Assembly (NCBI GenBank): GCA_965261595.1
Contig: CBDHDG010000004.1
Coordinates: forward strand, 320,001-384,000
Length of the DNA stretch: 64,000 nucleotides
Origin: a bacterium
GTDB lineage: Bacteria; UBA8248; JACPRG01; G963555815
Direction of reading: 5' to 3'
In this document: piece by piece, positions 1 through 64,000 of the stretch
Position numbering within the stretch: the first letter of the stretch is position 1
How the letters are laid out: each line of letters starts with the position of its first letter
Notes under the pieces: model-generated
Told to the model about the DNA's origin: nothing
Seen by the model: the letters and a program-made list of their open reading frames with translations, nothing else
The model's database searches: none
Program-made: the position numbers and the translations under genes

Positions 1-590
1 TCACCGAGCTGGCCGCCTGGGGGTTCTCGTGCACGGAGCACTCGGGGATCGTCCACGTCCACGAGGACTACTGCCTTCCGGAGGTCCTGGACCTGGAATC
101 CGGTGATCCCGTCGGCCCGGGCGAGGAGGGCGAGCTGGTCTTCACCAGCCTGTACCGCAAGGCCATGCCCCTGCTCCGCTACCGGACGCGGGACGTCATC
201 AAAGTGGCCGACCGGGCCTGCCCATGCGGCCGGACGCTCTTCTCCATCGAGGGGGGGGTTCTGGCGCGGCTCGACGACATGAAGAAGATCCGTGGGGTCA
301 TCGTCTACCCGAAGCGAATCGAGGAGATCGTCCGGACCTTCCCGGAGATGGACGAGTTCATGGTGCACCTCAGGAGGAAAGAGGGCCTGGACGAGATCAC
401 CGTCGAGATCGACCCTTCGCTCGAGGTCTCCAAGGAAACGTATCCGGGCCTGAAGGAGAAGATGGAGTCGGAGCTGAGACTGGGCCTCGGCATCCGCGCA
501 AGCGTGGAGATCGTCGAGTCCGGCGCCCTCCCCCGCTGGGACCACAAGGCCCGCCGCGTCAAGGACGAGCGGGAGGAAGTGCCGTTTTGA
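1..590 (+). CDS. Phenylacetate-CoA ligase family (PaaK-like) AMP-dependent ligase, 5' end outside the window
   Basis: Frame open from base 3 (TELAAWGFSC..HVHEDYCLPEVLD..GELVFTSLYRKAMPLLRYRTRD..CPCGRT..RLDDMKKIRGVIVYP), typical PaaK C-terminal motifs. Confidence 0.85.
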   Translation, partial: TELAAWGFSCTEHSGIVHVHEDYCLPEVLDLESGDPVGPGEEGELVFTSLYRKAMPLLRYRTRDVIKVADRACPCGRTLFSIEGGVLARLDDMKKIRGVIVYPKRIEEIVRTFPEMDEFMVHLRRKEGLDEITVEIDPSLEVSKETYPGLKEKMESELRLGLGIRASVEIVESGALPRWDHKARRVKDEREEVPF

Positions 591-681
591 GTCGGACAAT
601 CGATTGTCGCCCGGATCAAGGAGGAGACGCCGCCGCCGGCTTGCCTGCCGGCGCCTTCTCCGAACCATTGGAGTCATTTAA

Positions 682-1710
682 ATGAAAGCCGCAATCTTCC
701 ACGAGCACGGGGGCCCCGAAAAGCTCCTCTATGAAGACCACGAGACCCCGAAGGCCGGGCCGGGCGACGCCGTCGTCCAGGTCAGGGCCTGCGGGATGAA
801 CCACGTGGATCTCCTCCTCCTGGACGGCCGGTATCCCCCCCCCGGCGGCCTCCCCCACATCAACGGGTGCGAAGTGGTGGGGACGGTTGCCGAGGCGGCC
901 GAAGGCGTCTCGAACGTGAAGGCCGGGGACCGGGTCATTGTCTTCCCCGGCTTCTCGTGCGGAACCTGCGAGTATTGCCTGAGCGGCGAGCGGACGGTCT
1001 GTCTGAAGTACGGGTACCTGGGCGCGGCGCGCAACGGCGGCTATGCCGAGTGCGTCAAGGTCCCAGCCGCGAACTGCCTCCCGCTGGCGGAGTCCGTTTC
1101 CGACGCCGACGGCGCGGCCATCCCCCTGGCCTTTTTGACCTCGTGGCACGCCCTGATCGCCCAGGCGCGGCTTCAGCCGGGCGAGTGGGTCCTGGTTCAG
1201 GCGGGCGGCAGCGGCGTGGGCAGCTCGGCCATCCAGATCGCCAAGCTCGTCGGGGCGCACGTCATCACGACCGTCGGGACGGACGAGAAGGCGGACTTCG
1301 CCCGCGAAATCGGCGCCGACCACGTCATCAACTACAAGACTCAGGATTTTGCGAAAGAGACGCGGCGGATCACGGCCAAGCGCGGCGTGGACGTCCTGAT
1401 CGAGCACATCGGCGACGAGACGTTCGAAAAAAGCATCTACTGCCTGAACCGCCTGGGCAGGCTCGTCACCATCGGCTCCCACGCCAACCACTGGACCCGG
1501 ATCGACCTGCGGCACGTCTACATGAAAAACCTGAGAATCTTCGGGACGAACCTCGGCGCCATCACCGAGCTCAAGACGATCCTGGAATTTCTTGAAGCGG
1601 GCGCCCTCAAGGCCGTCGTGGACAAGACGTTCCCGCTCTCGGACGCCGCCGAGGCGACGCGGTATCTGCTGGACCGGAAGAACAAGGGGAAGGTGATCCT
1701 GGTTCCGTAG
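682..1710 (+). CDS. Zinc-binding alcohol dehydrogenase / quinone oxidoreductase (MDR) family protein
   Basis: CGTCEYC..C structural zinc motif, AGGSGVG NAD(P) motif, GKVIL C-terminus; GGAG RBS. Confidence 0.9.
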   Translation: MKAAIFHEHGGPEKLLYEDHETPKAGPGDAVVQVRACGMNHVDLLLLDGRYPPPGGLPHINGCEVVGTVAEAAEGVSNVKAGDRVIVFPGFSCGTCEYCLSGERTVCLKYGYLGAARNGGYAECVKVPAANCLPLAESVSDADGAAIPLAFLTSWHALIAQARLQPGEWVLVQAGGSGVGSSAIQIAKLVGAHVITTVGTDEKADFAREIGADHVINYKTQDFAKETRRITAKRGVDVLIEHIGDETFEKSIYCLNRLGRLVTIGSHANHWTRIDLRHVYMKNLRIFGTNLGAITELKTILEFLEAGALKAVVDKTFPLSDAAEATRYLLDRKNKGKVILVP

Positions 1711-1782
1711 GCGGCGGGCAGCGCCGGAGGACGATCCAACTTTGTGGTCTTGCCCGCGCGGCCGTAACGTTGGGTCTCTTCC

Positions 1783-2475
1783 TCAATCCCAATCAAGACG
1801 CGGAATGTAACCCTCATCTTCAGGAAAAGACTTTGCGGGAGACAAACCCTCCGCCCGCTTGTGCATCTGGATCGTCTTCAGGTGGACGTACGCTTCCCAG
1901 GGGTAGTGGCGGAAGGTGGACTCCAAGGTCTGGTGGAAGACGTCGGGATCCTCCTCGTCCTTCCACATCTCTCCCGGATGGGCGGGCATGACGAGGTTTT
2001 CAAGGTAATCGCGCACGCTCTCGCCCGTCGGCCAGGCCCGGTCCGGGGGCACGGTCCGGCGCAGGATCTTTTTCCGCAATGATCCCAACGTCTCCCCTTC
2101 CAGGATCTCCCGAGCCAAGGCGCAGGAATCCTCGAAGGCGGTGAAGATGTCCTCCATCGCGTGAAACTTCTTCGGGTCGAGCATCCGGTCCGCCCCCTCC
2201 GCCTCCTCCTCCCCGCCCGCTTTGAGGAGCGATGGGTCTCTCGGAAGGTTTTCGCCGAAGAGGGTCTTTCCCCAAAATCCAAGGAACAACAGATACGGTA
2301 TCCACGCCGCGTGGCTGACCTGCTCGCGAATGGACCAGCGTCCCCAGCCCTTGTCCATCCGGCGGCGGTCAAGCTGCAACTCCGTCAGACCGCGCACCTC
2401 CTGCCTGAACAATCCCGGGAGCGTGGAATACTCGGGGAACACCTCGAGGCCCGGCATGGCGAGGTCTTCACTCAT
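1783..2475 (-). CDS. DinB-like superfamily protein (putative)
   Basis: WSIREQVSH and WEAYVHL helix motifs typical of the DinB/YfiT fold; follows the LLM genes on the same strand. Confidence 0.55.
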   Translation of the reverse strand: MSEDLAMPGLEVFPEYSTLPGLFRQEVRGLTELQLDRRRMDKGWGRWSIREQVSHAAWIPYLLFLGFWGKTLFGENLPRDPSLLKAGGEEEAEGADRMLDPKKFHAMEDIFTAFEDSCALAREILEGETLGSLRKKILRRTVPPDRAWPTGESVRDYLENLVMPAHPGEMWKDEEDPDVFHQTLESTFRHYPWEAYVHLKTIQMHKRAEGLSPAKSFPEDEGYIPRLDWD

Positions 2476-2493
2476 CGATTCAAACCCTTTTAT

Positions 2494-2661
2494 TGATCCA
2501 CCGATTTCATCAATGGGGAAAATCCAGAAATGCCAAAAATCTTTTAAACCTTTTTATCCACAGATTACACAGAGGGAAACCCAAGACAAAAAAATCTGTG
2601 CGAATCTGTGTAATCTGTGGATAAAATGCCTTTTCTTTAAGCCGTTTCAATCTGTGGATCA
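2494..2661. repeat. Nested inverted-repeat (AATCTGTG-type) intergenic element
   Basis: Perfect 22-bp IR ttttatccacagattacacaga (2552-2573 / 2605-2626) inside a 12/13 IR (2494-2506 / 2649-2661); related copy at 60989-61075. Confidence 0.8.
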
Positions 2662-3696
2662 TCTCCTCCGAACACGCGGGATGACCTCTTCGGCTATCAG
2701 TCGGATCTCCGATTCCAGGTCGCCGCCGGGGGGGACCAATGCCCAAAAACCGAAGCGCCGGACGCCGATGTCCGCTATCTTCCCAATTTGCGAGGCCACG
2801 TCCTCCGGCGTCCCGGCCCAGGCGAAGGCGTCCACAAACTCCTCGGGCGCCAAGGGTCCGGCCTCGTACATGAGCTCGTAATCGCGCTTGGCGATCATCT
2901 CCTCCAGGGCGCCCGGAACCTCCAGGCCGCACCGGGTGACGAATTCCCGGTTGGGATAGCTGGACCAGAGGAGGAAGGCAATCATCTGCTTCACCCCCTC
3001 GCGGGCCTTCTCCCGGTCCGGATGGACGCACGTGTCCACGCGCGAGATGATCTCGATCTCCTCCATGCGCCGACCAGCCCGCTTCGCGCCTTCGGCCACG
3101 AGCCCAATGGCCCGATCCACGTCCTCGGCCCGGGCGAGGGTGGCGAGCATCGCGCCGTCCCCCGTCTCCCCGGCCAGGCGCAGGATCGCCCGGCCCCGCG
3201 TGGCGATGACGACGGGGATATCGGGCCGGGATTCATAGTGGAGCCGCCCGCCCTTGCAATGGACCACCTCGCCCTCGACCGTGACCGTCTCGCCGCGCCA
3301 CATCCCGCGCATGACCTCGACCGCCTCCCGGATGGCCCCCGCGGGTTTGGGACGCGCGACGCCCATCACGGGGAACCCGGCCCCGCCCGCGCCGATGCCC
3401 ATGACAACGCGCCCGCCCGAGATCTCGTCCACGGTCGAGACGGCCGCCGCCGAGATGCACGGATGGACGCTGTAGGGGTCCACCAGGGCCGCGCCGATGC
3501 CGATCCGATCGGTATGAACCGCCGTCAGCGTCATCGAGGCGATCATGTCCCACCCAAATTTTTCGTTCGAGTGCCAAAGCCGGTCGAAGCCGAGGTCTTC
3601 GGCCATCTTGATGATTCCAATCCGCCGCTCGACGGGATAAGACGAAACCGTCCGCGAGCTGAACCCCAGGTCGAAGGCTATGTCATCGCCTGCCAC
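2659..3696 (-). CDS. LLM-class (luciferase-like, Mer-like) flavin/F420-dependent oxidoreductase
   Basis: AEDLGFDRLW, DPYSVHP, VDEISGGRVVMGIGAG, GTPEDV motifs. Confidence 0.88.
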   Translation of the reverse strand: MAGDDIAFDLGFSSRTVSSYPVERRIGIIKMAEDLGFDRLWHSNEKFGWDMIASMTLTAVHTDRIGIGAALVDPYSVHPCISAAAVSTVDEISGGRVVMGIGAGGAGFPVMGVARPKPAGAIREAVEVMRGMWRGETVTVEGEVVHCKGGRLHYESRPDIPVVIATRGRAILRLAGETGDGAMLATLARAEDVDRAIGLVAEGAKRAGRRMEEIEIISRVDTCVHPDREKAREGVKQMIAFLLWSSYPNREFVTRCGLEVPGALEEMIAKRDYELMYEAGPLAPEEFVDAFAWAGTPEDVASQIGKIADIGVRRFGFWALVPPGGDLESEIRLIAEEVIPRVRRR

Positions 3697-3733
3697 AAAT
3701 CATTCTCCAAAGAAGGGCGGGCGGGTGCGGGAG

Positions 3734-4750
3734 TCAACCGACTCTCGACCCGCCCCGGAACGGCCCGATGACCGCTTCGGCGAACCACGCCATCTGCTCG
3801 CGCATCTCTTCGACCGTGTGGGAAGGGAACTGGATCGCCGTGATCTGGTCCACGCCGGCCTCATCCAGAAACGCAAGCTGCTCCAGGACGCTGGCGGGGC
3901 TTCCGATCAGGTTGTTCGTCATGGCGAGAGCGGGATCGCGTCCGGAGTGCGCCAGCGATTTCCGGTGGGCGACCATCCCCGTCCTGCCGTACCCGGCCCG
4001 GGCCTCTTCGAGGGTTTTTCCAAGAAAGAGGGTCAACTGGACCGCCGCCTCCACCTCCGACGGCTCGCGCCCGGCCTCTTCGGTGAACTTCCGGAGCAGC
4101 GCCACGCGCTCCTTGATCTCCTCGAAGGGCCGCCAGCCCGGCAGCCAGCCCTGGCCGTGCTTCGCCGCGCGTCGGATGACGTCGGTGTTGTGGCCGCCCA
4201 CGTAGATCGGAAACGGGTCTTGAACGGGCTTGGGCCGCATGGCAATGTCCCGGAACGCGATGTGCTCGCCCTCGAAGCTCGCGTCCCGCTCGGTGAAAAG
4301 GATGCGCAGCGCCGCCAGCGATTCGTCCAGCAGGTCCCCCCGCCTCGCCCGGCCCAGCCTCGGACAGTTGGCGAGGAACTCCTCCCGGTAGGCCCCGATG
4401 CCGACGGCCAGCGTCAGCCGCCCGCCCGTAAGCCGGTCCAGCGTGGCCACCTGCTTCGCCAGCAGAACGGGGTCGCGCACCGGGACCATGATCACCGCCG
4501 TTCCCAGGCGAATCGTCTTCGTATGGGCGCCGACCGTCGCCAGGGTGATAAGGACCTCGTAGAAGTTGGGCGGGTCCGGGAACTCCTTCCTGACGTAAGG
4601 GACCGGTGTGATGTGGTCGTTGCCGAAAAGACCGTCATACCCCAGCCGCTCCGCGTCCCGCGCCAGCGTCACAAACTCCTCCGGCCGGGCGAAGGGAATG
4701 GGATTGACCAGCCCTTCCGTGCAGGTGGGCAACTGGACGCTGAATTTCAT
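3734..4750 (-). CDS. LLM-class oxidoreductase, probably F420-dependent
   Basis: AERLGYDGLFGNDH, RDPVLLAKQVATLDRLTGGRLTLAVGIG, PKPVQDPFPIYVGG. Confidence 0.88.
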   Translation of the reverse strand: MKFSVQLPTCTEGLVNPIPFARPEEFVTLARDAERLGYDGLFGNDHITPVPYVRKEFPDPPNFYEVLITLATVGAHTKTIRLGTAVIMVPVRDPVLLAKQVATLDRLTGGRLTLAVGIGAYREEFLANCPRLGRARRGDLLDESLAALRILFTERDASFEGEHIAFRDIAMRPKPVQDPFPIYVGGHNTDVIRRAAKHGQGWLPGWRPFEEIKERVALLRKFTEEAGREPSEVEAAVQLTLFLGKTLEEARAGYGRTGMVAHRKSLAHSGRDPALAMTNNLIGSPASVLEQLAFLDEAGVDQITAIQFPSHTVEEMREQMAWFAEAVIGPFRGGSRVG

Positions 4751-4800
4751 TTCACAACCTCATGTCACACGCGGGTCGGATGACGGGCGATTTGAGCGCG

Positions 4801-6069
4801 TCAGGTTTTGTAGCCGTAAGCGTCGCTCAGCGCGCCCATCAGCGCCCCGAGATCCCCCCCCCCCCGCACAACGGGGACATCGCCCAGGCGCCCCTCCGTC
4901 GCCGCCGGGTCCTTGAGGCCGGTGGCCGTCAGGACGGCGACGACGGTGTCGCCCTCCCGGATCCGGCCTTCCGATCTCAGGTCCCGAATCGCCGCCAGCG
5001 CCGCCAGGGAAGAAGGCTCCGCGTAAATCCCCTCCCGCGCGCCCAACTCCGCCTGAAGCGAGAGGAGGTCTTCATTCTTCGCGGTCGAGGCCAGGCCGTC
5101 CGACGCCCTCAGCGCGTGAAGCGCCTGATAGGTGCTTTGGGCGACGTTGATGGACCCGGCCGCCGACGGCGAGGGCGGGGTCCGCGAGGGGATGGCGTCG
5201 ACGCCATCCCGCAGCGCGGCCTCCAGGGAGCCCGCCGTCTCGCCCGCGACCATCCTGGGTCGAGAGGTGATGAACCCCATGTCCGCGAACTCGCGGAACC
5301 CCTTCCAGACTCCGAAAATCGCGTCCCCGTAAGCCACTGGAAAGACACAGAACTCCGGGGCGCGCCAATCGAGCTGCTCGCAGACCTCATAGGCGATCGT
5401 CTTGTAACCGTCCACGCCATAGCAATTGCTCCCGATGGGCGGACCGAAGAAGGGCGAGGTCGGATACCACCCCAAGTCGCGGATGGCCGCCTGGAGAAGC
5501 GTCCACCGGTCCTCCTTTTTCTCGGTCGCGACGGCCATCGCGCCGTAGGATCGGATCTGCGTCACCATCGCCGACGCGGCCCCCTTCACCGTCAGGACCA
5601 CGCACGGCAGGCCCTGCCGGGCAGAATAGGCCGCCGCCGCCGCGCCCGCGTTCCCCGTCGAGCTGACCCCCACCGTCTTGGCCCCGAACCGCTCCGCCAT
5701 GCCGAGGGCCGTGACCGCCAGCCGGTCCTTGAACGACCCGGTGGGGTTGCGGGACTCGTCCTTGAGATAAAGCCCGGGAACGCCGATGCGCGCGCCCAGG
5801 CTCGGGCAATGGAGGAGGGGCGTTATCCCCTCGTCCAGCGAGGCGACATCATCCAAATCGGCGGGCAGGAACTCGTGATACCGCCACATGTTGAGGGGGC
5901 GATCGGCCAGAGTCTCTTTGCGGAAAGCGCTTCGAATGCCCGCGTAATCGTACGCGGGGGTGAGGTTCGACGGGGCCTCGGCGGCGCAGTGGGGGCAGCC
6001 GTCGAATCGGGGCGCCACCGGAAAAGAAGCGTCGCATCGGATGCATTTCAGGCCGGTCAGGAAACTCAC
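4801..6069 (-). CDS. Threonine synthase-like PLP-dependent enzyme
   Basis: N-terminal CxxC..CxxC, LKDESRNPTGSFKDR PLP-lysine motif, SSTGNAG, EPSS, TATGLKD. Confidence 0.88.
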   Translation of the reverse strand: MSFLTGLKCIRCDASFPVAPRFDGCPHCAAEAPSNLTPAYDYAGIRSAFRKETLADRPLNMWRYHEFLPADLDDVASLDEGITPLLHCPSLGARIGVPGLYLKDESRNPTGSFKDRLAVTALGMAERFGAKTVGVSSTGNAGAAAAAYSARQGLPCVVLTVKGAASAMVTQIRSYGAMAVATEKKEDRWTLLQAAIRDLGWYPTSPFFGPPIGSNCYGVDGYKTIAYEVCEQLDWRAPEFCVFPVAYGDAIFGVWKGFREFADMGFITSRPRMVAGETAGSLEAALRDGVDAIPSRTPPSPSAAGSINVAQSTYQALHALRASDGLASTAKNEDLLSLQAELGAREGIYAEPSSLAALAAIRDLRSEGRIREGDTVVAVLTATGLKDPAATEGRLGDVPVVRGGGDLGALMGALSDAYGYKT

Positions 6070-6087
6070 GATCGCGTGTCCGGGCGG

Positions 6088-7272
6088 TCAGGGTTCGAGG
6101 ATTTCGAGGTTCCGGCTCATCGCCGTCCATCGCCGGCAGCCATCCTCGGTGACGAGGACCGTATCTTCCACCTGGAGACCGCCCATGCCGAGCTCGTAGT
6201 AAGGGGCCTCGACGGCGAGGACCATGCCGGGCTCGAGCGGCGCATGGTCACCGGGCGCCAGGCGGGGGCCGTCGTACCCGCCCAGCGCCAGTCCCATTCC
6301 GTGGCCGACGTGCTGGCGGTTGTAATGGGGAATCCCACGCCGGCGGACTTCCTGGACTGTGGCGTTGAAAATCTCGTCTCCCGTCGCGCCCGGCCCGACC
6401 ATCCCCAAGGCCCGATCCTGTCCGGCGAGGAGGGCGTCGTAGTAGCCCGCGGCCTTGTCCGCGGACTTTCCCAATGAGAAGGTCCGCGCGGTGTCCGAGA
6501 GATAGCCCCGGTAGACGCAGCCCACGTCGAAGCGGATCAGGTCCCCCTTCGCAAGCTTGTCCTCGGGGAAGTTGTACATCCCCAAGGCCCCGCTCCTTCC
6601 GAAACCCACGTGGGCCATGTTGGGGCGCCCGTCCCGCTTGAGCTGACCCACCTCGAAGGCCAAGGCCATCTCTCTTTCCCCCAAGCCCTCCCTCGCCAAC
6701 AAGACCGCCTCGGTGATGGCTGCCTCGGTGATGCCGACGGCCTTCTCAAGGCGCTCGATCTCAAGGGGGGTCTTGATCATCCGAATCTCGCGGAAGACGG
6801 CCATCGCCGGCTGAAGGGCAAGGCCGGGCAATTCCCGCTCGATCTTCGGGACGAGCGCCGGGTCGAGACCCCGCTCGTCGTACCCCACCGTCCCCTTACC
6901 CAGCCCGGCCGAGGCAAGAATCGAGACGACGCCCTCCAGGAATGAGCCCACCGGCTCCAGGTCGATCCCCAGGGCCTTGATCCGCTCCTCCCGCCCGGTG
7001 AGGGCGGCCGTCTCGTCCAGCTCCCGGTAGAACGTTCCGTACGTCGCGACGCCGGCGGGGCGGACGGGGGAGTCTTCCAGGTAGTCCACCTCGCTGCGGG
7101 GGATCGCCACCCAGGGGCGATCCAGGCCTTTCAAGGGAGCGGCGGCGGCCAGGTCGCCCTGCCTCCACACGCCGGAAAGGTAGAATACGTTCGGGATGTT
7201 CGTCGCGGCCAGAAGCCCGTCCAGACCTTTTTCGGACAGGACCCTCTGAGCGCGGGGGACGTTGATGATCAC
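6088..7272 (-). CDS. M24 family Xaa-Pro peptidase-like protein
   Basis: RMIKTPLEIE, FDVGCVYRGYLSDTART, HVGHGMG, AVEAP, QVEDT: complete M24 metal-ligand set. Confidence 0.9.
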   Translation of the reverse strand: MIINVPRAQRVLSEKGLDGLLAATNIPNVFYLSGVWRQGDLAAAAPLKGLDRPWVAIPRSEVDYLEDSPVRPAGVATYGTFYRELDETAALTGREERIKALGIDLEPVGSFLEGVVSILASAGLGKGTVGYDERGLDPALVPKIERELPGLALQPAMAVFREIRMIKTPLEIERLEKAVGITEAAITEAVLLAREGLGEREMALAFEVGQLKRDGRPNMAHVGFGRSGALGMYNFPEDKLAKGDLIRFDVGCVYRGYLSDTARTFSLGKSADKAAGYYDALLAGQDRALGMVGPGATGDEIFNATVQEVRRRGIPHYNRQHVGHGMGLALGGYDGPRLAPGDHAPLEPGMVLAVEAPYYELGMGGLQVEDTVLVTEDGCRRWTAMSRNLEILEP

Positions 7273-7509
7273 GCTACGCCCACTCCGTTCCGCCTTGGAT
7301 TTTCGAAAGATTCCGACGGAGGATTATAGATGAGTTTGATTCAAATTAGCCAATCGAGAGAACATTCGGCGCCGGCGCCGGGCAGCCGGCGGTCTTCCAT
7401 GTCACAAATTCGTTTTCACCGCTTGAAAGGTTCGCACTTGTCCGGTTAAACGGCCATCAGGACGCTCCAACATCGAGGCTCAAATCGATCCCCCCCCTCC
7501 CCCGCCGGC

Positions 7510-8819
7510 TCACCTGGGAGGCCTTTCGTAAACCAACCGGTGGTATTTCCACTCCCCCCAATTTTTCTCGTGCTTTTTGTAAACGTCTTGGGCCTCTTCA
7601 TGGCTCAGGAGAAATGTTCGTGCATCTTCATGGCTCAGGAGAAATGTTCGTGCATCCCACAGCTCCGGAAACACCCTTTTGGCCAATGTCTTTTGCAGAT
7701 AGGGAATTCCGGATCCCTCTTCTCCGTGAGTTGAAATCCGGCCTCCACCGAGCACCCGAGCGACCATCGCGATATGCCGGTCACGAAAGTTCGAAAAGGC
7801 TTGGTCCAGTACAAGCAAGGCCTCAATGAGTGAAGCGGGCCAGGCCAATAGGGGTTGATCGGAAAATTGCAAAGTAAAAACGATTGCGCATCGGTATCGC
7901 TTCCGGAAGTACAAGTCAATTTTGCGACTCGCTTCGGCCTTCAGCCTTTTCCCATGATCCCCATGTACCTTTCCCAGCCCGCCCAGTTTCTTCAAATCAT
8001 TGGAATAGGCTTTGAGATAGATCTCCTGAAATCTCGCCGAGAAGAGGAGACTATGGCTTTTACGCGGCGGCGTCTTTCCTCCCGGGGATGGAAAAACCGC
8101 ACGATCCAGCCACTCAACGACTGTCGAACGAAGCGTTCCATTTTGGTCCAGGTCTCTGAGACGATTTTTCAAGGCATGGTTCCTGGACTTCAATTCGGGC
8201 GGCAGGATGTCAAGATTTTCAATCATATTCTTGCATGTCTTTCGATAATCCAGTAGAGACTGAAATTCCTGCTCATCACGAGTCGGGTAAACAACCTCAT
8301 TTCGTGTCCGTGATCCTTCCTTATCGTTTTTGGGAGCCTTTCCCCTCGGCAGTCTTTTCTTCTCTTCCATCAACCCTTTTTCGAACTCAACTTTCCCTGA
8401 TACATATTTCTCCAGTTTCGGATCCCGGAAACCATCAACCATTCGACTTCCAGAAATCTGTAGGAATCCCTCCCGCTGCCCCCGAATAATTGACTCCTAA
8501 AATCATAAAAGCTCGTGGTTTGCAGGGTTTCCAATAATGGAAGATGGTCCCGAACCAGATTGAAGATTTCCGCCGCGCGTCGCACATGCTGTTCGATCGG
8601 TGGAATGTCATGTTCGGGAACATAATCAGACGAAAGTAATGTGCGCGCGAACTCCAGCTCGTCCAGGATTTGTGCAAACCAGATTTCAAAGGCCTGATGC
8701 GTGCGAATGAAGAACTTCTCGTCGGGATCTTTTTTCCTTCTCCCCTTTGGCTTCACAAGGGGAAGCCGGTCAGGGAAAATATAACCATCATAAGTGTTGG
8801 GCTTATTTTTAGAAGCCAT
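7510..8819 (-). CDS. Tryptophan 2,3-dioxygenase family protein (long form), split by a 1-nt frameshift near 8432
   Basis: N part 8370-8819: DEKFFIRTHQAFEIWFAQIL, LLETL..FYDFRSQL; C part 7510-8442: FRDRHIAMVARVLG..SGIPYL..VFPELW. Adding one G (ATG-G[G]T-TTC) joins them as WLM-GFRD. Confidence 0.85.
7595..7656. repeat. 30-bp perfect tandem duplication inside the TDO 3' end
   Basis: tcttcatggctcaggagaaatgttcgtgca x2, encoding DARTFLLSHE twice on the - strand. Confidence 0.95.
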
Positions 8820-8822
8820 TTC

Positions 8823-8844
8823 TCTTTCCTTCAGTAAGGAAAGA
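8823..8844 (-). promoter_or_regulatory. Hairpin sequestering the RBS of the TDO gene
   Basis: Perfect 9-bp stem TCTTTCCTT-ACTG-AAGGAAAGA on the - strand, ending 3 nt before the ATG at 8819. Confidence 0.5.
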
Positions 8845-9084
8845 CATGCTTGAGCCCAAGCGATGAGCCGTCTTCAGGATCCCCGCAAGACGGCAAACCC
8901 TCCCAGGCGACGCAGAGCCAAAGTTGGAGGCACGTCCTACATTCGACGCTTCCCTTCGGGGCGCCGTCTCCCAATTCTTCCGGATTGTCCGCTACAATCA
9001 CCCCCTCGCCGATTTGAACCTTATCGGATAGAATAAGCTTAGGGGAGTGTCGAGAAACCTGGCTTGGGGGAAGGAGCGAAAAGA

Positions 9085-9528
9085 ATGAGCCCGACTTTTG
9101 ACCATGTCGGCTTGGCGACGCTGGATCTAGAGCAATCCATCGCGTTTTACCGAGACGTGATGGGCTTCGATTTTTCCAGCCGAAAGCGCCTGAGCGACGG
9201 CCGCGAACAGGCCGTTTTCCTGATCGGAGAGGGGATCCTCGTTCTGTTCCAAAGCCCCTCGGGGAATTACGTGGAAAAGGCCCGGCACGTGCGGTCGGGA
9301 ATGCACCACCTCGCCTTTGCCCTGGAACCGGAGGCATACGACGGGGTGATCGAGCGGTGCGAGACCGCCGGGGTCGCGCTGATGCGTCAGGCGATCAACT
9401 CAGGCGCGCGGGGAAAGGGTCTGGCCACTTACTTTTACGACCCCGACGGGAATGATATCGAGATCAAGAAGTACGACGGGATCCCCGAGGAGTACGAGGG
9501 TTTCACGGCCAAGGGCTACCACCTCTGA
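9085..9528 (+). CDS. VOC (glyoxalase) family protein
   Basis: FDHVGLAT.DLEQSIAFY, HHLAF, YFYDPDGNDIEI; AAGGAG RBS before ATG 9085. Confidence 0.9.
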   Translation: MSPTFDHVGLATLDLEQSIAFYRDVMGFDFSSRKRLSDGREQAVFLIGEGILVLFQSPSGNYVEKARHVRSGMHHLAFALEPEAYDGVIERCETAGVALMRQAINSGARGKGLATYFYDPDGNDIEIKKYDGIPEEYEGFTAKGYHL

Positions 9529-9626
9529 GAGGCCAAAACGCGCGCGCGACCTCCGGCCATCCGAAACGGTTGATCCGTCGAGCCCGTTCATGAAAATCGC
9601 GACAGCGCCCTGAACGAGAGTGAGAC

Positions 9627-10958
9627 ATGTCGAAAGCTCTGGACAAGCTCAACGAGCGGCTCACGGCCCACATGGAGGTGATCCTCCGCTGCACGGTCGA
9701 ATCCAAGAAATACGGCCGGCTCCTCCTGGCCTCCCCGCCGGTATCCCGCTATCCGTACGTCTACCCCCGGGACACGAACTGCGCCGTGCAGCTTTTCCGC
9801 CGCCTGGCCGGTTCGGAACGCGGCTACGACGCCGGACCGCGGGCCTTCGAGTTAATGAAATCGATGGCCCACTTCATGAAAGATGTGGTTTCCGAAGACG
9901 GCAACTGGGGTCAGCGATACAGCCTGGAGGGCGAAGACAAAAGCCTTTACAAGCAGGAAGACAACGTCGCCCACGGGGCGGCCATCATCTGCAACTATCT
10001 CCTGACCGCCCACCGCTTGAAACAACCCGTCGACGATCTGCAAAGCCTGCTCGATGCCATCGAAAAGGCCCTGCGCCACGCGCTCCGTGATTTCTACCAG
10101 CCGGAGCTGAACCTGTTTCAGTCCACCACGTCCATCCACGAATCGGCGATGGAAGAAGGTTACACGTGCTGGGTGAACTTCGCGTTCCTGTACGCGTTCT
10201 CGTTGGCGAACGAAGTGGCCGACAAATTCGACCAAGAGGGGCGGATCTCCCGTGATCACCTAAGCTTCCGAAAACACTTTCTGCATTCCGTCAACGAATT
10301 GTTCATGTCCGGGAATCGATACGTCCGGCGCATCGATCCGCAAGGACACATGGACTTCCGGCCGGACTTCACCTTGCTGAGCCCGTTTTACTTCGGTTTT
10401 CTGCATTACCGGAAAGAGATGGAGAAGAGCGTCGACTTCCTGGAGAAACAGTTGTGGGACCCCCAATTCGGGATGATCATGCGCTACCTCCCGTTCCGCC
10501 GGGACTTTACCACCCACGTCCACGCGGGCAACGGCCCCTGGCTGCAATACACGGCCATCCTGGCCCAATTCCACTATTGGAACGGAAACACCGAACGGGG
10601 CGACGGGCTGCTGGCCGCCATCGACGGGTACAGGAATGAAAAAGGCGAGATCCCCGAGCACCTGTCCACCTGCGCCCGGTTCGAGGCGTTCAGGAAAAAC
10701 GAATGGAAGACCGGCCTCGACTTCGACAAGGAATTCGACAAACACATCCTCCTGGACGACGTGGACTTCGACAAGATGCTGGAGGAGACGAACCACATGG
10801 CCGCGGCTTATCGGGAAACGGGAGGCCGGGGCATGTTTCGCGATTCGGTGGAAGCGGAGGGGGGCTACATCCAGTTCGCCACGCCCCTGATGTGGTCGCA
10901 TGTCGAGTACGCCCGCGCCCTCCTGGTCCGGGACAAAGACTGGTGGAAGGTCGCCTGA
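9627..10958 (+). CDS. Six-hairpin glycosidase, GH15 (glucoamylase)-like
   Basis: YPYVYPRD, WGQRY, QEDN, IHES, GNGPW, IPEH, ATPLMWSH correspond to GH15 (alpha/alpha)6 motifs. Confidence 0.7.
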   Translation: MSKALDKLNERLTAHMEVILRCTVESKKYGRLLLASPPVSRYPYVYPRDTNCAVQLFRRLAGSERGYDAGPRAFELMKSMAHFMKDVVSEDGNWGQRYSLEGEDKSLYKQEDNVAHGAAIICNYLLTAHRLKQPVDDLQSLLDAIEKALRHALRDFYQPELNLFQSTTSIHESAMEEGYTCWVNFAFLYAFSLANEVADKFDQEGRISRDHLSFRKHFLHSVNELFMSGNRYVRRIDPQGHMDFRPDFTLLSPFYFGFLHYRKEMEKSVDFLEKQLWDPQFGMIMRYLPFRRDFTTHVHAGNGPWLQYTAILAQFHYWNGNTERGDGLLAAIDGYRNEKGEIPEHLSTCARFEAFRKNEWKTGLDFDKEFDKHILLDDVDFDKMLEETNHMAAAYRETGGRGMFRDSVEAEGGYIQFATPLMWSHVEYARALLVRDKDWWKVA

Positions 10959-11015
10959 CACCCTGGATTTCCTACAACGAAGCGGCTTGGCCGACGATCC
11001 ACGCGTCCATCATTC

Positions 11016-11045
11016 TTGACCGCCTATGCGGCCCTACGCTAAATT
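11016..11045 (+). promoter_or_regulatory. Putative sigma70 promoter of the grd operon
   Basis: TTGACC-18 nt-TAAATT about 200 nt upstream of the GTG at 11245. Confidence 0.35.
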
Positions 11046-11244
11046 GCTCCATTGGCGGACCGCGCCCCGGACATTGTCCCGGCACCATGACGCGCGCGCG
11101 GAAACCCGCCAAAATGATGAAGTGGAAATCCTTGGAATCCCACGGTTCTTGTCCCGCCCCCCAGGGTGGACCTCCTCGGGGGGGAGTCCCTCGGGGCGGA
11201 GCCTCCCCGGGCGGACGCACCGAACGGTGAAAGCGGAGATTGCC

Positions 11245-12507
11245 GTGAAGCTGACGCTGAATTCCTTCCCGGTCGATGAAATCAAGGATTCCCGAAAAAC
11301 GGCCCTCGACGGCCACCGATTGCTGGTGAACCGGCAGGAGATGCGCGACCTCCTCCTCGAGGATGAGCGGCTCATCTCCGCGGAGATCGACTTCGCTCAT
11401 CCGGGCGAGTCCTGCCGGATCATCAACATCCTCGACATCTTCGATCCCCGTATCAAAGCCGAGGGCGAAACCTTTTGCGGAATCCTCGGCCCCGCGAAGC
11501 TCGCCGGAAGCGGGACGACGAACGTCCTGATGGGAATGAGCATCGTGACGTGCGGCCCGTTGGACGGGGCGGAGGACGCCTTCCTGGACATGACCGGTCC
11601 TTGCGCGGAGCTCAGCCCGTTCGCGGGTCTCGAAACGGTGGTCGTGCGCCTGACGCCCGCCCCCGGCCTGGACCGGGGCGGTTTCGCGAGGGCGGCGGTC
11701 GAGGCGGGCGTAAGGGCCTCCGGCTACCTGGGAGAAACCACACGGTCCGGGACGCCCGGGGGCTCGGAGCGCTTCGAGCAGACTTCGCTGTCCGGATCTA
11801 ACGGGCGCGACGATTCCCTTCCCAGGATCGCGTACATCTATCCCATTTACTCTCAGGGCGACGCCCGGGACATGCTCCTTTACGGGAGAAACACGCGCGA
11901 CCTGATCCCGACGCTCATCCACCCCAACGAGGTGATGGACGGGGCCGTTGTCTGGGCGGGGTTCTGCCGGCCCGCCAAGAATGTGACCTACAACCATCTG
12001 AACCACGGCGTCATCCGGACGCTCTACGAGGCTCACGGGCGCTCCATCTCCTTTGCGGGCGTCATCGTGACGAACCACCCCAAGCTGTTCTCCGACAAGG
12101 TCCTCTACGCGGAGATGATGGCCCGTTTCGCGGCCGACATCCTCGCCGCGGACGGGGTCATCGTCACGAAGGATTCCGGCGGCCAGGCGGACCCCGACTT
12201 GATGCAGATCTGCGAGAAGTGCGAGGAGCGGGGCGTGAAGACCACCCTTCTGACCATGGAAGCGGCCGGCGACGGCGGCTCTTCGGCGGGCGCGCTGGTG
12301 GACGCAAGCCCCCGGGCCGACGCCATCGTCGCCGTCGGAAATACCGTCGAGGAGGTCCGACTCCCCCGGATGGAGCGCATCCTAGGGGGCGACCGCCTCA
12401 AGGACTTTGAACAGGACCCGCGCGATCCCGTCGAGGTCTGTTTCAACAAGGTCCCCGGCGCCATCAGTCTGTTCGGCGACAACCGTCTCGCCGCTCTGGA
12501 GATCTAA
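11245..12507 (+). CDS. grdE: Glycine/sarcosine/betaine reductase component B proprotein subunit (GrdE/GrdG/GrdI family)
   Basis: GTG 11245 after GGAG; AHPGESCRI, PTLIHPNEVMDGA, LYEAHG...GVIVTN, ADGVIVTKD..G.AD.D, ADAIVAVGN; first gene of a grdB-grdA-grdC run. Confidence 0.88.
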   Translation: MKLTLNSFPVDEIKDSRKTALDGHRLLVNRQEMRDLLLEDERLISAEIDFAHPGESCRIINILDIFDPRIKAEGETFCGILGPAKLAGSGTTNVLMGMSIVTCGPLDGAEDAFLDMTGPCAELSPFAGLETVVVRLTPAPGLDRGGFARAAVEAGVRASGYLGETTRSGTPGGSERFEQTSLSGSNGRDDSLPRIAYIYPIYSQGDARDMLLYGRNTRDLIPTLIHPNEVMDGAVVWAGFCRPAKNVTYNHLNHGVIRTLYEAHGRSISFAGVIVTNHPKLFSDKVLYAEMMARFAADILAADGVIVTKDSGGQADPDLMQICEKCEERGVKTTLLTMEAAGDGGSSAGALVDASPRADAIVAVGNTVEEVRLPRMERILGGDRLKDFEQDPRDPVEVCFNKVPGAISLFGDNRLAALEI

Positions 12508-12529
12508 AGATTTTTTCGGAGGCCCGGCC

Positions 12530-13834
12530 ATGGCCGCCCCATACCGCGTGGTCCATTACCTGAATCAGTTTTTCTTCGGCCTCGGCGGCGAAGAGAAGGC
12601 ATCCATCGAGCCGACCGCGAAAGCGGGTCCCCTCGGTCCCGGCCGGCCCTTGCAGGAAGCGCTGGGCGGCGAAGCGGAGATCGTCAAAACCGTCACGTGC
12701 GGGGACAACTTTTTCGCCGAGCGCGCCGAGGAGGCATCGGATCGGCTCCTGGATCTCATCGAGGAGTCGCGGCCCCACCTCCTCCTGGCCGGGCCCGCCT
12801 TCGACGCCGGCCGCTACGGCCTGGCGTGCGGCCACTTGTGCCGAAAAGCCGGCGCGACCCTGAACATCCCCGCCATCACCGCTCTGGCGCCCGGAAACCC
12901 GGGCATCGAGCATAGCAAGGACGTCTACATCCTCTCCACCTCGAACAGCGTCCGCGGGATGAACCCGGCCCTCCAAGACATGGCCCGCCTCGGTCTCAAG
13001 CTGATGCGGGGAGAACCCCTGCGTTCCGCCCGCGAGGAAGGATATCTTCCAAGGGGGTTCCGGAAAAATTTCCGCGTCGAGAAGCGCGGAGCGGATCGGG
13101 CGCTCGACATGATCCTGGCCAAGGTCCGGGGGCGGGCTTTCGAGACCGAGCTCATCCTGCCCAAGTTCGACGGGGTCCCCCCGGCCCCGCCCGTCAAGGA
13201 CCTGGAATCCGCCAAAATCGCCCTGGTCACCACGGAAGGACTGGTCCCCAAAGGCAACCCCGACCGGATGGACTCGACCCGGGCCGACCGTTACGCCAAA
13301 TACCGTATCGAGGACCTTGACGCCCTCGACGCCTCGGCCTTTGAATTCCACCACGGGGGATTCTCCACCGCGGACGTCAATAACGACCCCCACCGGGCCG
13401 TTCCCCTGGACGTCCTCCGGGAGATGGAGCGCGAGGGCCGGATCGGCAAGCTCTTCGGCGACATCTACAGCTTTGCCGGATGCAGCACGTACTACGAAAC
13501 GGCCGCCGGGATGGGGCGCGAGATCGCCCGGGAGCTGAAGGGACGCGGCGTGAACGCCGTCCTCATCCTCTCATCCTGAGGGACGTGCACCCGCTGCGGG
13601 TCAGCGGTCGCGAAGGAGATGGACAGAGAGGGCGTTCCGGCGGCGCTGATCACCACCTTGATCTCGGTCGCCAAAAACGTGGGCGCGAACCGAATCGTTC
13701 CCGGCGCCGGCGTCCCCCACGTAACCGGAAATCCGGACCTGGGACCGGAGGGCGAGCGAGCGCTTCGCGCCGCGCTCGTCGAGCGGGCCCTGACGGCCCT
13801 CACCACCCCGCTGGAAGAGCAGCGGGTGTTCTGA
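12530..13834 (+). CDS. grdB: Glycine/sarcosine/betaine reductase selenoprotein B (GrdB/GrdF/GrdH family), 434 aa, Sec at codon 350 (TGA 13577-13579)
   Basis: RVVHYLNQFF.GLGGEEKA N-terminus, GPAFDAGRYG, VPKGNPD; the TGA reads through as ILSS-U-GTCTRCG, in frame with the 13619-13834 ORF (VGANRIVPG..PH). Confidence 0.95.
13580..13611 (+). promoter_or_regulatory. Bacterial SECIS-like hairpin for GrdB Sec
   Basis: CCGCTG-CGGGT-CAGCGG stem (13591-13607) starts 11 nt after the UGA; G-containing apical loop 17 nt after the UGA. Confidence 0.75.
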
Positions 13835-13930
13835 ACATTCGGCGGCGGGACCGCCCCTTCGAGATTCGGCGGCGGCATCCGGCTAAGGCCAGCCCGGCGG
13901 TTTTCGGGCGATGATTCGAGAGGAGGATCC

Positions 13931-14395
13931 ATGCTCAAAGGAAAAAAGGTGATCGCCCTGGGCGAACGGGACGGCGTGCCGGGCGACGTCGTTGCCGAGT
14001 GCGCCGAGGCGGCGGGTGCCCAGGTTGTCCTTCAGATGACCGAGTGCTTCGTCTGAACATCGGCCGGCGCCATGGACATGGAGCGTCAGGGCGATATCCG
14101 ATCCATCGTCGAAGAGCGCAGCCGGGAAGACCTCATCGTCGTTCTCGGCGCGACAGACGTGGATTTCCTGTCGCTGGCGGCGGAGACGGTCGTCTCCGGC
14201 GACCCCAGCTATGCCGGTCCATTGGCGGGAGTCTCGTTGGGACTCCCTGTGTACCACATTCTGGAGCCCGGGCTTCGCGCGGAGATCCCCGCGCCGCTCT
14301 ATCAGGAGAAGCTTGAGCTCGTCTCGATGGTCGCCGACCTGCCCGGAATCGGCCGGGCGTTGGAGAAGTTTCGCGCGGCGCCCACGGGAGATTGA
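13931..14395 (+). CDS. grdA: Glycine/sarcosine/betaine reductase selenoprotein A, 154 aa, Sec at codon 42 (TGA 14054-14056)
   Basis: AGGAGG RBS; MLKGKKVIALGERDGVPG...TECFV-U-TSAGAMDMERQ...AETVVSGDPSYAGPLAGVSLGLPVYHILE, the GrdA CxxU signature. Confidence 0.96.
14057..14087 (+). promoter_or_regulatory. Bacterial SECIS-like hairpin for GrdA Sec
   Basis: GGCG-CCAT-GGAC-ATGG-(AG)-CGTC hairpin (14066-14087); GGAC loop 17 nt after the UGA, same spacing as in grdB. Confidence 0.75.
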
Positions 14396-14455
14396 CACCC
14401 GGACGGCCGTGGCGCGGCCCCCGGCGGCCTCACGCCTGCTGACCCACGGAGGATC

Positions 14456-15838
14456 ATGCGAAAGGCGACGATTTCGGCCTCAACGTGCGTTCTCGCGCAC
14501 ACGCCCGCGCTCGTTCGGTACGGCTCGAAGCCCTTCCGGGAGAGCCGGCGCGACGGCGGCTTCCTGCCGGCCCTCGAAGCCCGGATCCGGTCCTTCGAGG
14601 CGGCCGCCGCCTACCCGCCCAACCAGGTGTTTATCGGGAACCTCCCCCCCCAAGCCCTGCGGGACATCGATCCTCCTTGGTATGAACATCGGTCACCGGG
14701 GGCGGAACGAACGTCGCCCACGGGTGAGATCATCCCGGAGGACCGTTTCCTCGCCCTCCTCAACTCAGCCGACGCGTTCGGCCTCATCGACCTGTCTGAG
14801 GATTTTTGCCGAACGATAGGGCTGGAGGGCGCCGGCTCATCGCGCGACTTCTCGGGCCTGGGGAGCGCGGACGCCGAGCTGCCCCTGTTCTTCGAGGGTG
14901 AGGCCGTGGGGCGAATCCGATCGGACCATGAAGAAGACGATTCCCTCAAGGCGGCCGTTCTGCTCGAAAACCTGGCAGCGAAGGCCTCGGCCTTTCAGGC
15001 GCTGGAGCTGCTGCTGGCTCACCCCGGCGTTCCCGGCCGCGATTCGCTGGATTTCATCATCGGCTGTTCGGAGGAAGCCGTCGGCGACCGCTACCAACGG
15101 GGCGGCGGGAACCTCGCCAAGGCTGTCGGCGAGATGGCCGGACTCGCCCAGGCCGGCGGAGCGGACGTCAAGAACTTCTGCGCCGGCCCCCTTCAGGCGC
15201 TCATCTTCGCGGGCAGCCTCGTGGCGTCCGGGGTGTTCGACCACGTGGCCGTCGTCGGCGGGGGTTCCCTTCCCAAGCTGGGGATGAAGGCGTCCGCCCA
15301 CCTGGAGCGCGACATGCCGATCCTGGAGGACGTCCTGGCCGGCTTCGCCGCATGGGTGTCGGCGGACGGAGAAGGCCCCCGGATCCGATTGGATGGAACG
15401 GGCTTTCACCGGATCGGCGCCGGAAACGCCCAACAGGCCATTCTCGAATCCCTCGTGGCCGAGCCCCTCGGGCGCCTCGGCCTGCGCATCACCGACGTCC
15501 CCGTGTACGCGACCGAGCTCCACAATCCCGAGATCACCGTCCCCGCCGGCGGCGGCGACGTTCCCCGGACGAACTACAGGTTCATCGGGGCGCTGGCCGC
15601 CCTTCGCGGGGAGATCGACCGCTCGGAGATCGACCGCTTCGCCGACGACCACGGGCTGCCGGGGTTCTCCCCCTCGCAAGGGCACATTGCCTCCGCCGTG
15701 CCGGCCCTCCCCCACGTCCTTCGGCGGTTCACGGAGGACGGTCTCGACCGGGCGTTCTTTCTCGCGAAGGGGAGCCTCTTTCTCGGCCGGATGACCCGGC
15801 TTTCAGACGGGGTTTCTTTCCTGCTTGACGCCGGTTGA
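14456..15838 (+). CDS. grdC: Glycine/sarcosine/betaine reductase component C beta subunit (FabH-like)
   Basis: YPPNQVFIGN, LLENLAAKAS, CSEEAVGDRYQRGGGNLAKA, FCAGP, ELHNPEIT.PAG.GDVP, PSQGHIAS, KGSLFLGRMT. Confidence 0.93.
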   Translation: MRKATISASTCVLAHTPALVRYGSKPFRESRRDGGFLPALEARIRSFEAAAAYPPNQVFIGNLPPQALRDIDPPWYEHRSPGAERTSPTGEIIPEDRFLALLNSADAFGLIDLSEDFCRTIGLEGAGSSRDFSGLGSADAELPLFFEGEAVGRIRSDHEEDDSLKAAVLLENLAAKASAFQALELLLAHPGVPGRDSLDFIIGCSEEAVGDRYQRGGGNLAKAVGEMAGLAQAGGADVKNFCAGPLQALIFAGSLVASGVFDHVAVVGGGSLPKLGMKASAHLERDMPILEDVLAGFAAWVSADGEGPRIRLDGTGFHRIGAGNAQQAILESLVAEPLGRLGLRITDVPVYATELHNPEITVPAGGGDVPRTNYRFIGALAALRGEIDRSEIDRFADDHGLPGFSPSQGHIASAVPALPHVLRRFTEDGLDRAFFLAKGSLFLGRMTRLSDGVSFLLDAG

Positions 15839-15924
15839 GGGCCGATCGGCGGGAGGGGCGGCCGGAAACCGGTCCCTTCTCATCGGGCGGACTCCAAGCG
15901 CAACCGGAGAGACCGCCCGAAGAA

Positions 15925-15953
15925 ATGACACGTCAACGACAAACTGCTACCAT
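15925..15953 (+). promoter_or_regulatory. Putative sigma70 promoter for the Rieske-amidohydrolase pair
   Basis: ATGACA-17 nt-TACCAT with extended -10 TGn. Confidence 0.4.
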
Positions 15954-15995
15954 CGACACGAGTGGACTGAAGAAACAGATTGGGGAGAAGCAAAC

Positions 15996-16361
15996 GTGCC
16001 GGGGTTGTATGTGGGAAACGTGGAGGAGTTCGAAGAGCGCGGGTGCAAGATCATCGGCCAGGGGGACATCGAGATCGGCGTGTTCCGGGTCGGGGAGGAA
16101 TATTACGCCTACCGAAATGTCTGCCCCCACCAAGGCGGCCCGGTCTGCCAGGGGCGGATCCTGGGCAAGGTGGAACAAAGCCTAGCCGAGGACAAAACAA
16201 GCCGGGGGCTGAGGTTCTCGAACGATCACATCCACATCATCTGCCCCTGGCACGGTTATGAGTTCGATCTCCAAACCGGGGTTCATCCGGGGGACCATCG
16301 CGTCCGCCTGGTCGGTTATCCGATAGAACGCCGCGGAAATGAAATCTACGTCGTCGTGTGA
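15996..16361 (+). CDS. Rieske [2Fe-2S] ferredoxin
   Basis: CPHQG...CPWHG Rieske motif; GTG at 15996 after GGGGAG. Confidence 0.92.
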   Translation: MPGLYVGNVEEFEERGCKIIGQGDIEIGVFRVGEEYYAYRNVCPHQGGPVCQGRILGKVEQSLAEDKTSRGLRFSNDHIHIICPWHGYEFDLQTGVHPGDHRVRLVGYPIERRGNEIYVVV

Positions 16362-16393
16362 CGCGCTCCTCACACAGGAGGGGAGAATGACAG

Positions 16394-17641
16394 ATGAGTG
16401 ATCCTCAGACGGAGCAGGTGGCGGAAAAAATCCGGGAGTTGGAGCGAATCGGCGATCAGACCGACACGCGCGAAATCCTGGCCCTGGCGAAGAAGCAGGC
16501 CATCGAGAGGAAATACGAAGACTACGTGATCGTGGACGCCGACTGCCACCACATGGAAACCGCGTCCTGGAAGAATATCCTCCAGTACGTCGAAGACCCG
16601 GTCATCCGCCAACAGGCCCTGGACTTCCAGGCCCGGGTCGCGTCTCCCCATTACGGCCTGATCGATCCGCTCGCCTACCACCAGGACGCGGGCGGACGCA
16701 TCCGGCACCAGCGCCACCAAGGCTGGAGCGAGTCCGGCGAAGACGCGGGCGTTCATCGCGACATCGTCCAGATCCGTCGCTCGCTGGAGTGCCTCGGGAT
16801 CGACTATTCGGTGCTCTTTCCGACAAGAATGCTGGCCCTGGGGATGAACCCGCAGATCGAGATGGAAGTCCTGATGGGCCGGGCCTACAACCACTGGATG
16901 GTCGATCAGGTGCTGCCGGGCGACGACCGGATTAAGTCGCTCCTCTATCTGCCCTTCAGCGCGCCGGACGCGGCGTTGCGCACGATCGAGGAGTTCTCCG
17001 ACAAACCCGGCGTGATCGGCTTCCTGGTCACGAGCGTCCGGAACATTCCGGTTCACGACGACCGGTACATGAAGATTTACGCCGCCCTCGAGGAGCGCGG
17101 GCTTCCCCTCGCCTTCCACGGCGGTTACTCCTGGCACGACCCGAGCATGGCCCAATTCGACCGGTTCATCGGGGTGCACGCCATGGGCTTCGTGTTCTGG
17201 CCCATGGTCCACCTGATCAACTGGGTGATCCACGGAATCCCCGAACGGTTTCCGAACCTCGACATCATTTGGCTCGAGGCCGGTCTGGCCTGGGCGATCT
17301 TCCTGATGGAGCGCCTGGACGGCGAGTACATGAAGCGCATCTCCGAGGCGCCGCTGCTGAAAAAGAAGCCGAGCGAGTACATCCGGGAGATGCACTTCAC
17401 CACCCAGCCCCTCGAAATGGATAACCTCAAGGCGCTGGAGCTGAACTTCGAGATGCTCAACGCCGAGACGCAGGTCCTGTACGCCTCGGACTGGCCGCAC
17501 TGGGATTTCGACCTCCCCAGCACGATATTCGATCTGCCCTTCCTCAGCGATCAGGCCAGACGGAACATCCTGGGCGAGACCGCGATGAAGCTGTTCAAAC
17601 TGGAGAAGCCGCGCAAAAAGATCATTCCCGCCGACAATTAG
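16394..17641 (+). CDS. Amidohydrolase_2-fold protein, candidate dinuclear oxygenase
   Basis: VDADCHHME, RAYNHW, LAFHG, ERFPNL..WLEAG, ASDWPHWD; AGGAGG RBS; directly after the Rieske gene. Confidence 0.88.
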   Translation: MSDPQTEQVAEKIRELERIGDQTDTREILALAKKQAIERKYEDYVIVDADCHHMETASWKNILQYVEDPVIRQQALDFQARVASPHYGLIDPLAYHQDAGGRIRHQRHQGWSESGEDAGVHRDIVQIRRSLECLGIDYSVLFPTRMLALGMNPQIEMEVLMGRAYNHWMVDQVLPGDDRIKSLLYLPFSAPDAALRTIEEFSDKPGVIGFLVTSVRNIPVHDDRYMKIYAALEERGLPLAFHGGYSWHDPSMAQFDRFIGVHAMGFVFWPMVHLINWVIHGIPERFPNLDIIWLEAGLAWAIFLMERLDGEYMKRISEAPLLKKKPSEYIREMHFTTQPLEMDNLKALELNFEMLNAETQVLYASDWPHWDFDLPSTIFDLPFLSDQARRNILGETAMKLFKLEKPRKKIIPADN

Positions 17642-18522
17642 AAGACGCCCGCCGGATCATGTCGAATGTCCGAAGAGCAGGCAGCGCCTCTTCCTGAATC
17701 ATCATGCCGATCTCGGCCCCGACCCCTCCGATTCGGGCGGCCTCGTGGAGGACGGCCGCGCGGTGGGTCTTCCTCACCGAGGTCAGAATGGTCTCCCGGT
17801 CGAGGGGGGCGACGGTCCTGAGATCGATCACCTCCACGTCCATCCCTTCCTCCGCCATCCGGTCCGCGGCCGAAAGGGCCAGGGGGACCATGGCCCCCAG
17901 CGCGACCAGCGTCAGATCGCTTCCCCGCCTCCGGACCTCCGCCTCTCCCAGTGGGACCGTGCAATCCCCCTCCGGAACGTCGCCCTGGACGGAATAGAGC
18001 CCCTTGTTTTCCAGGAAAAGGACCAGATTGTCTTCCCGAATGGCCGTCTTGAGGAGCCCTTTGGCGTCGGCGGGATTCGAGGGCATGACGACCCGGACGC
18101 CGGGGACGTGCAGGAACCAGGCTTCGAGGCTCTGGACGTGCGTCGCGCCGTTGGGGAACTGGCTCCCTAGGGCGCGCGGATGACGGCGGGGACCTTCACC
18201 TGCCCCCCCGACATGTAGCGGATCTTCGCCCCGAGGTTGACGATCTGGTCCATGGCCAGGGTGATGAAATCAAAGAATTGAAGCTCCGCCACGGGGCGGG
18301 TCCCGGCGATGGCGGCGCCGATGGCCGCGCCGACGTAGCTGGTCTCGGAGATGGGCGTGTCGATCACGCGGCCCGGTCCGAACTCGGCCAGCAGGCCCCG
18401 GGTCACCGTGAAGGACCCGTCGAAAATGGCGATGTCCTCCCCGAGACAAAAGACCAGGGGTCGCGTCGCATCTCTTCCCGCAGGGCCTCGTTCAGGGCTT
18501 CGGCGAACGTGATTCTACGCAA
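17638..18522 (-). pseudogene. 2-oxoacid/acetoin dehydrogenase E1 beta subunit, disrupted and 3'-truncated
   Basis: GEDI, RVIDTPISE, PVAELQFFDF, QSLEAWF, PSNPADAKGLL, VIDLRTVAPLD; in-frame TAG at 18167-18169, several frame changes, normal C-terminus missing. Confidence 0.8.
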
Positions 18523-18534
18523 AATCGAAATCCT

Positions 18535-19582
18535 TCAAGCAAATACGTCCGTCAACGCCTCTTCATCCGCCGGGGGCGGACTGGAAAGCGCGAACTCGGC
18601 CGCTTCTTCCACCTCTTTCTCCACCCGGTCCCGTATGGCCGCCTCTTGCCCTGCGCTCAACGACCCCGCGTCCTTCAACAACTTCCTGAGCCGGTCAATC
18701 GGGTCCCGCTTCAGCCAGGCCTCCTTTTCCTCGGCGCTGCGGTATCGCTCATGATCGGCGGTGTAGTGGCCCTTGTGACGATAGGTTTTGCACTCGATGA
18801 GCGTCGGGCCTCCCCTTCCCCCCCCTCCCCCTCCCCTCCCCCTCCCCCTTTCGGGCGCGCGCCACGGCGGATTGGACGGTTTCATAAACGGCGACCGCGT
18901 CGTTTCCGTAGATGACCACGCCGGGCATGTCGTAAGCGGACGCGCGGGCGCCGATGTCCTGGACGGAGGTCGAGACCCCGACGGCGACGGACATGGCGTA
19001 GAGGTTGTTCTCACAGATGAAGATCTCCGGCAGCCGCCAGAGGCTGGCCATGTTGAGACACTCGTGAAACGTCCCCTGGTTCGCGGCGTCGTCGCCGAAG
19101 AATACGACGGTCACCTGGTCCGTCCCCTTGACCTTCGCGGCGAGTCCCCCGCCCAGCCCCAGGGGCAGCCCGCCGCCGACCAGGCTGATGGTCCCCAGCA
19201 TCCCCACTATCGATGCTCTGGACGTGGAGGGTTCCGCCCTTGCCCTTGTTGTAGCCCGTCCCCTTGCCCAGGAGCTCGGCCAGAAGCCGCTTCATCGTCC
19301 CGCCCTTGGCCAGGACGTGGCCGTGCCCCCGGTGGGTGCTGACGATGTAATCATCCGGACGCAGGCAGGCGCACGCACCGGCGGCGACGGCCTCTTGACC
19401 GATGTAGGGATGCAGGTTGCCGGGGATTTGCCGGGCGGCGTGCATCTCGAGGGATTTCTCCTCGCACCGGCGGATCCGGAGCATCTGCTCGTAGATGCCC
19501 AGAAGGAGCGCGGCGCTTTCGAGGGAGGTCCACTTGCGGCTCTTGCCCGGCGCCTTCGTGGGGGCCGCCCAAACACTTGCAT
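18535..19582 (-). pseudogene. 2-oxoacid/acetoin dehydrogenase E1 alpha subunit, several frameshifts
   Basis: LHPYIGQEAVA, STHRGHGH, FFGDDAANQGTFHECLN, ENNLYA, PTLIECKTYR..GH spread over three ORFs. Confidence 0.8.
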
Positions 19583-19940
19583 CCAGGGACCTCCTTTCTC
19601 TTGGCCCCTGGCACTCTACTCCCTACCCAAGGAGATGTCTCACATCTATCTGAACCTATACAGGGGACAACCCCGCCACAACCGAAGAGCGGCCATGGGC
19701 GGGTCTGTTACGATATCTCCGCGTTGCGGGCGCATCGATCGGCTTGAGCCGCTCCGCTCCGGCCGTCCGGCTGAATACATCGGGAAAAAGGCGATATGGA
19801 GTACAGGGACGAGATGGCTACGGGAAGGGCTATCGAAAACAGGCTTGAAGATTTTGAAGGTCAATAAAGGCAATGATCGCGATATTGCGAATTTCCATGA
19901 AACGCTTCAGGGCCGAGGTCTCATCCGGGCGCGACGGGTC

Positions 19941-21023
19941 TTACGCATCGGCCATGGCCGTATTTCTTCCGAGGGTCCTCAGAAATCGGAAATGGCCGGC
20001 GATGGCGGACCGCACTGTCGGGTAGCTGACGTAGGCAATTGAAAAGTCTCGACAGGTCTCTTTTACGATCTTGCTGATTTGCGGATAGTGCATATGACAG
20101 ATTTCCGGGAAGAGGTGGTGTTCAATTTGAAAATTCAACCCTCCCAGATACCAGGCGGCGAGCCTGTTTGACGGTGCGAAATTCGCCGTGGTTTCAACCT
20201 GATGAATGGCCCATTCGTTATCGATGCCGCCGGTGTCATGATCCGGGATGGGGAAGGTGTTCCCCTCCAGCGTATGCGCCAGTTGAAAGGTGACGGCGAA
20301 CGTCAGTCCCACCACCAAGTGAATCACCACAAATGCGATGAGCACGTGCAGAACCGGGTGAAAAAGAAGCGGTATCCCGATCATATAGACGAAGTAGAAG
20401 AACTTCGCCAGGAAAAACACCGCGCCTTCCGAGGCGGACATCTTGCGCAGTCGATAGGACCCGATGCGCCCGGAAAAGAATTTTTTGAAATCGCTATAAG
20501 TCACCCACGAGAGCGTCAGCAGGCTATAGACCGGAAAGGCATATAAGTGTTGAAACCGATGCCAAGGCCGCAGCTTCTGGTCGGGACTCATGCGGAGCAA
20601 GCCGGCGGATTTCAGGTCGTCGTCCAGCTCGTCGATGTTGGTGTACGTGTGATGCAGGATGTTGTGTTTCTGCCGCCACAGCATGTGGCTCCCCCCGATC
20701 AAATCCATTGTGAAACCCATCAGCCGATTGAGCCATTTGCTTTTTGAATAACTCCCGTGGTTGCTGTCGTGCATGATATTGAAACCCACGAGCACAACGA
20801 TCTGGGAGATGACAAACGCGGTGATGACGGCCATCAGGAGGGACGCGGAGAAAAATACCAACAGCACGTAGGAGATCGCCAGCGCAGCCAGAATGATCGC
20901 TGTCTTGAGAAGCATGCGCCAATTTCCGGTCTTGGAAAGGCCGCGTTCCGCAAAATACCGCTCCACACGTCCTTTCAGGGTCTTGTTGAACTCGCCGCGG
21001 ACAGGGAAGGATACCTTTCTCAT
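19941..21023 (-). CDS. Membrane fatty acid (acyl-CoA) desaturase
   Basis: His boxes HDSNH, HNILHH, QIEHHLFP; ATG 21023 (upstream GTG 21059 possible). Confidence 0.92.
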   Translation of the reverse strand: MRKVSFPVRGEFNKTLKGRVERYFAERGLSKTGNWRMLLKTAIILAALAISYVLLVFFSASLLMAVITAFVISQIVVLVGFNIMHDSNHGSYSKSKWLNRLMGFTMDLIGGSHMLWRQKHNILHHTYTNIDELDDDLKSAGLLRMSPDQKLRPWHRFQHLYAFPVYSLLTLSWVTYSDFKKFFSGRIGSYRLRKMSASEGAVFFLAKFFYFVYMIGIPLLFHPVLHVLIAFVVIHLVVGLTFAVTFQLAHTLEGNTFPIPDHDTGGIDNEWAIHQVETTANFAPSNRLAAWYLGGLNFQIEHHLFPEICHMHYPQISKIVKETCRDFSIAYVSYPTVRSAIAGHFRFLRTLGRNTAMADA

Positions 21024-21196
21024 GGTCAAGTTTTCCCCTTGCACGCGGAACGTTTCCACAAAGCCGCGCGGGTCATGGGCATCGGTTTGAGCGCCGAGCG
21101 CCGCACTCCGGTCTGGTCACCCTTACATCGTGTGTCGCATGGCCGCCGCGCGGTTTGTGAGGGCGATGTCCGGCGCGGCTCATCCCGGACAAACGC

Positions 21197-22450
21197 CTAT
21201 TGCGCCAGTCCCGCCGTCCGGCGCGTGCGAGCGCCTCGAAATCGCCGGCGGCGGCTCGAGGCGGACGGAGCGGACGGAGTGGTCACCGCGGTCGGCGCCG
21301 GCTTCGGGCCGCTTCCGAGCCTCGGGCTGTCCACCACAGAGATCGGGCGCTTCGTCAGCCTCTCGATGTTGCGAATATGGGCCCGCTCGGCCGGGTCGCA
21401 GAAGGAGAGCGCAATGCCCTCAACACCTGCACGCGCCGTCCGGCCCACCCGGTGGACGTAGCTCTCCGGGACGTTCGGCACCTCGTAGTTGATGACGTGC
21501 GTCACATTGGCGACATCGATCCCCCGCGCGGCGACGTCGGTCGCGACGAGGACCCGCGCGTGGCCCGTTCGAAATCTCAGGAGGGCGCGCTGGCGGGCGC
21601 CCTGGGACTTGTTGCCATGGAGCGCTTCGGCCGAAACGCCCGTCTTGCTGAGCTGCTCGGCGACCCGGTTGGCCCCGCGCTTCGTGCGCGTAAAGACGAT
21701 GACCCGGGCCAGTTCCGGGTCCATCAGCAACTTGGCCAGAAGGGCGCGCTTCTTCGTGTGGTCCACGTAGAAGACACGTTGGTCGACCTGATCGACCGTG
21801 ACGGCTTCCGGAGACGCATTGACGCGGACGGGTTTGCGGAGGATTTCTGCGGCCAGCCGCGAAACCTCCGGGGGCATCGTCGCCGAAAAGAGCATCGACT
21901 GGCGCCGCTCCGGCAGGGCCGCGATGATCTTCCGCACGTCCGGGATGAAACCCATGTCCAGCATGCGATCGGCTTCGTCCAGGACGAGAAAGGACGCCTT
22001 TTCCAGCCGGACATGGCCCTGATGGACGAGATCGAGCAGGCGCCCCGGGGTGGCGACCAGAATATCAACGCCGCGGGCCAGCGCGTTGACCTGAGGCTGC
22101 TGGCCGACGCCTCCCAAGATGACGGTGTGGCGAAGCGGGAGATGCCGCCCATAGGTCTTGAGGCTGTCCCCGATCTGGAGCGCGAGCTCGCGCGTCGGCG
22201 CCAGGATGAGGGCGTGCGGCGAGCGCGGACGGGCGCGCCCGCCCTTCTCGGAGAGCTGTTGCAGGATAGGCAGCGCGAAGGCCGCGGTCTTGCCGGTGCC
22301 GGTCTGGGCGATGCCGATCACGTCTTTCTCGGCGAGGAGCAGCGGGATGGTGCGCGCCTGAATCGGCGTGGGCTCGATGTAGCGCTCGTCATGCAGGGCG
22401 CGCCGAAGCGGCTCGGCCAGGCCGAGATCGGAAAAAGAAGGGTTTGTCAC
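21197..22450 (-). CDS. rhlE: DEAD-box RNA helicase (RhlE-like)
   Basis: Q motif [51 protein letters not shown]; likely GTG at 22450. Confidence 0.93.
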
Positions 22451-22857
22451 GAAAATGGGTGTCCTTTTGCGCCAGGCGGCGCTCACCCGATGAGGGCGCG
22501 CGGACGCGTCTTGGCGTTTCGCCTCTTTCCACGCGCATTCTGGAGAAGACGGGGTTTTCTGGGAATTGTCTCGGGATGAGTGCATTTCCGATTGGCTGGG
22601 AGCACATCGCGCGATCGCGAGAAATATTTTTCCATATATGCGCTCCCGTTTCACGGATGTCAAACTTTGCGTGACCCTCTCCCCTGAACCCGCGTCCACA
22701 CTCGGCAAAAACCCGATACGCCCCTGGAACGTCGCCCATACGACAACCCGTGAAATCTTGAATCCCACCGAGTCGTGATCCGGATCATTCAAAACCCGAC
22801 CCACTGTCCACGACTTGAGTTCAAACCATGGTCCGGACCCGACCCCACTATAAAACC

Positions 22858-24445
22858 CTACCAGTCCTCATAAAATCCGTAGCCTTCGAGGAACTTCGGC
22901 TTCGGCCACCAGCGCTTGAGCTTCAGGTCCTCGGCGATGACGTTGACGGCGTTATACCCCGGGGCGAAGGTGATGGATCCGCCGGGATGACAGCACGAGC
23001 CCGTCATGTAGAGGCCCTCGATGGGCGTCCGGTAGGGCTGACGACCGATGCCGACCTGTCCGCCCGAGTAGGTGCCCATATGGTCATCGCCCCGCACCAT
23101 GTTGATGATCGCCCGGGCGTTATCCAGAGGCGTATAGCTGTAACGGTGGACAACGTTTTCCCTCGTCATGTTCGGGGCGTACTCGGCCCAGCGGTCCAGA
23201 ATCCGGTCGAAGTAGGACTCCTTGATCTCATTCCAGTATTCCGGATCGCGGCCATCGACCTCATACGGAACGAACTGCCAGAATCCGGCGGTGTGAAAGC
23301 CGCCCGGCCCCTGGCTGCGGTCGAAGAGCGTGGGCACCCAGGCCTCGCCGCCCGGCTTCGAAGGGACCCGGCCCGCTTCGATCTCGCGGAAATGCTCCAA
23401 CATCTCCTCGGGGACGTCGTAGCCCAAGGTCTGGTGGAAGCACTCGTTCATGTCGGGATATTTCTCCGCCACCTTGTAGCGCGGCGGCTCCCGCAGGACC
23501 ATGTGGGCGCCGAAGAGCGCGGACTCGTTCATCCGCCAACCCTTGACCCGCTCCACTTCCTCTTTGGGCAGATGCTCCTCGCCGACCATCTGCAGGAACG
23601 TCCGGCCCGGGTCGACGTTGCTGACGACGGCCTTCCTCGCCCGGTATTCCGCGCCGTCCTCCAGCCGCACGCCCACGGCGCGGCCCTGTTCGACCAGGAT
23701 CCGCTCCACGGAGGACTGCTGGCGGATCTGTCCCCCGTACGCCGTCAAGAAGTTCAGAAGGGCCTTTGCGATCATGTTGCTGCCGCCCCGGGCCAAGCCG
23801 TAGCGGCCCAGGCGCAGCAACATGCGCAGGGTGCCGAAGCCGGTGGCCGGCAGGGCCTCGCGCATGCGCACCGCGCTGGTGCTGAAGAAAAGGCGTCCGG
23901 ACGGTGTCGTCCTCGAAGAGCGTCTCGGTCACTTCGGTCGGGCTCATTTGGGCCAGGTCGAAGAACTCCGTCCCCAGCGCGCCGAACCGCCGCTCCAGGC
24001 GGTCCCGCCACTCCGCCGTCGGCAAGGGCGGGGCGTAGTGGTAGGCCCGCATCACCTCGTAATAGCGCTCCATCTCTACGAGCGTCCGGGCGTCTTTTTC
24101 CGAAAACTTGGAGAGGGAGCGGTAGGTGTCCTCGCGGTCCGAGTAGATCAGAAGGCAGCGGCCGTCCCGGAGCGGGATGCCGAAGTTCTTGTGGGGCACG
24201 ATGTAGGATGCGCCGTACTTGTCGAGCTCGAAGTCCTGGTAGGCGGGCGTCTCGGGACCGAAGATGTGGAAGACGGAGTGCAGGTTGAAGTAGTAGCCGG
24301 GGAAGATTTGCTCGGTCGAGAGACCGCCTCCTTCCTCCAGGCGACGCTCCAGAACCAGGACCGACTGGCCGGCCTTGGAGAGGTAGTTGGCGACTGTCAG
24401 TCCATTGTTACCCGAACCGATGACGATGACGTCGAACGTTTCCAT
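22858..24445 (-). CDS. Phytoene desaturase-family NAD(P)/FAD oxidoreductase, frameshift near 23890
   Basis: [24 protein letters not shown]; second part [29 protein letters not shown]. Confidence 0.85.
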
Positions 24446-24600
24446 GGGTGTCCTTTGCATTCGTCGGCGCCGGCCGCGTCCAAGCCGGTGCCCGGAAATC
24501 CCGCCGGCTTTTTCAAGCCCCGCTCATCCGGCGAGGTCCGCATCGATCAGCCGCTCGATTCGACCCTCGGCAAGTGTTTCAACCGATTCCAAGAGGGCAT

Positions 24601-25383
24601 TCAAGATTCGGCGCTTGCCCCCGCTTGCTCCCTGGCGGAAAAGATCAGCCCCTTGATCTCGGTTACGTGATCCCGGAATTGGGGCGAGAACTCCATCTCC
24701 GCGTCTCGCGGACGGGGGAGCCCGACATCGATGACCTTGGCGATTCGTCCGGGGCGCGGCGTGAACACCACCACCCGGTCCGCCAAAAGGACGGCCTCGG
24801 GGATGCTGTGGGTGACGAAGAGGATGGTCTTCTTCCGCTCCTGCCAGATGCGGAGGAGCTCGAACCCCATGTCCTCCCGTGTCATGGCGTCCAGAGCGCC
24901 GAAGGGCTCGTCCATGAGCATGAGGAGGGGGTCGTAAATCAGCGCGCGGCAGATGGAAACCCGCTGTTGCATGCCGCCGGACAGTTGCCGCGGCTTGTGC
25001 TTGTCGAACCCCCTCAGGCCGGTCAGCTCGATCAGGTCTTCCGCCACCCGCCGGTAATCCTTGTCGACGAGCTTCAAGATCTCGACCGGGTAGAGGATGT
25101 TCTCCATCACTGTCCGCCACGGCATCAGGATCGGCGCCTGAAAGACCATCCCGACATCGCGGTAGGGGCCGGTGACCTTTTCCTCCCGGATGAAGATCTC
25201 CCCCGTGCTCAGTGGCAAAAGACCGACCAGCAGCTTCAACAGCGTGCTCTTGCCGCAGCCGCTGGGACCGACAATGGTGACGAACTCCTTCTCTCCGACC
25301 TCCAGGTTGATATCCTGAAGGGCCGTCACGGGCTCGCTGTCCTTCACCTCGAAGGTCTTGCCTACGTCCCGGATGCAAATCAC
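24601..25383 (-). CDS. ABC transporter ATP-binding protein (TauB/SsuB type)
   Basis: GPSGCGKST, LSGGMQQR, LMDEPFGALDA, VTH. Confidence 0.93.
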   Translation of the reverse strand: MICIRDVGKTFEVKDSEPVTALQDINLEVGEKEFVTIVGPSGCGKSTLLKLLVGLLPLSTGEIFIREEKVTGPYRDVGMVFQAPILMPWRTVMENILYPVEILKLVDKDYRRVAEDLIELTGLRGFDKHKPRQLSGGMQQRVSICRALIYDPLLMLMDEPFGALDAMTREDMGFELLRIWQERKKTILFVTHSIPEAVLLADRVVVFTPRPGRIAKVIDVGLPRPRDAEMEFSPQFRDHVTEIKGLIFSAREQAGASAES

Positions 25384-25405
25384 GCCGACACCCCCGGTTT
25401 CAATC

Positions 25406-26185
25406 TCAAAGCTGCGGCCCCGCCTCTTCTTCCAGGTACCAGGGGGACAGAAGACGCTCGATCCCGGCGACGAGGCCGAAAAGGCCCACACCCATGATGG
25501 AGAGGATCACAATGGCGCCGAACCCCAGGGAGGTGTTCATCCGGGCGCTGGCCGTGAGGATCAAAAATCCCAGGCCCGAGTCCGACCCGACGAATTCCCC
25601 GATGACCGCGCCGATGACCGAGAAGGCGATGGCGATCTTCACCCCCGCGAAGAAGTGGGGCATGGCCATGGGAAACCGGACCTTGACCAGGACTTGCCAC
25701 CAACTGGCGCGCAGGATGCGGGACATCTCCAGCATTTCGGGGGGAATCAGCGTCAGGCCCGTCGTCATGTTCACCACCATCGGGAAAAAGGCCACCAGGA
25801 AAGCGACCGTGATGATCGGCCAGACGTTGATGCCGAGCCACACCAGGAGGATCGGGGCGAGCGCCACCTTGGGGACCGATTGGGTCACCACAAGCAGGGG
25901 ATAAATGGTGTTCTTGAGAAAGGTCGATGAGATGATGGCGACAGCCAGAAAGACCCCCAGGACGACCGCCGCAACAAAGCCCAGGGCCGTCTCATAAAAA
26001 GTCACCCAGATGTGCTTGGGCAGAACGGCCCACCACTCCCCCAGTTCCCCGTAAATCTTTGAGGGGGCGGGCAACAGCCAAATCGGCAGGGCAAAGATCC
26101 GGACAGCCAGTTCCCAGATCACGAAAATCGCCAACAGCGTCAGCGTCGGCCCGAGATACTTCTGGGCGAAACTCCGCATCTTCAA
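25406..26185 (-). CDS. ABC transporter permease (TauC/SsuC type)
   Basis: LLPAPS, PKVALAP, FFPMVVN, VIGEFV..GLG; hydrophobic segments. Confidence 0.93.
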   Translation of the reverse strand: MKMRSFAQKYLGPTLTLLAIFVIWELAVRIFALPIWLLPAPSKIYGELGEWWAVLPKHIWVTFYETALGFVAAVVLGVFLAVAIISSTFLKNTIYPLLVVTQSVPKVALAPILLVWLGINVWPIITVAFLVAFFPMVVNMTTGLTLIPPEMLEMSRILRASWWQVLVKVRFPMAMPHFFAGVKIAIAFSVIGAVIGEFVGSDSGLGFLILTASARMNTSLGFGAIVILSIMGVGLFGLVAGIERLLSPWYLEEEAGPQL

Positions 26186-26292
26186 TTTGGAAACCCCGCC
26201 CCCCGCACCGATCCCCCGAATCCGGGTCGACCGAATGCCAAGAATCGGGGCGGGCCGGAAACGGCCCGCCCCCTCATGCCTTCAACCGCGGA

Positions 26293-27306
26293 TCAATTCG
26301 GAATCATGATTCCCGGATTGAACGCGTTCGTGTAAACGTCCTTCGGCTTGACCGGCGCCGTGAGGTTCAAGTATTTCCGCATGGTCTGAATGGTCTGGGC
26401 AACCTTTTCGCGGCTCATATAGCCCATGCCATTCTTAAGGGCCTCGGGGGAGGACATCATATCTTTCACCAGGGCCCACTCTCCAAGACCCGCGCCGCGG
26501 TCCACCTGGGGGTTCAGTTTCCGGTGGATATCGATGGCTTCTTCGGGGTGTTTGAAGGCGTACTCCATTCCCTGGAAGGTCGCCTTGAGGAAGCGCCGGA
26601 CCTGGTCCGGTTTGCCGGTGATGGTCTTATCGGACGCCAACAGGCTGTTGGAATAGAACTTCATCCCGCCGTCGGAATACAGGAAGTACTTGACTTTCAG
26701 CCCCTTGGTCGCCCCGAGCTTGTTGAGGAGAACGGTGTTGAAGATGTACTCCGTCATCGCATCCACCCGCTTGCTCAGAAGCAACTGGTTGAGGGTGTCG
26801 CCCTTCACCAGCTTTTTCTTGACCTTCCCCGCAATCCCGGCCGCTTTTTCGAAACCGAGGAACATTTTCGTCGTCGAGGCCCCCGCCGCCTGGGCCAGTG
26901 TTTTGCCGGCGAGGTCAGCGGGCTTGTTGATGCCTCTGCCCGCAAGATAATGAACGGCGTGGGGCGTCTTGGCGTAGACCACCCCGATGGCCTTGACGGG
27001 CACCTTGTCATTGCCCCGGGCGAGGACCAGCGCGCCCATGTCGGCGAGGGTATAGTCCGATCGGCCCTGGGCTATGAGGGCGACCGCCTTGACGGAGCCG
27101 AAACCTCGCTTGACGATGGCGTCGATCCCGTTCTGCTTGTAGAACCCCTTGCCGAGAGCCGTATAATATCCCGTGTGCCTGCCGAAAACGACCCAGTCCA
27201 GGTTGAACCGCACCTTCTCCGCCGACAGGCCTTCCGTGCTCAGACCCAGAAGGAGGAGCAAGGCAATCCCCCCCCAAAACCCCGAAAGAAGTCTGCTCCG
27301 CTTCAT
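26293..27306 (-). CDS. ABC substrate-binding protein, NMT1/THI5-like
   Basis: Signal peptide MKRSRLL..LSA, FNLDW..G.H, GFYK..GID, FYSN, VYTNAF. Confidence 0.9.
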   Translation of the reverse strand: MKRSRLLSGFWGGIALLLLLGLSTEGLSAEKVRFNLDWVVFGRHTGYYTALGKGFYKQNGIDAIVKRGFGSVKAVALIAQGRSDYTLADMGALVLARGNDKVPVKAIGVVYAKTPHAVHYLAGRGINKPADLAGKTLAQAAGASTTKMFLGFEKAAGIAGKVKKKLVKGDTLNQLLLSKRVDAMTEYIFNTVLLNKLGATKGLKVKYFLYSDGGMKFYSNSLLASDKTITGKPDQVRRFLKATFQGMEYAFKHPEEAIDIHRKLNPQVDRGAGLGEWALVKDMMSSPEALKNGMGYMSREKVAQTIQTMRKYLNLTAPVKPKDVYTNAFNPGIMIPN

Positions 27307-27989
27307 CACGCGCTTCCTCCATAACTGAAATCCAACATGGCGACTTGTTCGGCGCCGCGATTTGCGACCCCGCAAACAAGACGCCCCCACCCCCCCATCT
27401 CACGTCCGACGGCTCTCTTGAGCTCGGGACCGGGCCGGGCGGATCGCCCTGGAAACTGAAACCCGATTTTCCGCAACCCCGCGCTCTCGTCCCCACACGC
27501 ATCCTCCCGCATCTCCCCCCGAAATTTTCCATTTCAACTTCGGACAGACCCATACCGACCACTCGTTGCTATTTAGCCCGATTAGACCCCTTTCTGCCGG
27601 ACCTGTCAATCCCATCGCGGGCTCCTGGAACCCGAATTCAACCGGAGTCCGTCATGGGAAAACCATGCCGCGCCGGCGTGTCAACGAGCTTGACCACCAG
27701 GGTTTGGAGCGTTCGTCCCGCCCAATTTCGCGATTGAAATGATTACAGAATCCCAAGGCTCCGGCAAGATGATCTTCATCACCACGCACCGCCTGGGAGA
27801 AATGGACGAAGAAATCGGCAAGAACTATAATTCGTCACGCATCACGTGGAAACACTCCGCGACGCCGGGTTTATCATCAACCTGAAAGTCAGGCGCGAAT
27901 AATCCCGAGAGGACGAGAATGCCGCTGAAAACGGATGAAAAACGATTTCTTAGGGGGACCCTCATCAAGACGGACGGTCCCCTATCCGG

Positions 27990-28916
27990 GTGAAAATGAC
28001 TGAATCGATCCGCCCTACATTCCCCGAGTCGCCGTTTTCCGTCCAGGCGCTCAATGGCAGGACGCTTGTCGCCGCCGAGCCGGGAGGCGGCTCGAACGCC
28101 GGGATCTTCCTCGGCGAAAAAGGGCCGGTCATCATCGATTCCTTGCTCTCGCCGCCTTTGGGCGAGGCCCTCCGGCAATCGGTCTCAGGACTGACCCCGC
28201 TCCCGCCGCGCGCCCTGCCCTACACCCATCACCACGGCGACCGCACGTTCGGCGCCCAGGCGTTCGAATGCCCGGTCATCGCGCACGAAGGGGCCGCCGA
28301 CGCCATGCGGTCCCGGGCCTCCGGCTTGAGCCGCTCTCGGCTTTTGGATCTCTTTTACGGCGAGCACTTCGCCCGGGCCATCGGGGCGGGCCGGCCCGAC
28401 ACCGCCGCCCTCGAAAGCCGCTTCAACCGCCTGGACCTGACCCGCCTTGTGGTGACGCTGCCTACGCTCACGTTCTCCGATCGTATGGCGCTGCATGATC
28501 CCGCGGGCGTTATCCAGCTTATCTCCCTGGGGCGCGCCCATTCCGCCGGGGACGCGGCCGTTTTCCTGCCCGAGGATGGAATCCTCTTCACCGGCGATCT
28601 GGCCTTCAACGGGCGGATGCCCTTCATGGCGGAGCCGATCGGACCGGCGGTTTTCAAGGCCCTGGACCGGATGGAGGGGCTGCGTCCGAAAATTGTCGTT
28701 CCGGGTCACGGCCCGCCGGGGGGGCCGGAGATCCTTCGATCGATGCGGGAGTTCTTCGGCGATCTCCGGGACGCGGTCGAAACCCTCCGGGCGCAAGGCA
28801 AATCGCTGGATGAGGTCAAGGCCGAGATCGTCCTGCCCCAATACGCCGATTGGCCCCGGTACGACAGGGCGCTCCCCCTCAACGCCGAGATGGCCTACCT
28901 GGGGCTGGATTCCTGA
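27990..28916 (+). CDS. MBL-fold metallo-hydrolase (cyclase-like)
   Basis: SNAG, THHHGDR, AHSAGD, FTGDL, VPGHG. Confidence 0.85.
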   Translation: MKMTESIRPTFPESPFSVQALNGRTLVAAEPGGGSNAGIFLGEKGPVIIDSLLSPPLGEALRQSVSGLTPLPPRALPYTHHHGDRTFGAQAFECPVIAHEGAADAMRSRASGLSRSRLLDLFYGEHFARAIGAGRPDTAALESRFNRLDLTRLVVTLPTLTFSDRMALHDPAGVIQLISLGRAHSAGDAAVFLPEDGILFTGDLAFNGRMPFMAEPIGPAVFKALDRMEGLRPKIVVPGHGPPGGPEILRSMREFFGDLRDAVETLRAQGKSLDEVKAEIVLPQYADWPRYDRALPLNAEMAYLGLDS

Positions 28917-29055
28917 ACCCGGGGTCCGGTGGAAAGGGACATGAGAAAACCGGGTGGTTCCGCCCGCCCGATTTTGGTCCTACAATGTCATTCTGATTTC
29001 GTCACCCGAATCCTGAATCCAACGCAATGCCGCAATTCGAAGAAGGGAATGCGCC

Positions 29056-30193
29056 ATGATCACCAAGGAGGCCAGCCTTTCGCCGCAAGAGCGCGACCGG
29101 CGGCATCGCGCCCTGCGCGAGGCGATGGCCGGGGCCGGCTACGATGTCCTGCTCTTCGCCTCGCTGGGGCATGACAACCAGCGCGGCCCGGTCCGTTACG
29201 TCTCGAATTGGCGGAGCCCCACGTTCTCCGACTACGCCCTCCTGCCGCTCGAGGGGGAGATGACCCTTTGCACGCATTACCCGAAATACGTCGACCTCGC
29301 CCGGGGGCGTTGCGGCGTCGAGAAGGCGGTGGCCACCCCCTACGGCCAGGAGGATTCGGCCGTCATCGTGAAGCTACTGGCCGACTGGGGGGCGAAGCGT
29401 CTGGGTCTCGTCAGTCCGGCGACGATGTCGGCCGCGTTCCACCAGTCCCTCCTCGCGGCCCTCCCCTCCGGCGTGGAGACGGCGGACGCCACCGAATCTG
29501 TTCGAAGCGGTCCGGTGCATCAAGAGCGACGAGGAGTTCGGGCTGATTGGAGAGGCCGTCCGGCTCGGCGACCTCGCTTTCGAGACCTTCTGCGAAGCCG
29601 TCGCGCCCGGGCGCAAGGAGTACGAAGTCCTGGCGGACGTCGAGCACGTCCTCCGCCTCGAAGGGGCCGAGGAGGTCTTTTTCATCGTCGGCTCGGGCGA
29701 GCGACCCGTCAACCGCTTCTGGGACATGGCCGACCGGACGCTTGAAAAGGGCGACGCGGTCATCTTCTGCATCGAGCACTGCGCCTCGGGCGGGTACTGG
29801 AGCCAATTCATCCGGACCGTCACCCTCGGACCTGCCAGGGAGGAAGTCCTGCGGACGTACGAGGTCCTGCACCGTGCGCTTCAGCGGGCCGAGGAGACGC
29901 TGAAGCCGGGCGTACTGGCCCGCGACGTCGCCCGGGCCGTCACAGAGACCGTCGCCGCCGCCGGGCTGAAAGAGGGGAACCATCCGGGCCACGGCCAGGG
30001 ACTCGACATCGTGGAGGCGCCCTTCCTCGGTCCGACGAACGAGACCCCGCTGGCGGCGGGGATGCACATGATCCTTCATCCCCATACGGCGTTTCCGGAG
30101 GGCGGAGGCCTTTGGGTGGGCGACCCGTACCGGGTGACGCCCTCCGGGGCCGAGCGCCTGAGCGTCTCGCCCCAGGATTTGCGCGAGATCTAG
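29056..30193 (+). CDS. M24 family (creatinase/ectoine-hydrolase-like) protein, +1 frameshift near 29496
   Basis: N part ERDRR..LREAM; continues LFEAVRCIKSDEE, GYWSQFIRT, GHGQGLD, ILHP in the 29726-30193 frame. Confidence 0.82.
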
Positions 30194-30433
30194 CGTCGTG
30201 TCTCAGAAATAACCTAACGAATTCTGAAGCTCCTCAGAGAGCGTGCCACTGGCGGCTTGCCCGCCAGTGCCTCATTATTTTTCGCGAAAGCCAAAGGGCA
30301 TCCCGCCGTCGGAAACTCCGTGCCCCCATCTCATTGCGGGGTTGCTCCATGGCGGCACTGGCAGACAAGCTGCCAGTGGCGTCCTCGCTTGGAAGAGGCA
30401 AAACAGACGTCACGTATTTGTGGGACACGACAC
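30193..30433. mobile_element. MITE-like element containing an inverted pair of REP-like hairpins
   Basis: 16/19 terminal IRs (gcgtcgtgtctcagaaata / tatttgtgggacacgacac) with CTAG/CCAG at the ends; internal palindromes 30245-30271 and 30354-30380. Confidence 0.6.
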
Positions 30434-30481
30434 CAGCGTAGTTTCTCCAAATGGAATTGACATTTCAGAAATTCCAGAGAA

Positions 30482-30504
30482 GGTGGGCAGGATGCCCGCC
30501 CTAC
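30482..30504 (-). repeat. GTAG-type REP palindrome
   Basis: Reverse complement GTAGGGCGGGCATCCTGCCCACC; related copy at 59027-59048. Confidence 0.6.
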
Positions 30505-30668
30505 CTCCGTTTGAATACACCGGCTTTTCACCGTTCAGTGGGCCGGGCGTTTGGGTCGGTTGACCCCTTGCCCGGCCGGAAGACGACGATGGCTCGGGCG
30601 GGCGATGGGGTTTCGTGTCGCGGGGTGTTTCAGGCTTGACCCAAGGCTTCCCGGATGGGAGACTTAAT

Positions 30669-32365
30669 CCCGCATTTCCCATATGGATGATAATTTTTAA
30701 CGCCCCGAAGGCCGTTTTCTCGTGTAAAATTAAGGTGTTGGCCTCTCCCTGCCATCATCTTGCGAGGGGACCCAATGGGTGAAGCGAAAAAGAGGCCGTT
30801 GAGGCTCCAATTCGACGGTCGGCTCAGGCTGGAGTTTCATGGAGCAAAGGTTACGAGTGACGCCGGTTTGCTTGCCTATCGTGAACTGGATGAGGTGTTG
30901 GGGCTAACGAAGGCGGCCGAGGGGTTTCTGTCCGATTCACGGACGGGCGGGAACACCCGGCACAGCCTCACCGCTTTGGTGCGCCAGTCGGTCTACAGCC
31001 GCCTGGCAGGATATAAAGACACCAATGATGCCGAGCGGCTCTGTGTCGATCCCGCCATGCGTCAGGTGGTTGGGGGGCGAGCGAAGTATCACACCGCTGC
31101 CTCCACCAGCCAGATGAGCCGATTCGAGACGCAGACCCTCACCCGGCCCCTTAACCCCTCAAGGCGCTGAGCGGTCTGCCCGGTGTGTTGGTGGATCGTG
31201 TCCGCAAACGCAAGCCGATTCGCAAGCTGATCCTGGACATGGACAGTTCGGTCAGCCCGACCCACGGTGAGCAGGAAGGCTCTTCCTACAACGGCCACTT
31301 CGGCTGCACCTGCTATCACCCACTGTTTTGCTTCAACCAGTTTGGCGATCTGGAGCGGGCGCTGTTGCGCAACGGCAAGGTCCACAGCGCTGATGACTGG
31401 CGGTCTGTATTGGAGCCGGTGGTAGCTCGCTACCGGGATGCGAAGGTCTGTCGGTTTTTTCGAGGCGACGCGGCATTTGCCAAGCCGGAGGTGTACCGAT
31501 ACCTTGAGGCGGAGGGCTACTCCTATGCGATTCGGCTTCCGGCCAACGCCATCTTGTACAGGGACATCGAATACCTTCTGACCCGGCCGGTTGGCCGACC
31601 GCCCAAAAGGCCCATTATCTTCTACCACAGCGTCTCCCCTATCAGGCGGCTAGTTGGGAGAAGCCTCGCCGGGTGGTGGTGGCGGTCGAGTGGCACCAGG
31701 GCGAGTTGTTTCCAAGAGTCAGCTTCATCGTGACCAACCTGCACTGGCGGGAAGAGAACGTCGTGAGGTTCTACAACCAGCGTGGGACGGCGGAGCAGTG
31801 GATCAAGGAGGGCAAGTACGCCCTGAACTGGACGCGCCTGTCCTGCCACGGCTTTGAAGAGAACCAGGTTCGCTTGCAACTATTTGCCTTGGCGTACAAC
31901 CTGGCAAACTTCCTGCGGCGGCTGGCGTTGCCCAGAGCGGTGAAGCACTGGTCGCTGACGACGTTACGCGAGAAGCTGATTAAGATTGGGGCCAAGGTGG
32001 TCACCCACGCCCGGCACACCACCTTCCAGATGGCCGAGGTGGCCGTGCCGCGTCAACTGTTCAGGGCAATCCTTGAACGAATTCGACGGTTGTGGTTACC
32101 GCCTCCCGTACCAGATACCGGATGACGGAGCAGATGGCCCGGAAGCTTAGTGACGTGGTGGAGACGGGGGATCAGTCTGTGCCGAACTCCCCTGAGTGTG
32201 CCGGTAGAGCTGGGTTTTCAAGGGATTGCGGCTTTAGGACGGCCGTTGCCCCTCGATTGAGCAGAGGGTTCTGCAAAGAGACCCTGAATCTGTAGTAAAA
32301 TGGGGTACTTTGATGACACAGGAGGACCGCAGGATGGCTAAGAGTGGTCATCTGGGAAATCCCGG
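30669..32365 (+). mobile_element. IS1380-family insertion sequence; transposase (about 30775-32125) frameshifted twice
   Basis: [45 protein letters not shown]; imperfect IRs cccgcatttcccatatg / catctgggaaatcccgg. Confidence 0.88.
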
Positions 32366-32445
32366 ATAATGTTGTGCGACGGCTCCCTGAAGAGGATCGT
32401 GAACGCTGCTCTCTGGACACTACGCCTGCGCCGTGCTGCGTTTAG

Positions 32446-34140
32446 CCTGGATATCTCACAAAGAAAGAGAGCCAAGCCGGTTTTTTTCGGGTAAACTCTT
32501 TTTGATCAACGGGTTGCCCGAAGAAAGGAGACCGACTTGACTCGCACACAGTGTATCGCAGAACAGATGGAATTCCAAGGGTTGGGTTCTCGGCGTGTGA
32601 TCGCCACTTCCAACGGCGGGGCGATCACCTCTGATGCGGGCGGTCTTTTGCTACGCGACACCGAGGGGCGGGTGAAGCTGATCGCAGGCTTCGCGGCCTG
32701 TTTTGAGGACGGTCGGGACGCGAGGCGGGTGGAAGATGAGTTGTGGGCGTTGTTGCGGCAGCGGGTGTACGCGCTGGCGCTTGGCTATGAGGACGTCAAT
32801 GACCACGAGCGGCTTCGCTTTGACCCGATGCTCCAGATCCTCTCGGGCAAGCTGGAGGCCACGCGGCGCAAGGGGGGTCCGGCCCTTGCGGGCAAGAGCA
32901 CGCTGAACCGTTTGGAGCGTCTTGCGGGCGATGGCGATGAGCGCTACCACAAGATCGCCTACCGAGGCGAGGCGATCGACCGGCTGTTGGTGGAGGGCTT
33001 CCTTCGGTCGCAGAGGCGGGCGCCGGGTCGGATCGTTTTGGACATCGACGCCACCGACGACCCGGTGCACGGCTGTCAGGAGGGGCGTTTCTTCCACGGC
33101 TATCACGGTCATTACTGCTACCTTCCGCTTTACATCTTCTGCGGGGATTTCCTTTTGTGCGCTCGGCTTCGGCCCTCCAATATCGACGCCTCCTCGGGGG
33201 TGGTGGAGGAGTTGGAGCGGATCGTTGCCCAGATTCGGGCACGCTGGCCGCAGGTGTCGATCCTGCTTCGGGCGGATTCGGACTTCTCGCGCGAGTGGAT
33301 CATGGCCTGGTGCGAGGCGCAGGGGGTGGATTACGTGTTCGGCCTGGCCAAGACCTCCCGGCTGCAGGAAGCGGTGAAGGACGAGCTGGCCGAAGCGAAG
33401 GCGCGTCATCAGAGCACGGGGAAGGGGGCGCGGTTATTCCGGTCGTTTCCTCACCGGACGCTTACATCCTGGAGCCGGGTGCGGCGGGTGGTCGCCAAGG
33501 CCGAGCACCTGGCCAAGGGCGCCAATCCGCGCTTCATCGTGACTTCGCTGGACGAGGAGGCGATCGACGCGAAGCCTCTGTACGAGCGCATCTACTGCGC
33601 CCGGGGGACGATGGAGAACCGGCTCAAGGAGCAGCAGCTCGACCTGTACGCGGACCGGACGTCGTGCACGCGGATGCGCTCCAATCAGTTGCGGCTCTAC
33701 CTGTCGGCGGTGGCCTATGAACTGATGCATGCGTTGCGTCGGCTAGGCCTTCGGGGGACGGCGTTTGCAAAGGCAACGTGTGGAACGGTGCGGACGCGGC
33801 TGCTGAAGATCGGGGCGCAGGTTCGGGTGAGCGTGCGGCGAGTGCACGTGGCCCTTGCGACGGGTTATCCGTACATGAATGTGTTCTTCCACGCCTGGCG
33901 GAACCTGCGCGCGGGGCCGGAGGGAGAGCCCGCCGTCTAAGACAGATTGCAAAATGAACGCGCAGGGAGTCGAGGCAAACGTGCGTGCGGAGCCGAGCCA
34001 AATCGGCCAAAAAGCCCCTCTCACGGGTCAACTCCAACCACCCACCGGCCCTGGTTCCACCGCAAAAGCGACAGACAGGAAAAAACACTCCAATTCACAC
34101 CCGATAATCCATCCGCCGAGTGGGTGGTGAGAAATGCGGG
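32446..34140 (+). mobile_element. IS1380-family insertion sequence with intact transposase
   Basis: Imperfect IRs cctggatatctcac / gtgagaaatgcggg around the 32537-33940 transposase. Confidence 0.88.
32537..33940 (+). CDS. IS1380-family DDE transposase
   Basis: ITSDAGGLLL, GYEDVNDH, LDIDATDDPVHG.QEG, LRADS, YCARGTMENRLKEQQ; AAGGAG RBS and TTG start. Confidence 0.93.
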   Translation: MTRTQCIAEQMEFQGLGSRRVIATSNGGAITSDAGGLLLRDTEGRVKLIAGFAACFEDGRDARRVEDELWALLRQRVYALALGYEDVNDHERLRFDPMLQILSGKLEATRRKGGPALAGKSTLNRLERLAGDGDERYHKIAYRGEAIDRLLVEGFLRSQRRAPGRIVLDIDATDDPVHGCQEGRFFHGYHGHYCYLPLYIFCGDFLLCARLRPSNIDASSGVVEELERIVAQIRARWPQVSILLRADSDFSREWIMAWCEAQGVDYVFGLAKTSRLQEAVKDELAEAKARHQSTGKGARLFRSFPHRTLTSWSRVRRVVAKAEHLAKGANPRFIVTSLDEEAIDAKPLYERIYCARGTMENRLKEQQLDLYADRTSCTRMRSNQLRLYLSAVAYELMHALRRLGLRGTAFAKATCGTVRTRLLKIGAQVRVSVRRVHVALATGYPYMNVFFHAWRNLRAGPEGEPAV

Positions 34141-34350
34141 TTAATGTATACTCTGATTTCCTGGATGGGATGGGAAGAACCTACCCGGTCGCCTGATATC
34201 GAGACGGGCGAGTTCCTCCAAGGCGGCGGACGCTCTCTATTCATTCCAGCGCACGCGGCCCCCGCAACTGCGTGAGGGGGCATGCATAGGGGGGGGCTCT
34301 CTGCGGAGACAACCTCGATTCGAATCGGTGGCAATAGGAGGGAGAAAACC

Positions 34351-35352
34351 ATGAAGGCCACACGATATTTGATGGGCGCCCTTTTGGCGCTGAGCATGGC
34401 GACCGGCGCGGGAGCGGGCGAAAAGGCCAATTTAATCCTGGACTGGCTGATCATCGGCAGTCACGCCGGCTACTACTCGGCGCTCGACAAGGGCTTCTTC
34501 AAGGACCAGGGGATCGATATGACGATCATCCCGGGCAAGGGCTCCGGGTACGCTGTCAAGACGCTGGGCGCCGGCAAGGTCACGTTCGGCTACGCGGATT
34601 TAGGCGCGATGATCGTCGGCCGCTCCAAGGGAGCGACAAACCGGATGATCGGGATGTTGATCGGGAACGCGCCCTATGTCCTCTATTCCCTTGAACCCAA
34701 CGCCGTCCGGAAACCCAAGGATCTGGAAGGCAAGAGCATCGCCTCCACGAGAGGCGATACGCTCTATATCCTTTTCCCCGCCTTCGCCAAGCTCGCCGGA
34801 TTTGACGCGAACAAGGTGAAATGGCAGATCATGACCGTCAGCGCGATGATCCCGAGCCTCATCTCCGGCAAGGTCGATCTGTCCGCGCACTACACGGGAA
34901 GCGGACCCATCGTCGAAGGAACGGCGGCGAAGAACGGCAGGAAGGCCGTGCCGCTTTACTTCAGAGACTACGGCTTCAACATCTACTCCAACGGCCTTCA
35001 GACCCAGGATGAGACCATCGCCAAGAACCCCAAACTCGTCCGCGCGTTCCTGGCGGCGATCTACAAGGGCGTCGGCTGGGCCATCGCGAATCAGAAAGAA
35101 GCCATCAAAATCCTGGGGAAGTACAACCAGGCGCTGAACCCGGATTTGGGGCTCAAAAGCTGGCGGGTCACGATCAAGGAAATCCTGACCGACGAGGTGA
35201 AAAAACACGGCCTCGGCTACATGACGGCCGCAAAGGTGAAAAACACGCGCAAGATGATGATCGACTTTTTGAACGTCAAGAATCCCCCGTCGGTCAGCGA
35301 GTCTTATACGACGGAGTTCCTCCCCGGGATCAAACCGCCCAAGGCGATGTAG
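34351..35352 (+). CDS. ABC substrate-binding protein, NMT1/THI5-like
   Basis: Signal peptide, LILDW..G.HAG, GFFK..GID, IYSNG, YTTEFL. Confidence 0.9.
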   Translation: MKATRYLMGALLALSMATGAGAGEKANLILDWLIIGSHAGYYSALDKGFFKDQGIDMTIIPGKGSGYAVKTLGAGKVTFGYADLGAMIVGRSKGATNRMIGMLIGNAPYVLYSLEPNAVRKPKDLEGKSIASTRGDTLYILFPAFAKLAGFDANKVKWQIMTVSAMIPSLISGKVDLSAHYTGSGPIVEGTAAKNGRKAVPLYFRDYGFNIYSNGLQTQDETIAKNPKLVRAFLAAIYKGVGWAIANQKEAIKILGKYNQALNPDLGLKSWRVTIKEILTDEVKKHGLGYMTAAKVKNTRKMMIDFLNVKNPPSVSESYTTEFLPGIKPPKAM

Positions 35353-35429
35353 GGGGCGCTCCACGGGGATCTCGATCGCGGGCGAGTTGACAACCAACCC
35401 CGGAGGATGCCGGCCGGAGGCGAAGGAAG

Positions 35430-36389
35430 GTGCGCGAAGGGGATCTATGGCCCGCGCTGCGGGCGTACTGGCATCCGGTCGCTTTCGCGGAAGCCGTCGG
35501 CGAAAAACCGCTGGCCGTCCGGCTCCTGGATGAGCGGATCGCGGTCTGCCGCCTCGGGGGCCGGGCGGTCGCCTTCCACGACCTCTGCATCCACCGGGGG
35601 ACGCCGATCTCCCTGGGTTGGGTGGAAGGCGAGCACATGGTCTGCGCCTATCACGGCTGGGCCTACGACGCCGGAGGAAAGTGCGTCCGGATTCCGTCGG
35701 TTCCCCCCGGGCATCCCATCCCCAAAAAGGCATGCCTCACCCGTTACCCTACGCAGGAGCGCTACGGCCTGGTGTGGGTTTGCCTGGACGAGAAACCCCG
35801 GGCGCCCATCCCCGAGTTTCCGATGCTGGAGGCTCCGGACGTTCGGTGGGTTTACCGCGACAGAAGAATCTGGAATTGCAGCGCCGCGCGGGCCATAGAA
35901 AACTTTCTCGATCTGGGCCATCTGCCCTGGGTGCACGAAGGAATCCTGGGCGACCGCGAGCATCCGCTGACCCCGGATATCGACGTCGTCCGGGACGGTG
36001 AAGAGATCCGGTTCACGGTGGACCAGCGGCCCGACAAATCCCACGACAATCCTTTTCAACGGATCTATCGCGTCAACCGGCCCTTCGCCGTCTCCATGCT
36101 GAAAGAAGAAGCGGACGGAAACGCGGAGCTCTTGGTTTTTGTCTGCACCCCGCATACGGCGCGGGAGAGCACCCGGTGCGTTTTGATCGGACGGAATCAT
36201 GAACCGCCGTCCGAAGCGGCCCGGATCGAAATGTTCAACAACACCATCATCGAGCAGGACCGGACGATTGTCGAAAACCAGCGCCCGGAGGAGCTTCCGC
36301 TGGATTTGACGGAGGAGCTTCACCTCAAGGGGCCGGACGCCCCCGCCCTCGGATACCGGAGGATGATGAGAGAGCTCGGCGTAGAATAG
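35430..36389 (+). CDS. Rieske non-heme iron oxygenase alpha subunit (VanA/NdmA demethylase-like), paralog 1
   Basis: CIHRG..CAYHG Rieske; ENFLDLGHLPWVH iron motif; EQDRTIVENQRP. Confidence 0.92.
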   Translation: MREGDLWPALRAYWHPVAFAEAVGEKPLAVRLLDERIAVCRLGGRAVAFHDLCIHRGTPISLGWVEGEHMVCAYHGWAYDAGGKCVRIPSVPPGHPIPKKACLTRYPTQERYGLVWVCLDEKPRAPIPEFPMLEAPDVRWVYRDRRIWNCSAARAIENFLDLGHLPWVHEGILGDREHPLTPDIDVVRDGEEIRFTVDQRPDKSHDNPFQRIYRVNRPFAVSMLKEEADGNAELLVFVCTPHTARESTRCVLIGRNHEPPSEAARIEMFNNTIIEQDRTIVENQRPEELPLDLTEELHLKGPDAPALGYRRMMRELGVE

Positions 36390-36475
36390 GCCGAGCCCGC
36401 CCGGCGTCGCGGACGGGATGCCTCGATATCGCCGCCGTCGCTTCTCATTTCCACCCGCGGAATCAGGACCGCCCC

Positions 36476-37231
36476 ATGATCCTCGAAGAGAAAGTCATCA
36501 TTGTCACCGGAGCGGCGCGGGGCATTGGAAAGGTCTACGCCAAGGGAATCGCGGAAGCCGGAGGCAAAGTCGTCGTCGCCGACATCCTCGATGGCGACTC
36601 GACCCTGGAGGAAGTCCGGAATGCGGGGGGCGAGGGCCTTTTCGTGCATGCCGACATCTCGGATGAACAGAGCGTGCAAGCCCTGGCGGAAACGGCGAAC
36701 AATCATTTCGGCCGCATCGACGGACTGGTCAACAACGCCGCGATGTTCGCCGGGATGACCTATCATCCCTTCGACCAAATCGCGGTCGAGGAATGGGACC
36801 GGGTCATGGCCGTCAACGTCAAAGGGCCCTGGCTGGCCGCGCGGGCGGTTTATCCCTTCATGAAGGCGCGGGGCGCCGGCAAGATCATCAACATCGCGTC
36901 CGGCGCTCCGTTCAAGGGAAACCCGCTCTTCAGCCACTATTCGGTTTCAAAAGGGGCCGTCGTCGCGTTGACGAGAGTCCTGGCCCGCTCGATGGGCAAG
37001 GACGGAATCTGCGTGAACACGGTGGCGCCCGGATTCACTCACACCGACATCCTGATTGCCACGCGGGAGGACCTGGAAGCGGTCGATGTGGCCGAGGTCG
37101 CGTCGCGGGCCATTCCCCGGACGGAATTTCCGGAGGACCTGGTCGGGGCGATCGTCTTCTTCCTTTCAAGCGGCGCCGATTTCATCACGGGCCAAACCCT
37201 CCTCGTGGACGGCGGGTCCTACATGTTGTGA
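36476..37231 (+). CDS. Short-chain dehydrogenase/reductase
   Basis: TGAARGIG, NNAA, YSVSK, APG, ITGQTLLVDGG. Confidence 0.93.
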   Translation: MILEEKVIIVTGAARGIGKVYAKGIAEAGGKVVVADILDGDSTLEEVRNAGGEGLFVHADISDEQSVQALAETANNHFGRIDGLVNNAAMFAGMTYHPFDQIAVEEWDRVMAVNVKGPWLAARAVYPFMKARGAGKIINIASGAPFKGNPLFSHYSVSKGAVVALTRVLARSMGKDGICVNTVAPGFTHTDILIATREDLEAVDVAEVASRAIPRTEFPEDLVGAIVFFLSSGADFITGQTLLVDGGSYML

Positions 37232-37309
37232 GTCATGACCGCGGCGGCCAAACACAAACCGTCCCCTGAAAGGCGTTCATTGTGATTCATTTCCGGATAG
37301 GAATGAGCC

Positions 37310-38269
37310 ATGCGTGAAGGAGATCTTTGGCCCGCGCTGCGGGCGTACTGGCATCCGGTCGCTTTCGCGGAAGCCGTCGGCGAAAAACCGCTGGCCGTCC
37401 GGCTCCTGGATGAGCGGATCGCGGTCTGCCGCCTCGGGGGCCGGGCGGTCGCCTTCCACGACCTCTGCATCCACCGGGGGACGCCGATCTCCCTGGGTTG
37501 GGTGGAAGGCGAGCATGTGGTCTGCGCCTATCACGGCTGGGCCTACGACGCCGGCGGGAAGTGCGTCCGGATTCCGTCCATTCCCCCCGAGCATCCCATC
37601 CCCAAGAAAGCCTGCCTCACCCGTTACCCTACGCAGGAGCGGTACGGCCTGGTGTGGGTTTGCCTGGATAAGAAACCCCGGGCGCCCATCCCCGACCTTC
37701 CGATGTTGGAAGACCCCTCTTTGCGCGTGGTGGTCCGCGACCGCAGGGTGTGGCAATGCACCGCCGCCCGCGCCATCGAGAACTTTCTCGACCTGGCCCA
37801 CATCCCCTGGGTGCACGACGGGACGCTCGGCAACCATAACAATCCTCAGACCCAGGACGTCGATCTGGAAAGAGACGGCGAAGAGCTCCGGTTCACGGTC
37901 CAAGACGTTTCCGATCATTTGCACGCGCTCGCCTGCGTACGCTCGTATCGAACCCACCGGCCGTTCTCGGTCTTCCTGTTGAAAGAGGAATCCGACGGAA
38001 GCACGGAGATCATGTGGTTCAGCTGCACACCGCATTCAGCAAAATCCTGTACGCGGTGCATCCTGATTGCCAGAAATTTCGATCCGCCTCCGGGCGTGTC
38101 CAGAATCGAAGACATCGAAGAGATCGTCATCGCCGAAGACCAGGGCATCGTCGAAAACCAGCGGCCCGAGGAGCTTCCACTGGATTTGACCGAGGAGTTT
38201 CACCTGAAAGGGCCGGACGCCCCCGCCCTTGCATACCGCCGGATGATGAGAGAACTCGGCGTGGAGTGA
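37310..38269 (+). CDS. Rieske non-heme iron oxygenase alpha subunit, paralog 2
   Basis: Same Rieske motif; ENFLDLAHIPWVH; AEDQGIVENQRP. Confidence 0.92.
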   Translation: MREGDLWPALRAYWHPVAFAEAVGEKPLAVRLLDERIAVCRLGGRAVAFHDLCIHRGTPISLGWVEGEHVVCAYHGWAYDAGGKCVRIPSIPPEHPIPKKACLTRYPTQERYGLVWVCLDKKPRAPIPDLPMLEDPSLRVVVRDRRVWQCTAARAIENFLDLAHIPWVHDGTLGNHNNPQTQDVDLERDGEELRFTVQDVSDHLHALACVRSYRTHRPFSVFLLKEESDGSTEIMWFSCTPHSAKSCTRCILIARNFDPPPGVSRIEDIEEIVIAEDQGIVENQRPEELPLDLTEEFHLKGPDAPALAYRRMMRELGVE

Positions 38270-38274
38270 GAAGA

Positions 38275-39567
38275 ATGGAGACAGACGCGGTCCTGGCATC
38301 GATCGACAAGGAAGAGCTGGCGGACCTGTCCGTTCATCTCGGCAACATCCCCAGCCCGACAGGGTTTGAAGAGCCCATGGGAGAAGCGGTCTACACCTGG
38401 CTCGAGGAGAACGGCTTTCACCCCGCCAAGATGGAAGTCGCACCGGGGCGCAACAACGTCGTCGCAGTCTTGAAGGGCGCCGGAGAGGGCAAATCCCTGC
38501 TCTTCAACAGCCACATGGACACCAAGTACGGCGCACCCGGGGATGAGTGGGGCGCGGGGGAGGTGCTCCCCAGGCACATCAGCGCCTGGCGCGACGGGGA
38601 CCGGCTCTACGGGTCTCCGGTGTTCAACGACAGGGGCCCCATGGCGGCGTTTTTCCTGGCGGCGAAGGCCATTCGGGATGGCGGAATCAAGCTCAAAGGA
38701 GATCTTTACCTGACGGCGGTGGTGGGTGAAATCGGGTCCGCCCCCGTCGACGAATTCCAAGGACCCCGTTATTTCGGCAAAGGCGTGGGGGCGCGTCATC
38801 TCGTCCACCATGGGGTCGTCGCCGACTTCGCGCTGGTCGCGGAGTGCACCAGCTTTTGTGTCACCTGGACGCAGTGCGGCTGTGTCTATTTCCAGATCAC
38901 CACCATGGGCAAGGGAATCTACACCCCTTATATCCCGAGGCCCACGCCTCGGGAAACCGGCCCGAACGCCGTCGTCAAGATGGCGAAGATTATCCAGGCC
39001 CTCGAGGACTGGGCCGATGATTACATCGAACGCGAGAGCGCGACCATCGGTGGAGGGACCATCCGCCCCAACGCGACCATCGGGGCCATTCGAGGCGGCA
39101 TCCCCCACAAAATCTCAAACTCCGTCGGCCGATGCAGCCTGTACTTCGATGTCCGGCTCCTTCCCGGGAAAAGCCCGCTCTCCATGAAACGGGAAATCGA
39201 GCGGGTCATTCGGGAAACGGGCGTCGAGGCCGAGGTCCGTCCTTATATGACCCGCAGGGGATTCGAGGCCGAGGGACAGGAGCCGCTCGTGGACAGCATC
39301 CAGCGGGCGCATGACAAGGTCATCGGAAAACCCATGGGGACCATTGACCCGCCCATCACGAGCATGTGGCGGGACATGAACGTTTTCAATGAGGCCGGAA
39401 TTCCGGCGGCCACCTATGGGCCCTTCATCCGAGAAGTCTGGCAGGAAAAACCGGACCCGAATGCCGCGAATCGGGAATTCCTCCACGCGGACGACCTGCT
39501 GGCGGCCTCGAAGACTTACGCACTGATAGCGATGGATATCTGCAACCAAGACGCCGGGCCTTCATAA
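38275..39567 (+). CDS. M20 family metallo-hydrolase (ArgE/DapE-like)
   Basis: LLFNSHMDT, NDRG, VVGEI, VAEC, DVRLLPG, AGIPAATYGP. Confidence 0.85.
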   Translation: METDAVLASIDKEELADLSVHLGNIPSPTGFEEPMGEAVYTWLEENGFHPAKMEVAPGRNNVVAVLKGAGEGKSLLFNSHMDTKYGAPGDEWGAGEVLPRHISAWRDGDRLYGSPVFNDRGPMAAFFLAAKAIRDGGIKLKGDLYLTAVVGEIGSAPVDEFQGPRYFGKGVGARHLVHHGVVADFALVAECTSFCVTWTQCGCVYFQITTMGKGIYTPYIPRPTPRETGPNAVVKMAKIIQALEDWADDYIERESATIGGGTIRPNATIGAIRGGIPHKISNSVGRCSLYFDVRLLPGKSPLSMKREIERVIRETGVEAEVRPYMTRRGFEAEGQEPLVDSIQRAHDKVIGKPMGTIDPPITSMWRDMNVFNEAGIPAATYGPFIREVWQEKPDPNAANREFLHADDLLAASKTYALIAMDICNQDAGPS

Positions 39568-40107
39568 GTCGGTCCGCTCCGCGGAGCCCTCCCCCCCCAC
39601 CCCGGGAAGCGCAACCCGCATTTCTCCCCGACCGATTCCTCCGCCCCCCCCCCACGATCCGGGACTTTCCTCCGCGGGAAACCCGCCTTCAGACACGGGC
39701 CGAGCACGCACCGACACAAGACCGCTTCATTCGAAAAATTGGGGATCAATCTCGAATTTTACAGCTAATCTAAGCGTCCAAGGATTATTAGAATTTTCTA
39801 ATTGCAATTAATTTAATCAGTTATGATATAATCATTAATGTAGTTTGTGATTTATTCGGGGAAGCTGGGTCTGCCGGGTCTTTGTTGATCAGCGTTTTGG
39901 GCAATCAAAAGACTCATTTGAGGCATGATGGACCGTTTTATTGCTCCCGCTCTCAACCCAATCGCCCCCTCAGGCGACCGAGTTTCAAAACATGGCGCAC
40001 GCCGCTATCGGGCAGAGAACCATGGCATCACAGAAGGGGATTCGCCCCGGCCTGGAGGTCACTCCGGGGATTTCCGGGCGGACCCACATGCGAGGAGGAG
40101 GAATGTT

Positions 40108-40602
40108 TTGCGTGGAAAATTGAATCGGCCGTTCCATGCGGCTTGGATCTTGGCGTTCATCAGTCTGGCCGCGCTCGCCTTCACCCCCGGCGTCGCGACG
40201 GCGGCCCAGGTGGTGCGCATCAAATCGAAGACCGCCAACGTCCGCTCCGGGCCGGGAACAAGATTCAAAAAGGTGTGGACCGCTCCGCGGAACTACCCGT
40301 ACCGGGTCATCAAGCGCAGGGGGCGATGGCTCAAAGTCCGTGACTACGAGGGATATCAAGACTGGGTCCATAAAGGCCTGACCGACGCCAAACACGCGGT
40401 CATCGTCAAGGTCAAATCCGCCAACATCAGAAAAGGGCCGGGCGCGGACCAGCCGGCCATCTTCACGGCCGACAAAGGCGTCCCGTTCCTCGTGGTGGGA
40501 AAGAAGGGAAGCTGGCTGAAAGTCCGTCACGCCGACGGGGACGAGGGATGGATTGCCCGAAAGCTCCTCTGGGGGGCCTCCCGGGACCCATCGAACCTTT
40601 AG
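40108..40602 (+). CDS. Secreted tandem bacterial SH3 (SH3_4) domain protein
   Basis: Signal-like segment, ANVRSGPG..WLKVRD..WVH and ANIRKGPG..WLKVRH..GWI; GAGGAGG RBS before TTG 40108 (ORF track starts at 39925). Confidence 0.85.
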   Translation: MRGKLNRPFHAAWILAFISLAALAFTPGVATAAQVVRIKSKTANVRSGPGTRFKKVWTAPRNYPYRVIKRRGRWLKVRDYEGYQDWVHKGLTDAKHAVIVKVKSANIRKGPGADQPAIFTADKGVPFLVVGKKGSWLKVRHADGDEGWIARKLLWGASRDPSNL

Positions 40603-40653
40603 CCCCGGAAATGGGCGTCATGAGAAAGAAATCCCGCGCGGAATCCCGGTTTC

Positions 40654-43182
40654 TCACTCATTCCTGAGGACGGGCCAGGCCTTTCGGCTCAGGACGCCGC
40701 GGACGCTGGCCAAACCCAGAATCAAGGTCGCGCCCGCCCCCCCCGCGACGATCGTGATGAGCGGGACGGGCAGGAAGATCCAAGGGGTCCGAAGGACCCA
40801 CTCGACAAAGGCGTACGAAATCAAGGTCCCCAGGAGGGACGCAAGCAGGGCCGTCGCCAATCCCTGAATGGAGAACTCGGCCACCAGGGAAAGAACTATG
40901 TCCCTTCGGGTGGCGCCGACGACCTTGAAGATCACCACCTCGTAGTGGCGGCTTCTGAGATTCGCCCGGAGCGCCTGAACCAGGACGAGCAGGCCCGTCG
41001 CAAGGGTCACCCAGGCCATGGCCTTCACCGCGAGACCGATCTTTCGCAGGATCTCCCCCACGTCCCTGAGGACATCTTTGATGTACACCGGCACGACGTT
41101 GGGGAACCTCCGCGTGACAGTCCTGAACAGGGCCGATTCCGTCTCATCCGCCGCGTAGGCCGTCGCGAGGTAGGTCACCGGCGCCCCGTCCAGCGCCCCG
41201 GGCGCGAGGACGATTACGTGATTCAGGTCCAACGAACCCCAACTGATTTTCCGCAGGCTGGCGATCCGCGCCCGGATCTCCCGCCCGAGAATCGTAAGCG
41301 TCAGGGTGTCGCCCACCCCCACGCCGAACCCTCTCGCAATCCTTTGATCCAATGAGAGAAGCGGCTTTCCCCGGTAGTCTTCCGGCCACCACTTCCCCTC
41401 GGTCACAACCGTTCCCTCCGGCATCTTCGCCGCGTACGTCATCGCCCGGTCTCTCCGCAACGTCCAGCCCACATCCGGGTCGATTCGGGCTTCGTCCGCC
41501 GGCACACCATTGATCCGGACAATCCGGCCGCGGATCAACGGCCGGCTCTCCATCCGCGACACCCCCGGCGCGGACCGGACGACCCTCCTGAACTCTTCAA
41601 TCCGCGAAGGCTGGACGTCCAGAAAAAAGTACGACGGCGCAACCTCGGGAAGCGCCCGCTCAATCCGGGTCCGCAAATTCCCCTCCACCAGGGCCACGGC
41701 GGCCAGGGCGGTCAACCCGAGGCCCAGCGAGAAGAAGACCTTCGTTGTGAGCGCGCCCGGCCGGTGGAGGTTGGCCAGGGCTTGACGAAGCCGCGGCCCC
41801 TTGGGCGCCGGCGCCGAGGCCGCCGCCTTCATCATCAGTCCGGCCAATGCCCGGAATAGGACGGCGCTCCCGGCCGCCGCCGCCGCGAACCCCGCCGTCA
41901 AGCGGCCGTCTCCGGTGAAATTCCAAGTCAAACCGAACAGGGCCGACAAGGTCAGAACAACGGCAACGCCCGCCCGCAAGGAGGGCTTTCGGGGCGCCAC
42001 GTCCGCATAGCCGCGAAAGAGCCGGGCCGGAGAAATCGCCCCGGCGGCGGACAGGGGCCAGAGGGAGAAGGCGAGCGCCGTCAGGACACCGTAGGCCGCT
42101 GCCGTCAGGAGGGTCTGCGGATCCAGCGCAATGCCGGCCGCGACACCGAAACCTTCCGCGATCAGGGAGAACACAGCGGCCGAAAAGGCCAGCCCGCCCC
42201 CGATCCCGAGTGCGCTCCCCGCCAAGGCCAGCGCCAGCGTCTGGAACAGGTAGATCGAAACGATCAGCCCGCGGCTCGCGCCCAGACATTTCATCGCGGC
42301 GATCGAGTCACCTCGGCTCTCCAGGTGGCTCCTGACGGCGCCCGCCGCGCCGATCCCGCCGACCAGCAGGGTGGCGAGACTCACCAGGGTGAGGTAAAGC
42401 GTCATGTGCTCGAAGAAATGCTCGAGGCGGGCCGTGGCCGATCCGTAGTCCCGGATCCGCCAGCCGGCGCCGGGAAACCGCGTCTTGAGCTCCCGCTTCA
42501 CGGCGTCCAGGCTCGACGGTTCGGCCAACCGCACCTTGTAAAAATAGAAGACCACGCTTCCGGGCCGGACGAGACCTGTCCCGGGCAGCGCCTCCAGCCC
42601 CACCATCAGGCGGGGGCCGAGCTGGAAGAACCGGCTTGCCTTGTCGGGTTCCCGCGCGATGACGCCGGTGATCCGCAACTCCGCGCTCCCGAGCCGGATC
42701 CGGTCGCCGACTTTTACCCCGAGCCGCGTCAGCAGGGCCGAATCGACGACGGCCCCGAACACGCCGTCCCGCTCGGCCAGGGCCGCGGCCGCGCTCCCGC
42801 CCAATTTGAGTTTCAGCTCGCCGAAAAGCGGGTATGCGCCGTCCACCGCCTTCAGCTCGACCAACGAGGGATTGCCGGCGGCGGAGCGCGCCATGGCCCG
42901 CATCCGGGCGCCCTCCGACACCCGGCCCCGGGCCCTCAGGAACCGGAGCGCCTCGGGCCGCAAACGCCGATAGCTTTGGCTCAACTCCAGGCCCCCGCCC
43001 AGCAGTTTTCGGGCGTCCTTTCGGAGGGCCTCGCCGACCGAATCGGAAAGGGTTCCGACCGCGGTCATCGCACCGACGCCGATGGCCAGACAGGCCAGGA
43101 ACAACCCGAACCCTTTCGGCCCGCCGCGCATCTCGCGCCCGGCCAGCCGCAACGCCAACGCCAAGTCCCGGCCCGCCCTCAT
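40654..43182 (-). CDS. FtsX-like ABC permease (YbbP-type)
   Basis: 842 aa; REMRGG..FLACLAIGV, ELKAVDGAYPLFG, LVGGIG, PSYFFLDVQP. Confidence 0.9.
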   Translation of the reverse strand: MRAGRDLALALRLAGREMRGGPKGFGLFLACLAIGVGAMTAVGTLSDSVGEALRKDARKLLGGGLELSQSYRRLRPEALRFLRARGRVSEGARMRAMARSAAGNPSLVELKAVDGAYPLFGELKLKLGGSAAAALAERDGVFGAVVDSALLTRLGVKVGDRIRLGSAELRITGVIAREPDKASRFFQLGPRLMVGLEALPGTGLVRPGSVVFYFYKVRLAEPSSLDAVKRELKTRFPGAGWRIRDYGSATARLEHFFEHMTLYLTLVSLATLLVGGIGAAGAVRSHLESRGDSIAAMKCLGASRGLIVSIYLFQTLALALAGSALGIGGGLAFSAAVFSLIAEGFGVAAGIALDPQTLLTAAAYGVLTALAFSLWPLSAAGAISPARLFRGYADVAPRKPSLRAGVAVVLTLSALFGLTWNFTGDGRLTAGFAAAAAGSAVLFRALAGLMMKAAASAPAPKGPRLRQALANLHRPGALTTKVFFSLGLGLTALAAVALVEGNLRTRIERALPEVAPSYFFLDVQPSRIEEFRRVVRSAPGVSRMESRPLIRGRIVRINGVPADEARIDPDVGWTLRRDRAMTYAAKMPEGTVVTEGKWWPEDYRGKPLLSLDQRIARGFGVGVGDTLTLTILGREIRARIASLRKISWGSLDLNHVIVLAPGALDGAPVTYLATAYAADETESALFRTVTRRFPNVVPVYIKDVLRDVGEILRKIGLAVKAMAWVTLATGLLVLVQALRANLRSRHYEVVIFKVVGATRRDIVLSLVAEFSIQGLATALLASLLGTLISYAFVEWVLRTPWIFLPVPLITIVAGGAGATLILGLASVRGVLSRKAWPVLRNE

Positions 43183-43871
43183 GGCGGCGGCTCCTCCCCG
43201 CCTGCCAGGCGAAGCACGCCGTCCCGCATGAGCGCGTGGCGGTCGCAGCGCGGCGTCACGGAGGGGTCGTGGGTGATGAAGATCATGGTGGTCCCATACC
43301 GCTTCTGTAGGGAAAAGAGCAGATCGATGACCCGCCCGCCGGTTTCGGCGTCGAGGTTTCCGGTGGGCTCATCCGCAAGAAGAATGGACGGCCGCGCGAC
43401 GAACGCCCGGGCGATGGCCGCGCGCTGCTGCTCTCCGCCCGAAAGCTGAGCGGGATAATGCTTGACGCGCCCGCCCAGCCCCACCGCCTCCAGACTCTCG
43501 GCGGCCCGGGCCATGGCGTCTTTCGCGCCGGCGAACTCCAGCGGCAACGCAACGTTTTCGAGGGCTGTCAGGGTCGGCGCCAGGTGAAACGACTGGAAGA
43601 CGATGCCGATGTGCTCGCGCCGGACCCGGGCCAGCTTGTCCTCGTCGAGCGGGCCGAGATCCCGGCCGGCCACACAGACGCGGCCGGAGGTCGGCTTCTC
43701 CAGGCCGGAGATCACCATCAGGAGAGTGGTCTTTCCGGAACCGGACGGCCCGACAACGCTCAGCGTTTCCCCGGCCGAAAGACGCAGATCGACGCCGCGC
43801 AGGATCTTGACGGGGCCGCTGCCGCCCGTTAACGTCAAGTGGATATCGTCGAGAAGAACAAGAGGCTTCAT
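43179..43871 (-). CDS. ABC ATP-binding protein (YbbA-type)
   Basis: GPSGSGKTT, LSGGEQQR, ADEPTGNLD. Confidence 0.92.
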   Translation of the reverse strand: MKPLVLLDDIHLTLTGGSGPVKILRGVDLRLSAGETLSVVGPSGSGKTTLLMVISGLEKPTSGRVCVAGRDLGPLDEDKLARVRREHIGIVFQSFHLAPTLTALENVALPLEFAGAKDAMARAAESLEAVGLGGRVKHYPAQLSGGEQQRAAIARAFVARPSILLADEPTGNLDAETGGRVIDLLFSLQKRYGTTMIFITHDPSVTPRCDRHALMRDGVLRLAGGEEPPP

Positions 43872-43991
43872 GGGAACGGTTATCCGGATCGTCCGGACCG
43901 GCGCGGGCGGGATTCCCCGCGCGTCGGGAGGTTTCCCCGCCGAGCCGGACTCGACATCGAAATTCCTTCAACAAGGCAAAACGCCTCGACC

Positions 43992-44681
43992 ATGAGACAT
44001 CGCCCACGAGCCGCCGGGGGGGAGAGGCCATCGCGTTCAGTGTGGACGGGCCTCACGCCAATCCTCATCCTCTTATTTTTGACGCAAACCGGTTCCGCCG
44101 TCCATGCGGGCGCGACACGCCGGACCCTCACGATTCTGGCCTTTGGGGACAGCCTGACGGCGGGGCGCGGCCTGCCCTTGCGGAAATCCTATCCCTCGCT
44201 CCTCGAGGCCGCGCTGAGGCGGGACGGGTTTCAGGTCAAACTGATCAACGCCGGGGTCTCCGGCGACACAACAGCCGGGGGGCTCTCGCGCCTGGACTGG
44301 GCGCTGGGGGACAACCCGGCGATCGCCGTCGTCGAGCTCGGCGCGAACGACGGGCTTCGGGGTCTGAAGCCGAAGCAGACCGAAGCCAACCTCGACGCGA
44401 TCCTGACAAAGCTGAAAAAACGCGGCGTCCTCGTCCTCCTGACCGGGATGTACGCCCCGCCGAACATGGGCCGCGCGTTCGGCCGGCGGTTCAACGCCAT
44501 CTTCCCGCGCCTCGCCGAAAAATACAACGTCCTCTTCTACCCCTTCTTCCTGGAAGGCGTGGCCGGGAAACCCGCCTTGAACCAGGCGGACGGCCTCCAC
44601 CCCAACGAAGAGGGCGCGGCGATCATCGCCCGAAGGCTTTATCCCTATGTCCGGAAACTCATCGAGATCACCCGGAGATAA
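43992..44681 (+). CDS. tesA: Arylesterase / SGNH hydrolase (TesA-like)
   Basis: FGDSLTAG, NAGVSGDTT, ELGANDGLRG, DGLHPN; divergent from the ybbA/ybbP-like genes, the usual arrangement. Confidence 0.9.
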   Translation: MRHRPRAAGGERPSRSVWTGLTPILILLFLTQTGSAVHAGATRRTLTILAFGDSLTAGRGLPLRKSYPSLLEAALRRDGFQVKLINAGVSGDTTAGGLSRLDWALGDNPAIAVVELGANDGLRGLKPKQTEANLDAILTKLKKRGVLVLLTGMYAPPNMGRAFGRRFNAIFPRLAEKYNVLFYPFFLEGVAGKPALNQADGLHPNEEGAAIIARRLYPYVRKLIEITRR

Positions 44682-44953
44682 ACGACCTGAAAAGAATTTC
44701 CAGCCGCCGAATTTTTGACTGGAGTCTCGCCGGAAGTTCAGGTAGACTACTTTTTTTCAACCACTGGATGGAGAAGCTGGGGGCTCCGCCCGGCCTGCCC
44801 GCGGGACTTGAGGACACGCATGAGACCTTCGACTCCCGGGGGATTTCCCGCTCCGGGAGAAGTCGGCAAGGGGGACAAGAAGGCCTTTCGGAAGTTTTGC
44901 CGTATCCTGACGGCCTTAAAATAAGCCAGCGCAAACACATGAAGGAGGGAGCA

Positions 44954-45982
44954 ATGAAAAAGGGATTGACCATTTTGGCGGCATTTCTGTTGTTGGCGGG
45001 ACTCTCCGTCCAAGCGAGCGCCGCCAAAAAAACCACGTTCCTGCTGGACTGGATTTTCTACGGCAAGCACGCCCCGTTCTTCGTCGCCCAGGACATGGGT
45101 CATTTCAAGAAACGCGGCCTGGACATGGAATTCAGGCGGGGATTCGGCTCCGGCGACACCGTCAAGAGGATTGCCGCGAAAGTGGCGCGGATCGGCTTTG
45201 CGGACGCCGGCTCGCTGATCAACGGGCGGGCCAACAGTGACGTCAAGGTCGTGGAAGTCGCCATGATCCACGCCAAACCCATCCAGGTCGTGGTCTTTTT
45301 ACAGGAAAACAACAACTGGAAATCGCCCAGGGACATGGTCGGGGCCAAGATTGGCTCGCCTGTCGGCGCGTCAACGCGCGTTACATTTCCCGCCCTGGCC
45401 GGCGCCAACGGGTTAAAAAAAGGCGACGTCACATGGATCACAATGCCCTACGGCCAGGTGGTTCCATCGTTGCTGCTCGGCAAAACGGATGCCGCCGTCT
45501 TGTTCGCCACCGAGCTTCCCACGATCTGGCCCAAGGCGAAATCATTTGGCAAGACCGTCAAAACCTTTTACTACGGCGACTATGGAGTCGACACGTACAA
45601 CAACGGCGTGATCGTCCACGAAGACACCATCAAGGCCGATCCCAAGTTCGTCCGCGATTCCACGCACGCCGTGATGGAGGCCTGGGCGTGGTCGGTCCTC
45701 CACGTGGACGAAGCCCTGAAAAACTTCCTGAAATACGCCCCGGGGATGAGCGAGCCGATCGTTCGGGGACACTTCGCCTTCGCCATCGAGCATCTGTTCG
45801 ACGATGGCGTCCGGAAGCACGGGTTGGGCTACATAGACTTCAAGAAGATGGACTACTCGGTTGAAATCCTCACCAAGCTTCAGAAGCTGAAAAAGCGCAT
45901 CAAAACGACGGACGTCTACACAAACCGGTTCCTGCCTCAATGGCCGCAAATCAAGGCGACCCTTGGCGACAAGGCCATGTAA
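44954..45982 (+). CDS. ABC substrate-binding protein, NMT1/THI5-like
   Basis: AAGGAGG RBS, signal peptide, LLDW..YGKHAP, RRGFGSG, TYNNG, VYTNRFL. Confidence 0.9.
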   Translation: MKKGLTILAAFLLLAGLSVQASAAKKTTFLLDWIFYGKHAPFFVAQDMGHFKKRGLDMEFRRGFGSGDTVKRIAAKVARIGFADAGSLINGRANSDVKVVEVAMIHAKPIQVVVFLQENNNWKSPRDMVGAKIGSPVGASTRVTFPALAGANGLKKGDVTWITMPYGQVVPSLLLGKTDAAVLFATELPTIWPKAKSFGKTVKTFYYGDYGVDTYNNGVIVHEDTIKADPKFVRDSTHAVMEAWAWSVLHVDEALKNFLKYAPGMSEPIVRGHFAFAIEHLFDDGVRKHGLGYIDFKKMDYSVEILTKLQKLKKRIKTTDVYTNRFLPQWPQIKATLGDKAM

Positions 45983-46038
45983 AACAGCTGCCCCGAGAGG
46001 CGTCCGAACCGCTTCTCGCGAAAAGGCGACCACCGAAC

Positions 46039-46716
46039 ATGGCGGACATCAACGTTCACGCGGAGCCGGGCGATTTCGCGTTCGACCCCGAAACGGCCGG
46101 ACTCCTCGTGATCGACATGCAGAACGATTTCTGTCGCCCGGGAGGATACTTGTCCTTCCGGGTGCCGGACATCACCCTGCTTCAAAGACCCATCGAGCCC
46201 CTTCAGCAGGTCCTCAAGGCCTGCCGAAACGCGGGCATGACCATCCTCCACACCCGGGAAGGCCACCGGCCCGACCTCTCGGACTGCCCCCCCTCCAAGC
46301 TCGCCAAGAACCACAGCCTGGAACACGGCATCGGGCAGGAGGGCCCCCTCGGAAAGTTCCTGATCCGGGGGTCGCGCTCTCACGACTTCATCGACGAGCT
46401 TCAACCCGAGCCCGGGGAAGTGGTCATCGACAAGCCGGGGAAAGGGGCCTTCTTCGCGACCGAACTCGACCTGATCCTGCGCACCCGGGGGGTCACCCAC
46501 CTGATCGTCGGGGGCGTCGCCACGCACGTTTGCGTCCAGAGCTCCCTCCGGGAAGCCGCCGACCGGGGCTACTGGAGCCTCGTCCTGGAAGACTGCTGCG
46601 CGTCCTCCGTCCCCGAGCTTCACCACGCGACGTTCGAGATGGTCAAATACGGAGGAGGGATCTTCGGGCAGGTGTCCGACTCGGATGCCTTGCTGAACGC
46701 GTTGGCCGCCGCCTGA
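46039..46716 (+). CDS. Cysteine hydrolase (isochorismatase-like; biuret hydrolase-like)
   Basis: IDMQNDFC..GGY, TREGHRPDL, IDKPGKGAF, THVCV (D-K-C triad). Confidence 0.87.
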   Translation: MADINVHAEPGDFAFDPETAGLLVIDMQNDFCRPGGYLSFRVPDITLLQRPIEPLQQVLKACRNAGMTILHTREGHRPDLSDCPPSKLAKNHSLEHGIGQEGPLGKFLIRGSRSHDFIDELQPEPGEVVIDKPGKGAFFATELDLILRTRGVTHLIVGGVATHVCVQSSLREAADRGYWSLVLEDCCASSVPELHHATFEMVKYGGGIFGQVSDSDALLNALAAA

Positions 46717-46815
46717 GAATCTCAGAAAACCGCGGAAACGTAGCCCGCAGGACCCCGGCGGACCATCAATGGCAAGACCGTAAGACCTGACCCCATCAAG
46801 AGGCGTGTCCGGCCC

Positions 46816-48249
46816 CTACCGATCGAAGTAATCCTCCAGCGCAATCCCGTCCTTCCCCCGCGTCTCGGCGCGCTTGAACATGGCGCGCGTTTCCTCGGGC
46901 AGATCGACGCGGACCGTGGCGTCCAGGGCGAGCTTGCTGCTGGGATAGGCCTTGTGGAAGGCCGAAGGGTCCGGCGAGGCCCCTTTCGCCCCCGGCACGA
47001 CGAAGTATCGCGGCTCTCCCGTATGGGCATCGATGGGCTGGAATCGGGTCGCGATCGCCCACAGGACCTGGGCCTCGTCGAACACGTCGATGTCGTCGTC
47101 CACAACCACGGCGAGCTTGATGTAAGGCGCCGCCCCCAGGACGGCCATCAGCGCCGTCTTCCCCTCCCCCGTCTCGAACCCCTCGGTCGTCGGCCGCCGC
47201 GTCATGGACACGTAGCAATGGAATCCCGCGCCCGAGGGCGGCACGTAAACGTCCCGCACCGTCGGAACGACCCGCCGGACGGCCTCGTGAATCGTCGCCT
47301 CGAAGATCACCGACATAAGGTGAAGGGTGTCCGGATGGCCGGAAAAGATGAATTGGTGGATGGGGTTCTCGCGATGCGTGATGGCCTTCACCGTCACCCG
47401 GGGACCCTGCTTCACCCTGCTGTATGTGAGGGACTGGTCCGCGAAGGGGGCCTCCGGGTGACGCTCGCCCGGGTGGATCTCGGCCTCGATGCACATCTCC
47501 GCCAACGCCGGGATCAGCAGGTCCACCGTCCGGCACGGGACAAGGTCCACCGGCTCGCCGCGCAGGCCGCCCGCGAGGGCCAGCTCGTCCACGCCCATCG
47601 GCGCCCCGTACGAGGCCGCCAGGGTGATCAGCGGGTCGACGCCCGGGAGGATGGCCACCTTCAGGGATTGGCCCTTCTCCTCGCACCGGCGGAAGAGGTC
47701 CGAAATGCCCGAGGTCTGGGTCAGCGACGGGATGAGGGTCTTGCCGTCCTTGACCATGAAGCGGTAAACGCCCATGCCCAGGGTCCCGGTGTCGGGGTCC
47801 CGGGAGACGCACACGCCGCTGGAAATATAGCGGGCGACGTCGTTCTCGTGGTGATGAACCAGCGGAAGCCGGTCCAGCGTGGCGTCGTCGCCGGTCAGAA
47901 CCGTCTCATGAACCGGGCCCGACGCGACGGTCCGGGGGGGGATCGGCATCGCAATCCGCTTCTGGAAAGTCGGGAGAATCTCAGCCTCGGGAACGTTCAG
48001 GGCAAGGGCGAAGTGGGCGCGCCGGGCGAAGAGATTGCTCGTCACGCGCCAGCCGGGAAGGTCTTTGACCGCCTCGAACAGGACGGCCGAGAAATCACCT
48101 CCCTCTTCCATCCGGTCGAGGACGGCGGTCATCTCCCAGGCCGGGTCCGCCGGCCGCTCCGTCCGGCGGAGCGCCCCGTGCTCGTCCAATATGCCGAGGA
48201 AATCCCGAAGATCGCGGTGTCGGACCCATGCTTTTTCAGCCAAAAACAC
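46816..48249 (-). CDS. UbiD-family (prFMN) decarboxylase
   Basis: DLRDFL, RDPDTG...GVYR, EAPFAD, VVVDDDIDVFD..VLWAIATR, DPS..K..LDAT. Confidence 0.9.
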   Translation of the reverse strand: MFLAEKAWVRHRDLRDFLGILDEHGALRRTERPADPAWEMTAVLDRMEEGGDFSAVLFEAVKDLPGWRVTSNLFARRAHFALALNVPEAEILPTFQKRIAMPIPPRTVASGPVHETVLTGDDATLDRLPLVHHHENDVARYISSGVCVSRDPDTGTLGMGVYRFMVKDGKTLIPSLTQTSGISDLFRRCEEKGQSLKVAILPGVDPLITLAASYGAPMGVDELALAGGLRGEPVDLVPCRTVDLLIPALAEMCIEAEIHPGERHPEAPFADQSLTYSRVKQGPRVTVKAITHRENPIHQFIFSGHPDTLHLMSVIFEATIHEAVRRVVPTVRDVYVPPSGAGFHCYVSMTRRPTTEGFETGEGKTALMAVLGAAPYIKLAVVVDDDIDVFDEAQVLWAIATRFQPIDAHTGEPRYFVVPGAKGASPDPSAFHKAYPSSKLALDATVRVDLPEETRAMFKRAETRGKDGIALEDYFDR

Positions 48250-48357
48250 CTCCTCTTCTCCAACCTGGACTTCCGGCCTCTACACTGCGGCCACGATGCG
48301 TCCCTTGTCAAATTCCAGCCGAATCCCCCCGCTCCTCCCGCTCATAGAGCGTCCCGA

Positions 48358-50691
48358 TCATAGAGAATCCCGCTCGCGGAGCGCCGCCAGAATCTTCCGG
48401 GGCGTGACGGGGAGGTCTTTGATCCGGACGCCGACGGCATCGTAGACGGCGTTGGCGATGGCCGCTCCGCAGGCGTTCAGGGCGCACTCCGAGCATCCCT
48501 TGGCCCCGAAAGGACCGTGGGGGTCGATGGATTCGATCAAGATCGAGCCGAAGTTGGGCAGCCCCTCGGCCTTGGGCACGGTGTAATCGGCGAGGTTGCC
48601 GTTCACGAACCTCCCGTTGTCCAGGACGGGGTCTTCGAACATCGCGAACCCGAATCCCTGCGCCATCTCGCCGTGAATCTGCCCTTCCACGGTCAGGGGG
48701 TTGATGACCCGGCCGAGGTCGTCGGCCGCGATCACCTCTTCCAACCGGACCCCGCCCGTCTCGGTGTCCACCGCCGCGACGGCCACGACGCAGACAAAGG
48801 AAGAGGCGGCGGTGACCTTCCCGTAGCGGGTCTCGGGATCGGGCAGCTCGGTGGGCGAATCCCAACTCGCCTCGGCGGACACGGTGGCTTCCCCTGACAG
48901 GGAGCGGTTCGCCTTCACGACCTCTTCCAGGGAAATGGACCTCTCGGGCGCGCCCTTCATCGAGACAACGCCGGCATCCAGCGTCAGGTCCCCCGGATCG
49001 ACCTCCAGCCGGTCCGCGGCGATATCGAGAACCCGTTCCAGGCAGGCGGCGGCCGCCTTCTGGACGGCGTTTCCCGCAATCATCGTCAGCCGGCTCGCAT
49101 ATCCTCCCAGGGAGTAGGGCGTGTTCCCCGTATCGGCCTCCGCGACCTCGACGGCCCGGAATTCCAATCCCAGCGCTTCGGCCGTGAACTGCGCCAGGAC
49201 CGTCTTGGCCCCCTGTCCGAGCTCCCCTTCGCCGCAGATGAGCCTCGCCTTCCCCTCCTCGGTGATCTCTACAACCGCCGATGAACCGTCCCACCCTCCG
49301 CCGTCTCCCGCTATCGAGTGCTGCCGGATCGAAGTCGAGTGAATGGCGCACGCCAACCCCACGCCCCTGCGGACGGGGCCCGCTTTCGGCGCGGACCGGC
49401 GCCGCCGCCAATCCACGGCGGCGACCGCCTTCTCGACGCACTCGCTGACGGCGCAGCTGTCCATCTTCCAGCCGTGGACGCTGGTGTCGCCCTGTTGGAT
49501 GAGGTTCCGGAGGCGGAGCTCCGCCGGGTCCATCCCCAGCTTTTCCGCGAGGGTGTCCAGGTGGGATTCGAGCGCGAAGGCCATCTGAACGTTGCCGAAT
49601 CCCCTGAAGGCCCCCGCCGGGAGGAGATTGGTGTAGGCGAGCCAGGCGTCCGTTTTGATGTTTTCCATCCGGTACAGGCAGTCCATTCTCATGGCCATGC
49701 ACTGGATGACCTCGGGCGACAGGCAGGAGCAGGCCCCGTTGTTTCCGTAAATCCACGTCTCTTTCGCGGCAATCGTCCCGTCCTTCCGCACACCCATCTT
49801 GAGGCGGGTCTTCGAGGGCATGCGCGGGCGCGAGGCCCCGAACTCGTCCAGCCGGTTGTTGAGGAAACGAACGGGCCGGCCCAGCTTCAAGGCCAGGAAG
49901 AGCGTGATGAGGGCAGTGGCGTCCTCGTTCAGCTTTCCGCCGAACGCGCCCCCGATGTGCGGTTGAACCACCCGGAGGTCCTCCGGGGCCAGGTCCAGGG
50001 CCTCACAGAGGTACCGGTGCGTGAGGTGGATGGACTGCGTGGGGGCGTAGAGGGTCGCGCGGCCCCGGCCATCGGCGTCCGCCAGGGCGCCGAGAGGCTC
50101 CATGTAGGTCTGAAACTGGTAGGGCGTGGTGTAGACGTCTTCATGAATGACAGCGGATTCCGCGAACCCCCGCTCGACGTCCCCCCGGCGAATGCGGACC
50201 TCCTGGGCGAGGTTGTTCTCGGCCTCGTTGATCCGCGGCGCGCCCGGGGCCAGGGCCTCTTCGGGATCGAAAACGGCGGGCAGCGCTTCATACTCGACGT
50301 CGATCCGCTCCAGGGCCTCCAGCGCGGCGTCCTCGCTCTCCGCCGCCACGGCGGCGACTTCCTCGCCCACGTAACGGACCTTTCCGCGGGCCAGGACGTA
50401 TTGGTCCTTGTGAATGATCCCCCAGGGCCGCTCCGGGGCGTCCTCGCCGGTGAAGACGGCCGCGACGCCCGGGACCTCGGCCGCCCGGCCCGTGTCCACC
50501 CGCAGGATGCGCGCGTGGGCGTGGGGGCTTCGCAGAATCTTGGTGTGAAGCATCCCGGGAAGGCTCATGTCTCCGACGTAACGGGCGCCCCCCCGGACCT
50601 TCTCGGGCGCGTCGATCTGAGGAATGGGTTGACCGACAACGCGTGGACTATCCATCGTGACGTTCCAAGGTGAAAACCTCATTTCTTCCAT
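48358..50691 (-). CDS. Xanthine dehydrogenase-family molybdopterin-binding large subunit
   Basis: LRSPHAHA, GGAFGGK, AFRGFG, GELGQG, VEGQIHG, GPFGAKGCSE; start may be 50655. Confidence 0.93.
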   Translation of the reverse strand: MEEMRFSPWNVTMDSPRVVGQPIPQIDAPEKVRGGARYVGDMSLPGMLHTKILRSPHAHARILRVDTGRAAEVPGVAAVFTGEDAPERPWGIIHKDQYVLARGKVRYVGEEVAAVAAESEDAALEALERIDVEYEALPAVFDPEEALAPGAPRINEAENNLAQEVRIRRGDVERGFAESAVIHEDVYTTPYQFQTYMEPLGALADADGRGRATLYAPTQSIHLTHRYLCEALDLAPEDLRVVQPHIGGAFGGKLNEDATALITLFLALKLGRPVRFLNNRLDEFGASRPRMPSKTRLKMGVRKDGTIAAKETWIYGNNGACSCLSPEVIQCMAMRMDCLYRMENIKTDAWLAYTNLLPAGAFRGFGNVQMAFALESHLDTLAEKLGMDPAELRLRNLIQQGDTSVHGWKMDSCAVSECVEKAVAAVDWRRRRSAPKAGPVRRGVGLACAIHSTSIRQHSIAGDGGGWDGSSAVVEITEEGKARLICGEGELGQGAKTVLAQFTAEALGLEFRAVEVAEADTGNTPYSLGGYASRLTMIAGNAVQKAAAACLERVLDIAADRLEVDPGDLTLDAGVVSMKGAPERSISLEEVVKANRSLSGEATVSAEASWDSPTELPDPETRYGKVTAASSFVCVVAVAAVDTETGGVRLEEVIAADDLGRVINPLTVEGQIHGEMAQGFGFAMFEDPVLDNGRFVNGNLADYTVPKAEGLPNFGSILIESIDPHGPFGAKGCSECALNACGAAIANAVYDAVGVRIKDLPVTPRKILAALRERDSL

Positions 50692-51132
50692 CGGCGCGCA
50701 TTTGGCGCCACGGCCGTCTAAAGGGACGCCCGGGTGATCCCGGCCGTCCCGGTGAACAGGGTCTCATCACTCGTATTTTCACCAACGATTCCCCGCAAGG
50801 CAAGGCGCGGGATCGATATCCGTAAGCGGGTCCCCCATCCCCCCCCTCCCGCACCCATCCCCGCAAGCGTTGCGGGGCATGGGATTAGGCGCATCCGTGA
50901 TTTTCCGGGCAGCCGGGTTGAGCGGTTTCGACTTTCTCAGTTCAGGCGAACGGCAGCTATTCCCGAAGGCTATCAGGGGGGGGTCGGGCTAACGCCTGTT
51001 AACCAGAAGAATGTCGCCATCCCCCTCCCGCCGTGATACGCTGTCGGTCCGTGTCATACTTCCTCTCTCCCCATCCCCTCGGGCTCCCCGCCCTTGGCCC
51101 CTTAGAACGAACGTCCGGAAAAGGAGTTGCCG

Positions 51133-52218
51133 GTGCCGCGGGAAAACGTGGACTTGCTCAAACTGGTGAAGGGCGGGGACATCATCCCCCGGTTCGTCTC
51201 GAACGGGTTCGATATCGGCGAGATCGAAGAGACGCTGGAAGGGATCCACCGCACGGAGGATTGGGCCCCGGAGTGGGCCCGGCTCGGAGAGAGGCACGCC
51301 GGATTGGCGGAAACGGCCCTTCGGGCGGGCCACGCCCTGACGGCCGGCGAAACGCTCATCCGCGCCTCCCTCTGCCACCACTACGCCCAGTTCCTGTCCT
51401 TCGAAGCGAACGAAGAGAAGCGCGGGAACCAGGAAAAGAAGATCGCCCTCTACACCCGGGCCCTCCCCCTGGTGGACCCCCCGATCGAGAAGGTTCGGAT
51501 CCCCTTCGAAGGCGTATCGCTGCCGGGATACTTCCGTGTTCCGCAAGCGGGGGCCCGGCCCCGCGCCTGCGTCGTCTTCATCGAGGGCACGGACTCCACC
51601 AAAGAGGAATCCTATTACATGGGCAACGAGTTTCTCCGCCGGGGGATGGCCACCCTCGCCTTCGACGGTCCCGGGCAGGGGGAGACCTTTTACTTCATGA
51701 AGATGCGGTCCGATTTCGAGAAGGCGGTCGAGGCGGCCATCGACTTCCTCGCGGGCCGGCCCGAGGTGGACGCCGCCCGGATCGGCGTCCTCGGCCGAAG
51801 CTTCGGGGGACACCTGGCGCCCCGCTCCGCCGCCCACGACTCCCGGATTCGGGCCTGCGTCTCGATGGGGGGATATTTCGACACGTCCTTCTACCGCTGG
51901 GAGGAGCCCCTGCGCCGCATCCGGTTCCAGTTCATCTGCGGCAAGGAAAGCCTAGAGGAGACGAAGGCCGTCGCCGCCCGATTCACGCTCTCGGGAAGGG
52001 CCGATCGGATCCAGTGTCCGGTCCTGGCCGTCCACGGAGAGCGGGACCACGGCGTGCCCAGGGAGCAGGCGGAAAAAATCGTCCGAGGCTGTGCGGGAGA
52101 GGCCACGCTGCTCTCCCTGCCCACCGGCAACCACGTCTGCCACAACATGACACGTTACATCTTCGCCCACGTGAGCGACTGGATGGCGGACCGGCTGGGA
52201 AAGGAAGCGGGAACATGA
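51133..52218 (+). CDS. Alpha/beta hydrolase, 2,6-dihydroxypseudooxynicotine hydrolase-like
   Basis: GTDSTKEE, FDGPGQGE, GRSFGG nucleophile elbow, HGERD, GNHVC. Confidence 0.85.
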   Translation: MPRENVDLLKLVKGGDIIPRFVSNGFDIGEIEETLEGIHRTEDWAPEWARLGERHAGLAETALRAGHALTAGETLIRASLCHHYAQFLSFEANEEKRGNQEKKIALYTRALPLVDPPIEKVRIPFEGVSLPGYFRVPQAGARPRACVVFIEGTDSTKEESYYMGNEFLRRGMATLAFDGPGQGETFYFMKMRSDFEKAVEAAIDFLAGRPEVDAARIGVLGRSFGGHLAPRSAAHDSRIRACVSMGGYFDTSFYRWEEPLRRIRFQFICGKESLEETKAVAARFTLSGRADRIQCPVLAVHGERDHGVPREQAEKIVRGCAGEATLLSLPTGNHVCHNMTRYIFAHVSDWMADRLGKEAGT

Positions 52219-53457
52219 GCGCGAGCGGCCCCGCCGATCGGGAGAAGACGCGGCCCGACGACGCCAATCCGGATCTCCCTCCCCGGTTCTCCGCGTCGGA
52301 ATACGGCCGGCGCTACACCCTCGTCCGCGAAGAAATGGACCGGCGGGGTCTGGCGGCTCTCATCCTGTTCGGGGATTCCGGCCACATCGGGGGATTTCAG
52401 ACCAACTGCCACTATCTGTCCAACTACATCGACCAGTTTTACAGCTACGTTGTCTTCCCGGCCGAAGGCGAGCCGACGCTTTTCTTCTGTCTCCAGCCGC
52501 ACGAGACAGGGGTCCGCCAATACTCGGTGATCGAGGACATCCGCTGGGGCGGGTGGGACATCGCGGCGGCCGTCGCCGGAAGGATCCGTGAATTGGGTGT
52601 TGACCGGAAGCGAATCGGCCTCGTGGGCGTGAGCAGTTTTCAGATCCGGTTCACCCTCCCCAGCGACCACATGGAGACCCTCGGAAAGGAGCTTCCCCAC
52701 GCGGACCTCGAGGTCGCGACGGACATCCTCGAAGAGATCCGCCTCATCAAGAGCGACGAGGAGCTCGACGCCATCCGGAAGGGGGCGGCCTTCTCCGACG
52801 CGGCCGTGCGCGCCCTGGAAGAAAACATCCGGCCGGGGATGCGAGAGGAGGAGTTGGAGGCGATTGTCGTGGACCGGGTGATCCGGGAAGGGGGGTTCCC
52901 TCACGTTCAGATGATCGGGTCCATGCCGATGGCCGACCCCGATCTGTTCTGCCCTCGGCCCCACCCCACGGGCCGCCGGCTGCAGAAAGGGGACATCATC
53001 TTCACCGAGATCAGCGCGAGCCACAAACCGGTACTCCGGCCAAATCGTCCGGGCCATCGTCCTGGGCGAGCCGACGAAGCGGATCCGGGAGTTGTTCGAC
53101 CTCGCCGCTTCGGTCCATGACGCGATTGCCGGGGTCCTCCGGCCGGGCGCGACCGAGCAGGACGTGATCGGCGCCCTCCAGCCCATCAAAGAGGCCGGGC
53201 TGATCATCCAATGCTCGGGCCTGCACGGCTGGGGTCAAACGCTAGGGCGGCCGACCATCGGCTTGCCCGGCGTCGGGCGCTGGGTGGAGGGGGGCATCGC
53301 CCCGTTCACCTTCCGCGCGAACATGACGATGATGATCGAGCCCAATCCCGTGACGCCGGACAAAAAGATGGGGATGTTCGTCGGGAACCTGCATCTTGTA
53401 ACAAACGGCGACGCCATAAACCTTCAGAAATACCCCCTGAAACTCATTTTCGTATAG
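52215..53457 (+). CDS. M24 family (creatinase-like) protein, frameshift near 53030
   Basis: FSASEYGRRY..VREEM, RLIKSDEEL, FTEISA; continues in ORF 53092-53457 (LHGWG, IEPNP); ATG overlaps the upstream stop. Confidence 0.82.
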
Positions 53458-53520
53458 CTCGAACGGAAGGGGACCTTTCCGGTTGGCAAGAGACGCGTGG
53501 TTGGACCCCTCGTCCGATCC

Positions 53521-55215
53521 CTAATGGGGCGGGGGCGAGAGCGGCGGCAGGCCGTAGCCTGTCTCTTGCGGGTCGGTTAAGACCTCCAACAGCCCTGGTT
53601 CACCCGTCGCAAGGGCCTCCTCAAGGGCGGCCCGAATCTCTTCGGGATCTTCAACCCGCCGGCCGGCCACGCCAAAACCTTCAGCGAGTCGGATGAAATC
53701 GAGATCGGGCGGGGTCAGGTCAACGCCAAGGTATTTAGCCGTCTTCGCCGCCCGGCCGTCGAGCCAGTGGAGGGGCGCCTTGACCGAGACGTAGCCCCGG
53801 TTATTAAAAACAACGGTAATCACCGGCAGCCCATAGCGGGCAACCGTCCAGAGCGCCTGGATGTTCATCACCAGGCTCCCGTCACCGCAGCAGGCGAACA
53901 CCCTGCGCTCGGGCCAGGCCAGTTGCATGCCGAGAGCTGCGTGGAGCCCCCAGCCGATGCACCCGCTCGACACCGAGAAGAAGGCCGGCTTCGGGAAGGT
54001 GAGAAAGGTCTCCAGATACCCCCGGCCGGTGATGCTATCGTCCACCACGACGCCGTCGGACCCTTTGACCGCGTCGATCTCCCGGACCAGGCGCCAGGGC
54101 TTAATGGGGCGGCTTCCGGACTCGTTCTCCAACTCCTTGCGCAGCTCGGCCCGTCGCGTTTGCTGTTCCTTCTCCAAGGAGCCTCGCCGGTTCTCGGCGA
54201 GCTTCCGCTCCGGGTCCGTGATGCGGCCCCTGAGAGCCGCCAGGAGGGCGCGGAGCCCGCTTCCGGCGTCGCCCAGCAGGGGGATGTCTACAGGATGCGT
54301 CTTTCCCAACTCAGCGGCGTCCTCGTGAATCTGAATGAGACGGACTCCTGCCGGCAGGGTCAGGCCGTGGGCGAAGTCGGCCTCCATAAAAAGGCGGGCC
54401 CCTACGCCCAAAAGGACGTCGGCCCGGCGGTAGAGGGACGATTCGCCATCGAAACGGCCGAAATAGAGCGGATGAGTCGTCGGGAAGCTCAGGAAGGCGT
54501 TCCAGGGCTCTGAGACGACCGGCGCCGCTAGGTGTTCGGCAACCTCGGCCAAGTCGTCCACAGCACGGGCCGTGAAGACGCCGCTGCCACACACGATGAG
54601 GGGCCTTTCGGCCGCGAGCAGGGTGACGGCGGCACGCTCGATGCTCTCCGGGTCGGGGGCGAAAGAGGCGGGCGGAGGATGGGCATCCGGAAGCGAGACC
54701 TCGCTCTCTTCCCGGAGCAGGTCCTTCGGAAGCGATAGGTAGACCGGCCCGCGCGGCGGAGTCATGGCAAGGCGCAGGGCCCGGTCCACTGCCTCGGCCA
54801 TGCGGTCGGCCCGGGGCACTTCCCAGGCCTGCTTGGTAAACTGCAGGACCACCTCCACCATGTCCGAGGTATCAGTGAAAGAACCGCGGCCCAGCAGCCG
54901 GGTATCCTGCTGGCCTGAGGCCACGACCACCGGGCTGCCGTCACGCCAGGCGTTGTAAAGCCCCCCCACCAGGTTGGAGGTGCCCGGAAGCATGTGCACC
55001 AAGACGAAGGCCGGCCGGCCGGAAGCGCGCGTGTAGCCGTCCGCCATGGAAACGAGGCTCCCCTCGTGGAGGGCCAGAATGAATTCAATCTGGGGGTGAT
55101 CCACGAGGGCGTCAACAATGTCCTGCACGCTCGAACCGGGGATGCCGAACACGTATTTCACCCCGTGCGCGAGGAGCGCCTGGACCACCGCTTGCCCGCC
55201 CGTGATGCGCGGCAT
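53521..55215 (-). CDS. ThDP-dependent enzyme (benzoylformate decarboxylase-like)
   Basis: FGIPGS, LHE..MADGY, GDGS...NN ThDP motif. Confidence 0.9.
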   Translation of the reverse strand: MPRITGGQAVVQALLAHGVKYVFGIPGSSVQDIVDALVDHPQIEFILALHEGSLVSMADGYTRASGRPAFVLVHMLPGTSNLVGGLYNAWRDGSPVVVASGQQDTRLLGRGSFTDTSDMVEVVLQFTKQAWEVPRADRMAEAVDRALRLAMTPPRGPVYLSLPKDLLREESEVSLPDAHPPPASFAPDPESIERAAVTLLAAERPLIVCGSGVFTARAVDDLAEVAEHLAAPVVSEPWNAFLSFPTTHPLYFGRFDGESSLYRRADVLLGVGARLFMEADFAHGLTLPAGVRLIQIHEDAAELGKTHPVDIPLLGDAGSGLRALLAALRGRITDPERKLAENRRGSLEKEQQTRRAELRKELENESGSRPIKPWRLVREIDAVKGSDGVVVDDSITGRGYLETFLTFPKPAFFSVSSGCIGWGLHAALGMQLAWPERRVFACCGDGSLVMNIQALWTVARYGLPVITVVFNNRGYVSVKAPLHWLDGRAAKTAKYLGVDLTPPDLDFIRLAEGFGVAGRRVEDPEEIRAALEEALATGEPGLLEVLTDPQETGYGLPPLSPPPH

Positions 55216-55260
55216 GATTCCCTCCCAACTCGACTTGGCTTGTCCGGAATCCCTGCGTGC

Positions 55261-56379
55261 TCAACCCGCGGATTCGGTGAGCCGATCCACCAGCCAGTCG
55301 AACATGTAAGGATAAACCTGGGAGGTGTTGTCCATATTGCAGTGGGCCGCACCCCCTTCATCGGGGCTCCACATCCTCAGCTCTTTCGGTCCGCGGGCGC
55401 CATCATAAGTCTTTTGGGCCGACTCGGGTGCGACGATGTAGTCCTCTTCTCCGTGGACGACGAGCAGAGGGCAGGTGAGACGTTCGATCACACCATCCAG
55501 CGTAAACTCTTTCAGTATCTTCCGTGCCTCTTCCGGCCCCTTGGCCCCCACCAGCCATTCCATCTGGCCCTGAATGGGAGGGAAGAAGTCATAGAGGTCC
55601 GGGAGTAGGTCGAAGCAGGCGCCGTAAGCGACGCAGGCCTTGACGCGGGGGTCGAAGACCGCGCCCCTCGGGGCGTAATATCCCCCCATGCTGACGCCGA
55701 TGAGGCCGATGCGGTCCGGGTCAACCTCCGGACGGGCCACCAGGTAATCGACCGCCGCCTTGGTTGCCACCTCGTAGTCGGGCCGGCTGGGGATGCCGTG
55801 AAGGCGAAGCGTCTCTCCTTGGCCGGGGCCATCGACGGTGAGGCAGGCCATGCCCCGTTTCAAAGCCTCCTGGGCCCCGAGGAAGTAAAGCTCCTCGGCG
55901 TTGGAGTCGGCTCCGCCGAAGTAAACCAAGGCCGGGGTCTTGCCCGCAACGCCGGACCGGTTGGGAAAGAAGTACCCGTGCAGGCTCGTGTCTTCGTAAG
56001 GGACGCGGACAGCCTCGAGGGGCGGGCTGAAATACCGGCCGGCTTTCTGGAAACATTCCGTCCCGCGCAGATAGGTCGGCGTCTTGCGCTCGTCCGCCGG
56101 CTCGATCATGAACTCGGCGGCCCTGTAGTACGAGCAAGCGCGGAGGTGGAAGTCGTGGGCCGTGGCGGTATGGGACTGAGCCTCGGCCTCGCCAGCCAGT
56201 TGCTCCAGCCTTTCGGCCTCGCGGCGCCATTCCGTGTACCAGTCCTCTTCATTCCCTTCCCGCATTCGCCGGCAGACGCGGTGGCACTCGTTGAAATCCG
56301 CCGCCCCTTGCGGGGCCTCGCCCACGAGTCGCATGAAATAGGAAGACCAGTTCCGGTTCTCGGGAAAGTACATGAACAT
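55261..56379 (-). CDS. Alpha/beta hydrolase (DHPON-hydrolase/FrsA-like)
   Basis: GGADSNAEE, DGPGQG, GVSMGG, HGEED, AAHC. Confidence 0.85.
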   Translation of the reverse strand: MFMYFPENRNWSSYFMRLVGEAPQGAADFNECHRVCRRMREGNEEDWYTEWRREAERLEQLAGEAEAQSHTATAHDFHLRACSYYRAAEFMIEPADERKTPTYLRGTECFQKAGRYFSPPLEAVRVPYEDTSLHGYFFPNRSGVAGKTPALVYFGGADSNAEELYFLGAQEALKRGMACLTVDGPGQGETLRLHGIPSRPDYEVATKAAVDYLVARPEVDPDRIGLIGVSMGGYYAPRGAVFDPRVKACVAYGACFDLLPDLYDFFPPIQGQMEWLVGAKGPEEARKILKEFTLDGVIERLTCPLLVVHGEEDYIVAPESAQKTYDGARGPKELRMWSPDEGGAAHCNMDNTSQVYPYMFDWLVDRLTESAG

Positions 56380-56524
56380 CCTTTCCACCTCCATGCATTT
56401 TTGTCAGAGCTTCCCAAAATATTTGCCGGCCAGTGCGGATCAAAAGACCGTTTCGTTTAACCTCCCAGGAAGTGGTAATATTATACACTATACTTTTGGC
56501 GCCACATAAAACTGCCGACTCCAG

Positions 56525-57604
56525 GTGAAGACCGTGGAATCCTTGTGGGATCTGATGGAGGGCGCTCGAAATTGCGTGCGGGGCTATACCTGCGTCGAGC
56601 CGGGGGAAAAGGTTCTCCTCTGGACCGATCGCTCCGCCGAGGTCGATTCCCGGGTGGTCGAGGCCTTCGGTGTGGCTGTGGAGGAGGTTGGAGCCGAGGC
56701 AATTCTCCTCGTCTCCAGGTCGGTCGTCCATCGCCTGAAGGAGCCTCTCCAGGGGCCCGTCCTCGCCGCGATGCGGGACGCCGATGTCGTCCTGAGCTTT
56801 CAGCGGCTTGAGAACGCAGCCACGATCCATAATGACGATCTGTCCGGCCTCCTCTTCTCAACGCCCCTGCGAAATACGGCCATCATCAGCCTGACGCCCG
56901 AGCTCGTGGCCTCGGCCTGGGCGCGGTTTCCCGCAGATCTCCTTTTCGCCCTCTACAAGAAAGTCCGCCAACAGGCCCTCTCCTCGGGGACGGACGTTTT
57001 CCGCCTGACCGATTCCCACGGATCGGACCTCACAGGCCGCATCCCCTACTGTTATGGTTTCAAGTACGTCGATCCACCGAAGAAATGGCAGTTCTTCCCC
57101 GGCGGGGAAATGGCCGAGCTTCCGGAGCCGCCCGTCGATGGTCAGTTGGTCTTTGAACAACTGGAAGGGTACGAGGGTTTCCTGACGGAGCCCATCCGCT
57201 TCACCATCGAAGGCCAGCGCGTAACCCGTGTCGAGGGGGGAGAGGAGGCCCGCTGGTTCAAGGAGCAGATGGATCGCTACGAGAATGGGAACTTCTTCTG
57301 CGAGATCGCCATCGGCATCAACCCGAAGGCCCCGGTCTCCGTAGGGCTGAAGACAAGGGCCATGGACACCATCGCCCACCGGCACTCGGGGACCTTCCAC
57401 TGCGCCGTAGGCAAATGGGGCACTCCGGACGTGGAGGTGCCGAGCAAATGGCATTGGGACGGCGGCGGTCTCCGCCCAACCCTGATGATGGGCGAGGCTG
57501 TGCTTGTCCAAGGAGGAAGGCTGACGGCTCTCGATGACCCGGAAATTCGGGATCTAGCTTCCAGATACGGTCACCCGGACGACGTGCTGGCCGAGGTATG
57601 GTGA
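56525..57604 (+). CDS. M29 aminopeptidase / NicX (2,5-dihydroxypyridine dioxygenase)-like fold protein
   Basis: VEPGEKVLL.TD N-terminus, FPGGE, EIAIGINPKA, GTFHCAVG..HWD. Confidence 0.6.
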   Translation: MKTVESLWDLMEGARNCVRGYTCVEPGEKVLLWTDRSAEVDSRVVEAFGVAVEEVGAEAILLVSRSVVHRLKEPLQGPVLAAMRDADVVLSFQRLENAATIHNDDLSGLLFSTPLRNTAIISLTPELVASAWARFPADLLFALYKKVRQQALSSGTDVFRLTDSHGSDLTGRIPYCYGFKYVDPPKKWQFFPGGEMAELPEPPVDGQLVFEQLEGYEGFLTEPIRFTIEGQRVTRVEGGEEARWFKEQMDRYENGNFFCEIAIGINPKAPVSVGLKTRAMDTIAHRHSGTFHCAVGKWGTPDVEVPSKWHWDGGGLRPTLMMGEAVLVQGGRLTALDDPEIRDLASRYGHPDDVLAEVW

Positions 57605-57644
57605 AGTGTCATAGAAGTGTTTCCATGAGAGGGGGGAGAGCAAG

Positions 57645-58657
57645 ATGAAAAAGAATTGGACAAATGATTATCGGGTTCATCCTGGTGGGCATCTTTTTGG
57701 CCGGTGTCCCGGCGATCGTCACGGCCGAGAAAGTGAAATACAACCTCGGCTGGATCCCCTATGGCCTCCACGTGGGCTTCTTTGGCAGCCTTGGGGAGGG
57801 TTTTTACAAGAAATATAACATCGATGTGGAGTGGCAGAGAGGGTACGGGGCTCCCGACACCGCGAAGCGGGTGGCGGTGGGTCAATTCCAGCTCGGCAGA
57901 TCCGACATCTCCAACGTTGCCCTCGGTCGGGCCCGGGGGCTGAACCTGAAATCCATCGCCCAGTTCGTGACCCTTTCTTTCTCCCCACGCGATCCTCACG
58001 TTCAAGGGCTCGGGCATCCGGCACCCGAGGGATCTCAACGGCCGGACGGTCTCCACGGCCCCCCGGGCAATCGTCGACCAGACCTTCCCGGTGCTTGCCA
58101 AGAGATGGGGGATCAAGGTCGGGAAATGGATCTATGTGGAACCCCGGGGGATGAACGCGACCCTCCTGTCGGGGAAGTCCGAAGCCCTCCTCGCCTTCGG
58201 CATCTACCACAATATCCTGAACCGAGTGGCCAAAAAAATAGGGAAAGAGGTCCGCATCATGTGGTGGAGCGACTACGGCTTTGAGATGTTGGGGGAATCC
58301 CTCGTGACGACGGACGAGTTCATCCGGGAGAAGCCGGATCTGCTCCGCCGGTTTGTCCGGGCGACGTTCGAGGGCGTCGCCTGGGCCATCGAGAACCCGC
58401 TGCAGGCCGCAAGGCATCTGGAAAAGGCTGTCCCGACATCTAAGCCCGCCATCGAGGTGGTTCAGTGGAGGGTGACCATCGGGCGGATCCTGGCGCCGGG
58501 GATCCTGAAAAATGGGCTGGGGCAGCATGACTTCAAAAAAGTTGCGATCACCCGGGATCTCGCTTTCGACATCAACAACATTGAGAAGAAAATCCCGGTC
58601 GAGGCGATTGCGACCAACGCCTTCCTTCCGCCGAAACCCATTTTCCCCAAGAGGTGA
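57645..58657 (+). CDS. ABC substrate-binding protein, NMT1/THI5-like, with frameshifts near 57650 and 57980
   Basis: YNLGW..YGLH, GFYKKYNIDV, RGYG in 57664-58284; WSDYG, FVRAT..G, ATNAFLP in 58091-58657. Confidence 0.8.
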
Positions 58658-58680
58658 AAGGGGGCGTAGAATAGGCATTC

Positions 58681-58711
58681 CGGAGGCCGCTGGAGCTTCC
58701 AGCGGCCTCCG
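58681..58711. repeat. Perfect 14-bp-stem hairpin between the SBP gene and the next RBS
   Basis: cggaggccgctgga-gct-tccagcggcctccg. Confidence 0.8.
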
Positions 58712-58726
58712 TGGAGGAGTCTGTGC

Positions 58727-58960
58727 ATGTACGGATGGCGCGCATTGATCGGCATCATCCGACCCAGCGAGGATCCTTTTTGGGAAGAGGAATTCAGGAT
58801 GGCGGCGCCGGAAGGGGTCGCCTGAACATGACGATGATGATCGAGCCCAATCCCGTGACGCCGGACCGGAAGACGGGGATGTTCGTCGGCAACCTCCACT
58901 GGGTCACGAAGGACGGCAAGGTCAACCTTCAGGCGTATCCGCTGAAACTGATTGTTGTTT
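58727..58960 (+). pseudogene. Deletion scar: N-terminus of a maleate isomerase / Asp-Glu racemase-family gene joined to the C-terminus of an M24 gene
   Basis: GGAGGAG RBS then MYGWRALIGIIRPS....EEEFRMAAPEGVA* (58727-58825), immediately followed by NMTMMIEPNPVTPD..GMFVGNLH..NLQAYPLKL, matching 53320-53457. Confidence 0.75.
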
Positions 58961-59339
58961 GGTGTCTTGTTCGGTCATCCGTTGATAAAGTCGGCGCGCC
59001 CCATCGAGGCGGCTGTTTCCGTGTTGGTGGGGCGGGCATCTTGCCGCCATGCTTCGGCTGGTGCGCACGTCCCGGTTGGCGCCTTTCCGGTGAGCCGGCC
59101 GACGGCCGCCCTGAACCTTGTGTGAGGAGGTGGCTCGAAATCTCGCTTCCCTTGAATCTTTTCCCCAAAGGTCAAAAACAAAAAGGTTCGAGCCCGAGCG
59201 GATTCCTCACATTCTTCAGAGAGGAATAGCACAATGACGGGCCTTTACGCCTTCCATCATTCTCCCCTCCCCCTGATGGAGTTTTTTCAGCAAGCTGGTC
59301 TCTCGTCAGGACGATCCCATCGTTGAAGGAAGAATCCCG

Positions 59340-60345
59340 ATGAAGCTCATCACCTTCGAAATCGAAACCCCCCTGGGACCGGTCCGGCGCGTCGGGGCGC
59401 TTTGGGACCAGCCGGAAGGGGGGGGCGAAGAGCGCGCCGTGGACCTCGCCCTCGCATTCGCGGCCCGGCTCCGCGCCGAGGGGGACGAGCCGCGCTACCG
59501 GGAATATGCCGACTTCCGCCTGCCCCAGGATATGTGCGCGCTCATCGCGGGGGGCGAGCCCTCCCTCGACGCCGCCCGGAGGGCGATCGAATACGTCGCG
59601 GAGGGGGGGGAGGAAGCCGAGGGTCCATCGGGCGAACGGATATCGTCCACCCGCCCGCCCAGGTCCGTCTTCTCGCCCCGGTCCCGCGTCCGGCGAGCTT
59701 CCGGGACTTCCTCACATTCGAGCGGCACAGGGCGGACGCCGCCCGGCGGCGCGGCGAGGAGATCGACCCCCTCTGGTACGAGATGCCCACGTGCTACAAG
59801 GGCAACCGGCTCACGATCATCGGGCCCGGCGAGGACCTCCGCTGGCCGCGCTACACCGAAAAGCTCGACTACGAGCTCGAGCTCGGCATGTTCATCGGAA
59901 AGCCCGGCCGGGACATTGCCGAGGCGGACGCGATGGACCACGTCTTCGGCTTCTCGGTCCTCAACGACTTCAGCGCCCGCGACATCCAGATGGAGGAAAT
60001 GTCCCTGTGGCTCGGCCCCCACAAGGGAAAAGACTTCGGCTCGGCCCTCGGCCCCTGTCTGGTCACAAAGGACGCGTTCAACCCGGCGGACGCCCGGATG
60101 ACGGCCCGGGTGAACGGCGAGGCGTGGAGCCGGGGCAACGCGGGGGAGATGCACTTCTCCTGGAGCAAGCTGATCGCCTACGCCTCGAAGGAGGAGGAGC
60201 TGCTCCCGGGCGAGCTTTTCGGCTCGGGAACGGTGGGGACGGGGTGCGGGGCCGACCTCGACAGGTGGCTCAAGCCCGGCGACGTCTCGAGCTCGAAATC
60301 GAAGGCATCGGCGTCCTGCGAAACCGGGTGGTGAAGGGAGAGTAG
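59340..60345 (+). CDS. Fumarylacetoacetate hydrolase family protein, frameshifts near 59645 and 60285
   Basis: LLAPVPRPASFRDFLTFERH, LDYELELG, NDFSARDIQ, GKDF, GSGTVG.GC, LEIEGIG.LRN. Confidence 0.85.
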
Positions 60346-60349
60346 CCTG

Positions 60350-60375
60350 GGGGGACATTTTGAAAACTGTCCCCC
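60350..60375. terminator. Hairpin after the FAH gene
   Basis: gggggaca-ttttgaaaac-tgtccccc; no U-tract follows. Confidence 0.35.
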
Positions 60376-60513
60376 GGAATGAACCTATCGAGGGCGGGAG
60401 GTTCCGGCTTTTCAAACTCCCATAGGGAGCAAAAGTCATGATCCGGGCAACGCCCGGCCGTTCGTCATATCGTTCAGCCGTTTGCCTTGGTGACAAACAA
60501 AGGGAGATTGATA

Positions 60514-60981
60514 ATGGACGAGGAAGACGCCACCCGGTTTTCCGGAAGCGAGTCGGATCGCAAACGGCTTCTGGAGCTTCACCGGCAATATCTCGATTCA
60601 AACCTCACGTTGGATACCGAGGCCCTGCGCGGGGTCTGGAGCGGGAACCCCGATTGCGTCTTTTTCAACGGCAACGGCTACACCTACCATGGCCTCGCGC
60701 ATTGGACAAAGCTCTGGGACTTTTACCGCGACCAGGTCAAGACCGCCGAGCCCTGGCGGTCCACGGACGTAAGGCTTACGGGCGGAGGGGACATGGCCCT
60801 CCTTACGTGCGAGCGGACGTGCAAAGTGGACTGGACGGGCGAGGGGGCGGCCGCCGATTTCACGGGCAAAGTGTGGAAGACCCGCTCCACGGAGGTGTAC
60901 GTCCGAGAGAACGGGGACTGGCGGTGCGTACATCTACACATTTCGACAGCCGCCGAAGGCCCCCGGCCCGGAGGGATCTGA
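60514..60981 (+). CDS. NTF2/SnoaL-like domain protein
   Basis: LLELHRQYLDSN..LD..AL, RSTEVYVRENGDWRCVHLHIS. Confidence 0.8.
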   Translation: MDEEDATRFSGSESDRKRLLELHRQYLDSNLTLDTEALRGVWSGNPDCVFFNGNGYTYHGLAHWTKLWDFYRDQVKTAEPWRSTDVRLTGGGDMALLTCERTCKVDWTGEGAAADFTGKVWKTRSTEVYVRENGDWRCVHLHISTAAEGPRPGGI

Positions 60982-60988
60982 ACGGATG

Positions 60989-61075
60989 TTTTATCCGCAG
61001 ATTTCGCAGATGGAAAAATCAACGCGAAGCTTTTGAAACTTTTTCTATGTCTTTCCTTCTGTGCAATCTGTGGAT
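60989..61075. repeat. Second copy of the AATCTGTG-type inverted-repeat element
   Basis: ttttatccgcagatttcgcaga ... tctgtgcaatctgtggat. Confidence 0.7.
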
Positions 61076-61303
61076 TCCTCCAAAGAAGTCGTAGGGGCCG
61101 GTTCAAGCCTGCCCTCTGCGAAGGCAGGGGGTCCCGGCCCGTTCCTTGCGGGTGAGCAAGTGCTTGGAGATTTCTTCATTCCCCTTCTTCCGGCCATGAC
61201 TGTTGTGCTATTGTCGTTGTTGGACATTTGACCACTATCGAAGACAAGATCGTGTGACTATGCAGTCCGAAGTATTGTCGGATGTTGAGGCCAAGGTGGG
61301 AGG

Positions 61304-61588
61304 ATGAGCATTGAGTCGCCGGATACATGGGTCATTACGGATCATGCCCGGTTTGCCATGCGGCATCGCTCAATTACGGAAGAGGAAGTGACAAGGGTCC
61401 TGTCGGACCCTGAGCAGAGCGAGGACATTGGTGGAGGACGATGGATTTACCAGTTGCGCCTGGAATCGGGCCTGCAAGGCAAGACCTATCTCTTCAGGGT
61501 GTTCGTTGACGTGAACCATTCTCCACCGCGGGTGATTACCGTTTACCGGACCAGCAAGATCAGAAGGTATTTGAGGGAAGAGCCATGA
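61304..61588 (+). CDS. DUF4258-like putative toxin (RelE/BrnT-like fold)
   Basis: ITDHARFAMRHRSIT..V..VL..P, RVFV..VITVY; its stop overlaps the next ATG (ATGA). Confidence 0.75.
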   Translation: MSIESPDTWVITDHARFAMRHRSITEEEVTRVLSDPEQSEDIGGGRWIYQLRLESGLQGKTYLFRVFVDVNHSPPRVITVYRTSKIRRYLREEP

Positions 61589-61782
61589 AGGTCGTTTACG
61601 ACGAGGAAACGGACACCTTGACGGTGACGTTGAGGGATTCGTCGGTGGCGGAGAGCGACGAAGAGAAGACGGGAACAATTTTGGATTATGACGAAGACGG
61701 CAACCTCGTTTCCATCGAGATCCTGGACGCCTCGAAACGGGTGCAACAGCCGTGGGGAATCGAGTACGAGATGACGAAATAG
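61585..61782 (+). CDS. DUF2283 putative antitoxin
   Basis: MKVVYDEETDTL..ESDE...ILDYDEDGNLVSIEILDASK. Confidence 0.85.
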   Translation: MKVVYDEETDTLTVTLRDSSVAESDEEKTGTILDYDEDGNLVSIEILDASKRVQQPWGIEYEMTK

Positions 61783-61975
61783 GGCGCCTGTTCCTACGGC
61801 GAAAAACGCTGTGTGCCCGCAAGAGCCTGCCCTGAGCGTAGCCGAAGGGGGTGCCCCCGCGACCACGGAATACACAACCCACGAATTTTTTTCTTTACGC
61901 CTCCCGCCGAACTTTCTTACGATTCCGGGCGTCAAACCCTTGTAGTCAAAAAACGTCTGACATGGGGATGCTCGT

Positions 61976-63091
61976 ATGAAGCGGGTCTTGATTTGGGTCC
62001 TTGTCCTGAGCGCGGGATTCGTTCTCGGCCGGCCCGCGCCCTCCCCCGCCGCCCAGCGGCGGATCGCCGTCCTGGACTTCCGGAACACGAGCAACCATCC
62101 AGAGCTGGGCTGGCTCTCCCAGGCCGTCCCGGAGACCCTCGTGACGAAGCTCGCGGGGGTCGCCTCGATCCACGTCATCGAGCGGGGACAGCTTGCGAAG
62201 GTCATCAAGGAGCAGCGCCTCGGCATGTCGGACCTGTTCGACCCCTCGAAGGCCGCGAAGGTCGGGCGGCTCGCGGGGGCGCACGTCATCGTCATCGGCG
62301 GGTACGTCGTCTTCGGAAAAGACCTGATGTTCAACCTCCGTTTCGTGGATACGGAGACCGCGATCGTCCTCCACACCGCCCAGGTCCAGGGGGGCGTCTC
62401 GGACGGCAAGGCCCTCTTCGCCGCCCTGATCCGTCTGGCGGACGCGGCGGTCGAGTCGCTGGGGAAGAAGGTCGTCGTCCGGGGAGGCGAGAAGCGGGTC
62501 GTCAAGGCCGCGCCGGTTTCCGTGACACCGAGGGAGAGGCGGCGCCTTGCGGCCCCGCCGGCCAAATCCCTCACGGCGTACGCGCTTTACGGCAAGGGCC
62601 TCGCGGCCTACAAGAAGGGCCGCTGGCGGGAAGCCGACGCGCTTTACGCCCGGGCGCTTGAGAGAGACCCCGCGTTTGCTGGCGCGGCCGGGTGGCGCGC
62701 GACGGTATTGATCGGCCTGGGGCGGTACGCCGAGGCCCTGAACCTCAACGCCCGGGCCCTGGCGCTCTACCGGGAAAAGCGTGACGAAAAAAATACCGCC
62801 GCCGTCCTCAATAACATCGGCGTGATCCACAAAAGACAGGGCCGGTATGACGAGGCGTTGCGGAGGTACGAGGAATCGCTCGACATCAAGCGCAGGCTCG
62901 GAAACCAGGCCGGAATCGCCGCGACGCTCGGGAACATCGGTTCGCTCTATTACCAACAAGGCCGGTATGACGAAGCCATGCGAAAGCACAAGGATTCTCT
63001 CGACATCGAGCGCCGGATCGGCGTGCCGACGAAGCGCACGGAAGGGAATATCACGGTTGTCAAGAAGCGGGTTCCGGGCGGGGGGTGTTGA
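61976..63091 (+). CDS. Secreted CsgG/TolB-N-like domain + TPR protein
   Basis: Signal peptide; IAVLDFRN..VIERGQL..EQ.L..AAKVGRLAGA; TPRs (LNNIG.I...QGRYDEAL, LGNIG). Confidence 0.82.
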   Translation: MKRVLIWVLVLSAGFVLGRPAPSPAAQRRIAVLDFRNTSNHPELGWLSQAVPETLVTKLAGVASIHVIERGQLAKVIKEQRLGMSDLFDPSKAAKVGRLAGAHVIVIGGYVVFGKDLMFNLRFVDTETAIVLHTAQVQGGVSDGKALFAALIRLADAAVESLGKKVVVRGGEKRVVKAAPVSVTPRERRRLAAPPAKSLTAYALYGKGLAAYKKGRWREADALYARALERDPAFAGAAGWRATVLIGLGRYAEALNLNARALALYREKRDEKNTAAVLNNIGVIHKRQGRYDEALRRYEESLDIKRRLGNQAGIAATLGNIGSLYYQQGRYDEAMRKHKDSLDIERRIGVPTKRTEGNITVVKKRVPGGGC

Positions 63092-63345
63092 GGGGGGGGG
63101 GGACATCATATCAGGTACGGTCAAATGGGGTCTCTTCAATATAGGGGCCGGACGGCGCCACCGCCTCGGTGGTCCCTGTACCGGCCCGTCACACACCCGC
63201 CGGGAACAGAATGTTGTGGCTTGGTCAACACCCAGCCGTTCGGCAGGTTGTTGAGAATCAACCGGTTCACTCGACCTAACTTCGTTCAGCCGATTGGCTT
63301 TGTGATAAATTCATACTAAACACGCCTGACATGGGGATGCTCGTC

Positions 63346-64000
63346 ATGAAGCGGGTCTGGATTTGGGTCTTCGTCTTGAGCGCGGGATTCGTTCTCGGCC
63401 GGCCCGCGCCTTCCCCCGCCGCCCAGCGGCGGATCGCCGTCCTGGACTTCCGGAACACGAAGCAACCATCAAGAGCTGAGCTGGCTCTCCCAGGCCGTCC
63501 CGGAGACCCTCGTGACGAAGCTCGCGGGGGTCGCCTCGATCCACGTCATCGAGCGGGGGCAGCTTGCGAAGCTGCGCCTCGGCATATCGGACCTGTTCGA
63601 CGCCTCGAAGGCCGCGAAGGTCGGACGGCTGGCGGGGGCGCAGGTCGTCGTCATCGGCGGGTACGTCGTCTTCGGCAAGGAGCTGATGTTCAACCTCCGT
63701 TCCGTGGACACTGAGACCGGCATCGTTCAGCACACCGCACAGATCCAGGGAAACGCCGCGACTGGGAAGGCCCTTTTCGGCGCCCTCAACCGCCTGGCGG
63801 ACGCGGCCGTCGAGTCGCTCGAAAAGAAGGTCGTCATCCGGGGGGGTGAGAAGCGGGTCGTGAAGGCCGCACCGGTTTCCCTAACACCGAGGGAGCGAAA
63901 GAGGCTTGCGGCCCCGCCGGCCAAATCCCTCACGGCGTAAGAGCTTTTCGGGAAGGGCCTCGCGGCCTACAAGAAGGGCCGCTGGCGGGAGTCCGACGCC
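63346..64000 (+). pseudogene. Degraded tandem paralog of the CsgG/TPR gene, runs off the window end
   Basis: Closely matches 61976 onward; frameshift near 63460, 12-nt in-frame deletion, TAC>TAA stop at 63938-63940. Confidence 0.8.

Follow-up and report, generated by a model that had tools for sequence, protein, structure and literature searches.

A glycine reductase-type selenoenzyme operon whose GrdE-like subunit lacks the pyruvoyl-forming cysteine motif

Introduction

To our knowledge, glycine, sarcosine, betaine and proline, together with fluoroacetate by proposal, are the only substrates that have been assigned within the family of glycine reductase-type enzymes. The GrdE/GrdB pair of Clostridia and Synergistota belongs to the same fold family as the two proteins described here, GrdE' and GrdB', has the same partners (GrdA and GrdC) and carries the same selenocysteine (Sec) motif in the B subunit, but GrdE' lacks both cysteines of the canonical SGNC-VSAC loop, no GrdD is found in its genome, and GrdB' differs from GrdB in its loops and scores below the cut-off of the GrdB model. 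Of the classical Grd complex, then, GrdA and GrdC are present here and GrdD is not. The GrdI/GrdH pair is built from the same two families (PF09338 and selenoprotein B), with Phe and no Cys at the cleavage column in GrdI as in GrdE', and our GrdH reference keeps UGTCTRC, as GrdB' does; the loop of GrdE', in contrast to that of GrdI, is one residue shorter, contains G-F-[C/S]-R-P and belongs to a different clade. Other Cys-less GrdE-like clades, of Tyr, Phe and His types, have an aromatic residue or a gap in place of the cleavage Cys, and their partners mostly read UGTGTRC rather than the UGTCTRC found here.

FarE/FarB is a proposed fluoroacetate reductase of Cloacibacillus porcorum, and the portion of its description available to us presents FarE, like GrdE', as a homolog without the two cysteines that feeds GrdA and protein C; the same portion describes GrdI and FarE as lacking both cysteines and as no proproteins, and FarB as lacking CxxC, whereas GrdB' has UGTCTRC (PMC10838667). 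D-proline reductase (PrdA/PrdB) is a distant homolog over the C-terminal half (TIGR04480, 38 bits). According to the part of the source at hand, PrdA is cleaved at T420|C421, cleavage also requires PrdH and PrdB, and the variants C421S and C421A remain unprocessed, PrdA being the only relative for which we found cleavage mutants described (PMC11229817). GrdE' has no such Cys and its architecture differs.

Results

The grd operon and its surroundings

The window, that is, the whole 64-kb stretch of DNA analysed (G000:C4:320001-384000), comes from a genome (G000) of 6.17 Mb with 63% G+C and a tRNA-Sec. The features relevant to this work are the following:

11245-12507, + strand: grdE', GrdE-family subunit (PF09338), 420 aa from GTG 11245; the listed open reading frame is 11026-12507
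11953-11982, + strand: loop W-A-G-F-C-R-P-A-K-N of GrdE', replacing the canonical S-G-N-C-V-S-A-C-D-K-N; Cys codon TGC at 11965-11967
12530-13834, + strand: grdB', selenoprotein B family; Sec codon TGA at 13577-13579 in SSUGTCTRCG, stop codon TGA at 13832
13343-13363, + strand: loop EFHHGGF of GrdB'; canonical form ETAHGGY(DP)
13469-13495, + strand: loop SFAGCSTYY of GrdB'; canonical form TVGNGTSVA
13931-14395, + strand: grdA, selenoprotein A, with a CFVU motif; Sec codon TGA at 14054-14056; PF04723, 180.5 bits
14456-15838, + strand: grdC, reductase complex component C subunit beta; NF040746, 532.9 bits against a cut-off of 450
15825-16361, + strand: small Rieske [2Fe-2S] protein (PF00355)
16394-17641, + strand: Amidohydro_2 protein (PF04909), paired with the Rieske gene

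The operon grdE'-grdB'(Sec)-grdA(Sec)-grdC is intact, with grdE' as its first gene and two in-frame Sec codons. The product of grdE' matches PF09338 (Gly_reductase) with 356.7 bits (cut-off 22.2) over model positions 2-387 of 426. Its true start is likely to be GTG 11245 rather than 11026, since a GGAG stands 7 nt upstream and homologs begin with MKLTLN. Similarly, the Rieske open reading frame probably starts later than 15825, because its conserved part begins near residue 47 (relatives align from residues 47-61). Both grdA and grdC are the single matches of their kind in the genome, which holds no other GrdA. A simple fold places hairpins downstream of each UGA, in grdB' and in grdA. The Rfam models, at gathering score, matched only tRNAs in the window and four loci, and over 10700-14500 the sole match was to a snoRNA, by chance (E 0.15); the grd loci thus offer no riboswitch clue to a ligand.

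The loop of GrdE' at the canonical cleavage site

Positions 11905-12080 (+), in the frame of the open reading frame 11026-12507, translate to PTLIHPNEVMDGAVVWAGFCRPAKNVTYNHLNHG, and the segment around the motif, VWAGFCRPAKN, reads ...IHPNEVMDGAVVWAGFCRPAKNVTYNHLNHG... The earlier note, made from the DNA alone, had claimed that this protein lacks an SGNC-type motif at which glycine and sarcosine reductase proproteins cleave themselves. The motif that it named is real. Relatives were gathered as 120 listed matches of the protein search, 25 close loci and 80 pattern-scan loci (the best 80 of 584 confirmed family-wide candidates), and among 98 distinct GrdE-family proteins from the fetched loci SGNC-V[SA]ACDK occurs in 60, the query-like G[FY][CST][RKM]P in 20 and some other loop in 18. 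We aligned a profile of the query-type clade (22 sequences) with a profile of canonical SGNC proteins (16 of the 60) using hhalign, which joined them with a probability of 100 over 418 columns at 33% profile identity. In this alignment canonical Cys241 stands opposite a gap, while F239 of the query falls on V242, C240 on the Ser/Ala column at 243, and P242 on Cys245. MAFFT put the query Phe on the column of the cleavage Cys, and the query Cys again on the Ser column. The two methods agree in outcome, so that both canonical cysteines, and with them the pyruvoyl-forming motif, are missing from GrdE', as had been proposed.

What GrdE' has instead is a loop with its own pattern of conservation, G-[FY]-[CST]-x-P, in which G238 and P242 do not vary among the 22 aligned sequences of the clade and a Cys, Ser or Thr follows the aromatic residue by one place throughout the clade (28 rows). 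The query Cys itself is replaced by Ser or Thr in close relatives: in our tree the Cys form makes up a 9-row subclade (support 100) embedded in Ser forms, the neighboring clades have Thr, and an ortholog in another genome, with the same grdE'-grdB'-grdA-grdC order, reads VWSGFSRPTKN, with Ser for Cys. We infer that GrdE' is uncleaved. Cleavage at the query Cys is disfavored because that Cys is nested among Ser and Thr forms, because the ortholog in the same operon has Ser, and because the C421S and C421A variants of PrdA are not processed. Processing at a shifted [FY]|[CST] site is kept as a minority possibility, since Cys, Ser and Thr are all possible nucleophiles and the loop is conserved.

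The WAGFCRPAKN motif is no assembly artefact, because the nine rows of the Cys subclade share it in independent records and a contig assembled from an RNA library agrees. That contig covers 11949-12159 with a single difference, at 11997, which lies outside the motif and leaves the Cys codon unchanged. An AlphaFold2 model of GrdE' (pLDDT 89.6, pTM 0.91) places the motif in a loop of residues 237-246 that follows a strand of residues 234-236. A Foldseek search of this model against the PDB gave no match at E <= 0.001, and a PDB sequence search with GrdE' returned only spurious matches to designed repeat proteins and no structure of GrdE or PrdA.

The partner selenoprotein GrdB'

GrdB' belongs to the selenoprotein B family (TIGR01918, 482.7 bits, cut-off 65.45), and an in-frame TGA at the aligned Sec position was found in 88 of the 89 partner genes examined. 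The two unusual loops of GrdB' to which attention had been drawn before, EFHHGGF and SFAGCSTYY, are genuine and specific to the clade, as they are common to the seven query-subclade partners shown; canonical partners, Binatia-type partners and the GrdH reference differ at both. The Cys of AGCST, present in 7/7 of these partners, is specific to the query subclade. Turning to the Sec motif, the full UxxCxxC (UGTCTRC) is kept in 20/20 query-type partners, and UGTGTRC occurs in 12 of the 15 partners of the other Cys-less GrdE-like proteins. We considered the choice between UGTC and UGTG in the partner as a tracker of the pyruvoyl state and ruled it out, given that the GrdH reference keeps UGTC.

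Subfamily models and phylogeny

By the NCBI cut-offs, GrdE' is none of GrdE, GrdG, GrdI, FarE and PrdA, and GrdB' is none of GrdB, GrdF and GrdH. GrdE' scored 290 bits with the GrdG model (NF040793, cut-off 780), 157.1 bits with the FarE model (NF053623, cut-off 675) and 38.2 bits with the PrdA model, over residues 294-413 of the open reading frame (TIGR04480, cut-off 700). GrdB' reached 448.1 bits with the GrdB model (TIGR01917, cut-off 602.2), 498.8 bits with the GrdF model (cut-off 800) and 430.6 bits with the GrdH model (NF040795, cut-off 775). In a scan with the GrdB model that took in 30 of the 89 partners, five further query-subclade partners scored 427-493 bits; among the 13 partners of SGNC proteins, twelve scored 614-774 and one 596, which leaves 12/13 over the cut-off. 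GrdE' is not a solitary protein, as 13 protein clusters align with it at full length with 55-93% identity among the matches listed by the protein search.

The phylogeny was computed on 87 rows, comprising 42 of the 98 locus proteins (16/60 SGNC, 11/20 query-type and 15/18 other), 42 of the 120 listed search matches and 3 references (G001, G002), in a quick IQ-TREE run whose support values, given here throughout, are SH-aLRT only. The SGNC rows and GrdI form one clade of 20 rows (support 100), and the query-type rows form a separate clade of 28 rows (99) with an inner W-x-G-F subclade of 20 rows (100). The query-type clade is distinct from every named subfamily, and the query falls outside the GrdE (SGNC) clade, in keeping with the suggestion of the earlier note that this is something other than a standard GrdE. 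When the 20 SGNC and GrdI rows were joined with the 28 query-type rows, the resulting tree exceeded the quick free tree by 17 lnL units and obtained a p-AU of 0.83 in the AU test. As this joined tree is not rejected, canonical GrdE and the query-type clade may be sister groups.

Our GrdI reference was obtained by running the GrdH model on three genomes reached via the loci; in one of them, Eubacterium sp. F2 (locus L124), a GrdH exceeded the cut-off (784.5 against 775), and the gene before it was taken as GrdI. In this protein, the only GrdI in the tree and in the comparisons, the loop has the sequence DGALISGSF-MPSSSKWSTY; Phe occupies the Cys column, and the second Cys is absent. The statement that GrdI is not processed at a Cys thus agrees both with this sequence and with the available part of PMC10838667. 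The branch leading to GrdI is long (1.78), which makes the exact position of GrdI in the tree uncertain.

Cys-less loops across the family

Among the clusters nearest GrdE', proteins without the pyruvoyl Cys are the most common. A full HMMER scan of 1.84 billion representatives at 50% identity found 226 relatives at E <= 1e-30. The best 150 of these 226 are ranked by likeness to the query and therefore favor its side of the family; the SGNC Cys is retained in 8 of them, 6 belong to the query type, 135 carry some other loop without the Cys, and in 1 the site is not covered. The canonical Cys is therefore missing in 141 of the 150 nearest representatives, and the rarity implied when the missing motif was first pointed out does not hold. 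The whole W-x-G-F subclade collapses into a single 50%-identity representative. SGNY, SGVY and SGVH rows are found among the other Cys-less GrdE-like proteins, in the locus set and in the tree.

GrdD is missing from the lineage

The best match to the GrdD model (cut-off 350) in genome G000 scored 27 bits. In the genomes of five relatives nothing scored above 30 bits, leaving 0/5 over the cut-off; GrdA is present in four of these five. GrdD is consequently absent in 6/6 genomes checked, which makes this a feature of the lineage and not a sign of decay, and leaves the classical acetyl-phosphate step without an obvious catalyst in the lineage. A substitute for GrdD was sought downstream of grdC in the relatives, where nothing conserved was found; in Binatia the gene after grdA encodes an oligopeptide ABC transporter. 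Literature searches returned no paper on the query-type clade and none on glycine reductase in Tectomicrobia, nor, as judged by titles and the openings of abstracts, any on GrdD-less systems.

Paralogs and genomic context

Genome G000 has three GrdE-family genes, 0/3 with SGNC. The second (contig C5) is 63% identical to the query, reads GFS and lies in a cluster with the order DUF1989 (UAAP-like)-grdE'-grdB'-Amidohydro_1-XDH-type Mo subunit-Rieske-Amidohydro_2-cyclase-family protein, whose Amidohydro_1 member is hydantoinase/dihydropyrimidinase/allantoinase-like (257 bits, below the cut-offs). The order of this cluster is syntenic in loci L036 and L013; L025 has the run from grdE' to Amidohydro_2, and L038 has the same as far as its flank reaches. 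Of the genomes examined, at least three carry two such paralogs each. The third GrdE-family gene (contig C2) stands near XDH, UbiD, Amidohydro_1 and DUF1989 genes. Tblastn of the genome gave 75 HSPs for XDH-like, 56 for UbiD and 58 for NMT1 sequences; with so many matches a gene that is loosely nearby tells little, and we gave weight to the syntenic cluster alone. For the same reason, the many copies in the genome, we dismissed the XDH and UbiD genes at 46.9-50.6 kb of the window as context.

The window copy shares with the heterocycle context of its paralog only the Rieske/Amidohydro_2 pair. There are five Rieske and seven Amidohydro_2 copies in the genome, and two copies of the pair are found beside grd loci, one of them directly behind grdC of the window; Amidohydro_2 copies 59-60% identical to that of the window follow paralogous grdE'B' clusters in L013, L025 and L036. 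The ESM Atlas offered only 'putative amidohydrolase' clusters for this neighbor. The window copy has as its other neighbors a GH15-like gene, an M24/creatinase-N peptidase and luciferase-like oxygenases, none of which is conserved at L011 or L012. No betaine-type transporter and no quaternary-amine or methylamine-handling gene was seen among the neighbors scanned. The context of the paralog points to the breakdown of N-heterocycles.

Occurrence in sequencing runs

Fourteen runs from 6 studies contain the 4.6-kb stretch of the operon with at least 0.91 of its sampled words, and 6 RNA-library runs, labelled seawater or marine metagenomes, contain it in part. The contigs of the four RNA runs compared, 90-100% alike, include pieces of grdE', grdB', grdA and grdC; they span only parts of the operon, and the uncovered parts say nothing. 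This is weak evidence that the operon is in use, since DNA can occur in such libraries.

Discussion

GrdE' is an uncharacterised and probably uncleaved variant of a known enzyme family. As for its function, on balance we consider that it may well serve, uncleaved and without a pyruvoyl group, as one subunit of a substrate-specific protein B (GrdE'/GrdB') in a glycine reductase-type selenoenzyme. The substrate of such an enzyme would be a substituted acetate with a leaving group that needs no Schiff base, and this protein B most likely acts on an N-substituted glycine. The Sec of GrdB' would attack the C-alpha of the substrate, and the carboxymethyl group would then pass to the Sec of GrdA and be reduced to an acetyl thioester on GrdC. 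The classical last step, the formation of acetyl phosphate, is left without assignment because GrdD is absent from the genome. Regarding the class of substrate, an N-acyl- or N-amidino-type glycine derived from N-heterocycle breakdown, for example N-carbamoylglycine (hydantoate), formiminoglycine or guanidinoacetate, is a tentative suggestion that we make mainly because of the operon in which the 63%-identical paralog lies. In a glycine of this kind the nitrogen cannot form a Schiff base, and this would accord with the absence of the carbonyl cofactor. More doubtful is the full scheme in which the G[FY][CST]xP clade, with its GrdD-less GrdA/GrdC, would carry out a pyruvoyl-free reductive cleavage of the C-N bond of N-carbamoyl- or N-amidino-glycine supplied by a hydantoinase/Mo-hydroxylase pathway. 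We counted against the pyruvoyl-free reading that a Cys, Ser or Thr is kept after the Gly-aromatic pair and before an invariant Pro, and that the partner has UxxCxxC as in the pyruvoyl-type enzymes. The possible sister position to GrdE, and the fact that the heterocycle context is that of the paralog, were counted on the same side.

It is unlikely, in our judgment, that GrdE' is simply the glycine (or sarcosine) reductase of this lineage, with its carbonyl arising from self-processing at the shifted [FY]|[CST] position or supplied by a different group of the complex. In favor of such an assignment, GrdA and GrdC are kept in a genome in which none of the three GrdE-family genes has SGNC, and some protein B would be needed if glycine is used; it also draws on the conservation of C/S/T at one column in 28 rows between an invariant Gly and Pro, on the UGTCTRC that the partner shares with canonical GrdB and on the possible sister relation to canonical GrdE. 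Purine-type pathways, moreover, classically end in glycine. However, the C/S/T column aligns with the canonical Ser/Ala column and not with the cleavage Cys, the Cys changes to Ser among orthologs whereas C421S blocks the processing of PrdA, and the partners score 427-493 with the GrdB model (448 for that of the window) against a cut-off of 602. Thr, for its part, is unable to give a pyruvoyl group.

The earlier note had proposed a betaine-like or novel reductase for a substrate unable to form a Schiff base. For the betaine-like version, an enzyme for an onium compound, either a quaternary amine such as glycine betaine or a sulfonium such as dimethylsulfonioacetate, one part of the comparison stands: the GrdI reference has Phe where the cleavage Cys stands, as the query does. 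The marine habitat is rich in onium-type solutes, and the RNA-library runs are labelled seawater or marine metagenomes. The rest of the comparison is not supported. The GrdI reference groups with the SGNC proteins and apart from the query, so in its ancestry GrdE' is not betaine-like; with the GrdH model the partner reaches 431 against a cut-off of 775; no betaine-type transporter or methylamine-handling gene appears among the neighbors scanned; and the genes conserved around the paralog encode ring-opening amidohydrolases and a Mo hydroxylase. We regard this assignment as quite unlikely. An acetate with a non-nitrogen substituent (a halo-, thio- or oxy-acetate), handled in the manner of FarE/FarB, is very unlikely: FarE also lacks both cysteines in the part of its description available to us (PMC10838667), and the family is diverse enough to yield 226 representatives at E <= 1e-30, but GrdE' scores 157 against 675 with the FarE model, GrdB' keeps the CxxC that FarB is described there as lacking, and no dehalogenation-linked neighbors were seen. 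Lastly, we give hardly any credence to grdE' being a decaying or non-functional copy. The missing GrdD and the neighboring E1 dehydrogenase genes, which look split, could be taken in that sense; the reading frames, however, are open with Sec codons at conserved places, the 13 protein clusters at 55-93% identity are full length, GrdD is absent in all six genomes checked, and RNA-library contigs cover the genes.

With 141 of the 150 nearest clusters Cys-less, most of the chemistry among those 150 has no assigned substrate. The query-type clade is tractable in this respect, as it offers two paralogs per genome, one of them in a ring-opening cluster that narrows the candidate substrates, and a system running without GrdD, in which the release of the acetyl group from the complex has to be accounted for. 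Should the full scheme, with N-carbamoyl- or N-amidino-glycine as substrate, be true, it would add a new substrate class, bring Grd-type chemistry into the heterocycle catabolism of marine, non-clostridial bacteria and imply an end product other than acetyl phosphate. If the substrate were in fact an N-carbamoyl- or amidino-glycine, selenium-dependent reductive C-N cleavage would be linked to the recycling of purine- and hydantoin-type nitrogen outside the classical amino-acid fermenters.

A CxxC motif in GrdE' and the absence of GrdD

GrdE', the GrdE-family (PF09338) protein of the window that lacks the pyruvoyl-forming cysteine, carries a CxxC motif (C-E-K-C-E, window positions 12208-12219) whose cysteines are C322 and C325 when residues are counted from the Lys codon at 11248. 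The motif is invariant across the 22-sequence alignment of the query-type clade and is also present in several other non-canonical GrdE-family clades. Canonical GrdE has only the first of the two cysteines (N-C-K-K-I-E), whereas the query-type clade has both. A homolog that is 72% identical, P0006, bears the NCBI name 'beta-aspartyl-peptidase'; PF09338 is its sole Pfam match, and the name is probably a mis-annotation.

A search for GrdD (NF040747, cut-off 350) found none in six genomes, the source genome and those of loci L011, L012, L025, L038 and L052, where the top matches reached 27-30 bits. GrdA was found in five of these six, and GrdC is encoded within the window. The Grd system of the lineage operates without GrdD, to which acetyl phosphate formation is generally ascribed.

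Genomic context of Grd-family genes

Several genes of the window lie outside the grd operon:

4801-6069, minus strand: threonine-synthase-like PLP enzyme, upstream of the operon
6088-7272, minus strand: M24 peptidase with a creatinase/prolidase N-domain, upstream of the operon
7510-8442, minus strand: ORF weakly matching the C-terminal part of tryptophan 2,3-dioxygenase
17622-19207, minus strand: three short ORFs that match fragments of the 2-oxoacid dehydrogenase E1 subunits, beta (Transketolase_C, Transket_pyr) and alpha (E1_dh)
46915-50643, minus strand: one UbiD and XDH pair

We did not find the peptidase and the threonine-synthase-like gene conserved beside the operons of relatives. GC3 of the ORF at 7510-8442 is unusually low (0.53, against about 0.85 in its neighbours), and it may be foreign or no real gene; the E1 pieces appear to be genes broken by a split or a frameshift, or else errors in the assembly. 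The UbiD and XDH pair belongs to families that are greatly expanded genome-wide: tblastn gave 75 HSPs for XDH-type Mo subunits, and UbiD decarboxylases (56 matches) and NMT1/SsuA-like binding proteins (58 matches) are likewise expanded, with four NMT1-like genes within the window itself.

Elsewhere in the source genome we located two further matches:

G000:C2:301914-304840: third GrdB'/GrdE' pair (locus L037), grdB first
G000:C5:687222-687620: fourth GRDB-family match, weak (33 bits), in a 169-aa frame with no Sec codon and distant from any GrdE-family gene

The L037 GrdE', whose loop is very divergent (FTVRATGISGHSPSTW), forms a long branch in the GrdE-family tree, and the pair adjoins UbiD, XDH, Amidohydro_1 and two DUF1989 genes. 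At locus L133 of the Binatia genome G008, genes for XDH large and FAD-binding subunits lie about 3-5 kb from grdC-grdA, with an oligopeptide-type ABC transporter downstream. The Binatia grdE'B' loci have a distant Amidohydro_2 upstream.

Follow-up and report, generated by a model that had tools for sequence, protein, structure and literature searches.

The window, the whole 64,000-nucleotide stretch of DNA analyzed here, carries a four-gene unit, grdE-grdB(U350)-grdA(U42)-grdC, whose four reading frames are all unbroken and conserved. The following features were assigned.

11016..11045, + strand: weak sigma-70-like promoter match upstream of grdE (9/12 matches).
11245..12507, + strand: grdE-like gene, encoding the 420-aa alpha subunit of protein B, which lacks GNCxxxC (PF09338, 357 bits).
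12530..13834, + strand: grdB-family gene for selenoprotein B, 434 aa, with UxxCxxC and a family-specific pocket motif.
13577..13579, + strand: Sec codon U350 of GrdB, an in-frame TGA conserved in homologues.
13591..13607, + strand: apical stem-loop of the GrdB SECIS, stem 13591-13596 with 13602-13607, loop CGGGU.
13931..14395, + strand: grdA, selenoprotein A, 154 aa, with CxxU (NF040748, 184 bits; cut-off 130).
14054..14056, + strand: Sec codon U42 of GrdA, an in-frame TGA conserved in homologues.
14067..14084, + strand: probable GrdA SECIS, loop GGAC at 14074-14077, with weaker support.
14456..15838, + strand: tail-less grdC, encoding the 460-aa protein C beta with a thiolase-type fold (NF040746, 533 bits; cut-off 450).
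15179-15181, + strand: codon of GrdC C242, listed with residues E206 and H410 and with the signature K25, R212, Y213, K278 and H356.

The proteins of the operon matched the Grd superfamily models NF040748, TIGR01918, PF09338 and NF040746. Both read-through proteins gave full-length matches: GrdB reached 482 bits against TIGR01918, a subfamily model with a cut-off of 65, and GrdA reached 184 bits against NF040748. Two promoter sites were found against 0.3 expected; the second, at 15925-15953, precedes the next (Rieske) gene. The source genome holds two more grdE/grdB pairs without grdA or grdC.

The original prediction of read-through at two TGA codons was correct in motif and position. The TGA at 13577 is codon 350 of the 434-aa grdB frame and reads ILSS-U-GTCTRCG; that at 14054 is codon 42 of the 154-aa grdA frame and reads TECFV-U-TSAGAMD. 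Over the homologous loci L062-L080 and L083-L160 (duplicates L081 and L082 left out), TGA was kept in 87/87 GrdB and 90/91 GrdA homologues spanning the site, the odd one out being TGG in a broken copy. Conserved sequence flanked both UGA codons on either side. Genes for selA, selB and selD and for tRNA-Sec (UCA) were all above cut-off in the source genome, so that selA, selB, selC and selD are all present, which supports the proposed recoding of UGA as Sec. Contigs of X15, a run of another study, span 9500-17800 and differ at few sites, neither TGA being among those listed; one contig is continuous from grdA through grdC into the following gene. Sec recoding as such is ordinary in this selenoprotein-rich lineage. 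The selD gene of the source genome carries an in-frame TGA as well, and redox selenoproteins are abundant there.

Each TGA had also been said to precede a hairpin whose G-containing loop starts 17 nt downstream. This was borne out for grdB, where the loop CGGGU begins 17 nt past the codon. Across 57 distinct homologous sequences the 6-bp stem (positions 15-20 with 26-31, TGA being 1-3) was paired in 342/342 cells, with changes on both sides in 26 of them and compensatory changes at 3/6 pairs. None of 500 shuffles matched it, and slid controls paired at 24-56%. The grdA hairpin has the same loop offset; its support came from 4 family-level sequences, on which 2/200 synonymous recodings folded equally well, and no single common structure was found across the class. 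Single-sequence folds of both hairpins did not exceed shuffles in stability (z 0.04 to 0.79), and for grdB the MFE fold selected another hairpin than the conserved stem.

The reading of the operon as a Stickland glycine reductase held for family membership, selenoproteins A and B being of the Grd family, and failed for the reaction. GrdB scored below the cut-offs of all three specific models (448/602 bits for glycine, 499/800 for sarcosine and 430/775 for betaine), TIGR01917 being the glycine model. The glycine motif of PMC9751293, lacking in GrdB of this operon, was found in 0/89 GrdB of the GrdD-less type versus 45/61 controls. In glycine reductase, GrdE is a proprotein with Cys242 as pyruvoyl precursor (PMC9908766). 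Here Phe occupies the canonical Cys242 column and a non-conserved Cys follows one residue on. Since 2/4 clade members have a Cys beside the canonical position, GrdE may still be processed. GNCxxxC occurred in 0/80 GrdE of the GrdD-less type versus 45/49 controls, and the GrdE-like protein fell under the GrdG and FarE model cut-offs. With grdD, acetate kinase and Pta missing as well (below), the operon does not encode a Stickland glycine reductase. The predicted GrdB structure (pLDDT 92.6, pTM 0.56) matched generic alpha/beta domains only (residues 2-174, Z 11 or less), and these fold matches gave no clue to substrate; no relative of GrdB was found among PDB sequences. PDB matches of GrdE to designed repeat proteins were rejected as spurious.

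The real oddity of the locus, missed by the original prediction, is the absence of GrdD. The best NF040747 hit in the source genome scored 27 bits, and a home-built HMM, applied as full protein and as catalytic C-terminal domain, found nothing beyond it there (best E 5.4). In the class, 0/41 genomes had grdD above cut-off and 26/41 had grdC, six single-contig genomes among them. grdD was likewise found in 0/50 genomes behind the top GrdC hits, mostly actinobacterial relatives, and in 0/16 grdC-bearing genomes of the phylum of G071. Positive controls scored 549-581 bits, and GrdD was detected in 4/14 genomes of the G056 phylum. None of the more than 100 tested genomes with tail-less grdC, single-contig ones included, carried grdD. 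Neither acetate kinase nor Pta was found in the source genome (96.7% complete, 7 contigs, not closed). Acetate kinase was lacking in 25/25 grdC-bearing class relatives and present in 4/4 grdD genomes; outside the class, 24/51 GrdD-less genomes kept it. A search of titles and abstracts, subscription papers aside, returned no GrdD-less Grd system, though genomes of this kind may figure in the supplements of PMC9751293 and PMC13326102.

Absence of GrdD went together with a change in GrdC. The tail that accompanies grdD is a C-terminal helix of 33-41 aa. Among 215 GrdC loci, 130 were tail-less, none with grdD in the flank (118 have 1 kb or more downstream), and 69/74 tailed ones had grdD directly behind. 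Eight GrdC-GrdD fusions lacked both the tail and the GrdD N-terminal helix. Co-occurrence and fusions suggest that the tail helix docks on the GrdD helix; modeling canonical GrdD in complex with the tail of GrdC (locus L196) gave a score of 0.02, which speaks neither for nor against this docking. E206, C242 and H410 were invariant in 105/105 GrdC proteins. K25, R212, Y213 and K278 were fixed in 59-60/60 tail-less proteins and absent from 45 tailed ones, and the tail/signature split holds across all 215 loci; 3/14 tail-less cluster representatives (P0018, P0022 and P0023) lack the basic signature. On the GrdC tree, unrooted and with its canonical side sampled around one query, tail-less proteins formed several deep clades, and tailed and fused ones a single clade. 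The split in tail, grdD and signature is one change on this tree and thus points to one event, not many.

The predicted GrdC structure (pLDDT 94.5) matched HMG-CoA synthase, type III PKS, OleA and FabH (Z 23-24, rmsd 3.4-5.4, ~260-300 aligned), with C242 aligned to the FabH and thiolase nucleophile. Judged from this fold and from the corresponding FabH positions, GrdC may bind CoA. Its basic residues could equally bind phosphate or acidic GrdA.

The operon had further been placed next to O2-dependent enzymes, away from the usual clostridial setting. Two Rieske oxygenase genes and a desaturase were confirmed nearby; the supposed TDO is split between two frames that overlap, both scoring far under cut-off, and genes near 17.6-19.5 kb are frameshifted. 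This context is not conserved: ~100 neighborhoods showed no conserved transporter or pathway gene, and only thioredoxin was conserved as a fifth gene, lying within the unit at 54 related loci. As these neighbors are not conserved, we rejected the idea that the Rieske, desaturase or TDO genes are functionally tied to the operon. TrxB and Trx homologues occur elsewhere in the source genome, unlinked to the operon. Co-occurrence with aerobic metabolism was upheld by a heme-copper oxidase subunit I in the source genome, and the host is, by its gene content, an oxygen-respiring bacterium. The setting proved unexceptional, the grdE-grdB-grdA-grdC unit being common in the class as well as in genomes of Actinomycetota, Dormiibacterota, Chloroflexota and Binatia. 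Three seawater metatranscriptomes contain RNA contigs that overlap the operon; transcription is not claimed, as the flanking genes are covered alike and the contigs show neither level nor strand.

We propose that the operon encodes a functional two-selenoprotein Grd-family reductase of GrdD-less type, an explanation that, proposed steps included, we consider evenly poised. The steps follow the canonical glycine reductase mechanism. Sec350 of GrdB and the GrdE-like subunit would act on a substituted acetate, X-CH2-COO-, and displace its leaving group. The substrate is probably a compound other than glycine. Like GrdI and FarE, the GrdE-like subunit lacks the pyruvoyl motif, and the substrate is therefore probably turned over without a Schiff base; betaine or another onium compound, or a haloacetate, would be candidates. 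The carboxymethyl group would move to Sec42 of GrdA, to be re-reduced by thioredoxin, and in GrdC the C2 unit would become bound to Cys242 as an acetyl thioester. Without GrdD, GrdC itself would release the acetyl group; like its relatives by fold, it would most likely pass it on to CoA. The outcome would be acetyl-CoA for an aerobic heterotroph, or substrate detoxification, rather than substrate-level ATP. For acetyl release we rate CoA as the leading acceptor, a little short of an even chance, hydrolysis to acetate well below it, and acetyl phosphate and another partner each lower again.

It is rather unlikely that the same upstream chemistry ends with GrdC hydrolyzing the acetyl thioester, in a detoxifying or leaving-group-scavenging reductase whose acetate is salvaged by acetyl-CoA synthetase. 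Acetyl-CoA synthetase motifs lie in the source genome at G000:C6 near 990 kb, its wealth of redox selenoproteins and lack of GrdD, AckA and Pta would also fit, and excerpts of PMC10838667 offer FarBE as a precedent for dehalogenation. Hydrolysis, however, would not call for new fixed residues of basic or aromatic type, yet these are invariant across very divergent tail-less clades. The basic ones could instead form a phosphate site, with tail-less GrdC performing phosphorolysis itself and still yielding acetyl phosphate, as the acetate kinase of 24/51 GrdD-less genomes outside the class would allow; we consider this improbable, because the source genome has neither acetate kinase nor Pta and its grdC-bearing class relatives all lack acetate kinase. 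Replacement of GrdD by an unrelated, unlinked acyltransferase, thioesterase or carrier appears no more probable: Grd modules are often split over the genome, as the two extra grdE/grdB pairs illustrate, but besides thioredoxin no fifth gene was conserved. An ordinary glycine, sarcosine or betaine reductase whose grdD the incomplete assembly fails to cover, or an operon in decay, is very improbable and already largely refuted, since the 7 contigs at 96.7% completeness, the frameshifted genes near 17.6-19.5 kb and the retained UxxCxxC of GrdB stand against grdD missing from every tested genome with tail-less grdC, four intact, conserved frames and GrdB scores under all three specific cut-offs.

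Returning to the acetyl-CoA-forming route, we tentatively suggest, at less than even confidence, that tail-less GrdC is a stand-alone terminal enzyme converting carboxymethyl-Se-GrdA to acetyl-CoA. The GrdD-free form may be the more diverse and older one, since tail-less proteins span several deep clades of the unrooted tree and tailed and fused ones a single clade; the clostridial enzyme would later have recruited a PlsX-like GrdD via the helix pair. If true, aerobic marine and soil bacteria could use selenium chemistry to make acetyl-CoA from substituted acetates with no ATP spent. Reviews, in the excerpts consulted (PMC13188914, PMC10298544), describe Grd reductases as anaerobic and acetyl-phosphate-forming, and aerobes as rarely keeping selenoproteins. 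As the GrdD-free branch occupies 26/41 class genomes and many actinobacterial and Chloroflexota genomes, annotation of grdABC as glycine fermentation is wrong there. The branch is also a natural experiment on the conversion of a selenoether to an acetyl thioester by protein C and on the role of the invariant GrdC Cys; with GrdC as a single subunit whose signature residues are named, the protein C mechanism becomes directly testable.

Clostridial glycine reductase (GrdA/GrdB-GrdE/GrdC-GrdD with TrxA/TrxB; control locus L162, Acetoanaerobium noterae) shares with this system the GrdA CxxU and GrdB UxxCxxC selenoproteins, GrdE-like and GrdC subunits, in-frame SECIS elements and invariant catalytic-looking GrdC residues; GrdB is 45% identical. 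It differs in having grdD, ackA and pta, trx genes in the operon, the GrdB glycine motif, GNCxxxC in GrdE and a GrdC tail, whereas the present GrdC carries K25/R212/Y213/K278 and its host a heme-copper oxidase. Sarcosine reductase GrdF/GrdG (Peptoclostridium acidaminophilum, L164) is the best specific model (499 bits, 47% identity); the score is nevertheless below the cut-off (800), neither the NF040794 nor the NF040793 cut-off was reached, the GrdF motif is lacking, and GrdG has GNCxxxC. Betaine reductase GrdH/GrdI (control locus L161, Enterococcus gilvus) resembles the present system in a partner subunit without the pyruvoyl-precursor Cys, which again suggests that no Schiff base is formed. 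The GrdH pocket motif differs, however, GrdH forms a separate clade, the score (430/775 bits) misses the NF040795 cut-off, and GrdH loci include grdD together with a BCCT transporter, the latter absent from the source genome. Two OpuAC-family binding proteins are encoded away from the operon. FarBE of Cloacibacillus porcorum is, in excerpts of PMC10838667, a precedent for a GrdBE module whose E subunit stays unprocessed and whose substrate is a substituted acetate but not an amine. In the same excerpts FarB lacks the CxxC kept in this GrdB and its host has grdD; the FarE model gave 157/675 bits, under the NF053623 cut-off. At only 9-19% identity and with CoA binding putative, GrdC shares its fold and the position of its nucleophilic Cys with the thiolase superfamily (HMG-CoA synthase, FabH, OleA, type III PKS and PhlA).

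The Grd operon occupies one stretch of the plus strand:

11245-15838, + strand, four-gene Grd operon whose genes fill the whole interval (grdE 11245-12507, grdB 12530-13834, grdA 13931-14395, grdC 14456-15838)

NCBIfam and Pfam assigned its products as GrdE-like, selenoprotein B, selenoprotein A and protein C beta. All four genes are intact. With TGA read as selenocysteine (Sec), GrdB comprises 434 aa (ILSS-U350-GTCTRCG) and GrdA 154 aa (TECFV-U42-TSAGAMD). Recoding of both TGAs, the core of the original prediction, is supported: the frames continue, and TGA is conserved in 87/87 GrdB and 90/91 GrdA homologues that cover the site. A search of the host genome (G000; 6.17 Mb, 63% GC, with the window at C4:320001-384000) for selA, selB, selC and selD found all four: selA (550 bits), selB (390 bits), selD (330 bits, with one in-frame TGA) and a tRNA-Sec with anticodon UCA. 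The operon region was also matched by contigs of another study's run, one of them carrying grdA, grdC and the next gene.

Single-sequence folding gave SECIS stabilities not above those of shuffled sequences. Across 57 distinct sequences homologous to grdB, a stem at 15-20/26-31 after the UGA was paired in 342/342 cells, 26 of them with changes on both sides. Slid controls were at most 56% paired and 0/500 shuffles equaled the stem, a count not to be taken as a probability since the 57 sequences share ancestry. The loop starts 17 nt downstream of the Sec codon, as anticipated. Of the hairpins proposed behind each TGA, that of grdB stands by covariation; support for that of grdA is limited to four family-level sequences.

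Non-clostridial Grd selenoproteins are on record from deltaproteobacteria, spirochaetes and Chloroflexi (passages of PMC1794560 and PMC9751293), and 48-54 selenoprotein genes from GTDB UBA8248 genomes, Nitrospinota at NCBI (a passage of PMC13326102), a group to which G000 probably belongs. A crude scan of G000 returned 54 TGA candidates, part of them noise and many in AhpD-, Prx- or DsbA-like motifs; roughly ten are AhpD-like with CxxU, and several with UxxC resemble Prx or DsbA. A short PrdB-like gene on contig C5 (687.1-688.0 kb; L026:7130-8023) is split at a TGA (UxxC), with no prdA neighbor among the frames listed. Elsewhere in the window, a tryptophan 2,3-dioxygenase-like gene (7510-8819, minus strand) lies in two overlapping frames, each half far under the family cut-off. 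The GC content is lower there (~0.55), and a short segment close to the gene end is duplicated in tandem. The 2-oxoacid dehydrogenase E1 alpha/beta-like genes (17622-19484, minus strand) are interrupted by multiple frameshifts, including one at a G-rich run, through assembly error or decay. A short-chain-dehydrogenase-like gene sits between two almost identical genes for Rieske oxygenase alpha (Rieske and VanA_C; 35430-36389 and 37310-38269), and ORFs at 31089-33940 appeared transposase-like by eye.

Canonical protein C consists of GrdC and GrdD (passages of PMC9908766). Here GrdD and acetyl-phosphate metabolism have both been lost, and GrdC is altered. The GrdD profile NF040747 had a single match in G000, at 27 bits against a cut-off of 350, which we infer to be PlsX because a FabH-like motif adjoins. 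tblastn of G000 with a genuine GrdD query gave no match, and an HMM of the Cys-bearing C-terminal domain a best E of 5.4. The positive control scored 549-581 bits in 3/4 control records. Within the class, GrdC exceeded its cut-off in 26/41 genomes. The best 80 GrdC loci of the species collection came mostly from Actinomycetota, and also from Dormiibacterota, Chloroflexota, Binataceae and Deltaproteobacteria. Of those with a name, the nearest (71%) is titled Nitrospinota bacterium. GrdD was found in 0/41 class genomes and 0/50 genomes taken from those behind these 80 loci. In the phylum of comparison genome G071, 16/401 genomes have GrdC and none of those 16 GrdD; in that of G056, 15/251 have GrdC, and GrdD was present in 4/14 tested. 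Most of the genomes surveyed are incomplete assemblies, and related ones are not independent. No acetate kinase or Pta was found in G000, which encodes a heme-copper oxidase. Acetate kinase is missing from 25/25 class relatives with grdC, and present in 4/4 grdD genomes and 24/51 other GrdD-less genomes. A literature search at the level of listings and abstract openings found no publication on a GrdD-less Grd system.

GrdC itself falls into two kinds. Tail-less GrdC (130/215 loci), the type in the window, ends 0-22 residues past the last strand, with grdD in the flank of none. Longer-tailed GrdC (74/215) has, in nearly all, a helix-like tail of 33-41 residues; grdD lies directly behind 69, four stop at short contig ends, and one (L190) has no grdD and a 59-residue extension unlike the other tails. 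Eight loci encode GrdC-GrdD fusions without the GrdC tail or the N-terminal helix of GrdD, and three cut or frameshifted loci were set aside. We infer that these two helices dock the subunits. Natural fusions of ~850 aa were seen on metagenome contigs (L231, L236, L248, L253, L269, L274) and among cluster representatives (P0007, P0011, P0012, P0015). Tail-less GrdC carries K25 (59/60), R212, Y213 and K278 (60/60 each) and H356 (56/60), where 45 tailed GrdC have T, M, N, N and Q. This split is valid for all 215 loci, L190 and the frameshifted L265 falling according to grdD status; the signature is missing in 3/14 tail-less cluster representatives. An unrooted FastTree of 72 GrdC rows placed tailed and fused GrdC on one side of one branch, so that tail, grdD and signature changed in a single event. 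The tail-less side is more divergent, but the 80 canonical loci were chosen by likeness to one query. A class relative, G035, has two complete, divergent GrdD-less operons (L072, L073).

Window GrdC, modeled at pLDDT 94.5, adopts a thiolase-type fold, with HMG-CoA synthase, type III PKS, OleA and FabH tied as matches (Z 23-24). C242 is invariant and aligns with the nucleophile of FabH and thiolase. E206/C242/H410 presumably corresponds to the Glu-Cys-His set of HMG-CoA synthase, and we take K25 and K278 to lie in segments whose FabH counterparts bind CoA. In the canonical enzyme, the C-terminal Cys of GrdD is the reported acetyl-thioester site. In the window system, the GrdB Sec would attack X-CH2-COO-, GrdA would carry the carboxymethyl group, and thioredoxin, whose gene is conserved nearby in 54 loci, would supply electrons. 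GrdC would then form acetyl-Cys242 and hand the acetyl to CoA. Alternatively, the thioester may be hydrolyzed to acetate, GrdC itself might perform phosphorolysis, or an unlinked partner protein might serve. A grdD on a contig missing from the assembly (seven contigs, 96.7% complete) is nearly excluded; six grdC genomes of the class are single contigs.

In the substrate module, window GrdB does not reach the cut-off of the glycine, sarcosine or betaine model, and the glycine motif from a passage of PMC9751293 occurs in 0/89 GrdB of the GrdD-less type versus 45/61 controls. Together with its C5 paralogue and two orthologues from the family, window GrdB makes up a separate clade that has a GCSTYY pocket motif and keeps UxxCxxC intact; actinobacterial and sister-family GrdB fall in other clades. 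Among L065-L080 and L083-L160, sister-family GrdB has UxxGxxS and most actinobacterial GrdB UxxGxxC, sequence variants that suggest several differing substrate or recycling chemistries. G000 holds three grdE/grdB pairs versus one grdA and one grdC, which is the pattern of several substrate modules supplying one core. Comparison of neighborhoods found no conserved transporter or pathway gene near the operon. The further pairs, G000:C5:933333-936205 (L024) and G000:C2:301914-304711 (L025), have an in-frame TGA, lack grdA and grdC, and encode GrdB 66% and 45% identical to window GrdB; xanthine-dehydrogenase-type, UbiD, cyclase and amidohydrolase genes are neighbors. The GNCxxxC motif occurs in 0/80 GrdE of the GrdD-less type versus 45/49 controls. 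In window GrdE, Phe occupies the Cys column; the next residue is a Cys, which only 2/4 clade members share. Betaine GrdI and fluoroacetate FarE, whose substrates form no Schiff base, are also without the processing site (passages of PMC10838667), and in this respect window GrdE resembles them.
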